From the NCBI GenBank assembly GCA_001662655.1, contig KV460210.1: a stretch of 64,000 nucleotides of DNA, one strand, 5' to 3'. Source of the stretch: Pseudogymnoascus verrucosus (Eukaryota). Under the pieces are notes generated by a model. It did not search any database, was not told where the DNA came from, and saw only the letters and a program-made list of their open reading frames with translations. This document shows positions 1-64,000 of this stretch, piece by piece. The position numbers and the translations under genes are program-made. Positions within the stretch are counted from its first letter, which is position 1; the number at the start of each line of letters is the position of its first letter.

Positions 1-1
1 T

Positions 2-373
2 CGCGTCTACGAAGTCCTCACGCGTCTGCGCGGCCGCATCTTATCCGAAGCGCTTAATGAAGGAACACCCTTCTACACCATCCTCTCCCTGCTCCCGGTG
101 GCAGCGAGTTTCGGCTTCTCTGACGAGATGAGGAAGAGGACGGCGGGGCTGGCGAGTCCGCAGTTGAAGTTCGCGGGCTTTGAGGTACTGGATGAAGATC
201 CCTTCTGGGAGCCGAGGACGGAGGAGGAGTTGGAGGATTTGGGGGAGTTTGGGGATAGGGAGAATGTGGCGAAGAGGTATGTGGATGGGGTGAGGGAGAG
301 GAAGGGGCTGTTGGTTAGGGGGAGGGGGAAGGGGATGGGGGAGGGGGAGAAGGGGAGGACTTTGAAGAGGTAG
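2..373 (+). CDS. RIA1: Ribosome biogenesis GTPase RIA1/EFL1, C-terminal end (partial at window edge)
   Basis: Frame open from base 2: RVYEVLTRLRGRILSE..EGTPFYTILSLLPVAASFGFSDEMRKRTAGLASPQLKFAGFE..DPFWEPRTEEELEDLG..RKGL..RTLKR, the characteristic EFL1 domain V/C-terminus. Confidence 0.9.
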   Translation, partial: RVYEVLTRLRGRILSEALNEGTPFYTILSLLPVAASFGFSDEMRKRTAGLASPQLKFAGFEVLDEDPFWEPRTEEELEDLGEFGDRENVAKRYVDGVRERKGLLVRGRGKGMGEGEKGRTLKR

Positions 374-905
374 TGGGGGTGTTAAGCTACAGTAAACGTA
401 AATTTAGGGGGGGTTTTAGAATCTCTGAAATGTTGTCTCCACAACCGTCAGGGTATCAGTTTAAAAATTATGGGCCGGCATCCCTTCGGCAGTTACTCTT
501 AGCACTACAACCAGCTTATAAATCGAAAAGCATTGTAGATTAAAAGGCACATTTTTTCGCTCCTTTTTATCAAAATTTCGTTGCTTTGTCAGCTTGATAT
601 TCGCCTGGGTGGATATGGCGGGGTCATCCCTTGGCGTTGGCGGTGCCGAGGGGTAGTAACCAACAGATTTGGGTGGCCCTCTGGCCAATGAAAATGACAT
701 CATGAGGGGGATATTGGCCTTAAACACACCTTATCGCCAGTTTAGCGGCGAGGGGTATTATTAAGCCATAAGGCCTGTACGCTTTTACGCCAGGCGCATA
801 CTTTTGTTGCTGGGGTGTATATATTGCGATTTTCTCCTCTTCTCTCGGGTCTGTTTGTCTGTTTGAAAAGTAGTTCGGTTTTCTTCTGTTTATAGACAGC
901 TTTGA

Positions 906-2312
<1,407 letters not shown>

Positions 2313-4326
2313 AGGGGGGGGTCAGAAGTTAGATAGGGGCATAGATCTGAAGATAGATGGATAGATCTTACTTTTCGGTTCTCAGATAGAGTATTATGGA
2401 AGCCTTATTCCTGCCGCAGACACTTATATCAAACGAGACAAGCCTTGCCAGCGACAGTCTATTCTTTGGAAAATGAACGTTTTGCAAACCTGGAACCGTA
2501 GGGGGGCTTGCGCTTTCATTCGGATACATCACTATTATAGCCGAAATTCCCACTTCGAAGTGTAGCTCGATTCCTGCCACCAGTATCCTTACCGCTCTGT
2601 TCCTGTCACCGTATTCCTTTCACCGTGTACCTATCACCGTATTCCTACCACCGCGGTCGGGAGAACACTCTGTTCCTGCGTCCTCTTTCTTCTTTCATTC
2701 CGACCCTTCCTTTACGGGTGGGGCTCACTCTAATAAAACCCACTCAAGCATTGTACTCGACCGGCGTTTTTATCAAGGTAGACTTGAGGTGAGACTTGTT
2801 ATATATCCATCCCCGCGCCTTGATTTCATTTTGCAAGCGCCCAATGCACTTCAAGTGGCTTGATATATGGGACGATCCCTTGTCCCCGTGTCTCTACCAC
2901 CGTATTCCTGCCGCGATGCCACCCGCCAGCGTTCCTGTCATAAGAAGTGCGTCTTCCGTAGTATTCATACTGAGACGCTCTTTCCTCCACATCCCTTTTT
3001 CCCGTGTTTCTGCCGCCGGATTGCTAGCGTCATGGTCCTGCTGCCACGTTCCTGCCGCCACAACTCTCATCCACCACCGCCGCGCCGACAACCCCTTTAC
3101 TCCTTCCACATCACAACCACAACAACCGTTCCTTCCCTCTCACTTCAACAAACACATACAGCCCATCTTCCCACCCCCACCGGTTCGCTTCTTCTCGCCA
3201 AAACCTCGTCTCCATGAGATTTATTCGGTTCCTTTAACTTCCAAAAAACCAATATCTCGTCCTACAGACGTCGGGGAGAGTTCTCATACAAGGCAAAAAA
3301 AAATGCAAAAAATAGAGGATTCTCCTAGAAAGGGGGAAATACCCACACCCAACCACTGCATACACCTGTTAAGTGCAATTGAACTTCGTGGGTCCTCCAG
3401 GATGATTGACAGGTACTTGAGCGGGCCAAACGAGTGCAGATCGCTGTTATGCTCCTTCAGCCAGCCAACCATCCCAATTAATATGTAAAAGATAAACAAT
3501 ATTATATAGTTAGCTCCAAAGTCAACTTTATGGCTTCATTTGCAAATACAGCAAGTAGCAATGCTTTTTATAACTTGAGATCAAATATGAGAAGAGCTCT
3601 CATATTGAAGAATAATTTGGGAAAACTAGAAGAGTTGAAAGCAATGCTGTGGTGCGGAGTAAATAGAGAGTTGTTCTGCTGCATCTGCATGCAAAGAGGG
3701 CGGCGAGGGCGGCGATGGAGGAGGGGGCGTGACATGAGCGCTCACTAGAGCGCCATCCAAGCACGGCGTGTGAATTGACATATGAGAAACACCCACAGAA
3801 CAAATACTCTGCCATCTTAAACATCCTTTTTATGTGAAAATGAGTGCTCTAGGGACTGGATAAAAGAATTGTATATTATTTAGTGGGTGTCATCGCGGTT
3901 TTAAGTGAGTATCTGGAAGAGTCATACCGTTCACCTCATATTTGGATATGGCCTAATCGGGTAGGCTAACAAACCCGTGACTGTGTTCTCACAACAACTT
4001 TCGATATATCACTTATTAGCTTATGAAATTTAACATGTAGTCAAGTTTAAATATAATAATACTCTTCTTAGACCATTCATTCGACCTCCACAGAGTGGAT
4101 ATTCCTATAATGGGGCTGGTGATAATTATGAGCACGTGATAGAATATTATTATATTACGCAAGGTTGTGGTGTTAGAGTTGCTGTTTTTAGCTTGCATTG
4201 TCTGTCGAACATCTACTATGTCTCTCACATTGCCGCTTCTTGTGAAAATTAAAACTCCTAACAAGTAGCAAACCCATTTAACGTATGTGTCCTATGCTCC
4301 CTTATGCATCCGCCAGCCTCCTCGAG

Positions 4327-5668
4327 TCAGCTTTTGTTAGCCTTTCTAGCTGATGCAGACACATTAGTCGTATGCTTAGACGGCAGTTTAAACCCTTCTC
4401 CGTACCGCTCCATAAATTGCGAATCTCGCCCTTCTCTCTCCATATCGTCTGAGGCAGTTGCAGTCTCGCCTCCTAATCGCGGCTCCCTTTCATTAGTGGT
4501 ATTGATGGTGATGGTAACCATATCTCGCGATATCTGTCGGACAGTCTCGTTGTCAAGATAGCCACCTATTTGCCTCGACCTCCACCCAACCGCCCGATTT
4601 GTACCATGAAGAGTCTTTCCATTAGCTGAAACCATGACTTGCACCGCATCGCCCGTTGCATGATTCTCAATGATACTTATATTTTGCTCTAAATGGTTGC
4701 CTGCCGTGGATAGTATATCCATAGACTTCCGCGTTGACTGCCACTCTTCCCGCAACCTAGTAATGTCGGCTGCATTCTCTTGAGAGAAGGTGGCAGGCTC
4801 CAGCTTGTTCATTAGCCTATCAAAGAGCTGCTTCTCGTGGCTGGCCAACTGTTGGGCCATTCGAGCAAGACTGCCCTTGCACTCCTTTAGGCCATCGTTG
4901 GTGATTTTCTCAGGTATAGAGCTCGGGCCGTCAGCCGCATTAGCGCCAGCATTATGTAGAGTTGTGCGATGAATTTGGTCAATGTGTTCAGAGAGCTGGG
5001 AACAGATCTGTAGACATTTTTGTGTACTTAGGCGCTCGTCCTTTATCCGCTTCACTTCAGATGCGTTTAGTTCTGATCCAGCTACATTTTGACTAAGTAT
5101 ACGCTCAAGCTTCTCGTCCATTCTCTCAAGGTGATCCTCAAGGCCAGCTCTAGCGGTATCAAGGAGATCGTTATAGCTCTCAACGCTTTCAGCTGTAAGG
5201 GCAGACAGTCGACTGTGGAATTTTAAGGTCAGCGACTACTATAATGCACCAAGCGGCATCATCAGATACTTACAGATTTGCATCAGAGAGAGCAATAGTT
5301 ATAGTCATCTTGTAGCCGGATAGAACTCGTCTAAAGCTGTCAATGTCGTCCCCCATATACCTCAACCTAGCCCAATCTCGGAAGCTCGTACGGCTGCCGC
5401 TCGACCGCTGAGAACATTTGTGTATTTCTTGCTCGAACTCTTCGCAGGCCTTGCCGCATCGCCGAAGAGGAACCTCGAGAGCAGTAAGATCTAGGTCAGT
5501 AGAGCTTATCGTCTCCGTAAGTGAGCCTAGCACTCCACTTAATGCGCTGGTCTCTCTTGCGAAATCCCGTACGCGCTCTTGGTGAGAATTAAAGCTGTCA
5601 ACTGTCTTGTAGAGCGCGACGCTTGCCTGGAGGGCGAACGTGGCCAGATCTACTAACCCAGAGGCCAT
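4327..5668 (-). CDS. HeLo-like/PigL-N (fungal STAND N-terminal) domain protein, 2 exons
   Basis: Hydrophobic N-terminal helix MASGLVDLATFALQASVALY, then L..PL.RC..AC.EF..SFRDWARLRYMG.DI..F...L.GYK.TI.IAL typical of Helo_like_N; intron 5273-5213 (GTAAGT..CTGAC..CAG) joins it in frame to ORF 4327-5121. Confidence 0.75.
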
Positions 5669-6209
5669 TGTAAAACAAAGGCTACTCTAATGCAACAAAG
5701 TAAAGTTAGGACACAACACTTTTGCGATACAGACCTCAGGATTAAGTAGGATGATATTGTTGTCGTGGTTCTACAAAGCGTTCATGTTTTCATGTAGTGC
5801 TTTGCGCTACAACTAGACGGAGCGGGGTGTGATATTCCTTGGCGATTCTCTTGGGCGGGGTCACGTTGGACCGAGGAGACACAAGTTGTGGAGGTCAGAA
5901 AGCGGCGGAATGCCTGTGCACGAGCGTTGCCTAATTAGGTAGGCACTAAGCTTAGGCGGGTCAAACACCACAATCTAGATTATAAGTTTATATAAGGTTG
6001 TGGTGTTGGAGCGGCCGTTTTCGGCTGGTGTTAGTTGCTGCTTTACGCAGCCCTGAACACCAACATCTCATCACGTGCCTAGCTTGTGGTAAGTACCTTC
6101 ACATAGTAATTTGTATATAAAGGTACATAAATATGCCATTATCCGAAATTATCACCTCACCCCCACCCTCACTCCCACGCTCGCTTTCGGGGGCTTCTGG
6201 GTCTGGAAT

Positions 6210-6325
6210 CAGCAAGGAGGACACAGGCGGTGGCTATGGCAAGGTGTCTACCAGGGCATGGATCTGGCAAGAACGCCTCCTTGCTGAAAGAACGATATTC
6301 TTCACCCCTTCTGCCCTAAAATTCG
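6210..6325 (+). pseudogene. HET-domain (PF06985-like) gene fragment
   Basis: GKVSTRAWIWQERLLAERTIFFTPSALKF matches the L.TRAW..QERLL..R.L.F block of fungal HET-domain proteins; truncated by the transposon relic that follows. Confidence 0.6.
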
Positions 6326-6835
6326 CAGCTCAAACTCCAGAGGAATTGGGAGGCCAGCTTTGCGGAGCTGGGCCAGTGCCTTCTTCCGGAGGCGCTCTTC
6401 CTTCCGGGCCTCAACTCCAGCTCTACGGAGCTGCCTCTGGGCCCGGTTTGCAGCCTGGCGGGCTACCCGAGCTTCTTTGGCTCGGAGCTTCCGGGCCTGA
6501 AGCTCGTAAGCGTGGGTAGCTGTAAACTCACCTCCAACCTGAAGTCGGTCCCGGCTCCGGCTTGCCCGCTTCTTCGAGTCCTCCACCTGCCTCCGAACAG
6601 CCCGTAGGTCTAGCTCTTGGAGCTGACCTGCCACTACTACGTCTTCTGTGCTGGCAAGCCAATTCTGGTAGCTCTCCTTCGAGGGGCTGCTAAAGCCTCT
6701 ATAACCCAGTGTTTCCAGTGCTGTAGCCCCTCTTCTACCCACTGAAGAGTGGAGGGTTTAGGTGTAGAAACCTAGATTGGCAGTGCAGGTGTAGGCTCTG
6801 TAGTAGGCAGGATGTAATTCAGCGCTAAATTCTAG
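6326..6835 (-). mobile_element. Degenerate pogo/Fot1-like DNA transposase C-terminal fragment
   Basis: KKRASRSRDRLQVGGEFTA..RRAGVEARKEERLRKK..GLPIP resembles the basic helical tail of fungal pogo transposases; no DDE core or intact start. Confidence 0.5.
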
Positions 6836-7346
6836 AATGTTCTACACTGTAAGGCCAATCTCAACCCCAGTCAGAAGTTCATCCTTTTGTACTACAGTTT
6901 TATTTAATTACGCCAATCGTTGCGATGCAAAGCTCTCCAGTCATGATACTTTTCTTAGTCGCCCATCTCATTGCTCCCAAGTGTGGTCGCAACCCAGAGC
7001 GTCGCTTTGCGCATTGATCGGCAATGGAGTGATCAACCTGCATAGACCTGGCAGGACATGACTTGAACACGCGCAGGAAAACCTAGTAAGTACTTAGGCA
7101 ACCTTTATTGTCAATAGGTTCCCAGGCGACACCGTGAGGAAGAGAGCAGGGAAGAATCCTTACCGTAGCCGGACTTCAGCCGCAGCCTTATTACATTAGG
7201 CGGATGCAACTGTACGTTACGGGCGAATAAGAAATACCCCTCACTATTAACGACGAGATGGTGCTGGCACCAACTTACGAGAGGAAGTGCAATATAGGCT
7301 CTCGCTGGCGCCTTCCCCACCTTTGTAGCTTCCACGGTCCATCGCG

Positions 7347-10300
7347 ATGTCATATCCCAAACAACCAGGCAGGTCTAGCAAGCAACTAGGAAACATTTAT
7401 ACGAACGAAAACGCAATAGTCCACGTTGGGGATATACACCATATCGGTAAGCCCTTTTAGATATCAAAGAGGAAAACCACTGACACACGATAGGCCGAGA
7501 GGATCCCCTCGACCTCCTCCCATTTGCAACAAATGCACCGTTTAACTCCTACGACGGCCAACACGAACCCACCTGCCTTCCCGACACTCGCGTTGACCTT
7601 CTACAACAAATATATGATTGGGCGGATAGACAAGATGAGCGATGTATCTTCTGGCTAAATGGCTTAGCTGGCACAGGAAAATCAACAGTTGCGCGCACTG
7701 TCGCCCGCAGATTTTATGAGCAGAAGTGCCTTGGAGCCAGCTTCTTCTTCTCAATAGGTGGTGGAGATGTGAGCCATGCTGGCAAGTTCTTTACCAGTCT
7801 TGCTGTGCAGCTCGCGTATGCTGTACCATCTCTTCGAGAACATATCTCCGATGCTGTTTCTAAGTGCAAAGATATTGCGAACCAGTCCCTCCACGACCAG
7901 TGGCGCCAACTTGTCCTCCACCCATTATCAAAGCTGGACGACAACAGTCGCCAATGCTCATATATCTTGATAGTTGATGCGCTTGATGAGTGTAAGGACG
8001 ATAATAATATACGGATTATTCTGCAGCTCTTAGGTGAGGCTCGGTTGTTAAAGACAGTACGGCTTCGGGTCTTTTTAACAAGCAGACCTGAAATTCCTAT
8101 CCGATACGGTATGCACTATATCCCGCAGGCTGAACATCAGGACTTTGTTCTTCATAGTTTATCTCCATCGACTGTCGATCATGATATTTCAATATTCTTA
8201 GAATATAATCTTGCAGTGATCAGGCGGGAATGGGACCTTGGGCCTGGCTGGCCTGGTAATAAGGTTCTCGAACAGCTAGTTCTAAATGCTAGTGGCCTCT
8301 TCATTTGGGCGGCAACAGTATGTCGATTCATTAGTGAAGGAAAACAATTTGCAGCCAAGAGATTGGATGCTGTCCTTAAAGGCAGTAGCGACGCTGTTAC
8401 TGCACCAGAAAAGCACCTTAACAAGATATACGCTACAGTCCTTGGGCACGCTATTACAACTGAAGGCGCAGCAGAGAGGGAAGAGCTTGTTCACATGCTG
8501 AGACACATTCTTGGAAGTATAGTGGTCTTGTTCTCACCACTTTCTGCCTACTCTTTAAGCAGGCTTCTCCAGGTTAATATACGGCATGTTACCCGGGCAC
8601 TGGAGGGTCTTCATGCTATCTTAGATGTCCCAGAGGATCAAACGCACCCGCTCCGTCTCCATCATCCTTCATTTCGCGACTTCCTCCTTAATAAAGATCG
8701 ATGTGGCGATTTCTGGGTAGATGAAAGGCAGTCACATCAGATATTAGCCGATTATTGTATCCGTCTCATGGCTATATCTCTTAAGAAAGATGTTTCCAGT
8801 CAAGTAGTCCCTGGCACATATGTGGCTAACGTGGAGATTAGTCAAGTAGAGCAATTTCTTCCTCCAGAGGAGAATTACGCATGTCTGTACTGGATCGGGC
8901 ATCTTCAGAGGAGTAATACTCAGTTTTACGACAATGACCAAGTCCACATGTTCCTCCAGCTACATCTCCTTCACTGGCTTGAGGCACTTAGCTGGATGGG
9001 AAAGACTTCAGAAGGGATACTTGCAATATTATCCTTAGAGGCACTTGTTCCGGTAAGCCTTCGCTATAATATACTATAGAACCTTGACTTATCTATATCA
9101 AGGCTGGACAATGTCCCAATCTATACGCGTTTGTCCATGATGCAAAGCGATTTGCCCTGTACAACCGGTCAGTCTTCGAGCAGGCTCCCCTCGAGATATA
9201 TTCTAGTGCACTCTTATCCGCACCAACAAGGAGCATAGTGAGAAGACTGTTTAGGGACCAAGTACCCTACTGGATTCAGACATCGCCTAAAGTCCCAGAG
9301 GATTGGAGTTCCCTGCTACAAACGCTAAAAGGTCATTCGGATATTGTTAGCGCTGTTTCCTTCTCGCCAGACAGCAAGATGCTAGCATCGTCATCAAGGG
9401 ACAAGACTGCTCGGTTATGGGATGCAATCACAGGCGCTCTTCTGCAGACGCTAGAGGGCCATTCAAGCTTCGTTAATGCTGTTACCTTTTCACCTGACAG
9501 TAGACAGTTGGCGTCAGCATCAAGCGACAAGACTGTTTGTTTATGGGACGTAGTTACAGGGGCAGTATTACATACTCTCAAGGGCCATTCGAATGATGTA
9601 ACTGCTGTTGCCTTTTCGCCTGACAGTAGACAGCTGGCGTCAGCATCAACAGATGAAACAGTCAAGCTTTGGGATGCAGCTACAGGCGCTCCTCTGCAGA
9701 CGTTAGAGGGCCATTCAAGCTTCGTTAATGCTGTTGCCTTTTCACCTGACAGTAGACAGTTGGCGTCAGCATCAACAGATAAAACAGTCAAGCTTTGGGA
9801 TGCAGCTACAGGCGCTCTTCTACAGACGTTAGAGGGCCATTCAAGCTTCGTCAATGCTGTTGCCTTTTCACCTGATAGTAGACAGTTGGCGTCAGCATCA
9901 GCGGATAAAACAGTCAAGCTTTGGGACATAACTGTAGGTACAGTTTCGCAGATGCTGAAGGGCCATTTGAACGACGTAACTGCTGTTGCCTTTTCGCCTG
10001 ACGGTGGACAGCTGGCATCAGCATCGAAAGATAAGACAATAAATTTATGGGATCCATTGATGAAATCAGTGGCGCAGACACAAGAGGGAGCTTATAAGTC
10101 CTCGTTTCTTCAAGCCCAGAGATCAACTGACGAGATATCTTCAAACTTGGAGCGCGCCGACGCTAAGGAGAGTATCGAGCCCCAGATTAGAGTTCATGGC
10201 ACATTTTCAGATTCCGGATTTGCCTCGATGTCATCTTTAGCCGCTCCTAGTATAAGTAATCGTGTTGGCCAAACCCCAATTCAAGATAAACACAATATTG

Positions 10301-12350
10301 ACCAATTGCCAACAACTCCTAGTGATCAAGGGGACAACCAAAGCCCAGAGAATGAGCATAAACCAGGAGCTAGGACTACAGAAGCTGACAATGATGATTT
10401 GCAATCTGTCATTTCTGATAGGGACGAAATCTCCTCGCAAATTTCAACACAAAAAGCACAACAAGAGCTGCTTGCTGAAAAACACTTGGCTACTTTGTTA
10501 GGACAAAATGAAGATCTAAAGCCATTTTATGAAATTGCTTTAGGGCAAATGGAAAAGGAGCGCTTTGTTAACAATTTTCGAAGAATATTAAAGCGGTATT
10601 ATCTCGACCTTTTTCAGTCAGCAAATACAAATCTTGAGCGAGCGACAGTTCAAATATTAAGGAGCAGGTCCACGCGAGTCGGAATAGCGCAAGGTGTTGT
10701 GGATCGACTGACTCCCGAAAGTAATGAGGCTTATACTCAGCTTTTAGCTGATACACAAGACATCGAAGACAAGATTTCCGATTTAGAAAGTTGGATAGCT
10801 AGCAATCCTGGTTTAGTACCACCGCTAGAGCCTCAGGATAGTGGAGATGTAGTAGAAGGACAAGTGGACGACTTAGACAATATTGCCTCTGACAGTGATC
10901 AGGAAGGAGAGGAACAAGTCGTTACAAGTTATCCTTTACCAAATGTCGCGGGGATGGAGAGCTTTCTATTCCAAGGCAACGCATTTCGTTCACTTATAAC
11001 AAACACTTGCCTCTTTCTGCTCCCTGCGTCTCTCATTTCTCTTTCTCGAGTTCTTATGACGATTCCTTATAACAGGATATATTTCTCCTCCGAAGACAAT
11101 CTCTCAATCCTCAATCGAGTTCAAGGATTTGTAGAGGATCACACAGAAGAAAATTGGAATTGGTGGCCACTGCAGCCACGAATGCGGCCGTTAGGAAAAG
11201 ATCAAACGCGAGTATATTGGAAATGCGTAAGAACCTCTAGATAGAGTATTGTGTGGAATTATCTAACAAGATGTAGCACTGCGGCAGAACTCAGTGGGCA
11301 GAGATTTCACTATCTCAAGCAAACTCGTATCGATTAATATTACAAGAAAATAGACCAGTCTTGCAGAACAATCATCTCTGCAGAATCAAGCAGAAAAATT
11401 CGTGGCGCGCTACTTTGGGGAAGATGACCACTAAGACAGTTGGCACTGTCTCTACAAGAACCCAGCCGCTTACGACGCCAGGAATTACTCAACCACTCAC
11501 CCCGACCCCGCAAAGTATACAGCTCAAACCAAGCAGCGGTAGGGTACGCCAGGCTACTAATATCCTCCACAATCCTGCTGAACCTACTACAATTAATCGG
11601 AGTGAAGTTCGGGTTGGAATTAGTGAACTATCAGGAGGCCCATATGTTCTTTTTGGAGTCAAGGGTCCACGACGTACGTTGGAGCTAGAACAAATAGAAG
11701 TCAATGAAAATTCCGACGACAATACTTTTTTCCAAAGTCTGACGCAGGCTTATAGAAAACACCGAGGTTTTTGGCGGTATTGGTTCTCGATCTGGCAACT
11801 TACTCACTGCGATTTTGTAAAGGTTTGTGTAAATCCTTTATATTATATATTGACTGACAATGTCCAGTTTCTAAAGCTTAGAGCAAATCGTATAATTTTT
11901 CATAGCAAGAGTCTTCCAGACGATATAATATACGAATATCGACCTCGTCCGCCCACAGCCGAAAACCCGCCTATCCTCCCACACGAATTTGAGCTAGCTT
12001 TCTCAGCATGCTCTTCTAATTGCCTGCTCTCCACCTTGCACGATTGTGTAGATCCACCCATTGGGAAGTTTGCGGTAGAGCGGATTCCGAAACGGAAAAG
12101 CATGATCCACTTCTCTACTAATAATTTGGAATTTGCGTGGGGTATCCAAGCACAACACGCCATCTCAGCCCTCAGGATGGTAGTATACCATCTCCTTATC
12201 TTCGCTAGCACATTTGGATTTTGGGCGTGGTGGTTGGTATTCCATCCAAATGATTTGCAGAATGCGGCCGTGCCGCTCACCACAATTGTCGTGTTGCTTT
12301 CACTGTTTTGGGGCGCAGCAGGTGTTTTGAAATTTAGGAGGCAGGATTAG
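7347..12350 (+). CDS. Fungal NLR: N-terminal amyloid motif - NACHT - 6x WD40 - long C-terminal domain with terminal hydrophobic segments (~1600 aa, 5 exons)
   Basis: Exons 7347-7446, 7494-9052, 9103-11226, 11277-11822, 11868-12350 splice in frame at GT..AG introns. C.PDTRV..L..I..W, P-loop WLNGLAGTGKST, Walker B ILIVDALDEC, FLTSRPE, ASGLFIWA, LHHPSFRDFL; HET-E/NWD-type WD repeats. Confidence 0.88.
9316..10071 (+). repeat. Six tandem 126-bp high-identity WD40 repeats
   Basis: Unit LQTLEGHSSFVNAVAFSPDSRQLASASTDKTVKLWDAATGAL; repeats 4 and 5 are near-identical at the DNA level. Confidence 0.95.
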
Positions 12351-12964
12351 GTGTGGAGTTGAGTATAGCGAAACGTTCCTGTGCCCTATATTAGAGAGAG
12401 CACAGAGGTGATGGCACAATTCAAGAGGCTAGTATTGGCACATGTTAGGGGTTTGAATCCTTGGGCAGAAGTTTACTTTTGAAGTTTCGCTGCTTAAGAC
12501 GTTCTGGGCTAGCGATGGGGAAGCGCAAGACCTGGAGACATTAGGCAGACCTCATGATGGTCACGGCAGCTCTTCAAAGTCCATCCCCTTGATCACCGAC
12601 TTTGGCTGATCTACGGACCGCATGTATGAAATTGTGTCCGTATCTACATAGCCGGAATTGTCTCCGAGGTTCTGGATGAAGAGCTAGTAATCAAATGATA
12701 TTGAGGACGGGTTGACTGGTCAATATTTCGACCATCCTGGCTTAGATAGGCATCGTGGACATTCACATGGATGGGTTCTGGATCATTATCGAGGAAAATA
12801 AGAACTTCGAACCTAGCCCACGCAACAGGAGGACCAGCTTGGGCTCTTATACTCGGTGCAAGAGTTGAGACTGTTGGCGGGAGCTCGTGGATTGGCGGAG
12901 GGCGAGTTGGATGGGAGGCGTAAGGAACTTTCGCCTCTTTAGTGCCTTTAAGATTAAGTTAGTC

Positions 12965-13200
12965 TGTAACGCTGCTTCCTAAAACGATAGGATACACAGA
13001 GGTTTCTTGCGTAAGGGTTGACTTATCAGAGGAAGCAGGGGATCAGACACAAAGGCTTCAAGTAACGCGTTACAGTATATAACAAATATTATATTGAGTT
13101 GAGCACGAAACTCTAATCTAAGAAATAACTATCTACTTTTGAAGTGGCGTCGTGCCAAGGGATATATGGATAGTATGGATATATTAACATATCCTTCTGT
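12965..13200 (+). mobile_element. Solo-LTR-like repeat, copy 1
   Basis: Starts TGTAAC; aligns over ~230 bp with the reverse complement of 58055-58314. Confidence 0.65.
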
Positions 13201-14617
13201 TCCATGTATCCAACGTGATTCTTCTCCTGGGAGCCTAATGCTCCTGGGAAAACCCTTCTCCGGGGAGAATCATCCTAGGAGCTTACTAGTCCTAGGACAG
13301 CCCTCCCAGGAGCCTCCTGGTCCTAGGAGAAAACTCCTAAGTTGGTGTCCCGTAACCTGCACCTCCGACACCACGATCTGGATTACCCTATCAATCATCA
13401 TGTTGGTGCAGGGGTTGCGGAAACCCGCTGTAACAAAGTCGCCCTGCGTTTCACGTTGTAGTGGTGGAGAATAATATGATCCATCGGATAAGCCAAGCTA
13501 GCTAGGCTGCGAGGACCTGAGAGTAATTATTTTTCTTGCCAAGTCGGAAGACAACTCCCGCTCTGATCGCCAATAACCATTTCATACCGTTACTGCTCCT
13601 GAAATGGCCCTGTGCTGGCAGCATGTAATGATGTACGGTTACGCTCGCGCTACACCTCACTGAGCCAAAAAGACTACAATATTCCAGCTCGGCTGGAATA
13701 CGCGTAACACGCTATATATACTGTAACGGTCGCACGCCGGCACCCCGTTACACAGCACTCGCGGCAGCTAGCCTCTTTTCTTTCAAAAGAAGGAATATTT
13801 CTGAACTATGCCTACTGTGAAGACAATTGCTTTAAAAGCATCGAGTAACTAGCAGTGGCTAGATAGAACAACATTTAAAGTCAGACGACTCTGTTAGCAA
13901 TAACTGTCTACTCTCAGTATCTACCTGTCTACAATCCTAGGGGTGTTCCTGTATCACCGCCTTGAAATGAAGGTGAAGCGCAGCCTACAACGCATGGATG
14001 GTTGCAGCCCCGATAGCCTTCGAGAGGGACCTCTACTTTCGATCTCCGGGATGCGAGTACAGGCCCCTAACAAGCTAGGCGGGCAAACAGAAATCGGCCC
14101 TTCTCTCGAAGATCAGCCTCGACGGAGGCAGGCGTCGCTGCTCTCAGTGCCTATAACTCATAATGTTGCAAAAGGTAATGTAGGGCAGTCTCGCAAAGGC
14201 CAGCGCCATTCCACCGCGAGATAGTCGGGGAGGAAGCTGCCCTTGCATAGAAGTTGAAGGCGGCGGCAGGCCTGTCCATGCGCGTTGCTCAATTAGGCGG
14301 GCGCTAAACCCGAAGCTCGAACACCACGATCTAGATTATAAAATATAATAAGTTAATTAAAAATAGTTTTAATACTCACACCACTTGAAGTTAGAAAAGC
14401 TCATATTTTATCTAAAATTTAATACTACGGATATAAGCTATTAGAATTTATTTCTTCGGTTCTATTTATAAGAAACTGGATTGCTGATTGTGGCCCTGAG
14501 ACTGTGCGCCTTGGCTTAATAATAGTTACTGTGAACACCGATGTTACCCGCAATCTACCTTCCGGCTTTTGGGCGGCACAAATGCTTTAGGCATTTTATT
14601 ATGTACTTATAATTTAT

Positions 14618-15092
14618 CAGTGTTCGGCACGGATACCAATATACCCTTGGTATCCGGGTATATACCCGAGTATATACCCTACCTGTCGATATTCTAGAGT
14701 ATCCGGTGTATCTGGGTATATACCCGGGTATATGCTAAGAGTAGCCAAGCATCGCTAAGGCTTCATTTTAGAGACGTCGTCTCGACGATATGCTTAAACT
14801 ATAGCCTTATAAGCATACTAATATCCTTAATATCTAATTATTACCTATTACTTAGGCTATTTAGTAGTTCTAGTAACCTCTATAGTCTTAAAATGATATT
14901 TAGTAATAGTAGTAATATTATTATAAAAAAGTATAATAAGTTATTACTACTAAAAGCTTCACTTTCATATGCTTTTATTCAGCCTCATGTATCCGGGTAT
15001 AAACCCTACTCTACCCGTCAGATCTTCGCCGGGTATATACCCTACCCGTGAGTTTCACGGATACTACCCGGATACATATCCGCCGAACACTG
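14618..15092. mobile_element. hAT-type MITE (non-autonomous, 475 bp)
   Basis: 11-bp TIRs CAGTGTTCGGC / GCCGAACACTG; perfect 8-bp TSD TAATTTAT (14610-14617, 15093-15100); repeated subterminal GGGTATATACCC palindromes; AT-rich core. Confidence 0.9.
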
Positions 15093-15295
15093 TAATTTAT
15101 AGTGTCTATTATAAACGTGCAAGCTGAATAAACCATAGCCTTGGCTGTACCTTCTATTAAATTTGTAATTTGACATATTCATCCCTCATAGCCTCAGCTT
15201 CCCCCGAAGCTGTATTTTAGTGCACGCTTGCGCGGCCAGGTCCAACAGACCTCAAAACCCCTAGTACACTAAGAATTCGGACTTCAGAAGTAATC

Positions 15296-16413
15296 TCAAT
15301 CTTCTTCGAACCACTTATCTTCCAAAAGATCTTGGGCAGTCAGCCGATCTCTTGGGTTGAGTTTCATCACCCTGAGCACAAACTCTTTATCCTCCTTGCA
15401 AGTTTCTCGGGCGGTTGTAAGATGGAAAGGTCTCATCGACTTCGGAGGGGTGTTTTTCATTATCCACACTAAAACCGCCAATCTTTCCTGGTTCGCAATC
15501 TGCTCGTACGACTCTGGAAATGGTCCGAAACAGATATGGTGTCTCATCAGAATTTTGACCTCGTATTCATCATGGCCTACGGAAACGTCTGGTTTGAAGA
15601 TGTGGAACCCTTCTCCGTATATGAGACTGATAAGCTGTAGTATCAATAAAATTAGACCGAGAATAAATAATTTAGTGTAGAGGGATAATTTAAAACTTGC
15701 CGTTGCACCAAAAGACCAGATGTCAGTTGCGGTACCCCATCTCATTTGCAGATGTGCTTCTGGGCTCCTAAACATAGGTGTTCCTATCGAGTCCCCATCC
15801 CGGGCATGAGTAGAATCCACATGGACAGTGCTCCCAAAATCAGCCAGTTGAACATCCTTAAACCGAATTCCAACTGGCGCATAATTCGCAAGTATGTTGC
15901 TTAGCTTAACGTCTATAGTGCATCTTGGTTAGAGAGTTCCATATAAACGCGGTATTGGTCACATCTCAAGAAACGGACATGTGTGAACAAAACCCTCAGT
16001 ATGCAAGATAGCTAGCGCCTTTAGCACCCTACGTGCGACATATTTAACTTCAAGTCGTGTGAGGCGCTGGAAATTAGAAGCTTGGAGTACGTCGACATCT
16101 AGATGTCTTAAGTAAGACTCGGAGGGCTGTGGGTGGATTCAACCTCGTCAAGTAGCGGGCGGATGAATGGTGTTCGGTTTTGGAACCGAATTAGAATATC
16201 TCGTTCGTTTTCTAGGCGAAAGTGGTTAACACTTTTAACAACTACATTCTCGTTGTTTTGGTTCCATCAATGGCATTAATTAAAGCCTATAGTAGGACAT
16301 GTTATTTTAGGAACGCACGTTGCTAGCCACACGCAGCCCTGCAGTTGCTTCGTAACTGTATAAAGGCTGTGTTTACCCTTCAATGTTTGACCAAGCTTCA
16401 TCGCAGTACCCAT
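15296..16413 (-). pseudogene. Ser/Thr protein kinase (fungal CMGC/SRPK-like), apparently inactivated
   Basis: VVVKS, ADFG, GTPMFRSPE, TDIWSFG motifs; 1-nt frameshift near 16112 (..agt ctt act TAA); spliced catalytic loop reads HT-Y-VKLSN instead of HTD.KP.N. Confidence 0.7.
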
Positions 16414-16614
16414 CTTTTAGATGGCCATTGGGAGAGGTGGTAGGTGGCATTTACGTGAGGCAGTGTCGAACTATGCACGTGATGTAGATTCCAGCCTTAA
16501 ATTTCATATATCACATTCATGGGATTGTCTATGTAGCCTATGGTCAACATATAACTTGGAAGCTATTATTGAATTCGCAACTTCATATTCTTATCTATAT
16601 ATCTATCAACGCTC

Positions 16615-17928
16615 TCAATACTCAGTAACCTGCTTAATGCTATCATAAACCCCTTCACACACCTGTCAGTAACTGTCGTACAAATTATAAAGGAAGGTAA
16701 CTTACTCGCAACATCTGGGATATTGAGCTTCTCATACAACAACGGCATATGTATACTCCATCCCGCACACCTCTTCACCGGCGCCTCCAGCCTCAAAAAC
16801 GTCTCCTTATCTTCTTGGATAGCGGCGGCAACCTCAGCCCCGATACCCGCATTAATCATGCTCTCATGAACCACCACACAACGTCCCGTCTTCCTCACAC
16901 TCTTTAGAACAGTCTCCTTGTCCCACGGGTATACCGTCCTCAAATCGATCAACTCCACGCTCAATCCCAAGTCTTTCTCGATGTGCTCGATCGCTGCACT
17001 GCAGGTGTACAGAGGGTGGCCATATGAGATCACAGTCACGTCGGAGCCTGGCTTCATGATCTCCGCGGATGATAGAGGGAGAGTGTATGAAGAGACGGGG
17101 ACTTGCTCGACGGCAGCGCGGTAGAGGGCTTTGGGCTCCATGAAAATGCAAGGGTCGTTCGAGGCGATGGCCGCCAGCAACAGGCCCTTTGCTTGAATGG
17201 GACCGCGAGGCATGATGACGCGCAGGCCGGGGATATGTGTAAATAAACTCTCTGGGGATTGCGAGTGGTATCTTTGCTTGGTTAGCATCTTATTTTGACA
17301 AAACCGAAATACCTGGGAAGGGAACATACAAAGCACCATGACCAACCCCACCACAAGGCATCCTAACGGTGAGACCACCAACACCCCTTCCATTCGTTCC
17401 ATCACGATACCTATACTTGGCCGCCTCGTTCACAAGCTGGTCAAAAGCCGGGTATACATAATCCGCGAACTGAATCTCGGCTACAGGCCGCATTCCTTCG
17501 GCCGCCAGCCCAATCCCGAAACCCAAAATACCCTGTTCAGTAAGCGGTGTATTAAAGACGCGATCACTGCCAAAGTTCTGCGACAGGTTCATCGAGCACC
17601 GAAATACTCCTCCAAAGGCCACATCTTCGCCGAAGAGGAGCACTGAGTCGTCTGTTGCCAGAGCGGTCGAGAGCGCGTCATTGATGGCTTGGAACAGGTT
17701 CATGCGCTTCGTTGTGCTGTTTCGAACTTCAGCAGAGAGCTCGGGGTTTCTTAGAGCTGATTGAGAAGAGTGACTGAGGATTGGAGTCGTGGAGAAGTCT
17801 GTCGGTATGTTGAGCCGGGCATTTGGAGGGCTTGTCGAGTACTGGCGGCCACTTGCGGTCGAGGAAGCGGATGAGGTGACGGCACGTAAGACCTGCGCCG
17901 TGGGGCGAATTATCCTGAGAGACTTCAT
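16615..17928 (-). CDS. BCKDHB: 2-oxoisovalerate (branched-chain alpha-keto acid) dehydrogenase E1 beta subunit, mitochondrial; 2 introns
   Basis: [58 protein letters not shown] after splicing; Arg/Ser-rich presequence. Confidence 0.95.
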
Positions 17929-18294
17929 GCTGGGCAACACTCTACAGGACTCAAAAATGAATTATGAAGTTAGAAGAGACAAAGGGATATATCCCCATTC
18001 TTTTCAAAGCGTTGAAGTATGGGGAATGCGGGCGGGGAGGGCTTATCGGCTACCTGCGGCTTGTGGTGGGAGTCGCATCGTCGAGTCCATCCCGCTTCCA
18101 GACCCTTATCGTCGCACAGGCCACGCGATTGTTGCTCCGTCAACCGCCAAGTGACGACGCTGACCCTGCAATTACGAGATGCAAGGATGCGGTCGCAAAA
18201 GATGTCGACGATACCGATTAATTAATCTATTATTCTAGAACGAAGGCATATACAATTGAATAGATCGAATTATCGTTTTGGTCGCAAGGATAGA

Positions 18295-20508
18295 ATGCCT
18301 CGCGAGGCTGAACGACCCAGAAATCGGGAGCGAGATCCGGATAGAGAGCGAGAGAGGGAGCGGCGAAGACGTGAAAGGGAAAGAGACCCAGAAAGGGAGG
18401 AGCGACGGCACCGCGAACGGGACCCGGATAGGGAACAACGACGGCGTGAAAGGGACCCGGAAAGAGAGCTGGAGAGGGAGGAACGAAGGAGGGAAAGAGC
18501 GAGGAGGAAATCCCGAAACCCTGATAGAGATTCGAGGGACTCGAGGGACTCCCGGTCAAGGGAGGAGCCGCCTTCCTCACAATCAAGTTCGCAACCCCTA
18601 TCCGCCGATTCACTAGCGAAACTCAATCAACTCAATAAGAAAGAGAAGTCGCGAAAACCAGAGAAAAAGGCGGAACGGCCCAGGAAAAAGCGTCACAGGG
18701 AAGCGTTCAATGAGAAATACGAAGCGATCGGTGTCGACAAACCAAGGCGGGACAAGAAGAAAAAGAGGCGAGTTGTGAGCGGCGCCTTACTAGAAGAAGG
18801 GGATGGAAAGAGGTTATCGTATATAAGAGGAGGAGGTTACGACAAACAGGCGGAAGCAGATGCAAGGAAGAGGAAAAAGCGGATATGGATCATTGTTGGA
18901 GTTATTGTTTTGCTACTTGCCATTATTATACCCGTTGCCGTTGTTCTTTCCAACAAGAACAAGGGCAGCAACACAGCCGCAGCGGATACAGCGGCGACGG
19001 CTCCGACGCCTACAGGACCGGCGAATACGAATTTGGATGGCGTTGATCCTGCTAGCGTACCAGCAGCTGCGAAGGGGACGCGATTGGATCCTTTCTCCTG
19101 GTATGACACGGAGGATTTTAATGTCACGTACACTGGCGCGACAGTTGGTGGGCTGCCAGTAATAGGGTTATTCTCGAAGTGGGATGACTCTGCGAAAGCA
19201 AACGACAAAGTGCCAGCATTGAACCAGCCATGGGGAACCTATGCAAGTAGGCCCGCTAGAGGTGTCAACGTAGGGGGCTGGTTATCGATAGAGCCGTTTA
19301 TCACGCCCTCGCTGTTCAGTGGTTATAGCACGAGTCTTGGGGTTATTGATGAATGGACGCTATGCGAGCACCTGGGCCCGGCTACCGCAAAGGACACTCT
19401 GGAGAAACATTACTCCACATTCGTGACGGAGCAGACGTTTGCAGACATCAAAGATGCAGGCCTGGACCACGTCCGTATTCCATTCTCATATTGGGCCTTG
19501 CAAAATTACTACGGCGAGCCTTACGTCGAAGGCGTAGCATGGCGATACCTCCTCAGAGGGATCGAATGGGCTCGCAAATACGGTCTCCGCATCAACTTAG
19601 ACGTACACGGTTTGCCAGGTAGCCAAAACGGCTGGAACCATAGCGGTCGCCAAGGAGACATCGGCTGGCTCAACGGAACCGACGGCGATGTCAACGCCGA
19701 GCGATCCCTCGAGATCCACCGCTCCCTCTCGGCATTCTTCTCCCAGCCGCGCTACAAAAACATCATCGCCTTCTACGGCCTCGTCAACGAGCCCAAGATG
19801 ACAGCCTTACAACCAACCGACGTCTACGCCTGGACCGAGAAGGCATACGCCATCGTCCGCGCAAACGGCATCACCTGTCCTATCGTCTTCGGTGACGGCT
19901 TTCTGGGTCTCGAGAACTGGAAGGGGCAGCTGCAGGGCCATGAGGGGCTGGTGCTTGATGTCCACCAATACGTGATTTTTAATGTGGGACAGATCGTCTA
20001 TACTAAGGAGGCGAAAGTCAAGTATGCTTGCACGGGCTGGACGGGGCAGGCGGAGCAGAGCATGGATGTCTCGACGGGCTTTGGACCAACCCTCTTCGCT
20101 GAGTGGTCACAGGCCGACACCGATTGCGCCACATACCTGAACAACGTCGGCTGGGGAAATCGCTGGGAAGGCACCTACGACACCGGCAACCCCCTAACAC
20201 GCGTACTCTCAGCAACATGCCCCACCAACAACGGCGGTCCAGTATGCTCCTGCACGTCCGCAAACGCGGATCCAAGCCAGTATTCCGACGGGTACAAGCA
20301 GTTCCTGCAGATGTTCGCGGAGGCGCAGATGGATAGCTTTGAGCACGGGTGGGGCTGGTTCTACTGGACGTGGCAGACGGAGACGGCGACGCAGTGGAGT
20401 TATAAGAGGGGTCTTGCGGCGGGGATTTTGCCGGCCAAGGCGTATGCGCCGGAGTTTAATTGTCAGAAGACGATTCCGGATTTTGCGGGGGTGCCGGAGA
20501 ATTATTGA
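18295..20508 (+). CDS. exgD: GH5 glucan 1,3-beta-glucosidase, type II membrane protein (ExgD-like)
   Basis: RE-rich cytosolic N-terminus, one TM helix (IWIIVGVIVLLLAIIIPVAVV), RGVNVGGWLSIEPFITPS, DVHGLPGSQNGWNHSG, catalytic NEP and AEWS. Confidence 0.9.
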   Translation: MPREAERPRNRERDPDRERERERRRRERERDPEREERRHRERDPDREQRRRERDPERELEREERRRERARRKSRNPDRDSRDSRDSRSREEPPSSQSSSQPLSADSLAKLNQLNKKEKSRKPEKKAERPRKKRHREAFNEKYEAIGVDKPRRDKKKKRRVVSGALLEEGDGKRLSYIRGGGYDKQAEADARKRKKRIWIIVGVIVLLLAIIIPVAVVLSNKNKGSNTAAADTAATAPTPTGPANTNLDGVDPASVPAAAKGTRLDPFSWYDTEDFNVTYTGATVGGLPVIGLFSKWDDSAKANDKVPALNQPWGTYASRPARGVNVGGWLSIEPFITPSLFSGYSTSLGVIDEWTLCEHLGPATAKDTLEKHYSTFVTEQTFADIKDAGLDHVRIPFSYWALQNYYGEPYVEGVAWRYLLRGIEWARKYGLRINLDVHGLPGSQNGWNHSGRQGDIGWLNGTDGDVNAERSLEIHRSLSAFFSQPRYKNIIAFYGLVNEPKMTALQPTDVYAWTEKAYAIVRANGITCPIVFGDGFLGLENWKGQLQGHEGLVLDVHQYVIFNVGQIVYTKEAKVKYACTGWTGQAEQSMDVSTGFGPTLFAEWSQADTDCATYLNNVGWGNRWEGTYDTGNPLTRVLSATCPTNNGGPVCSCTSANADPSQYSDGYKQFLQMFAEAQMDSFEHGWGWFYWTWQTETATQWSYKRGLAAGILPAKAYAPEFNCQKTIPDFAGVPENY

Positions 20509-20893
20509 GGGGGTTGATGGGATGGGATGAATGAGTGTATATTTGGATGAGTTGTTGTATATGTGGGATGGCGTTTTTTTGGAGGAGCATTTGGAGGAGC
20601 ATTTGGAGGAGCGTTTAGATGGGATACCACCAGGTGGGTTTTGGCGATATTGGTGATATCGGGGGGAGTCTAGCATAGCGAGCATATATTTTGGATTTAG
20701 CTTGGTATAATCGTATAATGTTCTCTTGAAATAATATGTCTTGTGGTATCCGATACTTTCCTCCGTATATGTACACTATGTTCATCTTCTAAACTTTCCA
20801 GGTCGTATATTCAAACACACCCCGCTGTCTCCAACCAAAAACCCAACCACTCGCGATCGCTAGCTCTTCGTTGCCTCCCAGTCTACTGTCCCC

Positions 20894-21865
20894 TTAAGCC
20901 GTAGCCTCCCACAACCTAATCATCTTCACCGCCCCCACAAAGCTCCCCAACAACCCCACCGTCAGCGGGCTAATAATCCCCCCCTCCAAACTCCAATGAA
21001 TCGTCAGCGGCGCATATCCCGCATTAATCCACACCTCCCTCCTCCACGCCAAATCCTTCACTGCCTCCTCCCCCTTCTCCCCCACCACCGCCTTCCTCTT
21101 CCTAACCTGCCTCTCCCTCGCCAGCCTCACAAACTCCAACGCCGTATGCGCGGCCCAACACCTACTACTCCACATCCACGCCTTCCCCTGCTTTTCGGCG
21201 GTCCACCCAAGAACCCCCTTCGAGCTGAGATACGCCCCGTTCTCGAGGACTTGGTAGATGGTATTCACCAGCACCTGGGCGTTCACGATATGCCGCTCCA
21301 CTGGATCAGCGGAGGGAGTGAGGATAGCGCTCTTTCCCCACTGCCACATCCCGAAGAGCCCGAAGAGGCGCGCGAACATGCGCACGTCGGAGCAGAGGGC
21401 GTAGAGGGCTGCGAGGCGGCGCGCGGTGAGGGCGTGCTTTTCGGAGGGGGTGGTGAGGCGGGTGAGGAGCGAGGAGATGGCGAGGGAGGAGTAGCCGAGG
21501 GTGAGGAGCGTGGCGTCGGTGCCGGAGGGGGTGGAGATTATGCGGCTGAAGTGGGTGAGGAGGCGGTCGGTTTTGGTGAGGTAGAGGGGGAGCCAGGATT
21601 GGAGGGTTTTGACGGAGGGGGGCGCGGGGGGAGTAGATTTTGTGAGGGAGGAGGCGGGGGGAGAGATGGTGGGTTCGGTGATGGTGATCGGCTCTGAGAT
21701 GGCGACAGGCGCGGAGACGGCGATGGGCTCTGGGATGGCCTCGGGGACGCTGGCGGGCTCTTCGACAGTCGTGGGCTCTGAAGACTCTAAGATAGCCGTG
21801 GGCTCGGTGATTATGGCGGGCTCCGGGATCGCAACGGGCACCGCGTCAAGTTGAACGTCCGCCAT
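20894..21865 (-). CDS. PEX11C: Peroxisomal biogenesis factor PEX11C-like
   Basis: STPSGTDATLLTLGY, SDVRMFARLFGL, YQVLENGAYL, W.WSSR.WAAH..LEFVRL, N.GYAPLTIHWS; EP-rich N-terminal linker. Confidence 0.8.
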   Translation of the reverse strand: MADVQLDAVPVAIPEPAIITEPTAILESSEPTTVEEPASVPEAIPEPIAVSAPVAISEPITITEPTISPPASSLTKSTPPAPPSVKTLQSWLPLYLTKTDRLLTHFSRIISTPSGTDATLLTLGYSSLAISSLLTRLTTPSEKHALTARRLAALYALCSDVRMFARLFGLFGMWQWGKSAILTPSADPVERHIVNAQVLVNTIYQVLENGAYLSSKGVLGWTAEKQGKAWMWSSRCWAAHTALEFVRLARERQVRKRKAVVGEKGEEAVKDLAWRREVWINAGYAPLTIHWSLEGGIISPLTVGLLGSFVGAVKMIRLWEATA

Positions 21866-22486
21866 TTTGAATATGAGACTGGATGGATCGCTGGAAATAT
21901 AGGCGCGCTATAAAAAGAGAGACGACGATGGGAGCGCTTGCTATTTAAGAGTGTATTGACAGATTAGGGGTTTTGGAGGTTAGAAAAATATTGGTTTACA
22001 TGCATGTGGTTTGGTGGAGTACCATTTCCGATAACAGGAGCTTCTGCCGAGGTTGACTCGTATCAGTGGGAGGGTTAGGGTCACGTGAGTGTTTGTTTAC
22101 GTATTAGGCTCCGAGTAGCTTGTTGGGCTGGATGGTAGGCTGGATGGTCTAATTACCCAACCCTTTTGGAGAAGAAGGTTAATGCGGAATAATTCATGCG
22201 TCTTTCTTGGTCTATAATGCCTTATTAGTATCAAAATTCATGCGTGGTAGCCAGGGGCAAGAGAAACCCGGCAACCAAGACCAACACCGTAAATCAAAAC
22301 AAGAGCCATTTGTATCTATCATATCATCTTTGCATTTCTTATTCAGATTAAATGTCTCCATGTATCCTCGGATATGCTGGTCTTCCAAAAAGCACCCAAA
22401 CATCCCAAAACAAGATATAACAAGACAAAACAACAAGCCCAATGGATATCGTATCAACACGTCCGTCCCACCCCTCCTACTCCCAC

Positions 22487-23356
22487 CTAGTAGACCGGGT
22501 TCTGGCCACCGAGACCACCGGACATCGATGGAGCTCCGCCCATTCCGGGCCTTGGGTAGTCGTCTGGCCTTCCGCCGCCGGACTCGTAGTGCGCCTTCCT
22601 CAGAGCCTGGAGACGCTTCTTCTTGGTCTTGGCGTTGATGTAGGTGCCGATGAGGAAACCGACGATGTTGAAGAAGGGAACCCAGGTCTCCTGGGGCAGG
22701 AACTGCTGCGCGAAGGCGAGCGTGATGGGGGAGGTCACCCAGGATACCTTCATGACGGGCATGAAGCCGGCCTTCCAGGTCGAGTGGATCGCGTGGATGT
22801 TGCGCGCGCCGTTGATGATGGCCATTGAGGTCAGGTAGATACTGTTCTGGATTGGCGCAATCTGTGATGGGACAGTTAGCTATGGTCGGGCTGCGACGGA
22901 GTTCGTATGCGATGCGATGACTTACGAATAAGTTGCTGAACAGGATCTGCAGGATCTTCGCCTTCAAGCTCGTGCGGTTGGCGAAGATCTTCTGGAGGAT
23001 GCTGATGAGGACGTGGCCGACGGGTGCCATGATGAAGGCGCCGTTCGCTGCCATCAGCGGCACCTTCGACGTGAAGTAGTGTCCATGCTTGCTCCTATCC
23101 TTTGCGATGTACGCCGCCAACAGCTCTTGTAGACCGCCGAGGGAGCCGGATGTCAACATCTTGGTTCGGAGAGGGTTCTTCTGGAGCTGCGTGAGGTACG
23201 CCTGGACACGGTGTCAGTCAATTGGATGCGCAATTCGATATTGGGATGTCTTACGGCGAGGTAGCCATTGGCGACTTTGCCGGCAGTCGACGCGGCGACC
23301 TGGTTCGCGGCGCCGACTGTCGTCTTGACGGTGTCCTTTTCGAACTTGACCGACAT
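22487..23356 (-). CDS. Mpv17/PMP22-family peroxisomal membrane protein (3 exons)
   Basis: Spliced: YLAAYLTQLQKNPLRTKMLTSG..APVGH..QILFSNLFIAPIQNSIYL..SWVTSPITLAFAQQFLPQETWVPFFNIVGFLIGTYIN. Confidence 0.85.
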
Positions 23357-24856
23357 CGTGATGGATATTGGTTATGTGGTAGGTTGTGTGTTATCTGTGG
23401 ATGTGGGACGAGGTGTCAGTTATGAGGTTCAAGTCGAGCGGCCAGATCGGGGATGCTCCCCCAGTTTGTTTACACTTATACTAAGTGGGCCGAGTACACC
23501 GAGGTAGTTTGAAGGGTTCTCCGCATCTCGAATTATGGGGAGTATGTTTCGAAGGAGTGAGCTGCAGGGTAATTCTAGGGACTTACCTAAGCTTGGATAT
23601 GATTTTCTTTCACGATTATCGACGTGTTAACTGGTAAAAAAGGAAGCTCAGGCCAGCAGCAACGATGATAAAAGTTGGGTGGTAGATTGGGTTGAGTTTG
23701 GCGATGCGATGGGTACGTGTAGGTCGACACCTCACCTACGGTTGGTACCAGCGGCAGTAGTAGTGTACACAAAAAGGGATCGCCCCAACAACCTGGCCTG
23801 GTTGTCGCCGTTGGCCGTCAGCTTACAGGAGTCGAGCACCCGTCCAGCCCGGAAAATTAACACCGCTTGGACCTATCGGAGTCATCGGAATGCGCCGCCG
23901 ATTTCTCCACCAGGGGAAGATGAGAAGTGGCTGGCTGAGGCTGAGGCGACGACAACAACAACACAATAACAATGCAAACAAACAGTGTAAATTGGCGACA
24001 AACATCACCAACAAACGGCATAAAACAAACAATCAGGGATTATAAAATACTATTTGAACTGCTGCCTTGTTAATGTACGAGATGCATCAAATTGGAGTTA
24101 TTCGTGGGCCGAGTGGTGAGCCGCTGTACCTATTTAACCGCGCCTCTTGAGAGTTAGTACTGCATGTATGACACTTGAATATAAAATACGTGGACTCTCA
24201 GACATGTAAGGATTTATATACTTCTATTTTTCTAGTAGTAGTCTATGTGTCATTTCATTTTGAAGCGTTTGTATTTTGGAATACAACTGCCATATGGCAT
24301 GGCATCTTGAGCCAATGCTCTTCCCCTTGCGTCCTGCCGGCTTCCTTTCTTCTATAGTAACCTTATCATTGGGTTATTGTTCGATATTTCATATTTAAAT
24401 GAGCTATAATGTATGTCCATTTTCTCGTCCTCTTTATTAGCCTGGCTCCAGAAAGCGTTGTGGACTGACATGCTCAATTGTGGCATCAGTCAATTTGGAA
24501 ATATGTAGTATCATATGAATCTATATCCATAACCTGACCCATCTTTCCCATGGATTTTGTGCTCTTTATGTTTTCTTAGTAATATTGAAGTGCACGCTCA
24601 GTTTTCTATATCGAGAATCGACACGTTGGTAGCTGTCGCGCATAACTGTCCTGTCAGTTCCTGAGCTGCTAGATCTCCGCGGCAGACACTGGGAATAACT
24701 TCACTCAAGAGCCCACTACGCGAACGCCAGAGGTAAACAGAAACCTCTCTTCCTCCCACAACCCATCGCGCCAGACAAACCAGCAAAACTCCACAAACAA
24801 ACAGCAAACCAACACACAACTTCCCACATCAAGAATGGTCAGAGGAGTACCACAAA

Positions 24857-26519
24857 ATGCCTCCAAACGAACCACGAATTAAACCCGAGACCCCTGCTAC
24901 AAACAACAGCCCAGCACAAACAGCAAGCAGGTCGCGAGAGATGATGTGTACACACATCACCATGGTCAGGATGTACTCCATCGACATGCGGTGCTCCCTG
25001 TGTCTCCATCCCGGGTCTTTTGGGTGGGTATACAGGTGTTCCCAAGACCGTGAACTCATGATTGGGAATGCTTACAATGAGGGAGGTGTGGTGAGTTGTT
25101 CCGGAGAACTACTTGTTAAGTTTGACACTGGTCTCTGACAATAAAATCTTCTAGAATGGCCTTGATAGCCTCTTTGATTCTTTCACGGTTCCAGCAGAAC
25201 CTAAGAGGAGAAGTGCAGCAGCGCGTGTGCGTCCGGTGTCTTTCCTTGAAGAGATGGGGCCAGGGCAGCTTCAGGCGTATAGCCCGCAGCAGCTCAGCAT
25301 ACTTCTCGACCAGAGAACACACGTGAGTTCCATACTTTCATCCGATCTTGGGAAAACACATATTCTCTCCAGCTATTATAGTTCGCATACCTTTGAACCA
25401 ACGTCTGACTTCAAAACAGGTCCTCGACGTCGCAAAGCGCCACAGCAGAGACCTCGAGATATACCGCCACCGCGAGCAATCCGTCCTCAGCCCCTACTCA
25501 GACCTCGGCAACGCCTCCGATGAATCCAAACTCTGGGTCCCAAAACCAAATGAAGAGTGCCAGTTCAAAGTCTGCCACCGGTGCCGCCAAGCATGCGGCG
25601 AGCGTTCTTTTCTTAGCCTAGACGCCATCGCCAACGATGAGATCCCCATGACAGCCATCTCTGGATTCGGCTTCAATATTCTAGGCAAGAGGCCTGTGGT
25701 TCCACGCAAATGCGCCATCAATTACGGTCTTAGACCAGATCCACGACCACAGATGGTATTTAGACCAGTTGCAAAGGGAAAAGGTCTAGGGATTAACATC
25801 GTCAAGACTCCCCATGACCAGCTCTCGGAACAGGTTTCCATTCAACTAAGCCCCTTTGATGATGAACCAGGCGCCGATACTACATTCGGGCAGTCGTCTA
25901 ACGCGTACGATTCTTCCGCCATGGCTAGAAGTCTCAATCTCGAATCCGATATTGAAATCACCCCCATCGAACCAGACGAAAGATATGCGCTCCGACGAGT
26001 CCTCCATGTCAACATGATTCTCGCAGCAGAAACTGCCAAAGCCGACGCGGTAGAGGGAAGTAGTCTCCTATCCCACATCCGGGCCGCGGATACGCCACCA
26101 AATTCTCCTCGCCTTCGCGCGGCGAAAATGGATGATAAACAGGGGAAGCGCCCTGCTGTGCTTCGTGGTAGAAGGTATAGTTTTTTCGCCTGGTTGTCAA
26201 ATATAGTGAACTGAGGCTAACTTCTCTTAGCGATAATTCTCTCCATACCAACGCGGAACTCCGTCGTAAGTTTAATCTTGATGATGTGGAAGGTGATGAG
26301 GAGGATGATATAACGTATATTCTGCGGAAAAGACGCTTTTACCTCGCGTCTGATGCTCAGTCGGACTCGAAGGAGGAGGAGGATGGGAAGTCTACTTCGG
26401 AGTTTGCTACTACTATGGAAGTGGAAGATAGGGATGCTGAGGGCTCGACTGCTAAGCCGGTGGTTGTCACCAGAAGAACAGTGGGGATACAACTTTCCGA
26501 TGTGGTCACGCAGATATAA
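24857..26519 (+). CDS. Hypothetical fungal protein with Cys-rich (possible Zn-binding) motifs, multi-exon; exact structure uncertain
   Basis: CTH.TM.R.Y....CSLC....FGWVYRCSQDR and CQFKVCHRCR motifs; GTGAGT donors at 25091 and 25323. Confidence 0.6.
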
Positions 26520-27039
26520 GCCGAATATTTGCTCCTGGATTTGGGAATATACTGGTCAATAGGGTCATCTCGATTTCTTCTTTCTTCTTCGCTCGTGGAT
26601 GATACCCCGGAAAGAGTTGGCTAGGCCTATGGATGTAGTATAAGCAATATCGCACCAGCTGGTCCTTAAATCGTGGTTAGATCAAGTAGCCACAAAAAAA
26701 CAAGCAAACAAACAAACATTCAAAACTATCTTAGTTCCATTATTACCCTTGTGACATCTTACAATTGAGACGCTGTTTTTATACAAACCGTGGGTGCCTG
26801 TCTGATGTAATGTGAGTGTTTGAGCTCGGGAACAATTCTGCCGGCAGAACCGACTTACCGCCTCCCCGCCAGCTTCACACCAACACCACACACGTAAACG
26901 TGCTTGCCTGGACCAAACATCCACCCACCTATACCTCCCAAGTCCCCAACCCGCCACCCACATCTCGAAACTCAACCTCCATCAATTCATCCCATATACC
27001 CAAACCACTCAAGCAGCTACAACCCCCCCCATCACCACC

Positions 27040-27672
27040 ATGGCGTCCTACGAAGGTCCGTCCCTCCTCTCCCCCTCCTCCCCCAACTACCCCACTAACC
27101 CCCCCGCCACAGTCGAGCACAACATCCAACCCACCACCACCCCCTCCACGTCCCGCCGCCCCGACATGTCCACCTTCTTCTCCAAGCTCTCTCAAATCAA
27201 TCTCGACCCCCTCACCCACAACAACCCACACGCACAACCCACCCCCGTCGACATGCGCGCCACCTTCTCCCTCCTCGCCGATTCCTACTATCAAATCCGC
27301 TCCACCACCTCCGGCCCCCCTGCGGAGCTCTTGACTTCCCTGATTACCGAGTTAGAAGAAACGGCTGATAGTCCGCCGAAGGAGGTGGAGGGGGTGAGTC
27401 AGGCGTTTTTGGACAGCTTGGAGAGGGTGGATAGGAAGAAGTTGAAGGAAGAGAGTTGTCCGATTTGTGGAGAGAGGTTTAGGGACGATGAGTACCCCCT
27501 CGTGGTGGTGTTGCCGTGTCATCCGGGGCATTGGTTTGATCTCGAATGTGTGGGGCCGTGGTTGAGGTTGAAGGGGACGTGTCCGTTGGATCGGAAGGCG
27601 GTGGGGGAGAGGAAGAAGGTTGTGGTTGTGGAGGATAGTGAGGAGGAGGATTATGATGATATGATTGCGTAG
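27040..27672 (+). CDS. RING-H2 E3 ubiquitin ligase
   Basis: CPICGERF..LPCHPGHWFDLECVGPWL..KGTCPLDR; in-frame intron 27056-27112. Confidence 0.88.
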   Translation: MASYEGPSLLSPSSPNYPTNPPATVEHNIQPTTTPSTSRRPDMSTFFSKLSQINLDPLTHNNPHAQPTPVDMRATFSLLADSYYQIRSTTSGPPAELLTSLITELEETADSPPKEVEGVSQAFLDSLERVDRKKLKEESCPICGERFRDDEYPLVVVLPCHPGHWFDLECVGPWLRLKGTCPLDRKAVGERKKVVVVEDSEEEDYDDMIA

Positions 27673-27935
27673 GTTGGCGGGATGGGATTTTTGATACCAG
27701 ATTGGGGGGGTTGGTGGTGGAGTGGAGTGAGGTTGGCGTGGGATGGAGTTGGGGGTTTGATACTGCAATGCAAGAAATTGTATCTCTCATTTAAGATGTG
27801 CTCAGATATTCATTTTACGCTGCCTATGGTGAGTGCAACATAGATCCACTCCCCTATATAACCCTTCCCAACACCCACCCTCCTCCCCCCAAACCCCTTC
27901 TCACCAGCATCAACCCATCCCCTCCACTCAGGACT

Positions 27936-29090
27936 CTACTTCTTCGCCGGCGGCGGCGGAAACATCCCCGCCCACCCCCCATCCGGATTATCGTGTCCGC
28001 CATCCTCCCCCCAATACGCCGCCGGCCCAGCAAGCGCATCCCAATTCGCCGCCCCATCAACCCCCATCACCATCCACGCCAAAATCCCATCCTCAGTCCT
28101 CTCCCCCAACAGCACATAATCAAAAAACGGATCCACCACCTCCGTCGCACTAGGTCCAATCCACACATCCTCCTCATTCGTCGTCAGCGGGAGCGTATTC
28201 GTATTATACGGCTCCGCAGCCTCCACAACAGCGCGAAGCGAGGCGTCGAAATAGAGTTGTCCGATGTGCGAGACGTGGCCGCCGGTGTAGGTGCCGTTGG
28301 GGAGGAGGGTGCCGCCGGTGTGGGTGAGGACGTGTTGGTGGGTTGCGCGATTCCAGTAGTGGCCGGGGAAGATTGTGGTGAATTGCACGACGCCTTCGGA
28401 GTCGGTTTGCTGGACGCCGCGGAGGAATGTGGTGTTGAGTCCCGAGTACTCTGTCGGGTCGCTGACGCCGGAGTACTGCCCAGTGGAGTTAGCGGACCAG
28501 GTATCGACGATGAGGTTCGCGGGACCGCAGGTGGAGGTGTCGATGAATTGCCAGTCGAGGTATAGCGGGACGCCGGGTTGGTCTTCGGCGATATTGGTGC
28601 GGAGGAGCTCTTGCGCGACGAAGTAGGGGCCCGTGGCGCCTTCGGGGGTGAGGATGCAGGGGGAGGTGGTGCCGAAGACTTCGGAGGGGGGGGTGGTGGA
28701 GGTGAAGTCGTGGGAGGAGGTGCGGTCGTGGGAGACCTGCATCCATTTCTCCACGTCTGCTAGGTCGCGGCGGTGGCGCATGGGGGCTGGGTTTGTTAGT
28801 TGTGTATTGAAGATTTGGAAAAGGGGGGGCGTGCTACCAGTGAGGCCGCGTTCTTCGCGCAGGCGTTGTGCAGTGGCTGCTCGGCGTACGGCAGCTTGTT
28901 TCTGTAGCTCTAGAGACGCCGCTGATCCCGAGCAGGCCTGGAGTGAGCGTGCTCCATTTTTGGTGTGGAAGGCCTGTTCACCGAGGGCGCGGCGGAGGAG
29001 AGCAGGGTCTTTATGGTCTGGATGGGCGAGGGTGCCAGAGAAGAATGTAGCCGCCACCAAGGCCGATGCCAAACCCAAGATGACAACCAT
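27936..29090 (-). CDS. Secreted intradiol ring-cleavage dioxygenase-like protein
   Basis: Signal peptide MVVILGLASALVAATFFSGTLA-HP; CILTPE.ATGPYF, FLRGVQQTD.EG...F.TIFPGHY..RATH.H, HIGQLYFD; in-frame intron near 28787-28837. Confidence 0.88.
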   Translation of the reverse strand: MVVILGLASALVAATFFSGTLAHPDHKDPALLRRALGEQAFHTKNGARSLQACSGSAASLELQKQAAVRRAATAQRLREERGLTGSTPPLFQIFNTQLTNPAPMRHRRDLADVEKWMQVSHDRTSSHDFTSTTPPSEVFGTTSPCILTPEGATGPYFVAQELLRTNIAEDQPGVPLYLDWQFIDTSTCGPANLIVDTWSANSTGQYSGVSDPTEYSGLNTTFLRGVQQTDSEGVVQFTTIFPGHYWNRATHQHVLTHTGGTLLPNGTYTGGHVSHIGQLYFDASLRAVVEAAEPYNTNTLPLTTNEEDVWIGPSATEVVDPFFDYVLLGERTEDGILAWMVMGVDGAANWDALAGPAAYWGEDGGHDNPDGGWAGMFPPPPAKK

Positions 29091-29724
29091 GTTGAGGCTT
29101 GGATTTATAAGAAGGGATGGGAAGGTGGAACTTCGACGATTTGGAGCGTAGGGAGCAGGGGAAAGGGAGCCCAACAGCTCGACCAAGGGGGGGCTTTATA
29201 TATCCGCCTCACGGACGAGGGGCCCATTTGACAGACAGCCAGATCGCGGGGCATTCCATTTCGAGATCGTGACTATAAGAAGCAGCTCAGCTAAGTAGCT
29301 CAGCTTTAGCCATTCATAACGACCGTAATATTCAGCAATCTCAGGCTTCTATAGCACGTGTCATATTAAGGATCAGGACGCATACAGGCAGTCATCAACA
29401 ACGCCCTTGCCGAACTTCTTCCATATACAAAACCAATTGAAACCCGGAGCTCCCAGCGCCTGCATCGGCATTACCATCGAGGCTGAATGGCTAAAAGCTT
29501 AATCCCGGTTGCTATAACGCACGGTCGCGGCCGTCCGTCTCGGTAGGGTATATCCGGCGGGGAGGACATAACAAACAAATGACTATCCAACAGATCACAC
29601 GGAGCACTATAAATCGCATTTATAAGATCTTGGTAAAATAATCCTTTTCCCGGAAAATAATGCACAAGGAGGATTGAGGCGGTAAGCGTTGGATTTGATT
29701 AATTGCACGCCACGTAGGCACCAC

Positions 29725-31067
29725 TCAGCTATCCCCAATACGGAAATACGCATCGTCGAACTCCTGGTTCTCGAGTCCCGTCGTGTCGTCGCCGCCTTCG
29801 AAATCTAAGCCATCGAGTAGATCGTCAAAATTCGTTTCGTTCCCGCCTATGTCCATAGCTAGATCGAGATCAGCGCCGCTCATCCCGATGCCATCTTCCC
29901 CATCAAGATTAATAATGTCGCCGTCCCCTGCTGTATTCACACCGGTGTTTGTTGTGTCGAACATGTTGATGTCTCCGCTCTCTTCCGGAACCTGGTTGGC
30001 GTAGCTCTCTAAGCCTTGTAGCATCGAGCTTCCGTCGTCGTTGCCGAATGGTTGGTCGCTGGCTTCGCCGAAGGTTGACAGGTCTATGTGACCGTCGTTT
30101 TGCATGCTGTAGTCTTGATCTTGATTCTCTCCTCCCGCAGCGTTATCCGTACCGAAATCAAAGTCGTCAAAGTTGAGATCCGGGTGGTCATCGTGTGCGC
30201 TTTTGGGGCCGAACAGAGACTCGTAGGTCATGTCGTCGTTGGTATCCAACGTGTCCAGTGGTTCCAGCTCTTTACTCGGGACATCTTGAAGTTTATCAAC
30301 TTGCTGGACGTCTGCCGCTGATACTTCTGGTTGTTCGATGCTTTGTTTGACCTCATCCTGCGGCTTTTCAGAGACCTGTGGTATGTCGGCCTTTGGCTCC
30401 TCTTCAAACAAGTCCATCGTATCCAAAGCCTCCTGCTTCGTCTGATTGCCCACCTGCACAGCGGTAGCCAATGGCTCCGGCTTCACCTGCTGGTCCATTG
30501 TTTGCGTCTCGCGCGCCTCTTCAATCTTAATATGCGCCGGCTGCTCCAACACCCCCCCATCACTCGCAGTCATCCCACCCTGCGCACCATCCACCATCTC
30601 CTTCTCCGTATCCACTTCGGCCGGCTTCGCAGCCGGATTCCTCAGCTCCTCCTCCCTCCTCCTCACCTCCCTCAAATCCCTCGCAATAACCGCCTTCGCC
30701 CTAACCTATCGCATCAAATCAGTACAACTCCCCCCTCATATCCTAATCCGAACAGTCTTACAATATCACTCTCCAGCTCATCCAAAGCGCCATGAAAACT
30801 CGTAATCGCCTTGGGCATATACATCTGCAACCTATCATTGTCATGCGAGATCGTTTTCGCGCCCTTCATATTGGCAGAGCGCAGGGCTTTGCCGGTTTCG
30901 ATGAGCTGTTTTGGGGGCCCCGTTAGTATTAAACTTTCTCCACAAAGATTTCGTCGTGGGGGAGCACGCACAATGTTGTTTATCAAGTTCTGCAAGGTAT
31001 CAAGGTGCTGTTGCTGTTTAGACTGCAGCTTGGCTGGCTGCTGCACGCCGGGTCGCGGTGCGGACAT
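29725..31067 (-). CDS. Hypothetical protein: helical N-terminus plus long acidic disordered tail (possibly a Mediator tail subunit-like protein), 3 exons
   Basis: Spliced LIETGKALR..SFHGALDELESDIVRAKAVIARDLRE; D/E/F-rich C-terminus. Confidence 0.6.
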
Positions 31068-32150
31068 GGTGGTGGTGGTATGAGATGCTGGCTGGTGGAT
31101 AGAGATATATGTGTTCAATTGGTTTGGGGTGATTTATAGGTGAGCTCCGAGGCGGAATGGGGAGTTGGTGGAGTCCTGAAGGGGAGGGCTCAAGGTTGCG
31201 GTTCGGGCCTGGCTGAAGCTATGTTAGTGCGGATAAATAATGGCCCGCGCCCCGTCCCCGCGTTTTCAATATCAAGTTCGGCAGGGGGTAAGAACAGTTC
31301 TTCTTATGACAGTATTTTACGCGTATTCACGATTACAAGCAGGGCTTCTAGTGATTATTAAGAAGTGACAGGTTCACCAATTTCAAGAAGAAGAAGAAGA
31401 GCAACTCTTCAATTATCCATAGTCAAGACTATGTGTATTCATTCTCAGTCCCCTACTCCCACCACAGCCAGAAGTAACTCTCCCTGCCCTTCAAATAAAC
31501 GTCTCCAATTTAAAGATCCCGATCAATCTTCCATCCAAAAACCATCATTACATGACAGGCAGGCGCCAGTGGCGCGCTACGAAAAAAATAAAACAGCCAG
31601 GGGGTAGTCGCACGATAGTATAGAGAATTCGTCAAACTCGTCACACCACCACACACAACACGAGAAAAATAAACCGAGCATACAAAGGGGCCAAAAACAC
31701 GCAAATTATATGCCTCATCGTGGAGTAGAGGTTGGTAGTAGTAGAAAGAGGTAGGAAGAAACTAATCCTCCAGAGTTTCAAGCACATAAAAACATATCCC
31801 AGAAAAAAACGAACACCACATGCTTTTTGTTGATTTGAAGACACGAGACGACAACATGATATCATAGCTTCTGCACCTTGCCACAAGACGAGAGAGGAGA
31901 GGAAAATGGGGCGATTGTGAGAGAGAGAATGCTATAATAAGAAAACCCTAGGCAAATCATCGCTGTGAACTATCCAACAAATGGTTCCCACTGTCGCTCT
32001 GTCGTCGTCATGAAGAGACCGAATTAAAAACGCAGGGAACAGAAGAAGTAAGTGATAACCGAAACCCCGCACCTGACGACTCACACGCCGCCACCCAAAA
32101 ACATGATCAGGGGAGAGAGGTCAGCGGTTCAGTCGAATTTAGGACCCGAA

Positions 32151-33919
32151 CTAGCCTTGGTAGCCACCAAAACCAGCTTGCCCGAACCCTTGAGAGGCCG
32201 GTTGGCTCCATTGAGCGGTCGGCGTCTGTTGTGCACGGCCGTAACCACCTGCGCTTGGTGGGCCACCGTATCCCATTGGCTGGCCTCCATACCCGGCAGG
32301 AGACTGTTGAGGTGGTCCTCCGTAGCCGCCTGGCTGGCCACCATACTGTGCTGGGGACTGCTGGTTAGGCATGGGTCCGGCTGATGGGGGGCCTTGTTGA
32401 GGTGGCATTCCACCGTACTGGGGGAAATATGCGGATGGTGTCCCAGGGTAGGCAGGAGTCTGAGCACTCTGAGGGCTGTAGCCGGTTGGGGTTCCCTCAA
32501 ACCCTGGTTGAGAAGGTGCCTTGTCCTTGCCCCACTAATTTGAAAGTTAGTTTGATTTCTGGATATAATGATTAATTAACTTACGCTGCACTTCAATGGG
32601 CGGCCGTTGACGTTGTAGCCACTCAGTTGGCAAATCGCCATAGCAGCGTTCTCGTGTGTGTCCATCTTAACAAAAGCGAAGCCGCGATCAGACTGGAAGC
32701 GGGTCTCAACAACGTATCCAAAATTCTGGAAAAGGGGTACAAGGTCGTTCTGGGTCGTGTATGGCGTAAGGTTGCCAACGTAGACGGTGGTTTGCCACTG
32801 GGGAGTTTGCTGGACAATCATATCGTAGCTTTGGACACCGTGGGTCGGGAAGTGGTGGTGGCCGAATGGTGTAGTTGGAGTAAGTCCAGTAGAAACCATG
32901 GATTGCTGCTGGGAGATCGATGGCTGGCCCTTTTGATTCGCCCAGTTACAGCGTATCGCGCGGGATCCGAGCCACTCTCCATCCATTGAGCTAAGAGCCT
33001 TTTCAGCATCTTGGCGCTCACGGAAAGCAACAAATCCGTAACCACGGGACCTTCCGGTCTTCATGTCCCACATCACTCTTGCCTCAGAAACCGATCCGAA
33101 AGCACAGAATGCCTGAAGAAGGACCTCATCGTTAACCTCATTCGAAAGGTCACCAACAAAGATGTGGAAGTGGTTAGAGGTGTCCTCCTTATTAGATGTG
33201 TTGGACTGGTATGCCCAGTTAACACGAATTTCCTATTCCGGTTAGTCATACAAATTCACTTATTCCGCGTGATATTGTACGTACGGCTTGGTGGACACGT
33301 CTGCCATTCAAAGTTTGCATAGCACGCTCTGCTGCTCCTGGGTCATCGTACTCGACGAAACCGTAGTTGAAGCCCTTTGACTGTAGCTGGTTAATGCGAT
33401 TAGCATGCTGCATATATAACAAAGGGGTGTGAGATAAGTGTGTCTCGGGAGTTGGGGGCGATATCTCTATGCCACACACTTGTGCGCATATTCGGGTATC
33501 TCATGGATTTGACACATAAAAAAGGTGATACTGACAGCACCAACATTCTTGTCGGGAATGATTTTGACGTTTTGGACATGTCCAGTAGTTTCGAAGATTT
33601 GGCGCAAGACATCCTCAGTCACGCGAGGATCAAGTCCACCAACATAGAGCGCACGCTTATTTGGCTCTGGGGCCGCACGACGAACGAACCCGCCCTGGCT
33701 ATCTGGAGACATGATGACCCCATTCTCACCCGACATCGGCGAGGTTATAGCTGTTGGAATGGGATTCGTGTTCTGCGGGATGATGACAGGTGGGAGCGGC
33801 GGAGGAGGCATGTGCGGGTTGCCCATGCCATTCTGGCCGTTCTCGTAGCCTGGAGCACCGGCAGTTCCAGGTGGAGGTGGGAGCTGCGTCCCGGGCGGAG
33901 GAGGGGCTTGGTCAGACAT
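32151..33919 (-). CDS. PUB1: Poly(A)+ RNA-binding protein Pub1/TIA-1 (3 RRMs, Q/G/P-rich tail), multi-exon
   Basis: RALYVGGL, NYGFVEY, GRSRGYGFVAF, WLGSRAIRCNWANQKG, TTVYVGNL, RGFAFVKMDTHENAA. Confidence 0.92.
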
Positions 33920-35892
33920 CGTCTGTACGTTGTGAAGTATTACTGTGCTTTTTTTCGCTGCAAAAGTGACTGCGCAACTCGAGCCTTTGTTCGATGCGAA
34001 GAGTCCGACGAGTATGAAACTACGTAGGAGTCTAAAATCGAGATGTACTTAGGATCGTAGTATAAGATGAATCGCGTTGCAGGTCCCCAACAGTAGTATT
34101 AAGAATCGACTTGGAAGGACTCGAAATGATTCGAAGGAATCGGATCTTGAAATGAGCTTGATTGGAAAGGCAAGTCGAAGAGAATCGACGACAGGGAGTA
34201 TTTCAAGCGATGAACTGAAGAAAGTGTGAGTGTGGGCTGAGAAAAAAGCCTGGATGACAACGAGGCGCGCAAAGACGGGCTTCTGTTATACCTTTCGCGA
34301 CTGGAACAAATCGAAAGACGTGGAAGGAAGATCAATGCGATGACACCGACTGACGACGATTATGACTTAGGACCCGGTAGAAGGGAAGAAACACAAGCAG
34401 AAAGGAGAAGATATGGGAGAAGGAAGAGATGAGAGAAGTAGAAAACCACCGCCTCAAATCTCAAAAATCTCACAACGGCCTTGGGTCGATGAGGATATGT
34501 TGGTATTAGAGATGGAGGAGGGAGGGATCGAGGACAAAAGGTGGGGAGGTGGAAGGTGGGTGTGGAAAGGGAGGGAGGACCAAAGACGGCAGTGGGATGA
34601 ATGGACACCCGTAAATATGCACACCCCCACGGTCGACAGAGCTTCAGTGGGTGGTATAGGTGGCATAACTCTGGTATAGTACTACAGTGGACGACAGATT
34701 ACGGCAGCTACTACATGCCCTAAGCTTAATCGGTCGCCGTAGCTGCGGTATGTGATGGGACGCTGGTGAGGTCAAAAGACACGGCCGGGGGTGCGTCGAG
34801 TAGAATTAGCGTAGTTTCACTCGAAGCGAAGGGATGGAAGGGACGCTACTGTATGTAGGTACTATGTATGGAGATGTAATGGTCAAGTGAGGCTGTGGGG
34901 GTCTGTTTGTCTTGAACAAAAAATAACGACGAGGTCTTGTTGGTCCTGTTGGTAATAGAATAGTTAATTACTATGGTAATGGTATGTTCTTTGTGAGCTG
35001 TTCTTTTATATAATATATGAGATATATATAAGATACAAGCAAGAACACCGGAGACAGATGGGGTGTGAGTGAGTAAAATCAGAGATGGTACTTCCGTCTG
35101 TTCTATTTGTGCCTGAAAACCACACCCAAACTCAATTGGCTGGTTGTACAGTACTATACTGGCGTGCGAGATGTGATAAGGTGGGCTGATTGTGCATGAA
35201 ACTCCTGCAGGGTACTTGAGCTGCGTAACTTGCTCATAGGTTGTGCGTAAGTTGTGCGAAGAATGGTATCAGAGAGTATATAGAGTTAGATATGAGATCA
35301 AGTTGATCCTAAACATTGTAGTGTTCATACCGAGCGCACAAAAAATATATAAAATGTCTTGGATTTAGGGCTGGCGGGAGGAAAGACGCGCTTCTAGGGA
35401 GTAATCCTACAATTATTAATTTACCCCTATGTCAAAATTACATATCTAGACTTTATGCAAATTGTATATAAGACGGGAAAAAATGATAAAGAATATTTGT
35501 TATCCCCTTGACACAGAAATACCTCCATGCGGTCTCATCTGATCCTTAAACATCCAACATAATCCTTCCTCTAGAATGGATGGACCCCTTAACTGCGCCT
35601 CAAGCCGCTTCCTCTTGCCAAATATAACAGATCGCCATGTCACGTGCCACCGCTCTACATGGTCCGTGCTGCTCACCACTTTGAAATCGCCTAGCGAGTC
35701 GCGTCAAACCGCGTCAACTTCAGGTGGTAAGGTACGTACTACAATCGCAGGGAAACAAAGTGAACGACTCGAACAACTCCGCCAAATAATCGCACCCACG
35801 AACAAAACAGCAGCCATGAGCCACTAGCCTCCCTTTCACTCACAGGACACCCGGGCAAAAAGCATTCCCGAACAGCCTGCAAAGTCGATTGC

Positions 35893-38800
35893 ATGATATC
35901 TGCTCGACGACGCTTTTCGGCATTCTCCACAGCAACCCCTCTCCTGCGTGCGAGTTGCTGGAAGGCGCCCCTCCACAGCCCGCACACCTGTCGAGTCCTC
36001 GTCCCGCACTTGGATGCATACATCTCACACAGTCGAACAGCTGGTTACTCCAGAATCGCCGACGCAATGTTAGGGCGGGCAGTACAGAGTTTCCAGGCTC
36101 CGCCGCCGCGGAAGGAAGCATTGGCGGCAGCGGAAACGGCTAGGAGAGCAGCCCAGTCTCCGGGGTCGAGTCAGGGCGTGGATGATATGTTGAAGAATGG
36201 GAAGAAGGATAATAGTAGGAAGAGCATTAGTGGGTGGGCGAGACCGGTGTCCCCGAGCTCGTCGGTGCCGTCGAGTGCACCGTTGTCGGTGTTTTCGAGG
36301 ACGAATTCGGCTTCTGCGTTTTCGAGACCGACTACGGCGGGGACTGTTACGTCGACTGCTTATGCGGATACATCGTCTGTGGCGAGGGGGGTTTCTGCGG
36401 GCCCAGGCAGGCAAGGTGTTGCTGGGGATAAGGTATGGATGTCAAGCTCAATTCTAAGGGAAGACATTAACGAGAAGGCCAGGTCGTAACACAAGCAGCA
36501 GTTATTATCAATTCCGGCACAGACATTGTCGACTTAACACAAGAAGCTCCAAGCAAATCTCACGCTCCACAACCAGTCGAATTCGACTTTGACGATTTTG
36601 ACGACGACAGCGACCTGGATCTCGAAGTGGAATACCCACTGGCATTACCAACCTTGAGTGCGCCACCTAGACAGCCATTGACCTCGATGTCCTCGAATAA
36701 TACTAACTTCCCAGCGTCAATGCCTCCACCGAAACTGTCAGCAACTCCTCAACACCTCACCAATCCAAGTAGTGGTCCGATACCATGGTCTTCATCTCCA
36801 CAAGCACATCTGGGCCCGCCTCCAGGGGCTGGGGCGAAACGATCTACTTTCCAAGAGCCAGAACAACAAATTACAAATTTGATTTCGTCTGAGCCGTCCA
36901 TCGATGCGAACCCTCGACCGGCTAAGAGGAGGACAACCCCATGGGCACAGCGGGCGGCAGAGGAGAAGGATGTGCAGCCACAGGAGAGGGAACAAGCAGC
37001 TAGAGGTACCCAATGCTTTAAGTGCCTGGGATATGGCCATTATGCTGGGAGCTGTACCAGAGCACGCCCCAAAGACAACTCAATTTCACATGACGAAGAT
37101 AGCTTTACCCCACTGCCGAAAGAAAAATCATTACCCTGGAATACTACCGCAAGCGCTATCAAGGACAAACGGGGGGCGTTCAGGGAGCAACAGAAGACTA
37201 TGAAAATGAAGAGGGAGCAAAATTCTATAACGGAGATGTTCAAGACTAAAACAAAAGGATCGACCACCAAGGAGGAGAGGGGGGCTAATATATTCCTCAG
37301 CTCGGAGCAGAGCAATGTCTTGGGACTCGTCACCGAGCAGAAGAAGAGCGTGTTCTTCACGGGTTCTGCGGGAACGGGAAAGTCTGTGCTGATGCGAGCT
37401 ATTATCGCGGAGCTGCGCAAGGTGTATAAGAAGGAGCCTGATCGGGTTGCTGTCACCGCGTCTACGGGTTTGGCTGCTTGCAATATTGGCGGTGTTACGT
37501 TGCATAGTTTTGGTGGGATTGGGCTGGGGAAGGAGTCTGTGCCTGACTTGGTGAAGAAGATTATGAGGAACCAGAAGGCGAAGACTCGGTGGTTGAGGAC
37601 TAAGGTTCTGGTCGTCGATGAGGTTTCGATGGTCGATGGAGAGCTGTTCGATAAGCTGGAGGGCATTGCTAGGTTCATCAGGAAGAACGGAAGGCCGTTT
37701 GGTGGGATTCAACTGGTTGTTACGGGGGATTTCTTCCAGTTGCCGCCGGTGCCGGATTATGGGAAACAGGTTAAGTTTGCATTCGATGCTGATACCTGGT
37801 CGACCTCGATTCATCACACTATTGGCTTGACGGAGGTTTTCAGACAGCGCGATCCAGGTAGGTCGAGTCGACGTTCATTTGTAAGGGTGTTGGCAGCTAA
37901 CCGTTGACGTAGTATTCGCCAATATGCTCAATGAGATGCGCTTAGGCAAGATCAGTGATGAAACCATGAAAGCTTTCAGGAAGCTAGATAGGCCACTGGA
38001 AGCCTCCGGTCTCGACGCAACTGAATTATTCCCAACTCGAAACGAAGTCGACAACTCCAACTTCATGAAGATGCGCCAACTCCAAGGGGCCGGCAAAATC
38101 TACCTCTCCGAAGACAGCGGCAGTGTCCGCGACCCTCAACAACTCGAGCGCCTCCTCCAAAACTTCATGGCGCCCAAGAAACTCGAGCTCAAGAAGCACG
38201 CACAGGTCATGCTGATCAAGAACATGGACGATAACCTCGTCAACGGCTCTATCGGCAAGGTCATCGGGTTCATGAACGAGAAAACCTTTGAGGTCTACGA
38301 GGGCGTCGATCTTGACCCGCTCGACGACAATGCGGGGTCCGACACGGAGGACCCACACGACGCGACCCGCGAAGCTAAACGTCGCGTTAGAGGCATGATG
38401 AATAAAGACCTCATCGCCGACACCGGCAAAGAATACCCCCTAGTCCGCTTCTTCGCCGCGGACGGCACATCACGGGACCTCCTCTGCCAGCCCGAGGACT
38501 GGAAAGTCGAGCTCCCCAACGGCGAGATCCAAGCCCAGCGTCGCCAGATCCCGCTCATCCTCGCCTGGGCGCTCTCCATCCACAAAGCGCAAGGCCAGAC
38601 GCTGGAGCGGGTGAAAGTTGATCTGCGCAAGGTCTTTGAGAATGGACAGGCATATGTGGCGCTCAGTCGCGCGACGACGCAGGAGGGGCTTTGGGTGCAG
38701 AATTTCAATCCGAGGGCCGTGATGGCGCATAAGAGGGTGGGGGAGTTTTATGATAGTTTGTATAGTGTTAATAAGGCGTTGAGGCATCCGAAGGTGCAGC

Positions 38801-38922
38801 AGGGGAGGGAGAATAAGAAGCAGGAGAAGGTGCAGGGGGAGGTACAGAAGTTGGAGGATAGGGCGATGGAGGAGGTGCTGGATTGGGATGAGGATGAGGA
38901 GGCTATGGCTGCTTATGGATGA
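35893..38922 (+). CDS. PIF1: ATP-dependent 5'-3' DNA helicase PIF1 (introns 36433-36482, 37858-37912)
   Basis: [85 protein letters not shown]. Confidence 0.95.
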
Positions 38923-41050
38923 GTTTTTCTGGGGTTGGAGGGGGCGTTTTGGAAGAGGGGGTGGGGGGAAGTGATATGTAGATATAGACAGATCTGTCGA
39001 CTCGGAGGCATCGCTACTACGTATAAACACATTGTGAGTGTAACGAATAAATAGCTTGTAGCTTCACACTCTACTCGTAGCAAAAATTACAACAAAATAT
39101 GAAATAAATCAACTGTAAAATCTTTACCTGTAAAATATTCCACTCTGTGCTGCCGTCGCTTCCCACTGACGGGTGTGCCGAACAGCCATCATGCCTGTTG
39201 TCGTCCGCAACACTTCGACCCGCCGGTCCATCCTCGGCACCAACGCGGTCGCCGCACGGAGGGGGATTAAAGCCCGACGAACAGGTTTCTGGGATGGCCT
39301 TTGGGGGTATGTATGAGGGGTGATGCGATGGGTATATATGTTCCCTGGTCGGTCGATATTGCGGGTGCTTCTTCGCTTGCGGTTACTGGAGAGGGTAAGA
39401 GGGGTAGGTAGGGGAGAGGCGCTGAGCAGGGCATGGCAGAGAGAGCAGGGCAGGGAGAGAGCAGGGAAACCAGGGAGGGGATGTGCTTACGCCCTGCTTC
39501 TGTGCGTGAAGGATAGATGATGGGAGCGGGAGGGAGGGGTATTTCGAGGGGTAGAAGAAGCTCGGTTTATCTAATGCCGCGGCAGGGAATTATGACGGCG
39601 GTTCATGCTCTCTCTTGCGCTGGATGGGATCTTCTATGCTGGATAACCTGACGGGCTCGGCAGTTCCGCGGATAGCACACAACAGTACAGTATGAACTAG
39701 ACAAAAAGCCCTTATCGTCGGCACCCTCCCCGAGAAGAGAAAGTAGTCAGCACATCGTGGCTGGACTAAGCAGTAGCAGGACGGGCAGGGTAGCCAGTCG
39801 AATACGGTAATTCACGAGTCCTCTCTGTATAGCGCTGCCGCACCACCGCGCCGCCCCGCATTGCCCACAGCAGCTACTGGATATATTCGCGAGAATTTCA
39901 ATATCACCAAGGGTAGGTAGTCGCTCGCTGTATATCGATATATTCTTCAGCAGAACGGGGGGGGACCGTGTCGGCAATTAAACCTCCTTCTGGGCGAGTT
40001 GGGGGGAGAGTTTGCCGAGCCAAGTCCTGATTGTGGTTTGACAGTGGATTGGTGGTGGGTGGGTGCGTGTGGAGTACCGAGATGGGCGCGATGGAGCTCC
40101 CAGACCTCGACTCGAACCCCGCTGTCCGTCGGTTACTTCCCCGCGCTTTGATCCTATACGCACGCCACTGTGTGACGATTCCACTGTTTTTTGGACCCAC
40201 GTAAGCACTGGGAATGGTCACTGCGGCGCGGCGACACTCTGGGGTTTCTTACCGCCGCAACGCCTGTGTCGTGAGGTGATATCGGCCCTGATGGTTTCGA
40301 AGGATTCGAGGCCTTGTAGTGCCAATCTCCTGGGGCTGGTTGCCAGGTATGGAGGCGATGGGGTATGGGTTGGATATGATGGCATGGGAGATGCAGGAGC
40401 GCGTCAGGGCCGTTGATGGGATATTGGATTGTGCATGAAGATGCATGAGTTTGGACTGAAGAGAACTGCCGAGAACAGTAAGAGCTCTATCCTATTCTAC
40501 GCGAGGCGAGGTGAGACAACCACATGCCATCGCCATCTTCAGCACGCCGCCGTAGGGCCGGGAATAAAACCCTAAGCCCCACCTACCCGCCATCCTTCCC
40601 TCTCCCCTCCCTCCCCCACCACCCACGCTCGCATCCGGTCCCCGTCACAGACAGGCTTGTGAACGCCGCGCCGGGCGCTTGTCGATGGATGGACGGGTGT
40701 ATTATCGGCAGTTGATGCGGAGACCGCGGAGGACCGCAGGGTTCTACTTGTGTGGTTCAGTTGCGACGTAGGCGCGATGGCGGAGATCGGGTTGGTGGGG
40801 GAGGGATGATGCGGGGAGTGGGGAGATGGGATGGGATGGGATAGAGTGGAGGTTGGTGCTGGATAGCTACATATCTATGGTGAGGTCGTGGTTTTCTCTT
40901 TGTACTCTGTTTGTTGTTGTGGAACAGGTATGTCTCAGTCCTGCTTATATTGCAACGACGTCGTCTGAGTGATTTTCTACCTCCTCGTTGTTGTTGTCGT
41001 CGCGTCTACTTTCCTTCCTTTTTTTTTTACCTCCCACCACGCGCTTGACG

Positions 41051-42622
41051 ATGGTTCTCGAAGATGCCCTTGCCGTCATGGCACGGCATTGGCCTTCTGC
41101 ACTGGCCATCATTGTCATTGTCCATTTCACGCGCAACTACTTCCACCACTCCCTCAACAAATACCCAGGCCCGTTCCTCGCGCGCATCACAAACTGGTGG
41201 CGCTTCTGGGACGTCCTCCAGCGCCGCCCTGAAGTCACCCATATCGCCCTACACAAGAAACACGGCGATGTCGTTCGTCTCGGCCCCAACTACCTCAGCT
41301 TCGCCGATCCCAAGGCTGTGAAGGACATCTACGGCCTCAACAAGGGCTACATCAAGAGCGACTTCTACCCCGTCCAACAATCCGTCTCAAACGGCCACCG
41401 CCTCCCCAGTCTCTTCTCCACCACCGACAACACATTCCACGCCAACCTCCGCCGCTCCATTAACTCCGCCTTCTCCATGTCAACACTCGTCCAATACGAA
41501 CCCCTCGTCGACAGCACCACCTCCATCTTCCTCTCCCAAACCGACAAGCTCTTCGCCTCCCCAGGCATAACCTGCGACTTCGCGCGCTGGCTACAGTTCT
41601 ATGCCTTTGATGTGATCGGGAACATGACATACTCCGAGCGCCACGGCTTTCTGGAGCGCAACGAAGACATCGAGGGTATAATCTCATATCTCGGGAAGCT
41701 ATTCAGCTACGTAGCACCCATAGGCCAAATCCCCTTCCTCGACCTCCTCCTCCTCAAAAACCCCCTCTACCTCCTCGCCGCCCAACACGGCCTCATCGAC
41801 GCCACCTTCCCCGTCGCCCGATTCGCCCGCGCCCGCCTCGAGGAACGCATGGCCTCCTCCCCCGGCAAACCATCCACCGGCCCGCCAGATCTACTGTCTA
41901 AATTCATCGCCGCGCAGGAGACGCATCCCAATACCGTGACGCAGAAGGAAGTCCTCACCCTCGCTGTCTCGATGGCGTTCGCGGGCTCGGAAACAACTGC
42001 TATCTCCCTATCGTCGGTTTTCTACTACCTCCTCCGTCACCCTGCTACTCTGTCCCGCCTCCTCGCCGAATTGGACGATGCGGAACAGCGCGGTGTGTTC
42101 GCTGATGCTACGCCGGGCGTTGTCTCGTGGGCCGAGGCGCAGAAACTTCCTTATATGGATGCTGTGATCAAAGAGGCGTTTCGCATTCACCCCGCTGCGG
42201 GATTACCGCTCGAGCGCATCGTTCCACCTAGCGGTGCTATGATCGCTGGGAACTTCATCCCCGGCGGCACGATCGTCGGCTGCTCCGCTTGGGTTCTGCA
42301 CGGCAACCAGTCGATCTTCGGGTCCGACTCTGCGCACTTCCGACCCGAGCGCTGGCTTCCGAGGGATGGGAGTAGCGAGGAGGTTGAGAGGATTAAGGAG
42401 ATGAACGCGGCGATGTTCCATTTTGGGAGTGGAAGCCGGACGTGTATTGGGAGGAATATTAGTTTGTTGGAGATTTATAAGGTTGTACCCAGTCTACTGA
42501 GGGAGTTTGAGGTGGAGTTCCCCGAGGGGAGGAGGGGGGAATGGACGTTGTGGAATTCGTGGTTTGTGAGGCAGTTGGGGTTTGAGGTGAGGTTTCGGAG
42601 GAGGGAGAAGGGGGGGTTGTAG
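41051..42622 (+). CDS. Cytochrome P450 (pisatin-demethylase-like clan)
   Basis: YPGP hinge, AGSETT (I-helix), KEAFR (ExxR), FRPERW, FGSGSRTCIG heme motif; no introns in the CDS. Confidence 0.93.
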   Translation: MVLEDALAVMARHWPSALAIIVIVHFTRNYFHHSLNKYPGPFLARITNWWRFWDVLQRRPEVTHIALHKKHGDVVRLGPNYLSFADPKAVKDIYGLNKGYIKSDFYPVQQSVSNGHRLPSLFSTTDNTFHANLRRSINSAFSMSTLVQYEPLVDSTTSIFLSQTDKLFASPGITCDFARWLQFYAFDVIGNMTYSERHGFLERNEDIEGIISYLGKLFSYVAPIGQIPFLDLLLLKNPLYLLAAQHGLIDATFPVARFARARLEERMASSPGKPSTGPPDLLSKFIAAQETHPNTVTQKEVLTLAVSMAFAGSETTAISLSSVFYYLLRHPATLSRLLAELDDAEQRGVFADATPGVVSWAEAQKLPYMDAVIKEAFRIHPAAGLPLERIVPPSGAMIAGNFIPGGTIVGCSAWVLHGNQSIFGSDSAHFRPERWLPRDGSSEEVERIKEMNAAMFHFGSGSRTCIGRNISLLEIYKVVPSLLREFEVEFPEGRRGEWTLWNSWFVRQLGFEVRFRRREKGGL

Positions 42623-43951
42623 AGTAGTTATGGGGGGAGAATATAGTAAAAATGTTGTAAATTCACATTTCGCAGGCGTGGATGCTGAGATTGGATACTG
42701 AGTGAGCTGTGGGCGGCTATATAAGCGTACGCGCTTCTGAGGCTTGAGTAGGGCACCACTCCAGTAACAGCCTGTTCACCAGAGTTTCACAGTCCTTGAT
42801 GGACTGTATAACGGCCACCTTTGATGTTTGGTGGGTGTAATCGGGGAGGGGTTGATGTTTTTGGTGGCGCGGATCTCATTGCTGTCATGTAATCTGCCGC
42901 TGTCATTATCCTCTCACCGTCTGTTATTATGCTCTCGCTGTCATCGACCCCCGTTTCCTTGCTAGCCGATCTAGGCCTCGGTGTTCTACATGCTTGATAG
43001 GGCCATTTGACGTCTCTATTATACTTCCATTCCGATTTAAGCCTTGGAATTCCAATAGATACTTCATGTTGAACCCAAAATCACCTTTCTGAAGGACCTT
43101 TTGCATGATGACTAGCCCCCGTTTCTTTATCGGCCGATCTGGGCCTCGAGACTCTGGGTGCTGGCTTCAGGGTCATGGATATCTTGGTTTGCTTGGGCCC
43201 TCGTTGTCTCGTCGATTAGTACTTCTAGATCGCCAAGTAATCTTTGGAGTAACGTCTTCGAGTGCATCATCAATTTCAGATCCCATGGTGCGAATCTTGT
43301 TGGCCCGCAAAAAGGACTCGTCCGTGATGTGTGTGGTCTTACCACCCACTGGGCCACTGTCGTATTCCGATATTTACGAATATATTTTCCGGCCGCACGA
43401 GGGAGCTGCTGTGGGAGAATACCAGATAGGGAGGGGAAGGAGATGAGTGTAAACATGCAGAGTCTAATAAATAAGTTGCACAGAGCAAATGCTATCGCAT
43501 CGTCTCCAATAGTTCACTATTTCAACAGGTTCGGGGAATCATGACCATGCCGATGATATTTGCCCCTGAATCTCACAATAACTAGAAGCCAGGCATCACC
43601 ACTATTGACAAAGGGGGTCGTCTCAACCAAGCGGAATATATAATGGCCATGGTCCACCTACAACGTAATATCGAAGAAATCATACTTGCAACACAATCCA
43701 GTCATTTTATAAATCGGTTCACCTTACCATAGAAACCGAAGCATTCTCTTGCATCCCCCTCCCTCTCTCCGTCAGTCAAGCCACACAACCATATATCCAC
43801 CAACACACGAACAACACTCACATACGATCATAGACTCAAGAGAATTGGGCATCCCGTCCGCTCTGCCATACACAAGCTTGCTTATCCTCTGGCTAATAGT
43901 CTCAATAGTGCCAGTAGGCATAGCGTGGAATCGCGGCCCCTTGCCGCCTGA

Positions 43952-44008
43952 AGGGTGAGGCGAGGGGTGAGCAGGGTGAGCAGGGTGAGCCGGGTGAGCC
44001 GGGTGAGG
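43952..44008. repeat. Tandem ~9-bp repeat (GGGTGAGCA/C) x~6
   Basis: agggtgaggcgaggggtgagcagggtgagcagggtgagccgggtgagccgggtgagg. Confidence 0.85.
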
Positions 44009-44301
44009 CCCTTAAGTTCTGCTAATAAACTAAGAACATTATAAGCATTACCTTGCTTAACGCTAACTATATAATCCCTATATGCTCTCGTGAGCACCGT
44101 CTCGCTTAACACAACACTACTGCATCATCCTGCATGCTCTCGTAAGCATCGTCTCGCTTAACAACACTACTACGCCACCCTGCATACTCTCATGAGCAGC
44201 GCCCTACCGTTAACGTCACCTTGAGGAAAGATGTGGTGAGCACACATCTCTACATCATTCGCGTGTGCTAGTTCTCTTCCCTTCTGTCCACCCATCACAG
44301 C

Positions 44302-45573
44302 ATGTCTACAGAAACGCAGTCCAAGAAGCAGAGCTCCGAGCGACGACGTATGCAGAATAAGCGGGCCCAGAAAAACTACCGTAAGCCAAAGGATGCAGGG
44401 AATGGCCTATCACTGCAAGACTAATCTTACGTCTGGTCAGGAGAGCGTCAAAAAAGGAATTTACAGGTCCTCCAAGACATAGCTGGGTCTGCCTTCCCAA
44501 TTAATCAGGCAAACGAGGATGGCCGATATATCCAGCCTAGAATGGGCATTTTCACCAATGCTTCGCTAGAGGCAGAGGGTGTTCATGCGGCCTCCTTGAC
44601 AGACTCCTGTTCGCGAGCCTTTTCAGAGGCGGGGAGCAGGGATGGCTCATTTAGCAGAACAGGGCAGTCACGCGGTAGCTTACTCGATGCAGATGAGCAG
44701 CCTCAGTCAATTCTTGTTAGAAGACCGCCTTTAATCCCCCCTGAAAGTTCTCAAGGGTATTGCACAATTAGTCAATTACTTCAACAAGAGGGTCTAGTTC
44801 TCGATGAGAAGATGAGGCTTCAAATATCAGAGAAGAAGATAGACCTACGGAGCATTTTGGAAGCTGGGCTAAAGGCGCTTTCACACGAGACTTTACTAGA
44901 CGCAGATTGCTCCTCCTCACATGGCACAAGAGAAGGGTGCGCTACTAATAGTACACAACTCCGTACAGACAAAATATTACTGTTACAAAACGCCAACCAC
45001 GGATACGAGACATCCCTACCTGATATCCGCAGAAATAACCTCCGAATCAAGCAAGTCCTATTTGTTGCCGCTTGCGTAACAAATGCATCGTCTCTAGGAA
45101 TCCCTCTCGAAGGTTTAAGCTGCGACAGTGCTGAGTCGCATTTCTTCCGCGACTCCATCTCAGAATCAGCCGCTAAGACGGCGTGCCTGAGCGAGTTCCT
45201 AGATTTGAAGACGCACCTACGACCGTGTGCTCCGCAACTGATGTACAGACACCATCCATACATTGACGTGCTTCCCTTTCCGACCTTCCGAGAGCGTCTC
45301 ATCAAACTCGCTTGTGCTGAGGAGCCGATGATTGATGAGGACGAGTTGTGTAAAGATCTCGAAAACGACGGTCTAGTTTGCTGGGGATCAAGTCTGGGTG
45401 GTGGGAGTACAGCGATGGGATCGGGCGCGCCGTGGGATATACGGAGCTGGGAAGCGCAGAATTGGTTTATGAAGAAGTGGTGGATCTTGATTGGTGGTGC
45501 GGAAGGGGAAATCTATAAACAGACGCAGTGGTGGTGTGAGATGAGGGGCGAGCGGTCCTGTTATCCCTGGTAG
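44302..45573 (+). CDS. bZIP transcription factor with C-terminal DUF3425-like domain
   Basis: Exon 1 MSTETQSKKQSSERRRMQNKRAQKNYR, intron 44381-44440, then ERQKRNLQVL; C-terminal LRP..PQL...HHPYID.LPFP.FRER..GLVCWG..PWD.RSWEA..WF.KKW. Confidence 0.88.
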
Positions 45574-45798
45574 TAATGAAGGTGAAGGGTAGCTTTATGG
45601 ATTTTAATTAGATACTCACGACCATTTATTCTTTGACCCCTATTTACCCCGCTTTTGGCCGCTGTTTGGCTGATCGCGCGCAACATCAACAAGGTATTCC
45701 CGTATCCGCCGCGACTGTGCTCCATGTCGCCCTGGGACAGCATTAAAACAGAGCATAATTAGACTCTTAGCAACCCCTTGAAATTTTGCTACCTGAAT

Positions 45799-46761
45799 CT
45801 AGAGCTCAAATTTCTCGCTAATCATTTCTTCACTCATAACCCAACACCTTTTGGCATTGTCCCCATCAATCGCATACGGCTGAACTATCTCCGGATCCTC
45901 ACTGGGTTGGCAATCATCCAAATAAACCATGTTCTGCTCCGCCAAACTCGGATCGAGAGCCGCTCTTAAAGTTGTCGAGCACCCCTGCTGCAAGGTTTTA
46001 CTTGTTGGCATCTTTTTTCCCGATTCTTCCCATTGCGCCAGCGCCTCAGCCATCGCCTCAGGCGTAAAATATTTCTGCAGCCCACTCACAATACTACCTG
46101 GATGCAGTGCAAAACTTCTCACCCCTTTTCCGGCCAATTTCTCATTAAGCCCAACTGAAAAGAGGACGTTTGCTGTCTTGGCTTGACCGTAGGCGACCGT
46201 GGCGACGTAGTCTTTCCCTCCTGTGAAATTTGGGTCATCATATCGGATATCAGACGCGAAATGGCCCACACTAGCGACATTGATGACACGTGCATTTGGC
46301 GCAGCCAGGAGGATTTTCGGCATGAGGAGATTGGTGAGGAGGAAGTGTGAAAGGTAATTTGTCGCGAGTTGGAGCTCGAAGCCATCGGTGCTAAGGCCGT
46401 AGGGGCAGGCCATTATGGCTGCGTTGTTGATAACTACGTCGAGTTTTGGGATCGAATCATCGTTAAGGATAGATGAAGCGGCCGCACGAACGCTAGCGAG
46501 GGAGTCGAGTGAGATGGGGATGAATTTTGTGGTGATAGATGGGTCGATAGCATGGATGGCATCGATTGTAGGCTGGATCTTTGGAAGGGAACGGCCAAGG
46601 AGGAGGATAGCTGCGGGTGATCCATGGGCGAGAGAGATGGCTGTCTCAGCGCCAATGCCACCTTGACTTGGGCCGGTGATTAGGAAAATTCTTCCTTTCA
46701 CTTGATCCTTGAAGTCCGAGACAATGGTTGTGCCTTCCGTACTGATTCCATAGTGAGACAT
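45799..46761 (-). CDS. Short-chain dehydrogenase/reductase (RDH/WWOX-like)
   Basis: ITGPSQGGIG, NNAAIM, ELQLATNYLSHFLLT, YGQAKTAN (YxxxK), LHPG. Confidence 0.93.
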   Translation of the reverse strand: MSHYGISTEGTTIVSDFKDQVKGRIFLITGPSQGGIGAETAISLAHGSPAAILLLGRSLPKIQPTIDAIHAIDPSITTKFIPISLDSLASVRAAASSILNDDSIPKLDVVINNAAIMACPYGLSTDGFELQLATNYLSHFLLTNLLMPKILLAAPNARVINVASVGHFASDIRYDDPNFTGGKDYVATVAYGQAKTANVLFSVGLNEKLAGKGVRSFALHPGSIVSGLQKYFTPEAMAEALAQWEESGKKMPTSKTLQQGCSTTLRAALDPSLAEQNMVYLDDCQPSEDPEIVQPYAIDGDNAKRCWVMSEEMISEKFEL

Positions 46762-47379
46762 TTCTAAGGTACGTTGGTGTGCTTGAAGGTAGAAGTTGGA
46801 AAGAGACGTTGTAGCTAGCAGAATGATACTTGGTAGTTGGAAGGACTTAGAGGACGGAAACCGAATCGATGAATGTAAATCAAGTGTTTTTCAAGAAGTG
46901 TTGGGACTTTTATATTTCATATTTTCATTTCCACGTGTTAAGGCGAGCTTATGTCCGGCCGTTAGTCGTCGATCGCGCTAAGCGTATTAACGTCATGTCA
47001 TCGCCGGTCGTCGATCGTTCATAAGAAGTCTAGAATGCAACCAAATAAACATTGCGCTGGTTATATTCATATACTAGGCCCTCATCAGCCGTAATTATCG
47101 CGTAATAGGTTCTAATCTATTAATGTCCTGTAGCTATCGTAAGCATACCTTTCCTTGAGGTGACGTTTAAGGGTGAGCGTTCCTGCATGCTCACGAGAGC
47201 ATGCAGGATGAGCATTCCCCTTAAAGTCCGTTAAGTCCGTACAAACTCAACAACACGGCAGGCAATGTTTGCAGCCAGTCTTTGAAAAACAAAATAACCC
47301 CCCCTTGTGTTAAATCATTTTATCTAACAAAGCCCATTCTGCAAAGAAACATCATCATCTTTTTGAAATACAGAGTCGC

Positions 47380-48710
47380 GGCATGGAGACATTTCAAAAC
47401 GGCGTCTCGTGGCTGAGGAGACACAGGTAAAGGAGGGAGGTTGTGAGTAGAGCAAGGGTTTGGAGTTTTGGTGGTAGGGGTACTACTGTCGTTATTCTTT
47501 GCTGTCGTTACGTTCATGCTGTCGTTCTACATTACTGTCGCTATACCAGTCAACCAATTTACGGAAAAGGGTTGCGGAGAGGGAGTGTGATGAAGTTTAC
47601 TTGTTGCGTTAGGAATACAGCTACCTTGAGTTAAACAGCAGGAACGGAGCCTTACAAGTTGTCTTTCGACTTCTCGATAATGACGGAAGGAGAGTATGAA
47701 TAGGGGATGTGAGGTAGATTTATAGGTGTGTGCCTGTGCCTTAAAGTTGAGAACATACCGGAGCCGTTTCAAAATCGAGCTGAGACTCAAGCTCTCTGTT
47801 TGTAGATAGTCACAGCACTTGCTATTTGAAATGTCGCCGCTGCTGTAAATGCAGAGTAATCTTGTAGATGGTATATGAACGGCTATAATCATAATTCAGT
47901 TCACAGAGGACGGAGGACAGCAAGACTATCCTGATTCTGGGGAAGAAGCAAGGCGCCCTATTGCGGAATAGAAGTGCGCTGAAGGCTACGAAAGATGCCT
48001 GTCTGTGGTATCCTCGAGATGAGTGCAGGTGTCCTTGTGGGGTGGGCCGGGGCTGTAATGGGCATATGGATGCGTAGGCTCTGAGAGTGTTTTTAGCGGG
48101 GTGGGTTGGGTGTGTCTGAGAGGTTTGGAGGGTTTGGAGGAAAATTCAAGGGGAGAACGAAAGAGTGCGTTCATAAGCCCATCCCAAGAGCACAGTCTAC
48201 AGAGCACAGAGTTTCCAGAGCCTGCCTTTCACAAAACTGTACTGGGTAAGTGCGTCTTCAGCCATTTTATAGACGACGCAATAGGCAGCGATCCCTCGTT
48301 CAAGGACCTGTTCCAATCCCTGTAGCAACAATATTTCACTCGTCTGCTCTGGGCGAAGTACACTCTGAATCCAAAGAAAGCATTTTTCTCCACAGACGCT
48401 TCTCTTCATGGGCGCTGCACGTGTCCACAAAAGAAGAGAGAACGGCAGCAATGGAGGAACAACAGTAAAACTGAGTTTACGGCGACAAGAAGTTAACGAC
48501 AGCAACTGTCACCGGCGAAATATTGACCCCGCGGCAATTATATGGCTTTGATAACTTCAACGGATAACGCTTCATTTCCTCACGCATTGGCCGGCGCAGC
48601 TTCTCTGGGTGGCCTGCGAGCATTGTCAGTGTAGCGCCATTATTCACCCAGCTATTGGTACGCTGGTGGCATTTTATATGTTTGAGCCACCTTCAAGTGT
48701 ATCAATGAAC
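47380..48710. repeat. Diverged ~1.3-kb direct repeat, copy A
   Basis: Shared blocks with 58520-59810, e.g. ggagacacaggt..gtgagtagagcaagggtttgg, aagactatc.tg.ttctgg, gcaactgtcaccg, cgcttcatttcc, ttggtacgc.ggtg.cattttatatgtttgag. Confidence 0.8.
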
Positions 48711-49285
48711 AGCATCAGCTCGTCCACAGGATCGCACATGACAGGACCAATTAGTTAGTTTTTTTAGGGTTAGCATCATCCAACTTCCTCTCAGCCTATC
48801 TGCTTGTCAACGCTCGCCTTGCAAGTACACCTTTAGTCCCCCGCCGCTAACGTCTAAGTCGACTACCTCTACCCTGCAGTCCATTTTGTCAATAGGAGGC
48901 AGAAATTCTCAGTCTCAACGAAGTACAGCGAGCGACGTATTTTGCGCCACGGAAACACCTAGAGCAATCAAGTCGTAGATCGTCCCTACCTTAATATATT
49001 TGGCATACTGAATGATTCTCGAGGCATAAAAATAAACAATATCTCCGGGAACTTCTCTGACGCCGATGCAAGCGGAGCCGTAGAATTCCACAGGGCTTAC
49101 CCACGTCTCACAGACGTCCTATTATTGCCCGAACTGCACATCCATACCACCTAGCTTCGTTACAACAACACAATACACCTGCAATGGATGACGATCGCAC
49201 ATCCCTCGATCCCATCAGCGGGCTCCTGAGAGCTGGCGAAACCTTCAGCAGCTAAGGACGGCTCGCCTACCCCGCAACACCACCA

Positions 49286-49345
49286 ATGGAGCAGATGTAT
49301 CTGCGGGCCCTGCAAGAATACGAAAAGCTTCTCGGATTAGAATAG
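49286..49345 (+). pseudogene. Single TPR-repeat relic of an NB-ARC/NACHT-TPR NLR
   Basis: MEQMYLRALQEYEKLLGLE* matches the AEQMY.RAL.GYEK.LG repeat of fungal TPR NLRs. Confidence 0.55.
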
Positions 49346-50398
49346 GGGATTGCGGCAGAGAAAATTGTTGAAGTAGGCACGGAGATTTAGGGCTGGTCGA
49401 GAGTTCGAAACCTGCATAATGCACTTCTGCCGATCTCTCTTGTCGCTGCCGTCTTGGCATCGTCTTGTGGAACAAAAATATCGCTTAAGCCTGTCTGCCA
49501 CGCGTCCCCCGTTTCCCCATGGTTCTCCTCACCGACGCTAGCTCTTCTGTCGTCCCGCAATATGTGACCCCGCCGGCTCTTTCTGTTGGCGCGCAATATG
49601 TGACCCCACCCCCTACCCCTGGATGTCGTGGTAAAACTTTATCCTCATCACGGACCTCGTAATGAGCTTGATGCGGTGCTGATGCCGATCTTAGTCCTGA
49701 TTTGGATCTAGATCCTCATTAACTTTCTGACCATTCTCGCATACACGTCATATTTGTATTTTTCCTTATTTTAAAAGAGTGTTAGCTACTCGAATCTAGA
49801 GTATTAAAGGGCTAGGGCTCTAACAGTAATTAGGGCAGCTGCGCTAAACCTCTAAGGATTGAACTCGACCATCACCGTTAACGTAAAATCCCGCAATCGC
49901 CATCATGCCATGCTCGAGTTTGTAGTCTAGCACTCAGAAGGCCCGAAAGATATAGATGCAAGACTAGTGTAAGGGGATGGTCTCGTGGGATCACTAGCTT
50001 ACTAAACCGGCTTTACATGATTAGGGCTAATCTACTCGGAGATTTGGCTTCTACGGGAGCTACACTAGATACATAGGAGAAGGAAGATTGTAGTCCCAAC
50101 CCAATCTTCAGTCGCTGTAAAACGTACTGTATTGAAGCTATAGCTAGAGAACCTACTTTGACATGTGACTCTTGCGACTCAAGAACCCACCATAGCTTAG
50201 CACGGTAATACAACTAGATATCATGCATCCTACTTGTGTTAACCATCTTGTGAGGTTATGTCTATCTACAGCAGATGCCTAGGCGTATATTCGGATTGTA
50301 AGGGAATTTATTTTCAGGTATCTGCTTTTTAGGGTATCCTAGAGCAACGCACGTGCGGCCGGCCGTTAGTCGTCGGCGGTTTCCTGTTGTGCTGGCCG

Positions 50399-50412
50399 CC
50401 GAAATAGAGCCG
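50399..50412 (-). promoter_or_regulatory. Putative AmyR-type site (CGG-N8-CGG) in the alpha-amylase promoter
   Basis: CCGaaatagagCCG ~240 bp upstream of the ATG; adjacent GCGGGG (CreA-type SYGGRG) and TATATAG near 50561. Confidence 0.5.
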
Positions 50413-50643
50413 GCGCGGGGTGAGTAAATTGGGTTTGCAAGCTAGCGATGAGTTGTGATGATGGTGAAAGGATGAGATGAGATGGGGTGGGATCACGAGA
50501 AGCTGAGATGCGGATATTGAAGTACAAGGATAGGTTGCCCACCATCACTCTTTCGCTCCTTATATAGAAGTCCATCGATGCTCGTCTCTCCTGTTCGAGC
50601 TTTGCATACGCTATATTAGCAACGTACTCTAGATACAGTCCAA

Positions 50644-52907
50644 ATGCGCTTCTCCAAGCTTCTCTCACTGGCCGCGGCGTGCGTGACCACGGTGTCGGCG
50701 TTGACGCCTGCGCAGTGGCGTGGCCAGTCTATCTATCAGGTGCTGACGGACCGCTTTGCAAGGACCGATGGGTCAACGAGCGCGAGTTGCAATACAGCGG
50801 ATCAGAATTATTGTGGTGGGACCTGGAAGGGGATTACCAATCATTTGGACTACATTCAAGGGATGGGGTTTACAGCCGTAAGTTCTTGACGAAGCATCCT
50901 ATGTCCCAAACCAAATAGTGGTAGTGGTATCATGTGCGTTGTTAACTGTGGACGCGAGGGGATAGGTCTGGATTAGTCCTGTTGTCAAGCAGGTTGATGG
51001 ATTGACGGGTGATGGCGCTGCGTATCATGGGTACTGGGCCAAAGACATATACTCTTTGAATTCGAATTTTGGGACTGCAGCGGATTTGGTCGCGTTGTCT
51101 GCTGCGCTGCATGCCAGAGGCATGGTGAGTTAAACCCTGTCGCTGTAGGTTGAGATTTACTCATGAGGCTGACAAAACATAGTACCTCATGGTTGACGTT
51201 GTTACTAACCACATGGCTTATGTTGGATGCGGGGCTTGCGTGGATTACAGTACCTTAAATCCCTTTAACTCGGTATGTTACGCCGCATTTGTGGCAAACA
51301 TGGAACTGATATTTCGTAGGAATCCTACTATCATCCGTTTTGTTTGATCGATTATACTGACGCAACAAGCATTAAAAATGTAAGTGGTACTCAATTATTG
51401 CAGGCTCGAGATGGCTGCTAATCCAGATCTAGTGCTGGATGGGCTCCAATACCGTTTCCTTGCCAGATCTTAGGACTGAAGACTCGGACGTTCAAAGCGA
51501 ATTCAACTCTTGGATCGCGGAGCTCGTCTCAAACTACACTATTGATGGCCTGCGCATTGACAGTGTCCAACAAGTCAACACTGGCTTCTGGCCTAGCTTT
51601 CAAGCCGCTGCTGGCGGCATCCATGCTCTCGGCGAAGTCTATAATGGCGATCCCGCCTACGTCTGCCCCTACCAGACCTCCATAACTGGCGTATTGAACT
51701 TCCCCGCGTAAGCCCCCCCCGACCCCTTTCTGACACCGCACTCACACCACACAGCTATTACTGGATAACGCAAGCCTTCCAAACAACCAGCGGCAGCATT
51801 AGCAACCTCGTGAACGGAATCAACACCATGAAGTCCACGTGCAGTGACACGACGCTTCTGGGGTCCTTCCTCGAAAACCACGACGTCGCGCGCTTCCCGT
51901 CGCTCACTTCTGACCTCTCACTCCAGAAAAATGCCATTGCATTCACCATGCTTATGGACGGCATCCCCATCATCTACGCCGGTCAAGAGCAGGCCTATAG
52001 CGGCGGCAACGTGCCCTACGACCGCGAAGCAACCTGGCTATCGGGGTATAACACCGGGTCCACCCTCTACACCTTCATCGCGTCGGTGAACCAAATCCGC
52101 AATCGCGCCGTATATATAGATTCCACCTACGTCACGTACAAGGCAGTGCCCAGCTACTCAGACACAACGACCATCGTACTGCGCAAGGGCCAGGCGGGTG
52201 CACAGATTGTGGCAGTCTTTTCGAATAAGGGCGCCAGTGGCAGCAGCTATACGCAAAGCCTATCGTCATCGGTCACTGGCTTCTCGGCCGGCCAGACACT
52301 TATCGAGATCCTGAGCTGCACGGCGTACACCGTTGACTCGAGCGGAAATCTCGCGGTTGCGATGGCGAGCGGGCTGCCGCGCATTTTCTATCCGACGGCT
52401 AAGCTGACTGGGAGTGGGATTTGCCCTGGACTCAGCGGCGCCTCTAGCACCTCTAGCACCTTTATCACCTCTAGCACCTCCAGCACCTCCAGCACTTCTA
52501 GTAAATCTAGCACCTCTAGCACTTCCAGCACTTCCAGTAAATCCAGCACCTCTAGCACCTCTAGCACCTCCAGCACTTCCAGCGCCTCTAGCTCCTGCAG
52601 CTCGGTCGCCGTGACGTTCAACGAGCTGGTGACGACGGTGTACGGGACGAATGTCAAGATCTCTGGCTCAATCGCTGCTCTTGGTAGCTGGAGCACGGCG
52701 AGCGCGGTGGCACTCTCCGCGTCAGGGTATACGAGCTCAAATCCGCTGTGGGCGGTTACGATTTCGTTCACGCCGGGAACGTCGTTTGAATATAAATTTA
52801 TTGAAGTAAATAGTGCGGGAACGGTGACGTGGGAGTCAGGGAGCAATAGAGCGTATACAGTGCCGACGACTGGATGTACGGCGACGGTTAGTACGAGTTG
52901 GCAGTAG
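50644..52907 (+). CDS. Secreted alpha-amylase GH13 (Taka-type) with Ser/Thr linker and CBM20; multiple introns
   Basis: Signal peptide, [75 protein letters not shown]20 [14 protein letters not shown]. Confidence 0.95.
52440..52592 (+). repeat. 9-bp coding tandem repeat (CCTCTAGCA) encoding the Ser/Thr linker
   Basis: [15 protein letters not shown] run between the catalytic domain and CBM20. Confidence 0.85.
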
Positions 52908-54055
52908 CTAGGGAGGAAGAGGAAGGGTTGAGGCGGGGGAGAGGAGGGAAGACAGGGGCAGGAAGCTCAGGGGCTAACGTGGAAGAGTGAAGAGAAGAGA
53001 GGGAAGAAATGCACAGAAAACTCAAAAGTTGAGGAGAAAAGTAGTTGAAAATTGAAAGAGGGAGAGACAAGGGGAGGATAGTAGAGCAGAATGGCCGAAT
53101 CGATTAGCAGTGTTGCTGTCTTAGGCTCTGATGATCTTTCTCTGTACTACCATACCTAGAAAAACTCAGTGTTTCCCACTGCTCGTGCGTTTTCCAAAAC
53201 TGCTGCATATTGCAAATTATGCAGCCTTCGTAGCTTATGCGGGCGCGTTGTGGATCTCCCTCAAATCTAGGTTTTTTCTCCTTCTCATTTCCGTTAAAAT
53301 TTCTCCCCTAAGTGTAGCTTGCTCTAGAGATGCTAGCAGTAGGTGTCGCACCGTTTAGCCACCTTAGCTACATTTGCACTCACTATCCGTGATGTCTAGC
53401 CCCTGTCTTTAAAACAGATATTGTCGAGGTTCGACCTTCGCAGTCGTCTGTGTCTGTATAATGATCGAGTTGAGGGGCTGGCGTAGTACTGTGTGTAGTT
53501 GCAGCTTTTTTTGCGTCGGACTAGGCACAAGCTTGTAGGTCATCCACCCCCTGGTCTCTCTATCCCATGCCTCGGACCATTCGTTTTGGATCTACTACTT
53601 TAGTTTCCCATTTGCTGCCGAGTGTGATCCGAGTTATTACCACTATCCTTCATCTCCTCCTTCCCCCTATTAATTGTGTCTATCCTGTTGGTTTTTTAGC
53701 TAATGAGTTTGCTAGGTCATTTTTATACTTTTGCGTACTACATTTAACTACCAATGGGCCGTAACAGTACAATTGTAAGATCCATGAAAATCGTCGAGAT
53801 ATTCCACGAAGCACTATAGTATTGATGAGTCGAAAAGAACTAACGTTAGAACCCTTAAATCAAATATCAAAACCTCGAAGCGGCACACCTCGAAATACTA
53901 CATTATGACCGGACCATTCACAGAGGGGTCCGCAATGGGGGCAAAACATGGATCCATTTATGAAGAGAACTAATCCTAAACTTAACCAACTTTTTGTAGA
54001 CTCTCACAGCTTGTAATAATCATATTACCAGCGCGCCATGCCACGTTTGAAGCCT

Positions 54056-56234
<2,179 letters not shown>

Positions 56235-58054
56235 GATATTGCGAGTGGTGAAAGCTATGCGATTAGAGAAGCTGCTGAATCTGGCTGCTAGACAGGAAGG
56301 TGAGTGTAGGAAACGATCCCCTTCTTATAGCCTTCCTCTGTGCCTGTGTGAGCAATGAGGCTTGAAGCCTAGGTGGCTGATCGATCAGAGAGTATCGCCG
56401 AGGATATCGCCTTTAGTGTGTATGGCCCGTCACTGGAAATTGTGTCAAGCTATGCATCGCGCGTGATCTCAATTATGGAATATTGCCGTCGTCGATTTCA
56501 TCGAAGCTTTAGCTACGCTATGAGTAACTTCGAGAATGCCACAAGGCACGTTGGCCCCTGCTCGGCACATAACGCACATTGGTGCTGTTCTGTTGTCGCT
56601 TCCTGTGCGTCACTCGAGTGCACGACAATGGCCGCAAGAAACAATTAGACCATCGGACGACTGGTGGCTGAAAAAAGATCCAAGTAGTGCTCGGCTCGAT
56701 GTTCCATGTCTTTTAAGGAAGGTTTTGACCGAAGAGGGTTTGTCAAGGCTGTTAATTCGCATTGATGTTTACAGGTTTTGACTAGGTTTCCCCACTACTG
56801 CTCTCCGCATTTCCCCAACCCCCGATTCCCACATGCTCGTCCGCCACGCGGCAGACCTGGAATCCACATCCCCGCCTTTCATATAGCTTAGAATTTCGGC
56901 CCGACTAATAAGCCGATATTCACATTGAGATATATTTCGGTGACTAGCACCAAACCCCCTGTCCACTGTAAAGATATGTTCGACATCACGATATTCACTA
57001 TAAGTCGATTAAAAACACTCAAAGCACGGGGCGTCTGCATCACATACTGCATATGATGCTACTGTTGTGTGATATTTGCTAGTATGAGGTTTGGTCCGTC
57101 CTGCTATATTAAGTGAACAGAACTAATGCGTATGCCTGGTAAGCTCAAGCGTCGTTCTTGCGCGACTTATGCAAGTACTGGGCTAACCGGTGGCCATGGC
57201 GTGATATAGGACCGAGACATATGCCTCTATTGTCAAGCCTTTGGTGGAGGTAGGACGGCACCGGTGCCTTCTCACTAGAAAAGGCCGCGTATGCTGTTGT
57301 GAAAAGAGAAATGGGCTGGATTAGCAACAGTTGAGGCGCCGGTAGCGGCCGAAATTTAAAACGAGGCCACATTCAATCCCTGATAATATGGCATATGCCG
57401 CATTATCTGCATATTTTTGATTATTAGCCTGTCAGAAGTGAGATGATATGTGGAAAGGTTTTCTAGCAGGCAATGGAACGTTTGGCTTATTTGCTGCCTT
57501 TTAAGTGCTTTAACTGTTTTAGGAAATTTTAGAAGACCTCCACAATCGATTTTAAAGTTGACGCGTGCACTCATGGCGAAATAACGTGCCGAATGCGGGG
57601 CTAAAGGCTTATGTGAACCTTTGTAGGCTTAAAGGCCCGAATCCTAGTGTTTCGGCAGCAGCCCCATGGCACTCGCTGCGTTGTCCCTAAGCAACTATAT
57701 GCACATATCCCCATGCTGTACAGGGTTACAAGCGTTGGCTACAGAAACAAGCATTGGGTTAGTCGGTAAATGATCACGGAGTGGGCTGAACTGATCTGGT
57801 AGTTGTGCTCCGACGCTAGTCCGGGACGTGGGTTTCGGCCACATAGTTTATCCGAATAATGATTCCGGTAGTCAAACAGGGAAACTCATATAGGATTAGC
57901 GAAGTCTGGAGACCACGATGGGTCTCTAGACGGAGCAGGTCGGAGGAAGGACAGCCCAGAGAGTCGAGTGACTCCCGAGACCCTAGCTCTCCTGACTAAG
58001 GGCGGGCTCTACATTGGTTAGTTCCCAGGCTCTAGTCTCTAGAACCAATGGGAC

Positions 58055-58314
58055 TGTAGTAACCCCACGATAACAACGATATGTTAGGTATTTGTTATCC
58101 ATGATATTAAGGATATCCTTTGCACGGCTCTACTATGTAAGTAGATAGTTGTTTGCTAGATAGGAGCTTTGTGCTCAACTTAATACAGCATCTATTATAT
58201 CCTAGTAACGTGTTACTTAAAGCCGTTATGTCTAATCCCCTACCTCCTCTTTTAAGTTAAACCTTTACGTAAGAAACCTTTGTACGTTCTATCATTTTAG
58301 GACGTAGCGTTATA
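58055..58314 (-). mobile_element. Solo-LTR-like repeat, copy 2 (RIP-like mutated)
   Basis: Reverse complement aligns with 12965-13200; the start reads TATAAC for TGTAAC and the end is ..CTACA; many differences are G>A / C>T. Confidence 0.65.
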
Positions 58315-58519
58315 CCACCTAGGGTGGATTAAAGGGTGGAGGGAGGGGTAAGGTGGGTTTAGTGATATGTAGCTTACATAAATGAGTCGCCTACGTGTGC
58401 CAGACTCCATTGAAGATATTGCGCTTTTTCCGATCAATACCGCAGCCCTAAAGTTTGGTCAGAGTATATATAAGTTGATCAAAACACTCGAATACCACCT
58501 TGAGATACAGTGGCACCGG

Positions 58520-59810
58520 ATAGAGACATCCCTCAAGCGGTGTCTTGTGGCTGCGGAGACACAGGTTAAGGAAGGAGGCCGTGAGTAGAGCAAGGGTTTG
58601 GTGGTAGGGGTCTTACTGTCGTTATTCTTTCCTGTCGTTATTCTTTCCTGTCGTTATTCTTTCCTGCCGTTATTCTTTCCTGTCGTTATTCTTTCCTGCC
58701 GTTACGCTCTTGCTGTCGCTGTGCTCTGCTGTCGTTATATCTGTTGACTGATATACGGAAAGGGGTTGTGGGGACGGAGCAAAACAAAAACAAAATTGAC
58801 CCCCGCTTCAGTAACAGTGGTGACAGACACGGCATAAGCAGAGGTGTCCTGCCAGTGTTGGCGTAATGAGGGTGCAAAGATGGAAAGATGAGGTGGATTT
58901 GTAGATGCGTATGTTTGCGTGAAGTTGATAATACGCCATAGATAGCCGTTCAAAACTGAGCCAACTCTCAAGCCCTCCGTTCGAAAATTAGATAATACAA
59001 ATCTCGATACAGCACCAAACTTGTTCTCTGAAATTCCACCACTGCCGTGAATACAGAATTGACTTGTGAGAGGTCTATGAAGAGCTAAGGTTACGAGCCG
59101 ACTCACGAAAGACGAAAGGGAAGACTATCATGGTTCTGGAAAAGGGCCCAGGTTTCCTATGGCTGACTCAAAGTTATCTAGTGGTTATAATGGGTGCTTG
59201 TCTGTGGGGGCTGCCATGGCGTATAGACACAAAGGCTCTCGGGGCGTTTTCAGGGAAGATATAGGTTTGAGGGGTTTAAAGGAGAGTCCAAAAGAAAATG
59301 GATGACAGGCGGCCTTACCACCACAATCGTCAAAAGTATCTTCAAAAAATGGCATCAAATGTGGGAGTGTCTTGTATAAAGGCCTAACCTGACAGGAAGA
59401 AAGGAAAGATAAGCCAGCCAAAAAATAAATCTTCTCCACCACATCCACCTTTGTGGCAACGAGAAATTTCTACAAGGGACTAAAAAAGCTAGCTCCAAGG
59501 CGATAACAAAGATTGATGCGCATGTCCACAATATCTAATAGTGGTGGGAAGAGGGGATGACGGGAATGGAGTAACAACAGCGAGATCAAGTTAACGGTGA
59601 CAAGAAGTTGATGATGGCAACTGTCACCGTCACCACCGGAACTTTGACTGGGCAGCAATTGTGTAGCTTTGATACCTTCCAGGGATGGCGCTTCATTTCC
59701 CTCCCACTGGCGGACGAAGCCACTCTAGGTGTCCTGCGAGTATTTTGTCAACGCAGCGTCATTATTTACCAATTGTTGGTACGCCGGTGACATTTTATAT
59801 GTTTGAGATG
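58520..59810. repeat. Diverged ~1.3-kb direct repeat, copy B
   Basis: Colinear similarity with 47380-48710. Confidence 0.8.
58616..58704. repeat. 16-bp minisatellite (CTGTCGTTATTCTTTC) x~5.5
   Basis: Directly visible; only about one unit at the paralogous position near 47486. Confidence 0.9.
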
Positions 59811-60076
59811 CCCGCTTGTGGGTAGCCTCAACTCGTCCGCAAGGTCCCACGGGGAAGAACCTGACAAGTAACACAGAAATAGCACCTGATCTGACAGGTG
59901 GACTCTGTGGGGAACTGAAACTGAGAACGGTTCCTATAATAATAATTCATATCATTGCAGCACTCTGTGCCGAGTAAATCTATGCATAATCCCGAAAAGC
60001 TATAAATATATATCGCAACCACATCAATTACACCAGATTAATACATAATATTCTCACATCCAATCCCTTACCCCTC

Positions 60077-63000
60077 TCACAAAACCGGGCCCCTAACAAC
60101 AGGCCTCTCCTCATCCCCCACCAGCCCCTTATCAACCCTAAACCCAATGCCCGGAACCCTCAACCTCAACGCCAAACTACTCAAAACCACACTCACCGAG
60201 CTCGCCGCCATCGCCAAACTCGCCCACACCGGGTCCAAGCGCACATGCGTCCCCCCCGGCGTGAGCGCATAGAACGCCCCCGCCGCAACCGGCAACGCAA
60301 TCATGTTATACACCAGCGCCCAGGCAAAGTTGAATTTGATGCGGCGGAACACGACGCGGCTGAGATGTAGCAGCGTGGCGAGGGCTTTCAGTTCCGACGA
60401 GACGAGCACGAATTCCGCAGCCGAGATAGCGATATCGCTTCCAGCGCCCATGGCAATACCGACGTCCGCGGCGGCGAGGGCAGGCGCGTCGTTAATTCCG
60501 TCACCGACCATTCCGACGAGGGCACGGCGGGAGGAGCGGCCTGAGGTTGGCATGCTGCGCTGGAGATCGCGGATTCGGTCAGCTTTTTCGGCGGGGAGGA
60601 CGCCAGCGATGATGTTTTGGGGGAGGATGCCGAGTTTGAGACCGATGGCGTGAGCGGTGATGGGGTTATCCCCGGTGAGGAGCCAGGTGGATGTTCCGGC
60701 CTCGTGGAGGGCGCGGATGATACCCGGTGCGGAAGGGCGAATTGCGTCTGAGACGGCGAACATAGCGGAGAGGTGGCGGAAGTGGTCAGAGGTTGCGGGT
60801 GGGACGGGCGGCGAGGATGGTGGGTGGGGTCGCGAGATTCCGACGAGGACGACGCTGTCACCTTCGCGCTTCCAGGTTGAGAGGACGGTGGATGCGGAGG
60901 TGGGGACGGGGATGGAGTATTCGCTCATGAGAGCTTCGTTGCCGATTAGAATCTCGGTGAAGACTTCGTCGAGGAAGGCGAGAGCGCGCATGCCGCGGCC
61001 GGGGAGCTCGTGAACCTCGAGAAGGCGGGGCTTTTGGTGTACGTCTTCGATTTCGGCTGCTGGCTGGGCGGCGCAGAAGGAGGAAAGAGCTTTGGCGAGT
61101 GTGTGCGTGCTGTTGTCTTCGGCGCTCGCTATTAGGGAGAGGAGAGTGCGCTCGGCGAGGACGGGGTGGGCGGTATCTGAGGGGCCGATCGGGAGGTACT
61201 CAGTTACGACTGGGTCACCGCCCATGGTAAGCGTGCCGGTTTTGTCGAAGACGATGGTATCAAGGCGGCTAGCTTTCTCAAACGCCGCGCCACCGCCCTT
61301 GACTAGAATACCGTGCTGTGCAGCGAGGCCGCCGCCAACAAAAAGTGCTGTTGGTGCAGCGAGGGCAAGCCCGCAGGGACAGGCCACGACAAAGACGGCA
61401 ATTGCAAACTGTAGCGACCAAGTCACCCAACCACCTTGGGAGTGGTGGACGTTGAGATAGTCTTCGGGAAGGGCGCCACTTAGGCCGAGGGAGAGCCAGA
61501 CGATCCAGGTTACTATGGCGAGCGCTGTGATGGCTGGGACGAAGTAAGAAGTCAGGGAATCAGCTAAACGCTCAATCGGGGCTCGTTTCGTTTGACCTTC
61601 GCGCACAGCTTGGACAATTTGGTCAAGCATCGCCGAACCGGAGGCACTGCTGATTGTCACCGTGACCGGAGATCCTCTGTTGATGGTGCCCGCGAAGACC
61701 AACGAGCCGATGTGTTTTTTGACCAATTTGCTTTCACCTGTAAGACTGGCCTCGTCGAAGTTTGTCTCGCCGACTGTGATCTCGCCGTCAGCAGGTGGTG
61801 AGGCACCATGCATCACGCGTACAGTGTCGCCTAGTTCGAGGAGGTCAACGGGCACTTGGGACAATTGACCAGTGGGCCAGTTAACCAGGACTGCAGTCGT
61901 TGGACGAAGCTTTCCTAGAAGCGTGACGGCGTCCCCAGTGCGGGACTTGCTGTAGGCTTCGATATATCTCCCGATTAGTAGGAACATGGTGAGGAAGACG
62001 ACCGAGTCGAAGTAGAAGCTTGTCTCATCAACTTCCATCGAGGGGTTAGCACCCGCAGAAATCAGTTGCGCGACTGAGGACCAATATGCTATGGAGGTTC
62101 CAAGAGACATAAGCATGTTCATGCTGCCGAATCGGTAGAAGCGCTGTAGGATAGGAGTCTTGTTGCCACGGCGCCACAGGAAGTGGATCTCTTTGATGGC
62201 ACGTCTGTGAAAAACGTCGGCGGCGAGGAAGTATACGGGCGTAGCGAGGAGGAAGAGGATCCATTGCGTGCGGCTAACCTGTGCTTTCCAGGGTGTCATA
62301 AGCCAGTGTTTGCTCTGATTTGAGGAAGGAACAAGGCTCATGAACACAATGCCGATTATGAAGGTTGGAATTGCTATGATAATTGTGAGGGCGACACGGA
62401 TGAGTAGGCGACGTTGCTGTTGAGCGTGAAGTGCATGGGAGCGCTCTTCGAGGGTTGGCGGATGGTATATCGATACCTCGAACTTGGGGTCCAGTCCTGA
62501 TATCGTGGCAATGATATCTCTAATGGTGAAATTAGGCAGTTGAGGCACATAGCTGAGCCTTAGAATCGGGTCTTTGATACTCAGTGGTTTCTCAATGCGA
62601 ATCGCGTCTCCGAAGACTTCGAGCGACCGGAGCACTTTCTCGGGACAGTGGTTGCAGAACATTTGGGAGACGTTGATTTCAACCGTTCTTCGTTGTGTGG
62701 CCTGTGTTGATTGCCCCAAATCTATAGCTTTATCAAGCGTTGCTTCGTAGCCAAGATCCTCAATTGCCTTCATGATCTCGTCGAGGTGAGCCCTTCCCTT
62801 AAAATCAACACTGGCGCTATTCGCGATCAGGTTAACGGTGACCTCCTTAGCCCAGTCCTTTTTCTGCAAAGCATTCGTGATTGCAGCAGCACAGGATCCG
62901 CAGGTCATTCCGCCAACCGCTATGCTCGCCCGCCACATGTCTTTCTCCTTCCCGGCATTCGTATCGGCGACAGAGTTTAGGAGCGCTTCGTATCCGAGGT

Positions 63001-63772
63001 CCTCAATGGTAGATATCAAATCATCGACGTGATCTTTGCCAACAACATCTGCGGTCGCGCTGTTGGAGATGAGGTTGACATTGATGTTCTTCACCCAGCT
63101 CTTCTTTTCGAGCTCCGTCGTGATAGCATTCGAGCAGGACGCACAAGTCATCCCCCCAATAGCAACGCTCGCACGCCAGATATCCTCTTCTCCTCCTCCA
63201 TCGACAACCACAAACGGCTCCTGCGACGACGGCGACGAAAGCGGGGGCTGCGAATCCATGGCGTTGACATGAGTATCCGGTTGTAGCAGAGGCTGGTGCG
63301 ACGGTGTGTTTGTTAATTTTCCGTTCGGCTTCGTGGTCTGATATCCTTCTGTCCTACATAATTCGCAGTCCTGAATGTGTCTTGTCCTGAGCCTCTCCGA
63401 GTCCTCACTTCTGCCTGAATGTCTCGGCCCGCCGAACCATTCACTACGTTCGAGAATTGAATCAAGAGTCCCGTGGACATCTCCAAATGCCGATCCATCT
63501 GAAGTAGACACGTCTCGTGCGATGCCATTTTCCGTCACACTGCATATGCCGAACCCTGCTTCGGTGAGTGCATGCTGTATGGTGCATATCTCCAGGTCTG
63601 TGGGATGCGTGACGGTCACCCACGACGTGACGATCGACGGTGATACGTTAAGAGGCCGGGGGGACAGCGCATAAAGCGCATTTTCAATATTAGCCACGCA
63701 GGAAGGGCAGTGGAGGTTTGAGAGGAGAAACGAAGTCTCCATCGTCTGCGATGGTGGGGTCGAAGGGTCCAT
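60077..63772 (-). CDS. P1B-type copper-transporting ATPase (CrpA-like efflux type), intronless
   Basis: Four CxxC HMA motifs (LHCPSC, MTCASC, MTCGSC, MFCNHC), TGES, CPC, DKTGT, TGDN, GDGIND, YN and MAASS Cu-specific TM motifs. Confidence 0.93.
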   Translation of the reverse strand: MDPSTPPSQTMETSFLLSNLHCPSCVANIENALYALSPRPLNVSPSIVTSWVTVTHPTDLEICTIQHALTEAGFGICSVTENGIARDVSTSDGSAFGDVHGTLDSILERSEWFGGPRHSGRSEDSERLRTRHIQDCELCRTEGYQTTKPNGKLTNTPSHQPLLQPDTHVNAMDSQPPLSSPSSQEPFVVVDGGGEEDIWRASVAIGGMTCASCSNAITTELEKKSWVKNINVNLISNSATADVVGKDHVDDLISTIEDLGYEALLNSVADTNAGKEKDMWRASIAVGGMTCGSCAAAITNALQKKDWAKEVTVNLIANSASVDFKGRAHLDEIMKAIEDLGYEATLDKAIDLGQSTQATQRRTVEINVSQMFCNHCPEKVLRSLEVFGDAIRIEKPLSIKDPILRLSYVPQLPNFTIRDIIATISGLDPKFEVSIYHPPTLEERSHALHAQQQRRLLIRVALTIIIAIPTFIIGIVFMSLVPSSNQSKHWLMTPWKAQVSRTQWILFLLATPVYFLAADVFHRRAIKEIHFLWRRGNKTPILQRFYRFGSMNMLMSLGTSIAYWSSVAQLISAGANPSMEVDETSFYFDSVVFLTMFLLIGRYIEAYSKSRTGDAVTLLGKLRPTTAVLVNWPTGQLSQVPVDLLELGDTVRVMHGASPPADGEITVGETNFDEASLTGESKLVKKHIGSLVFAGTINRGSPVTVTISSASGSAMLDQIVQAVREGQTKRAPIERLADSLTSYFVPAITALAIVTWIVWLSLGLSGALPEDYLNVHHSQGGWVTWSLQFAIAVFVVACPCGLALAAPTALFVGGGLAAQHGILVKGGGAAFEKASRLDTIVFDKTGTLTMGGDPVVTEYLPIGPSDTAHPVLAERTLLSLIASAEDNSTHTLAKALSSFCAAQPAAEIEDVHQKPRLLEVHELPGRGMRALAFLDEVFTEILIGNEALMSEYSIPVPTSASTVLSTWKREGDSVVLVGISRPHPPSSPPVPPATSDHFRHLSAMFAVSDAIRPSAPGIIRALHEAGTSTWLLTGDNPITAHAIGLKLGILPQNIIAGVLPAEKADRIRDLQRSMPTSGRSSRRALVGMVGDGINDAPALAAADVGIAMGAGSDIAISAAEFVLVSSELKALATLLHLSRVVFRRIKFNFAWALVYNMIALPVAAGAFYALTPGGTHVRLDPVWASLAMAASSVSVVLSSLALRLRVPGIGFRVDKGLVGDEERPVVRGPVL

Positions 63773-64000
63773 TTCGCCGAGAAGGGTATTATGAAGCCTA
63801 TGATAAGTGACTCTCGACACACAACCGGGAAAATAGATAAGTATGAAATTAAGTCATAAGAAGAGAGCTTCTTATGGTGATATATACGTAAGTAACTACC
63901 TTTTGCGATGTTTGTGCCTTCACATTTCTTTGTGGCACTACTATGTCATTCGCGGTGGCCAAAACCCGCACAAACCGCGCACCGCACAAAAGACGCAGCT

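Follow-up and report, generated by a model that had tools for sequence, protein, structure and literature searches.

Shared asymmetric ends of adjoining HeLo-like and NLR-type gene units in Pseudogymnoascus verrucosus: a candidate Helitron2-type transposon family

The locus lies within a 64,000-nt stretch of Pseudogymnoascus verrucosus DNA (GCA_001662655.1 KV460210.1), here called the window, and consists of two units, A and B, arranged head to tail. Its features are the following.

4161–4193, plus strand: L1, left-hand (5′) end of unit A, containing AGGTTGTGGTGTT, a 13-nt inverted-repeat core, and a small hairpin (GCT/AGC)
4327–5785, minus strand: cargo gene of unit A, PF17111 (PigL_N; HeLo-like N-terminal; Pfam E 4.8e-54 and 4e-18), with one intron at ~5214–5274
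5898–5985, plus strand: R1, right (3′) end of unit A, with the subterminal inverted core AACACCACAATCT at 5964–5976, the 10-nt palindrome AATCTAGATT at 5972–5981 and the tip ...GATTATAA
5986–5994, plus strand: spacer GTTTATATA, 9 nt between the R1 tip and L2, missing in relatives without unit B
5994–6088, plus strand: L2, left (5′) end of unit B, whose core pairs with AACACCAAC at 6056–6068, enclosing two small hairpins
6089–6831, minus strand: 3′ portion of a truncated pogo/Fot1-like (DDE_1) transposon in unit B (ORF homology, tblastn)
7329–12350, plus strand: cargo gene of unit B, NACHT-WD40 with a further module (Pfam, protein alignment)
12962–13120, no strand assigned: high-copy MITE-like repeat in the tail of unit B, with a second copy at 58157–58312 (79%)
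13353–13385, plus strand: R′, internal degenerate extra right-end tip, CGACACCACGATCTGGATTA (alignment to the R2 tail)
13787–14341, plus strand: conserved non-coding 3′ region ending in R2 (likeness to metagenome contig L002)
14256–14341, plus strand: R2, right end of unit B, with the core AACACCACGATCT at 14320–14332 and the palindrome ATCTAGAT at 14329–14336

The original prediction had placed left ends at 4162 and 5995, right ends at 5901–5985 and 14259–14341, and a partial right-end copy at 13364–13385; all of these were confirmed by alignment. The left ends follow the consensus AAGGTTGTGGTGTT(A/G)GAG..GC.GTTTT..GCT at 4161–4193 and 5994–6026, L1 and L2 being identical at 27 of 33 positions, a score reached in none of 1000 shuffles (82% likeness; blastn E 7.6e-4 against the 64-kb window). 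R1 (5898–5985) and R2 (14256–14341) are 76% alike over 88 aligned columns (E 7e-13, blastn, 64-kb window), with a local alignment score of 71, where the best of 300 shuffles scored 24. Exactly two occurrences of the 21-mer AACACCACRATCTAGATTATA were counted (expected 0.00). Of the 32 positions of R′ (13354–13385), 26 agree with the R2 tail, a match equalled by none of 1000 shuffles, and R′ aligns with the other four right tips. By blastn, no other copies of the left or right end were found within the window. The sequence-level reading of the ends rests on five right tips and two left ends.

The inverted cores that had been proposed are likewise present. Those of L1 and R1 span 16 nt and are 88% complementary (14/16), while the inverted arms of R1 and L2 span 22 nt, are 82% complementary (18/22) and have 18 nt between them. 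The 12-mer core, with at most one mismatch, is found three times in the window (shuffle mean 0.27), and three or more occurrences were seen in 0 of 100 shuffles. The right core ends 9 nt inside the conserved right tip, and the right repeat is overlapped by the palindrome (AATCTAGATT or ATCTAGAT, 8–10 nt), which has a stem of 3 bp only, is intact in four of the five aligned right tips and is disrupted in R′ by a single A-to-G change. The 5′ terminus of the units would lie 0 to 10 nt before the left core. Each unit starts with an inverted-repeat core and finishes with a complementary subterminal core, an overlapping short palindrome and the fixed tip ...GATTATAA. The ends pair in left/right order, as expected, and the genes of the two units are oppositely oriented relative to them.

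As single-stranded DNA the R1–L2 junction (5940–6030) folds at −17.8 kcal/mol (z −4.9), a stability attained by none of 200 shuffles and in agreement with the hairpin predicted there. L2 folds at −18.1 kcal/mol (z −2.8; equalled by 2 of 200 shuffles), and neither L1 (z +0.3) nor the whole right ends (R1 and R2, z +0.4 and +0.8) fold better than shuffles. In the alignment, the inner hairpin shows one compensatory T-A to C-G change between L1 (GCT/AGC) and L2 (GCCG/CGGC). An 18-bp AT-rich spacer had been postulated at this junction. There are indeed 18 nt between the arms, but the first nine, AGATTATAA, are the conserved right-end tip, outside the repeat; since AGATTATAA belongs to the R1 tip, the true spacer is only GTTTATATA, which is part of the variable segment because it is missing in relatives without unit B. 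The junction reads ...TTATAA/AATAT... (slash at the join), that is, A/A on the given strand and T/T on the opposite one, the cut position being ambiguous within the R1/R2 homology; elements of the Helitron2 type insert between T and T. Just past L2, at 6089, a different repeat starts sharply.

Pfam also bore out the predicted gene contents, a HeLo-like gene in unit A and an NLR in unit B. Unit A, of 1.8 kb, carries PF17111 (PigL_N), which we take to be the family formerly named HeLo-like N. Its protein is 93% and 87% identical to proteins named Pseudogymnoascus, and tblastn of protein P0003 spans 5785–4405. The unit is old and fixed; it was found in all four genomes examined, with no polymorphism and no sign of mobility.

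Unit B, of 8.4 kb, is no tidy cassette but a mosaic made up of genes and transposon debris (pogo-like fragment, NACHT-WD40 fusion, MITEs). Within the pogo-like fragment, the ORF at 6302–6757 has 64 homologues at E ≤ 1e-3, DDE_1 being present in 5 of 16 scanned, and by tblastn residues 374–547 of the 586 of P0146 map to 6831–6329. The cargo gene encodes NACHT (NACHT/NPHP3_N) at 7484–9079 and WD40 repeats from 9088 to ~10100 (Pfam), followed in frame by a module at 10243–12350 (intron 11227–11276) whose homologue is an entire 674-aa Leptodontidium protein; residues 6–673 of P0121 align to this module at 59–67% identity. No N-terminal effector domain was found in 6807–7460. In the MITE-like repeat, position 13089 is covered by thirty contigs of genome X1. 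The 3′ region shows similarity in several frames and on both strands and is therefore regarded as non-coding. As predicted, no intact transposase or recombinase was found inside units A and B, the truncated pogo-like piece in unit B notwithstanding. In the 64-kb window, no recombinase domain was detected in the 25 scanned of the 59 frames of at least 140 aa, and there was no Helitron_like_N match; the sole PIF1-like helicase of the window, at 36471–38922, has no Rep domain, and no RepHel gene bearing these ends was seen.

The source genome was compared at contig level with three relatives whose flanks are ~94–98% identical. Unit B is a presence/absence polymorphism with breakpoints in the right ends and without target duplication, so that the clean empty sites anticipated for the units were obtained for unit B. 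In two relatives (X2 and X4) it is missing, and the R1 tip continues directly into the flank that follows R2: in the X4 contig just AATATAA separates 5985 from 14354, and the X2 contig passes from 5960 to 14320. No target duplication was found at these sites, GTTTATATA is also missing there, and they consist of a right end without a left arm. The third relative has ~4.5 kb of other DNA at the site of unit B. The interior of unit B (10116–12519) is single-copy in the source genome and missing from the three relatives at ≥80% likeness; no donor copy is therefore seen. Deletion through recombination between R1 and R2 could have produced the polymorphism just as well, and it is by inference that we speak of unit B as an insertion.

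Further copies of the ends, whose occurrence in related genomes had been foreseen, were found in all four genomes, where two to six extra contigs per genome carry left-end variants (at 6013/6016/6029). Contigs of X2 and X4 join 4193 to 6026, which reveals a third member of the family, resembling L1 at first and L2 thereafter. X1 contains an additional copy of the 3′ region, minus 104 nt, and contigs of X1 break at 14340/14341; the relatives without unit B retain copies of the 3′ region. The final ~550 bp of unit B recur in metagenome contig L002, whose reverse complement matches 14227–14345 at 87.6% and 13787–14220 at 68–75%, and the fungal contig L004 has only the last 27 nt in common (26/27). 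In both contigs a solitary right tip is followed by unrelated DNA. The likeness among L002, R1 and R2 ends at ...GATTATAA, a sharp stop seen at the right terminus. The ends are a low-copy dispersed repeat family and are found elsewhere without the genes of units A and B. With copies in all four genomes and also in an unrelated contig from a metagenome, whose likeness stops at the tip, the ends must have moved at some time.

On balance we lean towards reading the shared ends as the termini of a low-copy, non-autonomous rolling-circle transposon family of the Helitron2/Helentron type (HLE2), hosted by a Pseudogymnoascus-like fungus, with units A and B as candidate members. The observation is real and the family probably a new member of the known HLE2-type kind, and its anatomy fits the earlier suggestion that the genes are cargo of a Helentron-type element. 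In such a scheme, a RepHel protein (HUH nuclease-helicase), its gene lying at another place in the genome, would introduce a nick at the left end, from which a strand would be peeled off up to a right end. The peeled strand would be circularised, R joined to L, and this putative circular intermediate re-inserted in AT-rich DNA without target duplication. Unit B, which adjoins the right end of unit A directly, would represent one such insertion, and R′, a spare internal 3′ end, may best be read as a relic of end bypass.

The likeness to Helitron2/HLE2 elements comprises short asymmetric inverted repeats (an 8–18 nt layout, here 13–16 nt) with a subterminal right copy, insertion without target duplication, additional termini, copies in tandem, the capture of host genes, and stronger conservation at the 3′ than at the 5′ end. 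A 3′ palindrome and, in L2, a 5′ hairpin may be counted with these. In the available parts of the published accounts, the ATIR layout is described for Helitron2 (PMC3627910) and for HLE2 (PMC11417382), imperfect palindromes overlap the ATIRs in Chaetomium Helitrons (Chellapan et al., PMC5148889), and multiple termini and tandem copies are reported for Helitrons (PMC5148889). The non-autonomous HLE2 elements used for comparison, again from partial accounts, were FoHeli of Fusarium oxysporum and HINE/DINE-1 of arthropods (PMC3627910, PMC5148889, PMC4067079, PMC11417382). The available portions of these sources place the Helitron2 repeats 0–2 nt from the 5′ end on the left and 20–30 nt from the 3′ end on the right (PMC3627910), and the left repeat of HINEs 2–4 nt from the 5′ end, whereas the left core of unit B lies 9–10 nt from the 5′ end, if inserted behind the R1 tip, and the right repeat here lies 9 nt from the tip. 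The termini are also unlike those quoted in these excerpts for known HLE2 (FoHeli, TCAG...ATTTT and TGCCT...CTCCTGT), and the very short 3′ stem overlapping the repeat, the low copy number and a cargo of whole NLR-type and HeLo-like genes set the present family apart.

The history of the locus could also be one of loss alone. The ends would then be relics of an old transposon family, Helitron-type or other, that has ceased to move, units A and B both being ancestral, with B lost in two relatives by R1/R2 recombination and rearranged in the third, and the genes would never have been mobilised as cargo. With R1 and R2 forming direct repeats at a distance of 8.4 kb, the X2 and X4 breakpoints lie within the homology of these two repeats, just as repeat-mediated deletion would leave them; the single-copy interior of unit B, the divergence of the ends, the other transposon fragments filling unit B and the fixation of unit A are all in keeping with such an origin. 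However, at just 76% likeness, with no more than ~25 nt of near-identity, R1 and R2 are a poor substrate for homologous recombination, and neither the three different states of one site among four close genomes nor the dispersal of the ends speaks for relics that stayed in place; we regard this history as unlikely. Another transposon class, known or undescribed, that moves DNA between unlike ends without duplication would accommodate the quantitative features of Helitron2 that are missed here (repeat–terminus distances, the weak 3′ hairpin) and the negative result for an enzyme, but the qualitative layout is that of HLE2, including the lack of a target duplication, and such a class seems distinctly unlikely. 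The known fungal transposon classes with terminal inverted repeats make target duplications. Cut-and-paste elements of this kind (Tc1/pogo, hAT, Mutator, PIF) were rejected, since the empty sites of X2 and X4 show no duplication and lack GTTTATATA, and since the tip AGATTATAA is conserved outside the repeat. Chance similarity, or regulatory sequences shared by neighbouring genes, could be entertained for just two units in the window with AT-rich flanks; this is contradicted by the shuffle tests, by the opposite gene orientations and by the ends that occur elsewhere without genes, and is hardly credible.

Were the locus a site-specific recombination system like that of integrons, Cryptons or Starship captains, the R–spacer–L arrangement would be a recombination site at which circular cassettes integrate into a resident right end, through a tyrosine or serine recombinase encoded elsewhere. 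The junction does resemble a recombinase core site, with its 22-nt imperfect arms, AT-rich spacer and strong fold; depending on the genome, this position is empty or is taken up by unit B or by another segment of 4.5 kb, and the observed structure is exactly what a circle would give on integrating by crossover inside the right tip. Against this, no recombinase was found in the scanned frames or in the units, and the outer borders lack complementary half-sites: there is no trace of a right end before L1 (equalled by 350 and 851 of 1000 shuffles) or of a left end beyond R2 (724 and 434 of 1000), and the relatives' empty sites, like the tips in L002 and L004, are right ends that stand without a left arm. 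We know of no such site-specific cassette system in fungi and consider its operation here quite improbable. The integron-like part of the original prediction is not supported on these grounds; head-to-tail units, imperfect inverted-repeat sites between them and a site accepting different units recall a bacterial integron array, which differs from the present eukaryotic locus, where there is no integrase, the array borders are without complete sites, and ends are also solitary and dispersed. At their 5′ end Starships, tens to hundreds of kb long, carry a 'captain', a tyrosine recombinase with DUF3435. A Starship was rejected for the present units, which measure 1.8 and 8.4 kb and contain no DUF3435 domain; the movement of accessory and NLR-type genes and the presence/absence polymorphism are shared features, Starships being described, in the available part of the source, as vehicles that transfer accessory genes, NLR-type ones among them, from one fungal genome to another and give such polymorphisms (PMC9156397).

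The stacking of immune genes, as originally proposed, is not supported: it is seen from two units only, one of them fixed in all four genomes. The right end of unit A may be a reusable landing pad, the same spot being empty (two genomes) or occupied by unit B or by the ~4.5-kb segment, with locus-specific head-to-tail stacking, although we think this improbable. If it were so, and the segments share left and right ends, the locus would be a platform on which an HUH or a site-specific enzyme stacks NLR-type and cell-death genes, and a eukaryotic counterpart of the gene-cassette array, unlike ordinary scattered transposition.

Between strains, fungal NLR and HeLo-type genes differ widely, and their gain and loss are understood only in part; the giant Starship elements are known as one vehicle for them. 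Small Helitron2-type elements, if they also carried whole NLR-type genes and inserted in tandem, would provide a second, finer-grained route of turnover. In literature titles and abstracts, a coverage that excludes most subscription journals, no fungal Helitron-type carriers of NLR genes and no native Pseudogymnoascus Helitrons were found. The termini defined here would allow such elements to be found in Leotiomycete genomes; standard Helitron finders use other end signals.

Botrytis cinerea belongs to the same fungal class, the Leotiomycetes. Capture of whole genes by a Helitron-like element has been reported there, in the available part of the account (bioRxiv 10.1101/2022.03.07.483234). As described in that part, the element of strain Vv3 differs from the units here in its size of 15.5 kb, helicase gene, 33 copies and subtelomeric position, a comparison made by description and not by termini, and resembles them in that whole captured genes and transposon relics lie within a large element of strain-specific presence.

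Unit A, a 1.8-kb segment with a HeLo-like gene, and unit B, an 8.4-kb segment with an NLR-type gene directly behind it, comprise the following features.

4161-4193 and 5994-6026: left ends L1 (unit A) and L2 (unit B), pattern AAGGTTGTGGTGTT(A/G)GAG..GC.GTTTT..GCT
5898-5985 and 14256-14341: right ends R1 (unit A) and R2 (unit B), 76% over 88 aligned columns, blastn E 7e-13
13354-13385: R', a third, partial right tip within unit B; 26 of 32 positions as in the R2 tail, 0 of 1000 shuffles as good
Unit A, minus strand: gene of two exons, PF17111
6089-6831, minus strand: pogo/Fot1-type (DDE_1) transposon fragment, 5'-truncated, the last ~740 nt
7484-9079: NACHT domain, followed by WD40 repeats
10243-12350: module after the WD40 repeats, in the same frame; its homologue is an entire Leptodontidium protein of 674 aa (59-67%)
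12962-13120: MITE-like repeat in high copy number, bounded by CTGTAACGC/GCGTTACAG; a second copy is present at 58157-58312
End of unit B: non-coding 3' region of 555 nt, terminating in R2

L1 and L2 are identical at 27 of 33 positions (blastn E 7.6e-4 against the window), a score reached by none of 1000 shuffles, and the local alignment of R1 with R2 scores 71, the best of 300 shuffles being 24. The final 21 nt of the right ends occur exactly twice in 64 kb (0.00 expected), and five aligned right tips have ACACCAC.ATCT.GATTA in common. Inverted cores relate L1 to R1 (16 nt, 88% complementarity) and R1 to L2 (22 nt, 82% complementarity, flanking 18 nt); with at most one mismatch, the 12-mer core is found three times in the window against 0.27 expected, and three or more were seen in 0 of 100 shuffles. 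The R1-L2 junction folds much more strongly than shuffled sequence (z -4.9), and the 5' hairpin of L2 has a z of -2.8. Between L1 and L2, the inner hairpin differs by one compensatory T-A/C-G pair. The hairpin of L1 is not significant, and folding of the right ends, with a 3' stem of only 3 bp, does not exceed that of shuffled sequence. The left and right ends, partial copy, inverted cores and junction described in the original prediction are all present in the sequence beyond shuffle expectation. No additional copy of either end was detected by blastn of the ends against the 64 kb, and neither Rfam families nor tRNA genes were found at the ends. A third unit after R' is not claimed because the left-like core at 13454-13468 was only marginal (equalled by 55 of 1000 shuffles).

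The PF17111 protein of unit A shows 93% and 87% identity to proteins named Pseudogymnoascus, which assigns the window to a Pseudogymnoascus-like fungus. Unit B is less tidy than the cassette originally pictured, the NACHT-WD40 gene being accompanied by a transposon fragment, a MITE and a spare right tip. The order is a 94-nt left end, the pogo fragment, ~500 nt in which the domain search found no recognisable domain, the NACHT-WD40-module gene, the MITE, R' and the 3' region. The 151-aa frame of the pogo fragment has 64 homologues at E<=1e-3, with DDE_1 in 5 of 16 scanned, and residues 374-547 of a 586-aa transposase map within 6089-6831 by tblastn. Matches start sharply at 6089 in six contigs of one relative (X2) and three of another (X3), and 6089 is therefore the end of a multi-copy transposon. 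A plus-strand frame at 6121-6519, considered as an NLR N-terminus, was rejected as antisense to the pogo-like transposase fragment. The 10243-12350 module may be an unrecognised NLR-associated domain; annotations in other Leotiomycetes place it in fusions with different N-terminal parts, among them NPHP3_N/NACHT, protein kinase and DUF6590. Position 13089 of the MITE is covered by thirty contigs of the probable source genome, with a related piece found at about 13624-13754. The original prediction had seen no intact transposase or recombinase; likewise, no Rep, helicase, recombinase or DDE domain beyond the pogo fragment was found in the scanned frames of the two units. The ESM Atlas matches of two unexplained frames were unnamed clusters only.

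Contigs from four genomes, the probable source (X1) and three other organisms (X2-X4), were aligned to positions 500-18500 of the window, from which their flanks differ by about 2-7%. All four genomes contain unit A. In X1, the interior of unit B (10116-12519) is covered at the depth of a single contig; in the relatives its cover is zero, and uncovered parts were counted as evidence only if bridged by a contig. One 14.8-kb contig of X2 runs through 3457-5960, five further letters, 14320-14609 and 15093-18500; one 9.2-kb contig of X4 runs through 3457-5985, seven letters (AATATAA) and then 14354 onward. In both, unit A carries a single right end followed immediately by the flank that lies behind R2 in the window, unit B together with the 9 nt GTTTATATA being absent without duplication. 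The original prediction had suggested looking for clean empty-site polymorphism, and X2 and X4 provide it. One 13.6-kb contig of X3 (record 18) matches the window over 3623-5982 and again from 14413; the ~4565 nt (about 4.5 kb) in between occupy the place of unit B and have no match to the window at >=80%. Thus, one site is found in three states among four genomes.

Similar ends were also found elsewhere in these genomes. Variants of the L2 end at 6013/6016 occur in two contigs each of X1, X2 and X3 and in six of X4, and variants at 6029 in three to six contigs of each genome; a third kind of left end, one contig each in X2 and X4, follows L1 up to 4193 and then L2 from 6026. Contigs of X1 break at 14340/14341, X1 has a further copy of the 3' region lacking 104 nt, and copies of this region are present in X2 and X4 despite the absence of unit B at the locus. 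The 20-nt right tip was found at six loci in public metagenome contigs. Four of these (L001, L003, L005 and L006, with L001 and L006 identical in sequence) are low in GC, with similarity confined to the 20-mer, and were treated as chance. The 1789-nt locus L002 shows 87.6% to 14227-14345 and 68-75% to 13787-14220; the similarity is seen in several frames and on both strands, and the shared region is therefore non-coding. It ends exactly at ...GATTATAA, next to a 13-nt tandem repeat, CAATAAATTCTAA with variants, which in the reverse complement of L002 occupies 1617-1760 directly after the right tip. Tandem repeats or microsatellites are contained in some Helentron-derived elements, according to passages of PMC4067079. 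The remaining locus, L004, is a contig with fungal housekeeping genes (Med7, proteasome, DUF747) and shares only the last 27 nt of the right tip (26/27), downstream of a fungal-kinase fragment; within 10 kb upstream of this tip, no left-type core with <=2 mismatches was found on the strand of the element. Judged by these alignments, the shared ends belong to a dispersed repeat family.

With barely moderate confidence, the units are best read as non-autonomous Helitron2-type elements, of which the shared ends would be the termini. Published passages describe Helitron2 (HLE2) and non-autonomous forms with this kind of layout (PMC3627910, PMC5148889, PMC4067079, PMC11417382). The likeness comprises a short inverted repeat, located at the 5' end or close to it, whose complementary copy is subterminal on the 3' side, a 3' region better conserved than the 5' end, an internal spare 3' tip, tandem arrangement and the lack of duplication. 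A palindrome at the 3' copy, with its 3-bp stem, and a 5' hairpin, significant in L2 but not in L1, match the layout in part. However, the distances from repeat to tip lie outside the ranges given in the published passages. A PIF1-like helicase at 35764-38922 (helicase 36471-38922), considered as a Helitron helicase, is without a Rep (HUH) domain and was taken as host Pif1.

A cut-and-paste element with terminal repeats and duplication is excluded, since the empty sites show no duplication. The integron-like reading of the original prediction fared poorly: on this reading the outer borders should carry complete sites and a recombinase should be present. Neither was found, the search having revealed no right-end relic upstream of L1, no left-end relic downstream of R2 and no recombinase in the 25 frames scanned for domains, out of the window's 59 of >=140 aa. 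Alternatively, the polymorphism of unit B could have arisen by deletion between R1 and R2. The contigs of the four genomes show no further copy of unit B that could have been the donor. That R1 of unit A serves as a landing pad, one site being reused repeatedly, seems improbable.

As to the Helitron2-type reading, Helitrons are already known to capture genes, to occur as tandem copies and to have multiple termini, and passages of a preprint report that a Helitron-like element of Botrytis cinerea carries captured genes (bioRxiv 10.1101/2022.03.07.483234). New here are the termini of the family and their cargo of NLR-type and HeLo-like genes, and the hint of repeated use of one site may be new as well; among the titles and abstracts listed in literature searches, none describes such elements with NLR-type or HeLo-like cargo.

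Other repeats lie close to the units. A hAT-like MITE of 483 nt (14610-15092) is bounded by terminal inverted repeats (CAGTGTTCGGC/GCCGAACACTG) and shows a target duplication of 8 nt, TAATTTAT. This MITE occurs in multiple copies in each of the four genomes and is missing at this position in all three relatives, where a clean skip from 14609 to 15093 leaves 8 nt that fit either side; it seems to have been inserted recently in the lineage of the window. A short repeat at about 3094-3457, in which no inverted repeat was found, coincides with contig breaks in all four genomes and threefold depth. Further along the window, at 51645-54991, adjacent and convergent genes for an alpha-amylase (+CBM20) and a glucoamylase (GH15 + CBM20) form a starch-degradation pair.

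Follow-up and report, generated by a model that had tools for sequence, protein, structure and literature searches.

A NACHT-WD40 receptor gene with an N-terminal amyloid motif and its divergent long HeLo-like neighbour in Pseudogymnoascus verrucosus: probably two separate genes rather than a matched pair

In a stretch of 64,000 nucleotides of Pseudogymnoascus verrucosus DNA (hereafter the window), an NLR gene carrying an r0 amyloid motif and a long HeLo-like gene with the PigL_N domain are arranged head to head, 1678 bases apart. The two are probably separate pieces of NLR and cell-death machinery, an orphaned NWD2-like receptor and an unrelated long HeLo-like gene, which have come to adjoin each other in an accessory patch scarred by transposons. 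The features of the locus are as follows.

4327..5212, minus strand: long HeLo-like gene, exon 2 (to the stop)
4330..4554, minus strand: C-terminal tail, 75 aa
4555..4617, minus strand: repeat R2 (aa 331-351), with Q16 and G19, and G, R and G at core positions 5, 8 and 18; strands 332-340 and 345-350 in the model
4624..4686, minus strand: repeat R1 (aa 308-328), Q16-type, no G19; strands 310-318 and 322-327 in the model
4672..5160, minus strand: helical unit in two copies (aa ~150-225 and ~240-312), an internal duplication, from hhalign and the helices in the model
5213..5273, minus strand: intron of the long HeLo-like gene (GT..AG, 61 nt), joint 5212/5274 present in contigs
5274..5668, minus strand: long HeLo-like gene, exon 1 (ATG at 5668)
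5889..6086, no strand assigned: short repeat containing an imperfect palindrome, dispersed through the genome in many copies
6089..6803, minus strand: DDE transposase remnant in two parts (6089-6185 and 6330-6803), by DNA identity to other loci
6214..6325, plus strand: captured 112-bp piece of a presumably HET-domain-like gene (label by motif), within the transposase remnant
7347..7446, plus strand: NLR exon 1 (ATG at 7347)
7374..7436, plus strand: predicted r0 amyloid-signalling motif (aa 10-30), G19-D20, HRAM3-type family, by the HRAM rules of PMC4518210
7494..9052, plus strand: NLR exon 2, NACHT (NPHP3_N match 7607-8086) and helical domains
9103..11226, plus strand: NLR exon 3, with six WD40 repeats at about 9316-10030 (period 126 nt) followed by the first part of the tail module
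11277..12350, plus strand: NLR exons 4 and 5 (11277-11822 and 11868-12350), rest of the ~730-aa tail

Judged from its sequence, the plus-strand gene is a real, NWD2-like NACHT-WD40 NLR gene with a HET-s-type r0. Its five exons encode a predicted product of 1603 aa with Pfam matches to NPHP3_N (E 4e-29) and NACHT (E 6e-10) and six WD40 stretches, an architecture of NACHT and sensor repeats without an N-terminal effector domain. Exon 1, consisting of 33 codons and one base and followed by the intron 7447-7493, gave no match in Pfam, and its sole match elsewhere in the genome is exon 1 of a paralogue on contig C47 (52%, E 0.00125), with which the NLR is collinear from the ATG onward (67.7% DNA identity over 2643 columns). 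Residues 10-30 match the HRAM pattern (hydrophobic residues at 5, 8, 10, 16 and 18, and G19; PMC4518210) with L5, I8, T10, V16, V18, G19 and D20, position 3 is K, and the motif is diverged from its family. The homologue P0151 (KFZ24428.1) carries the r0 listed for the HeLo protein KFZ24429 in the supplement of PMC4518210, and the next-best relative among proteins of 931-2655 aa stands at 71%. Only diverged contigs matched the NLR locus in public contigs, and a quick NACHT tree of 42 rows gave no starred support for its placement, the N-terminal types being scattered over the tree.

The class of r0 was examined by comparison with shuffled sequences and with profiles. Exon 1 shows homology to r0 motifs from NLRs whose partners are H3-type HeLo proteins, and by this likeness r0 belongs to the G19-D/N, HRAM3-type family; we assign the HRAM3 label under the H-at-3 rule for the partner repeats. 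Compared with the r0 motifs of 12 related NLRs (G19-D/N set), r0 gave z 5.8 (0 of 2000 shuffles), and against r0 of the C47 paralogue z 7.0. Against the neighbour it gave z 0.4 for R1 (689 of 2000) and -0.9 for R2 (1707 of 2000), and against R1 and R2 of the long family 1.0 and -0.4, whereas class-matched pairs of the same genome, used as controls, reached 4.8 and 4.3. The r0 exon scored +25.9 on the H3-type r0 profile and -14 to -18 on four long-family repeat profiles. Since r0 also gave z 3.7 against HRAM2 repeats, the score separates the G19-type from the neighbour better than it separates HRAM classes. The amyloid address tags thus differ in class, and NLR and neighbour are probably not partners. 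In HET-s and HELLF, which are of different HRAM classes and form the only cross-class pair tested experimentally, there was no cross-seeding.

The spacer of 1.7 kb is transposon debris. At four other loci, transposase-like ORFs share 66-83% DNA identity with the transposase remnant, which we take to be of a pogo/Fot1-like family, and the captured 112-bp piece is 93% identical to a 544-codon ORF on contig C13.

The linkage of the two genes is not conserved. Among related long HeLo-like loci, none of the 11 with at least 2 kb upstream has an NLR there; neither of the two own-genome paralogues has an NLR within ~10 kb on each side. The related loci are mostly short contigs, and among them no orthologue at >=90% comes with a long flank upstream. 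NACHT was detected in 1 of 30 related loci (L052), where it lies ~7 kb downstream and has its own PigL_N domain. The long HeLo-like effector has many 87-99% relatives, and in near-orthologues with fused gene models the adjoining gene is a different one: what we take by motif to be a GPN-type GTPase in P0250 and a phosphotransferase-like ORF in P0256, and a type-B paralogue in P0261. The genome holds three class-matched r0-NLR/HeLo pairs, two on C47 and one on C6, and opposite the C47 NLR paralogue lies a HeLo gene whose repeats are H3-type. Both copies of the H3-type het-S-like genes are broken, a single intact G19-type HeLo gene is present (C47:78152), and tblastx detected no remnant of a cognate HeLo gene in the window. 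The broken het-S-like genes did not stand out by their RIP indices, and we make no claim of RIP. The earlier note had described an NLR of the NWD2 kind, bearing an HRAM r0 at its N-terminus and divergently adjoining a PigL_N HeLo-like gene, and this description was borne out by Pfam, by the HRAM pattern and by the match of r0 to its family. Its proposal of a cognate functional pair runs against the class difference between r0 and R1/R2, and co-occurrence of the pair in other genomes was seen neither in related loci nor in the gene-model fusions of near-orthologues.

The minus-strand PigL_N gene is a real gene. Its product of 426 aa (5668-5274 joined to 5212-4327) matches PigL_N/PF17111 at aa 1-202 (Pfam, E 8e-78), and the intron 5213-5273 is spliced out in public contigs (2 of 2 runs, one study). 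The duplicated helical unit was detected by comparison of copy with copy (hhalign probability 97.5, E 2.7e-11), and the 75-aa tail is made up of a helix, a linker of low confidence and the motif Y-G-x-G, which is conserved. Searches with the full-length model (Foldseek and VIA-wide) returned generic coiled-coil and helical matches only. The window allele has Asp in helix 1 and lacks six N-terminal residues that are present in 25 of 25 related loci.

The HET-S-like C-terminal two-repeat domain expected in this neighbour was found in part: an HRAM-related two-rung motif is present, but it is internal (aa 308-351), with 75 aa of tail beyond. Nor does the neighbour stand for a variant effector class through its PigL_N domain, since HeLo-like effectors with HRAM repeats beside NLRs are already known (HELLF/FNT1; PMC4518210, bioRxiv 2020.07.06.188508) and the domain alone would not make a new class. 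R1 and R2 are linked by 2 residues, and residue 19 of R1 is V, not G. Likeness of R1 to R2 was not significant by profile comparison (hhalign, E 0.92), and the repetition shows up in two ways only, in covariation with a period of 23 and in secondary structure that recurs; 7 of the top 25 MI pairs of the family lie at offset 23 (0.64 expected), at an effective depth of only ~15. Q at position 16 of both repeats is retained in 97% of type A, the subtype of the window gene, and in 91% of type B. Type A breaks the hydrophobic core rule (5/8/10/18 and G19) of the Q16-class HRAM domain, the hydrophobic fraction in R2 being 0.04, 0.06 and 0.05 at positions 5, 8 and 18 and G19 of R1 being 0; type B follows all of the Q16-class core rules except for G19 of R1. 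The motif is HRAM-related, two-rung and of Q16-type, with in-register covariation at the family level, its likeness to published Q16-class repeats being judged by eye against rows of the PMC4518210 supplement.

In structure searches with the motif, the two solved HRAM fibrils (HET-s and HELLF) came top of two blind searches, each as a weak match: 6EKA with Z 2.4 and rmsd 5.9 over 46 of 53 residues aligned, 2 of 48,161 chains reaching Z 2, and 2RNM at rank 1 with E 1.2. Re-alignment of the motif model to the solved fibrils gave no Z>=2. Prediction of a three-copy complex of effector residues 305-364, run without alignment, scored 0.05 and is taken neither for nor against the motif. Pfam has no model for R1/R2 or for the NLR r0, PDB sequence searches with the motif alignment and with r0 returned no HRAM entry, ESM Atlas searches with the motif returned PigL_N clusters only (below 0.9), and the profile of the long family showed no significant likeness to the short HRAM2 effector exon on C6 (E 0.21).

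The locus resembles het-S/nwd2 of Podospora anserina (HRAM1) in the NACHT-WD40 NLR with a short N-terminal r0 of the HRAM pattern 5/8/10/16/18/19 and in the divergent neighbour with a HeLo-related domain, but differs in that this neighbour is a 426-aa PigL_N protein with internal Q16-type repeats not matching r0, the NLR carries an extra tail of ~730 aa, and the spacer is filled with transposon sequence, without conserved linkage. G19 in both repeats, a loop of 6-18 aa and a short C-terminal end, as in known HRAM effectors, are not the plan of this neighbour. The H3-type HeLo/NLR pairs (KFZ24428/KFZ24429 in the PMC4518210 supplement and the C47 pair) are homologous to the window's NLR in first exon and NACHT, but the window lacks a cognate HeLo gene, and r0 there is diverged and has K at 3. 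With HELLF/FNT1 (HeLo-like and HRAM5, PDB 6EKA) and the short Q16 HeLo-like proteins (HRAM4 by the labels of the 2017 review; the 2015 text swaps HRAM4 and HRAM5), the window's effector has in common an N-terminus of PigL_N/HeLo-like kind, a pair of repeats that have Q in strand 3, and a helix after R2; a similar C-x-x-x-C helix before R1 is seen by eye in 3 of 5 Q16 supplement rows. It differs from them in being ~150 aa longer (duplicated helical unit and tail), in the loop of 2 residues instead of 6-18, in R1 without G19 and type-A R2 with G5, R8 and G18, and in that no matching r0 is carried by the adjacent NLR or found upstream of 71 NLR loci of the genome, where no N-terminus matched type-A repeats above the antisense background. 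As an N-terminus matching type-B repeats, the best candidate, L166 (9.1 bits), was rejected because it sits within a long helical N-terminal domain.

Clustered at 50% identity, the long HeLo-like family forms 849 clusters, and its named members come from several Pezizomycotina classes; its plan is a HeLo-like N-terminus, duplicated helical unit, internal Q16-type two-repeat motif and 75-aa tail. The genome has one each of subtypes A, B and C, and paralogues cluster elsewhere as a tandem A-B (P0261) and a four-gene array (L059); fused long-family proteins gave 1 match among 8000 longer candidates, which is weak evidence. Published amyloid-motif screens were limited to proteins of up to 310 aa (last 80 aa), to those of 200-400 aa (last 100 aa), or to C-terminal pieces 10-150 aa long, and these length limits excluded the long HeLo-like proteins; the HMMs for HRAM and effector motifs in the PMC9815663 supplement (S8, S11, S13) might already contain the long-family motif. 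We tentatively consider, with more doubt than belief, that the long proteins are an uncatalogued branch of HRAM effectors, in which the buried, tight-loop motif would let subtypes A, B and C seed each other with no NLR beside them; the window allele would then be a HET-s-like, non-killing and prion-propagating variant of subtype A. The family, possibly acting as paralogue pairs, is the more novel part of the locus.

By analogy with the NWD2/HET-S model, binding of ligand at the WD40 repeats would lead to NACHT oligomerisation and stacking of r0 into a beta-solenoid seed. This r0 would have as its target a short HeLo protein of the HET-S-like kind whose repeats are H3-type (HRAM3), like r0 of the C47 paralogue, and not the neighbour. 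With both H3-type het-S-like copies broken, the receptor may be an orphan, act in trans on C47:78152, or use its own C-terminal tail. The long HeLo-like protein may carry an N-terminal bundle of the membrane-targeting type and most likely would be an effector switched by in-register stacking of its motif, in a pathway not tied to the adjacent NLR and with the paralogous subtypes as likeliest partners; its amyloid formation and toxicity, as well as these partners, are what we infer from the motif and the family.

Against two separate genes stand the head-to-head layout, which is like that of the three matched pairs, a tail fusion in P0320, and the rarity of such adjacency by chance, estimated by hand under uniform placement at ~0.1-0.2% for an r0-bearing NLR and ~5% for any of ~70 NLR loci, although genes of both kinds, NLR and HeLo-like, prefer variable regions and the window was selected for this examination. 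The layout would also fit a cognate pair after partner switch, in which the NLR lost its het-S partner and the diverged r0 acts across classes, seeding the Q16-type repeats of the neighbour and so switching on the HeLo-like domain. The H3-type het-S-like genes are broken yet r0 retains the amyloid pattern, r0 is diverged from its family (by eye it shares 10 of 21 residues with P0123), the motif of the neighbour is related to HRAM, and the tail module links the two families once (P0320). We nevertheless regard this switch as unlikely, because r0 is not shifted towards the neighbour (z 0.4 and -0.9; profile -14 and -18) and has no Q16, and the 11 informative loci show no linkage. The effector motif is the same or nearly the same in strains with another neighbour gene, which argues against co-evolution with the window's r0, and an allele without the six N-terminal residues and with Asp in helix 1 is a poor fit for an active killer. 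The least probable reading in our estimate makes the locus a unit through the tail, a ~730-aa module that would normally work with long HeLo-like proteins, the NLR having been fused before a resident tail gene to bring it under ligand control. The tail, with a hydrophobic segment at its end, has no Pfam family and no ESM Atlas match; it is fused to a type-A long HeLo-like exon in P0320 (E 3e-27) and forms the C-terminal end of P0165, another r0-bearing NACHT-WD40 NLR. Both are single cases (1 of 150 listed representatives and 1 of 119 other NLRs), no tail homologue was found in 30 related long HeLo-like loci or the other loci compared, and the genome has no second copy of the part of the tail searched.

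About as improbable as the partner switch is that the beta-region of the neighbour is a small soluble beta-fold or oligomerisation element and no amyloid tag, the protein being a helical scaffold or membrane protein outside prion signalling and the NLR a plain orphan. The low hydrophobicity of type-A R2 at core positions 5, 8 and 18 (4-6%), a type-A charge signal without a peak at offset 23, the non-significant comparison of R1 with R2, the confident placement of the region within a monomer by AlphaFold2 (pLDDT 84-87) and the weak structural matches to HET-s and HELLF (rmsd 5.9-8.2) are consistent with such a fold. Type B, however, follows the HRAM rules and has, at offset 23, 3.81 charge pairs of opposite and 0.0 of like sign, type A retains the Q/Q (106/110) and G/G (104/110) ladders, and solved HRAM fibrils lead the two blind searches. 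The preferred reading is that of two separate genes.

The locus gives a caution that adjacency and an r0 do not make an NLR/effector couple, and that class match is scorable. A second module that lacks an explanation is the recurring NLR tail, hydrophobic at its end. Should the long HeLo-like family hold a functional HRAM-derived amyloid switch, fungal amyloid signalling exceeds the catalogued set and would include effectors without a linked receptor, and the family would test to what extent the beta-solenoid can tolerate a 2-residue loop and loss of the third arch glycine. The natural full-length (P0251 type) and shortened (P0255 type) alleles are a ready comparison of the het-S/het-s kind.

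The two genes under study are arranged head to head at the following positions of the window:

5668-5274 and 5212-4327, minus strand: long HeLo-like gene, 426 aa
7347-7446, 7494-9052, 9103-11226, 11277-11822 and 11868-12350, plus strand: NLR gene, start at 7347, 1603 aa

The earlier note proposed the two as a candidate amyloid signalling or cell-death pair like het-S/nwd2, and its description of each gene held. From its N-terminus, the NLR has a leader of 33 residues, a NACHT domain, six WD40 repeats and about 730 aa of tail; the public protein model P0415 is equal in length and aligns free of gaps, and is not counted as independent support because it may share the source assembly. Residues 10-30 form an N-terminal r0 motif that fits the HRAM rules of PMC4518210 (hydrophobic or T at positions 5, 8, 10, 16 and 18, G at 19). 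Among the 120 NACHT homologues listed, 41 (self record included) carry a short leader by our own pattern, and 14 of these share by eye the leader type of this NLR, including P0151 (KFZ24428.1), whose r0 is given in the PMC4518210 supplement for KFZ24429, a HeLo protein whose two repeats both have H at position 3. The r0 belongs to this class, which we label HRAM3-type by the PMC4518210 rule.

The match of r0 to candidate partners was scored with BLOSUM62 and 2000 shuffles. The z value was 5.8 against 12 G19-D/N r0 motifs, 7.0 against the r0 of an NLR paralogue on contig C47, 4.6 against four HeLo repeats of the same genome and 2.5-3.7 against HRAM2 sets. The functional pairing proposed in the note was not borne out: against the neighbour's repeats z was 0.4 for R1 and -0.9 for R2, and against 28 family R1/R2 1.0 and -0.4, whereas two class-matched pairs of the same genome, used as positive controls, gave 4.8 and 4.3. 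The control pairs are as follows:

L032:5299-10000 (contig C6): short HeLo-like gene with HRAM2 and NACHT-WD40 NLR, apparently intact
L035:4748-9099 (contig C47): HeLo gene with G19-type repeats and NB-ARC-like NLR, apparently intact

The leader of the C6 NLR is of HRAM2 type, as are its neighbour's repeats. The r0 under study scored +25.9 bits on an H3-type r0 profile and -14 to -18 on four profiles of the long family, and no r0 matching the neighbour's repeats was found upstream of 71 NLR loci of the source genome. In general, r0 clusters with its cognate r1/r2 (PMC4518210), and HET-s and HELLF, of different classes, do not cross-seed (bioRxiv 2020.07.06.188508; PMC7885112). By sequence, the r0 tag and the R1/R2 tags of the neighbour do not match.

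Conserved co-occurrence of the pair was not observed either. NLRs were searched for in 30 metagenomic loci by NACHT HMM, BLAST with 15 own NLR ORFs, and Pfam, the last covering 70 of 130 ORFs of at least 170 aa after family exons and most overlapping opposite-frame ORFs were set aside. One locus (L052) had an NLR near a long-family gene; this NLR lies about 7 kb downstream and has a PigL_N domain itself. The 11 loci that extend at least 2 kb upstream, two of them apparently the same locus, yielded no NLR, nor did the stretches of about 10 kb on either side of the paralogues on contigs C8 and C32. Near-orthologues of the minus-strand gene have other neighbours instead, as seen in merged gene models; in one such model from another strain, P0261, the orthologue of the C8 gene lies directly downstream of that of the window gene (SH-aLRT 100 for both pairings). 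Linkage of the two genes is not conserved among the loci covered.

The spacer between the genes contains a dispersed repeat, a transposase remnant and, inside the latter, a 112-bp captured fragment (6214-6325) that is 93% identical to a gene on contig C13, HET-domain-like by its motif. As a het-S remnant, nothing beyond a 23-bp match was found in the spacer. The short repeat has a palindrome and an end containing CTAG; its copies are located on both sides of the genes (4146-4193, 5961-6026, 13354-13385 and 14307-14352) and may mark the termini of a mobile element that carried the two-gene block along. GC is lower from about 3.4 to 16.5 kb (mostly 41-50%, with 53% over the remnant of the transposase). 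This patch separates an NADH:flavin oxidoreductase gene from core metabolic genes, and a protein-kinase-like gene or fragment lies at its right edge (15296-16200).

That the NLR and its neighbour nevertheless form a cognate pair is improbable in our estimation, since the tag classes differ by both z and profile scores and the linkage was not seen in the related loci covered, even though the head-to-head layout copies three genuine pairs, a type-A exon is fused to the tail module of the NLR in P0320, and uniformly placed genes would seldom be adjacent by chance (0.1-0.2% by hand estimate, based on the 68+8 NLR-domain matches counted in 30.2 Mb, four of which bear r0). The sole other match of exon 1 in the source genome is the first exon of the C47 paralogue (52%, E 0.00125), and the two NLRs are collinear from the ATG on (67.7% over 2643 columns). 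Facing the paralogue is a het-S-like HeLo gene whose repeats are of H3 type (L034:1750-6490 for this classical pair). This het-S-like gene and a second copy on contig C9 (L037) each contain several stops or frameshifts; the C9 copy is without an NLR. No Pfam family matches the NLR tail (10051-12350), whose end is hydrophobic (KD 1.97 at residue 1578). The tail recurs on the r0-bearing NACHT-WD40 NLR P0165 and, as a fusion, on the long HeLo-like P0320, and would be a mobile module.

The minus-strand protein is HeLo-like as the note described, with PigL_N (PF17111) at aa 1-202 (Pfam, E 8e-78). Behind this domain lie two copies of a helical unit (hhalign 97.5%, E 2.7e-11); a beta-region then spans aa 308-351, and a helix and 75 aa of tail complete the protein, which is not of the short HELLF-like effector kind. 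Contigs of both runs compared (two samples, one study; presumed RNA) lack the intron of the gene. The region is fungal, and the closest named relatives are Leotiomycetes for both proteins and Pseudogymnoascus for this one. In the AlphaFold2 model (132-row alignment, mean pLDDT 82.7), strands at 310-318, 322-327, 332-340 and 345-350 form one long-short pair occurring twice, and the isolated motif folds similarly (pLDDT 84.9). At its start (5651-5668), the window allele lacks six N-terminal residues that all 25 related loci compared have, and it carries Asp in helix 1; because helix 1 is the membrane-inserting part in HET-S (PMC4518210; PMC7885112), this allele may, by analogy, be non-toxic. Both start alleles, P0255-type and P0251-type, occur among close relatives.

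A profile of the two-repeat motif (28 rows) matched 849 cluster representatives at E<=0.001 and 406 at 1e-10, the named members being Sordariomycetes, Eurotiomycetes, Dothideomycetes, Leotiomycetes and Orbiliomycetes. Among 185 non-redundant sequences, Q is conserved at two columns 23 apart (95% each), and within offsets 17-29 the counts of identical pairs and of pairs of opposite charge (2.09, against 0.13 of like charge) as well as MI-APC are all highest at 23; this offset holds 7 of the 25 strongest MI pairs (0.64 expected). The effective depth is only about 15, and much of the signal reflects a split between subtypes. Apart from G19 in R1, subtype B (68 sequences, including the C8 paralogue) follows the HRAM rules; its in-register charge pairs are 3.81 opposite and 0.0 like. 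Subtype A (110 sequences, including the window gene) has a Q/Q ladder in 106 and G/G in 104, with G, R and G at core positions 5, 8 and 18 of R2; its charge signal showed no peak at offset 23. Direct comparison of R1 and R2 profiles was not significant (E 0.92). The three subtypes occur once each in the source genome, on three contigs (the window; L027 on C8; L030 on C32). Four long HeLo-like genes lie in tandem at L059:5633-12834, subtype A alternating with a B-like subtype, and P0320 has a second, partial copy of the motif (aa 236-274) behind the first.

In blind searches with the motif model, the HET-s fibril 2RNM ranked first by Foldseek (E 1.2, rmsd 8.2) and, of the 48,161 chains searched, two reached Z>=2, one of them the HELLF fibril 6EKA (Z 2.4, rmsd 5.9); re-alignment gave no Z>=2, and the likeness of the model to these fibrils is suggestive, not significant. 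By eye only, the repeats resemble five Q16 rows noted in the PMC4518210 supplement, none of whose 155 rows is a long-family member. HeLo-like proteins with HRAM adjoining an NLR are already known (PMC4518210; PMC5485727). The long family is outside the limits stated for two screens: that of 2015 (PMC4518210) took proteins of <=310 aa and their last 80 aa, and PMC9815663 took proteins of 200-400 aa and their last 100 aa, or C-terminal pieces 10-150 aa long. No description of it was found in the accessible literature of non-subscription journals, PMC12261475 included; the PMC9815663 supplements could contain the motif.

Most likely, the NLR would work like NWD2, but with an H3-type HET-S as its addressee, a partner broken in the source genome. 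It would be an orphan, act in trans or use its own tail; for het-s/nwd2, such orphaning of a single partner has been documented (PMC3321046). The long HeLo-like protein would most likely be an effector that is switched when its internal motif stacks in register. For either protein, amyloid formation, toxicity and partners are predictions, and the plausible partners of the long HeLo-like protein would be its paralogues.

Follow-up and report, generated by a model that had tools for sequence, protein, structure and literature searches.

An HRAM-type R0 motif in a NACHT-WD40 receptor of Pseudogymnoascus verrucosus, its probable uncoupling from a partner, and the phase-1 intron at its boundary

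Described systems and the receptor gene

The closest described receptor is NWD2 of Podospora anserina, in which a short N-terminal R0 motif is followed by NACHT and WD40 domains and the gene adjoins that of its effector (PMC4344463; published sources are cited here from the available part of their text). Residues V16, V18 and G19 are each needed for NWD2 activity, and the motif and NACHT are both situated on exon 1 (PMC4344463). HRAM motifs are defined by Gly19 and by hydrophobic residues at positions 5, 8, 10 (Thr allowed), 16 and 18, with Arg or Lys preferred at 15 and with Asn, Gln or His at position 3 according to subfamily; for Pseudogymnoascus pannorum the list of HRAM3 effectors has six entries (Daskalov, Dyrka, Saupe 2015, PMC4518210). 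The barrier between HET-s and HELLF was breached by altering positions 1-4 and 16-18 (bioRxiv 2020.07.06.188508). Fungal NLRs with near-identical NOD domains carry different N-terminal domains, and the architectures are dispersed across the tree of NOD domains (Dyrka et al. 2014, PMC4986451). In the S1 Table of Wojciechowski et al. (2022, PMC9815663), the protein OBU00199.2 is given as NACHT-WD with NLR13 (HRAM) at residues 10-33, and its relatives KFZ24428.1 and OBT42047.1 bear the same label.

The gene of OBU00199.2 lies in the window analysed here, a stretch of 64,000 nucleotides on contig KV460210.1 of P. verrucosus (assembly GCA_001662655.1; Table 1). The five-exon model predicts 1603 amino acids and shows 0 mismatches over all 1603 to the public protein (P0121 in our set), which is recorded under the name P. 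verrucosus. Exon 1 is therefore already part of the standard gene model; it is not hidden, as an earlier note on this DNA had called it, nor is its motif new, OBU00199.2 carrying the published HRAM call. The structure proposed in that note, an ATG at 7347, a 100-nt exon and a 47-nt phase-1 intron joined in frame to NACHT, agrees with the sequence and with the identical public protein, the junction being a predicted one. As read from the sequence, the intron has a GTAAGC donor, a CTGAC branch site and a TAG end. Removal of 7447-7493 keeps the frame from the ATG into the NACHT exon, while the unspliced frame meets a stop after 4 further codons. An in-frame stop is found 7 codons upstream of the ATG, and the homologous Met is the start in relatives. 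The 1603-codon frame and its splice signals are intact.

Table 1. Coordinates of the receptor gene, its neighbour and other features of the window
Feature	Position	Strand	Remarks
Flavin oxidoreductase-like gene	906-2312	+	By eye from ORF translation
PigL_N (HeLo-like, PF17111) gene, 426 aa, intact, divergent	4327..5668	-	Intron 5213-5273; C-terminal repeats mismatch R0
Intergenic multicopy repeats	5889-6203	.	Between neighbour and NLR
HET-domain gene fragment	6214-6325	.	93% identical to a HET-domain gene; between neighbour and NLR
DDE transposase remnant	6330-6803	.	Between neighbour and NLR
Exon 1 of NLR (33 codons + 1 nt), carries R0 motif	7347..7446	+	Same layout in paralogs on contigs C47 and C6
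21-residue HRAM R0 motif, residues 10-30	7374..7436	+	Core L5 I8 T10 V16 V18 G19; K3 and I15 atypical
Intron 1, 47 nt, phase 1, between N-terminal module and NACHT	7447..7493	+	Acceptor position common to 20 related loci of four module types
Exon 2, with NACHT and the helical region behind it	7494..9052	+	Pfam NPHP3_N E 4e-29, NACHT E 6e-10
Six similar WD40 repeats, residues 628-879	9325..10080	+	In exon 3 (9103-11226); Pfam and repeat inspection
C-terminal extension, ~720 aa, no Pfam family	10081..12350	+	Exons 3-5, introns 11227-11276 and 11823-11867; hydrophobic segment at very end
Kinase-like fragment	15296-15928	-	By eye from ORF translation
2-oxoacid dehydrogenase E1 beta-like gene	16566-17961	-	By eye from ORF translation
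Membrane-anchored glucanase-like gene	18226-20508	+	By eye from ORF translation

The predicted receptor resembles NWD2 in its order of short N-terminal R0, NACHT and WD40, in V16, V18 and G19, and in having no other N-terminal effector domain, and to this extent the comparison with NWD2 drawn in the earlier note stands. Unlike NWD2, it has its R0 on a separate first exon, Lys3 and Ile15 in the motif, six WD repeats, a long C-terminal extension and no matching effector beside it (PMC4344463). The extension resembles unnamed stand-alone ascomycete clusters (ESM Atlas, 0.93). Among the best 120 homologs, only P0008 of Zopfia rhizophila (25% identity) shows the same layout of R0, NACHT, short WD region and extension, and its motif has no Gly19. 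WD40 propellers usually have seven blades, and the six repeats may be too few for a closed propeller.

The R0 motif and its class

The motif is present in single copy at the N-terminus, before NACHT, which is the placement of HRAM motifs in NLRs. It has L, I, T, V and V at positions 5, 8, 10, 16 and 18 and Gly at position 19 (Gly28 of the protein), a register, also that of the ungapped HET-s R1 alignment proposed in the earlier note, which agrees with the published numbering (PMC4518210). This core rule is passed by 51 of 20,000 shuffles of exon 1 and by 61 of the 60,787 21-mers of the window. Position 15 is Ile, while Arg or Lys, a preference and not an absolute rule, is found there in 74 of 86 relatives. 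Pfam families, including the canonical HET-s prion domain, gave no match to exon 1 at E<=1. The proposal that the NLR begins with an R0-type HRAM motif and has no further effector domain at its N-terminus is borne out, and the match to an HRAM profile which the earlier note had suggested looking for is provided by the NLR13 call at residues 10-33 (PMC9815663).

Homology of the motif was evaluated against its relatives. Short N-termini occur in 45 of the 120 top-ranking NACHT homologs, and by eye 16 proteins, the window model included, were taken as one motif family, so that 15 other proteins share it. A matrix of the motifs of 11 of these 15 relatives (the window was excluded and four motifs with indels were dropped) gave the exon 1 peptide 26.4 bits, a score reached by 0 of 5000 shuffles. 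The peptide ranks first among the 60,787 six-frame 21-mers of the window, the next one scoring 7.9 bits. The score tests homology, not amyloid formation. Compared with the nearest relatives, 10 of 19 motif positions are changed, and the R0 differs from its own lineage at core positions 5, 10, 16 and 18.

By descent, the R0 belongs to an H/N3 (HRAM3-like) lineage and not to canonical HET-s, subfamily names being assigned here by the position-3 rule and not by published profiles. Canonical HET-s motifs (HRAM1, PF11558) have Asn3, where the window R0 has Lys3, and Pfam HET-s_218-289 has no match on exon 1; a further search with PF11558 matched nothing, controls included, and so is no sign of absence. 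His3 occurs in 101 of 103 effector R2 repeats of the lineage and in 57 of 86 related motifs; in this the lineage and its effectors are like HRAM3 (PMC4518210). The R0 itself scores -3.1 bits on the matrix of H3-type effector repeats (reached by 368 of 5000 shuffles), against 3.0-18.4 bits in the relatives. Neither the His3 of HRAM3 nor the Gln3 of HRAM2 (PMC4518210) is present in it, and by its core it is closer to the Q3 (HRAM2-like) effector on contig C6 than to the H3 type. On the Q3 matrix it reaches 7.6 bits (7 of 5000 shuffles), less than five cognate R0s. A search of PDB with exon 1 found no match at E<=10, and a search with the R0 profile found nothing relevant; the HeLo-family profile reached only HET-s repeat 2 in PDB (E 0.0045).

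We put at roughly 0.7 the probability that this NWD2-like NACHT-WD40 receptor carries, in exon 1, a genuine amyloid signalling motif of the HRAM R0 kind. Against this reading, Lys3 and Ile15 depart from two HRAM preferences, the peptide does no better than shuffles on the ancestral-type effector-repeat matrix, and the WD repeats may be too few for a propeller. By analogy with NWD2, for which this course of events is established, ligand binding at the WD repeats would oligomerise NACHT, and the clustered R0 peptides would stack into a beta-solenoid, which would template R1 and R2, the paired repeats of a pore-former of HeLo or HeLo-like type, and lead to cell death. The amyloid behaviour of the peptide is likewise suggested by analogy.

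Effector partners and the shifted core

As in NWD2/HET-S, the usual effector of the R0 family is a divergent HET-S homolog. The closest paralog, on contig C47 (exon 1 52% identical, NACHT 72%), stands head-to-head with a HeLo gene, a het-S homolog. Intact relatives of this HeLo gene have two His3-type repeats and proved to be HET-S homologs, matching the solved HeLo domain at E 2e-50. In addition, five consecutive locus-tag pairs join motif-family NLRs to HeLo genes; one of the NLR models is without the motif, and one pair is already published (PMC9815663). This R0 type is found at 11 other distinct loci, and at 5 of them the NLR stands head-to-head with a HeLo or HeLo-like gene no more than about 0.55 kb away. 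The other 6, including the nearest relative (L060), have no effector in the 1-5 kb upstream examined, hence unpaired copies appear common in this R0 type. The 2022 survey also suspects unpaired copies for the related class NLR12, and OBU00199.2 has 0 occurrences in the available text of its three effector-pair tables (PMC9815663). On present sequence evidence, the NLR descends from a family often paired head-to-head with H3-type het-S-like genes, and this copy is uncoupled. As no matching effector is its neighbour, any R0 signalling would have to be in trans; the predicted receptor works like NWD2 if at all, and is not a member of an intact two-gene system.

A search of the genome for HeLo proteins with matching repeats, as suggested in the earlier note, had a mixed outcome: an intact HeLo-like gene on C6 scores best, but the adjacent gene is mismatched and both H3-type het-S-like genes found are broken, the searches having scored best candidates only, so that other effectors and further R0 or R1/R2 copies may exist. 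The C47 copy has internal TAA/TAG stops, and the C9 copy has stops and frameshifts. The C47 NLR also carries stops; thus at C47 (247000-251500, L048) the whole NLR/het-S-like pair is pseudogenised, with TAA/TAG stops as from C-to-T change (RIP-like). A 199-nt stretch of the window (12965-13161) shares 80% identity with sequence that lies downstream of the HeLo gene at C47, and is probably a shared repeat element flanking both loci. At C6 (795298-800000, L049), an intact head-to-head pair was found. Its HeLo-like gene has Gln3 repeats, and its NACHT-WD40 gene carries, on a separate phase-1 exon, an R0 that also has Gln3 and matches them. No accession was matched to this NLR among the 28 rows for the species in the available 2022 table (PMC9815663).

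Two further candidates were set aside. Elsewhere on C47 (77750-79900; L050 2800-3900), an intact two-repeat HeLo gene faces an NB-ARC gene of an unrelated NOD class, of which the NLR is seen in part; by eye, the first exon of the latter is short, carries an R0-like motif and is followed by what looks like a phase-1 intron. This HeLo (C47:78769) has its own partner, and its core matches the window R0 with 8 and 16 against 24 for C6 repeat 1; the whole-motif scores are 20 and 14 against 23. PNP_UDP effectors at two loci, on C9 and C5, were also set aside; that on C9 has a kinase-like tail.

The changed motif could be vestigial, having decayed after loss of the effector or gain of the membrane-type C-terminal extension, with the receptor now acting via its C-terminal part or not at all. 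The difference from the nearest relatives at 10 of 19 positions and the breaking of family rules by Lys3 and Ile15 agree with this, and so do the 6 of 11 other loci of the type, L060 included, with no effector in the 1-5 kb upstream. The departure of the WD and extension layout from NWD2 also feeds this reading; P0008, sole homolog of 120 with the same extension, lacks Gly19, but this parallel is a single case. The five core positions and Gly19 are still compatible, the core is free of proline and charge, and the 1603-codon frame and splice signals are intact. Decay of the motif is regarded as possible but doubtful.

Re-targeting of the motif is considered unlikely. After loss of the H3-type het-S, the R0 would have shifted by point mutation to the Q3 repeats of the intact C6 HeLo-like gene and would activate it in trans, the effector being shared with the C6 NLR. 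Both H3-type het-S copies found in the genome have stops. The R0 core L-I-T-V-V-G is nearest to C6 repeat 1 (I-V-T-V-V-G), which scores best of 12 repeats (24, against 11 for the ancestral-type repeat) and carries Val16, whereas Ala occupies this position in 19 of 19 family repeats. With a Q-type matrix built from 20 relatives of the C6 protein, the Q-type minus H-type score is +12.9 for the window R0. For 18 relatives it ranges from -4.9 to -23.4, and for the five cognate Gln3 R0s from +14.7 to +23.3. The value of +12.9 is reached by 0 of 86 further relatives, with 1 of 86 above zero; these 86 are a subset of 100 new R0-profile matches gathered with an H/N3 profile, so shifted motifs are under-sampled among them. 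When the same sites were changed at random with the core kept hydrophobic, 12, 56, 320 and 25 of 20,000 runs reached the difference from four starting points.

Against re-targeting, the C6 partner was chosen post hoc, and the hallmark Gln3 is absent from the R0, where positions 1-4 help to set seeding specificity (bioRxiv 2020.07.06.188508). The absolute Q-type score of 7.6 is below all five cognate R0s (9.5-24.2). T10, V16 and V18 belong to the core of HRAM motifs in general and occur in the canonical class too (PMC4518210, PMC4344463), and since V16, V18 and G19 are essential in NWD2 as well, the shift may be towards a generic core. In the motif pN is close to pS, and as the same is observed between other relatives (0.23/0.21), nothing points to selection peculiar to this copy. 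Modelled as a complex, the R0 and the repeat region of C6 scored 0.01 with no controls folded, which counts neither for nor against. That the motif now scores best on the C6 HeLo-like repeats is suggestive only.

The divergent PigL_N neighbour, which as an intact HeLo-like gene in the usual head-to-head arrangement might be taken for the cognate effector, is very improbable in this role and was rejected because its two C-terminal repeats, though loosely recalling the HRAM pattern, reach only -8 and -15 when matched to the R0, and of the 12 repeats compared just one has a lower total than these two; moreover, it lies 1.7 kb from the NLR against about 0.35-0.7 kb in matched pairs, transposase and HET-gene debris separates the two, its paralogs on C8 and C32 have no intact NLR within the 5 kb examined, and no pair is given for this NLR in the available part of the 2022 survey (PMC9815663). 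The neighbour's intron is joined (5212/5274) in contigs of two runs, guessed to be RNA, from one study; 5-6% of words are present in these runs, and the contigs cover this intron and not 7347-7494. The nested debris at 5889-6803 suggests a rearrangement that uncoupled the NLR. A search of the ESM Atlas with the neighbour's repeats gave PigL_N leads only, all under 0.9. Long-form PigL_N proteins of ~430 aa (window 4327-5668 on the minus strand, L052 on C8 and L053 on C32) have two terminal repeats, loosely HRAM5-like, with Gln at motif position 16, and no matching NLR was seen beside these genes. As the 2015 HRAM survey kept only proteins of <=310 aa (PMC4518210), they may represent an unexamined class of amyloid-repeat proteins.

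The intron between N-terminal module and NACHT

To return to the reading of exon 1 as a genuine R0 module, its boundary with NACHT was surveyed in 83 loci, consisting of 80 metagenome loci of NACHT relatives and the three copies in the genome. With a phase-blind splice caller, 59 introns were called, 41 in phase 1, 16 in phase 2 and 2 in phase 0. With a homology-aided caller, which needed eight hand corrections (automatic calls were overruled at L080/83/87/88, L096, L115, L117 and L092) and two relabellings, 59 loci were kept, of which 53 remain without near-copies; the other 24 of 83 were dropped as too short or unresolved. A phase-1 intron, predicted in every case, is situated at the module/NACHT boundary in 42 of the 53 distinct loci. 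The modules in front of it are HET (20), H/N3 HRAM (12), Q3 HRAM (5), PNP_UDP (4) and PP-like (1); HET and PNP_UDP labels were Pfam-checked on one exon each, while PP-like and SesB-like were labelled by eye. The distance from the acceptor to one and the same conserved codon is exactly 47 nt in 20 loci, which represent four module types, and 29-50 nt in HET loci.

Introns of the same phase at a homologous boundary in genes with different modules are what exon shuffling would leave, and the suggestion of the earlier note that the motif exon could be shuffled as a module finds support here, related NACHT genes having the phase-1 intron behind HET, PNP_UDP, two HRAM types and a PP-like motif. The motif is on its own exon because the NACHT clade carries this intron. 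The NACHT tree calls for 13 module changes, against a minimum of 5 and a shuffled mean of 27.9, and the starred branches force at least 2 changes for HET, 2 for H/N3 HRAM, 4 for PNP_UDP and 6 for PP-like. As to whether exchange breakpoints fall within the intron, across 780 non-independent pairs, with no significance test, the 5' part of the intron follows module type (partial r 0.45) more than NACHT identity (0.09), and the 3' part follows both (0.22 and 0.16).

Several observations count against an exchange point. Nine of 53 loci have phase 2 (eight PP-like motifs and one SesB-like module), 2 of 53, both HET, read through with no called intron, and 24 of 83 loci were dropped. Like modules tend to group together on the tree, where 13 changes compare with a shuffled mean of 27.9, and NWD2 has no intron at its motif/NACHT boundary (PMC4344463). 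A shared intron can be plain inheritance, and an inherited intron with exchange anywhere in the linker would look similar. The chances are about evenly balanced that the clade-wide phase-1 intron serves as a socket for swaps of HET, PNP_UDP and amyloid modules in fungal NACHT receptors, that is, as the exchange point for N-terminal modules. The wider proposal, in which this socket is joined by a second route of rewiring, a natural point-mutation switch of amyloid class by which an NLR orphaned through pseudogenisation of its effector class is re-targeted in trans to the intact HeLo-like effector belonging to a different pair, is improbable.

PP-like motifs on exons ending in phase 2 (L079, L090, L105, L116, L118, L132, L134 and L135) form a second boundary type, and PNP_UDP genes nested among the PP-like loci have phase-1 introns further upstream. 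Among the 100 R0-profile matches (P0263-P0362), 87 are shorter than 200 aa and resemble first exons that gene callers extended into the intron; of the 59 matches that could be scored, 31 continue with the residue pair expected from a phase-1 GT(A/C/G)AG donor.

Since the motif and its mechanism are established and OBU00199.2 is catalogued, the finding as first written adds little. What looks unreported is the missing partner, the shifted core and the boundary intron common to different modules. Gene structure, broken het-S copies and core shift were not found in the available text of PMC9815663. The boundary intron is not mentioned in the available text of PMC4986451, PMC1805685, PMC13449251 and PMC12258605, where domain swapping is described, and no paper stating the pattern was found in the literature searched, which left most subscription papers outside. 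In the available text of PMC4986451 the word 'intron' has 0 occurrences and no mechanism of swapping is proposed, whereas here a conserved phase-1 intron is predicted at the boundary.

Swaps of NLR N-termini were described in 2014 with no mechanism (PMC4986451, available text); the conserved boundary intron would offer one, testable on annotated genomes. Seeding barriers between HRAM classes were breached by design (HEC; bioRxiv 2020.07.06.188508), and no natural case was seen in the literature consulted. An intact receptor with broken ancestral effectors and a core resembling another class would provide a test of how amyloid signalling is rewired or decays.
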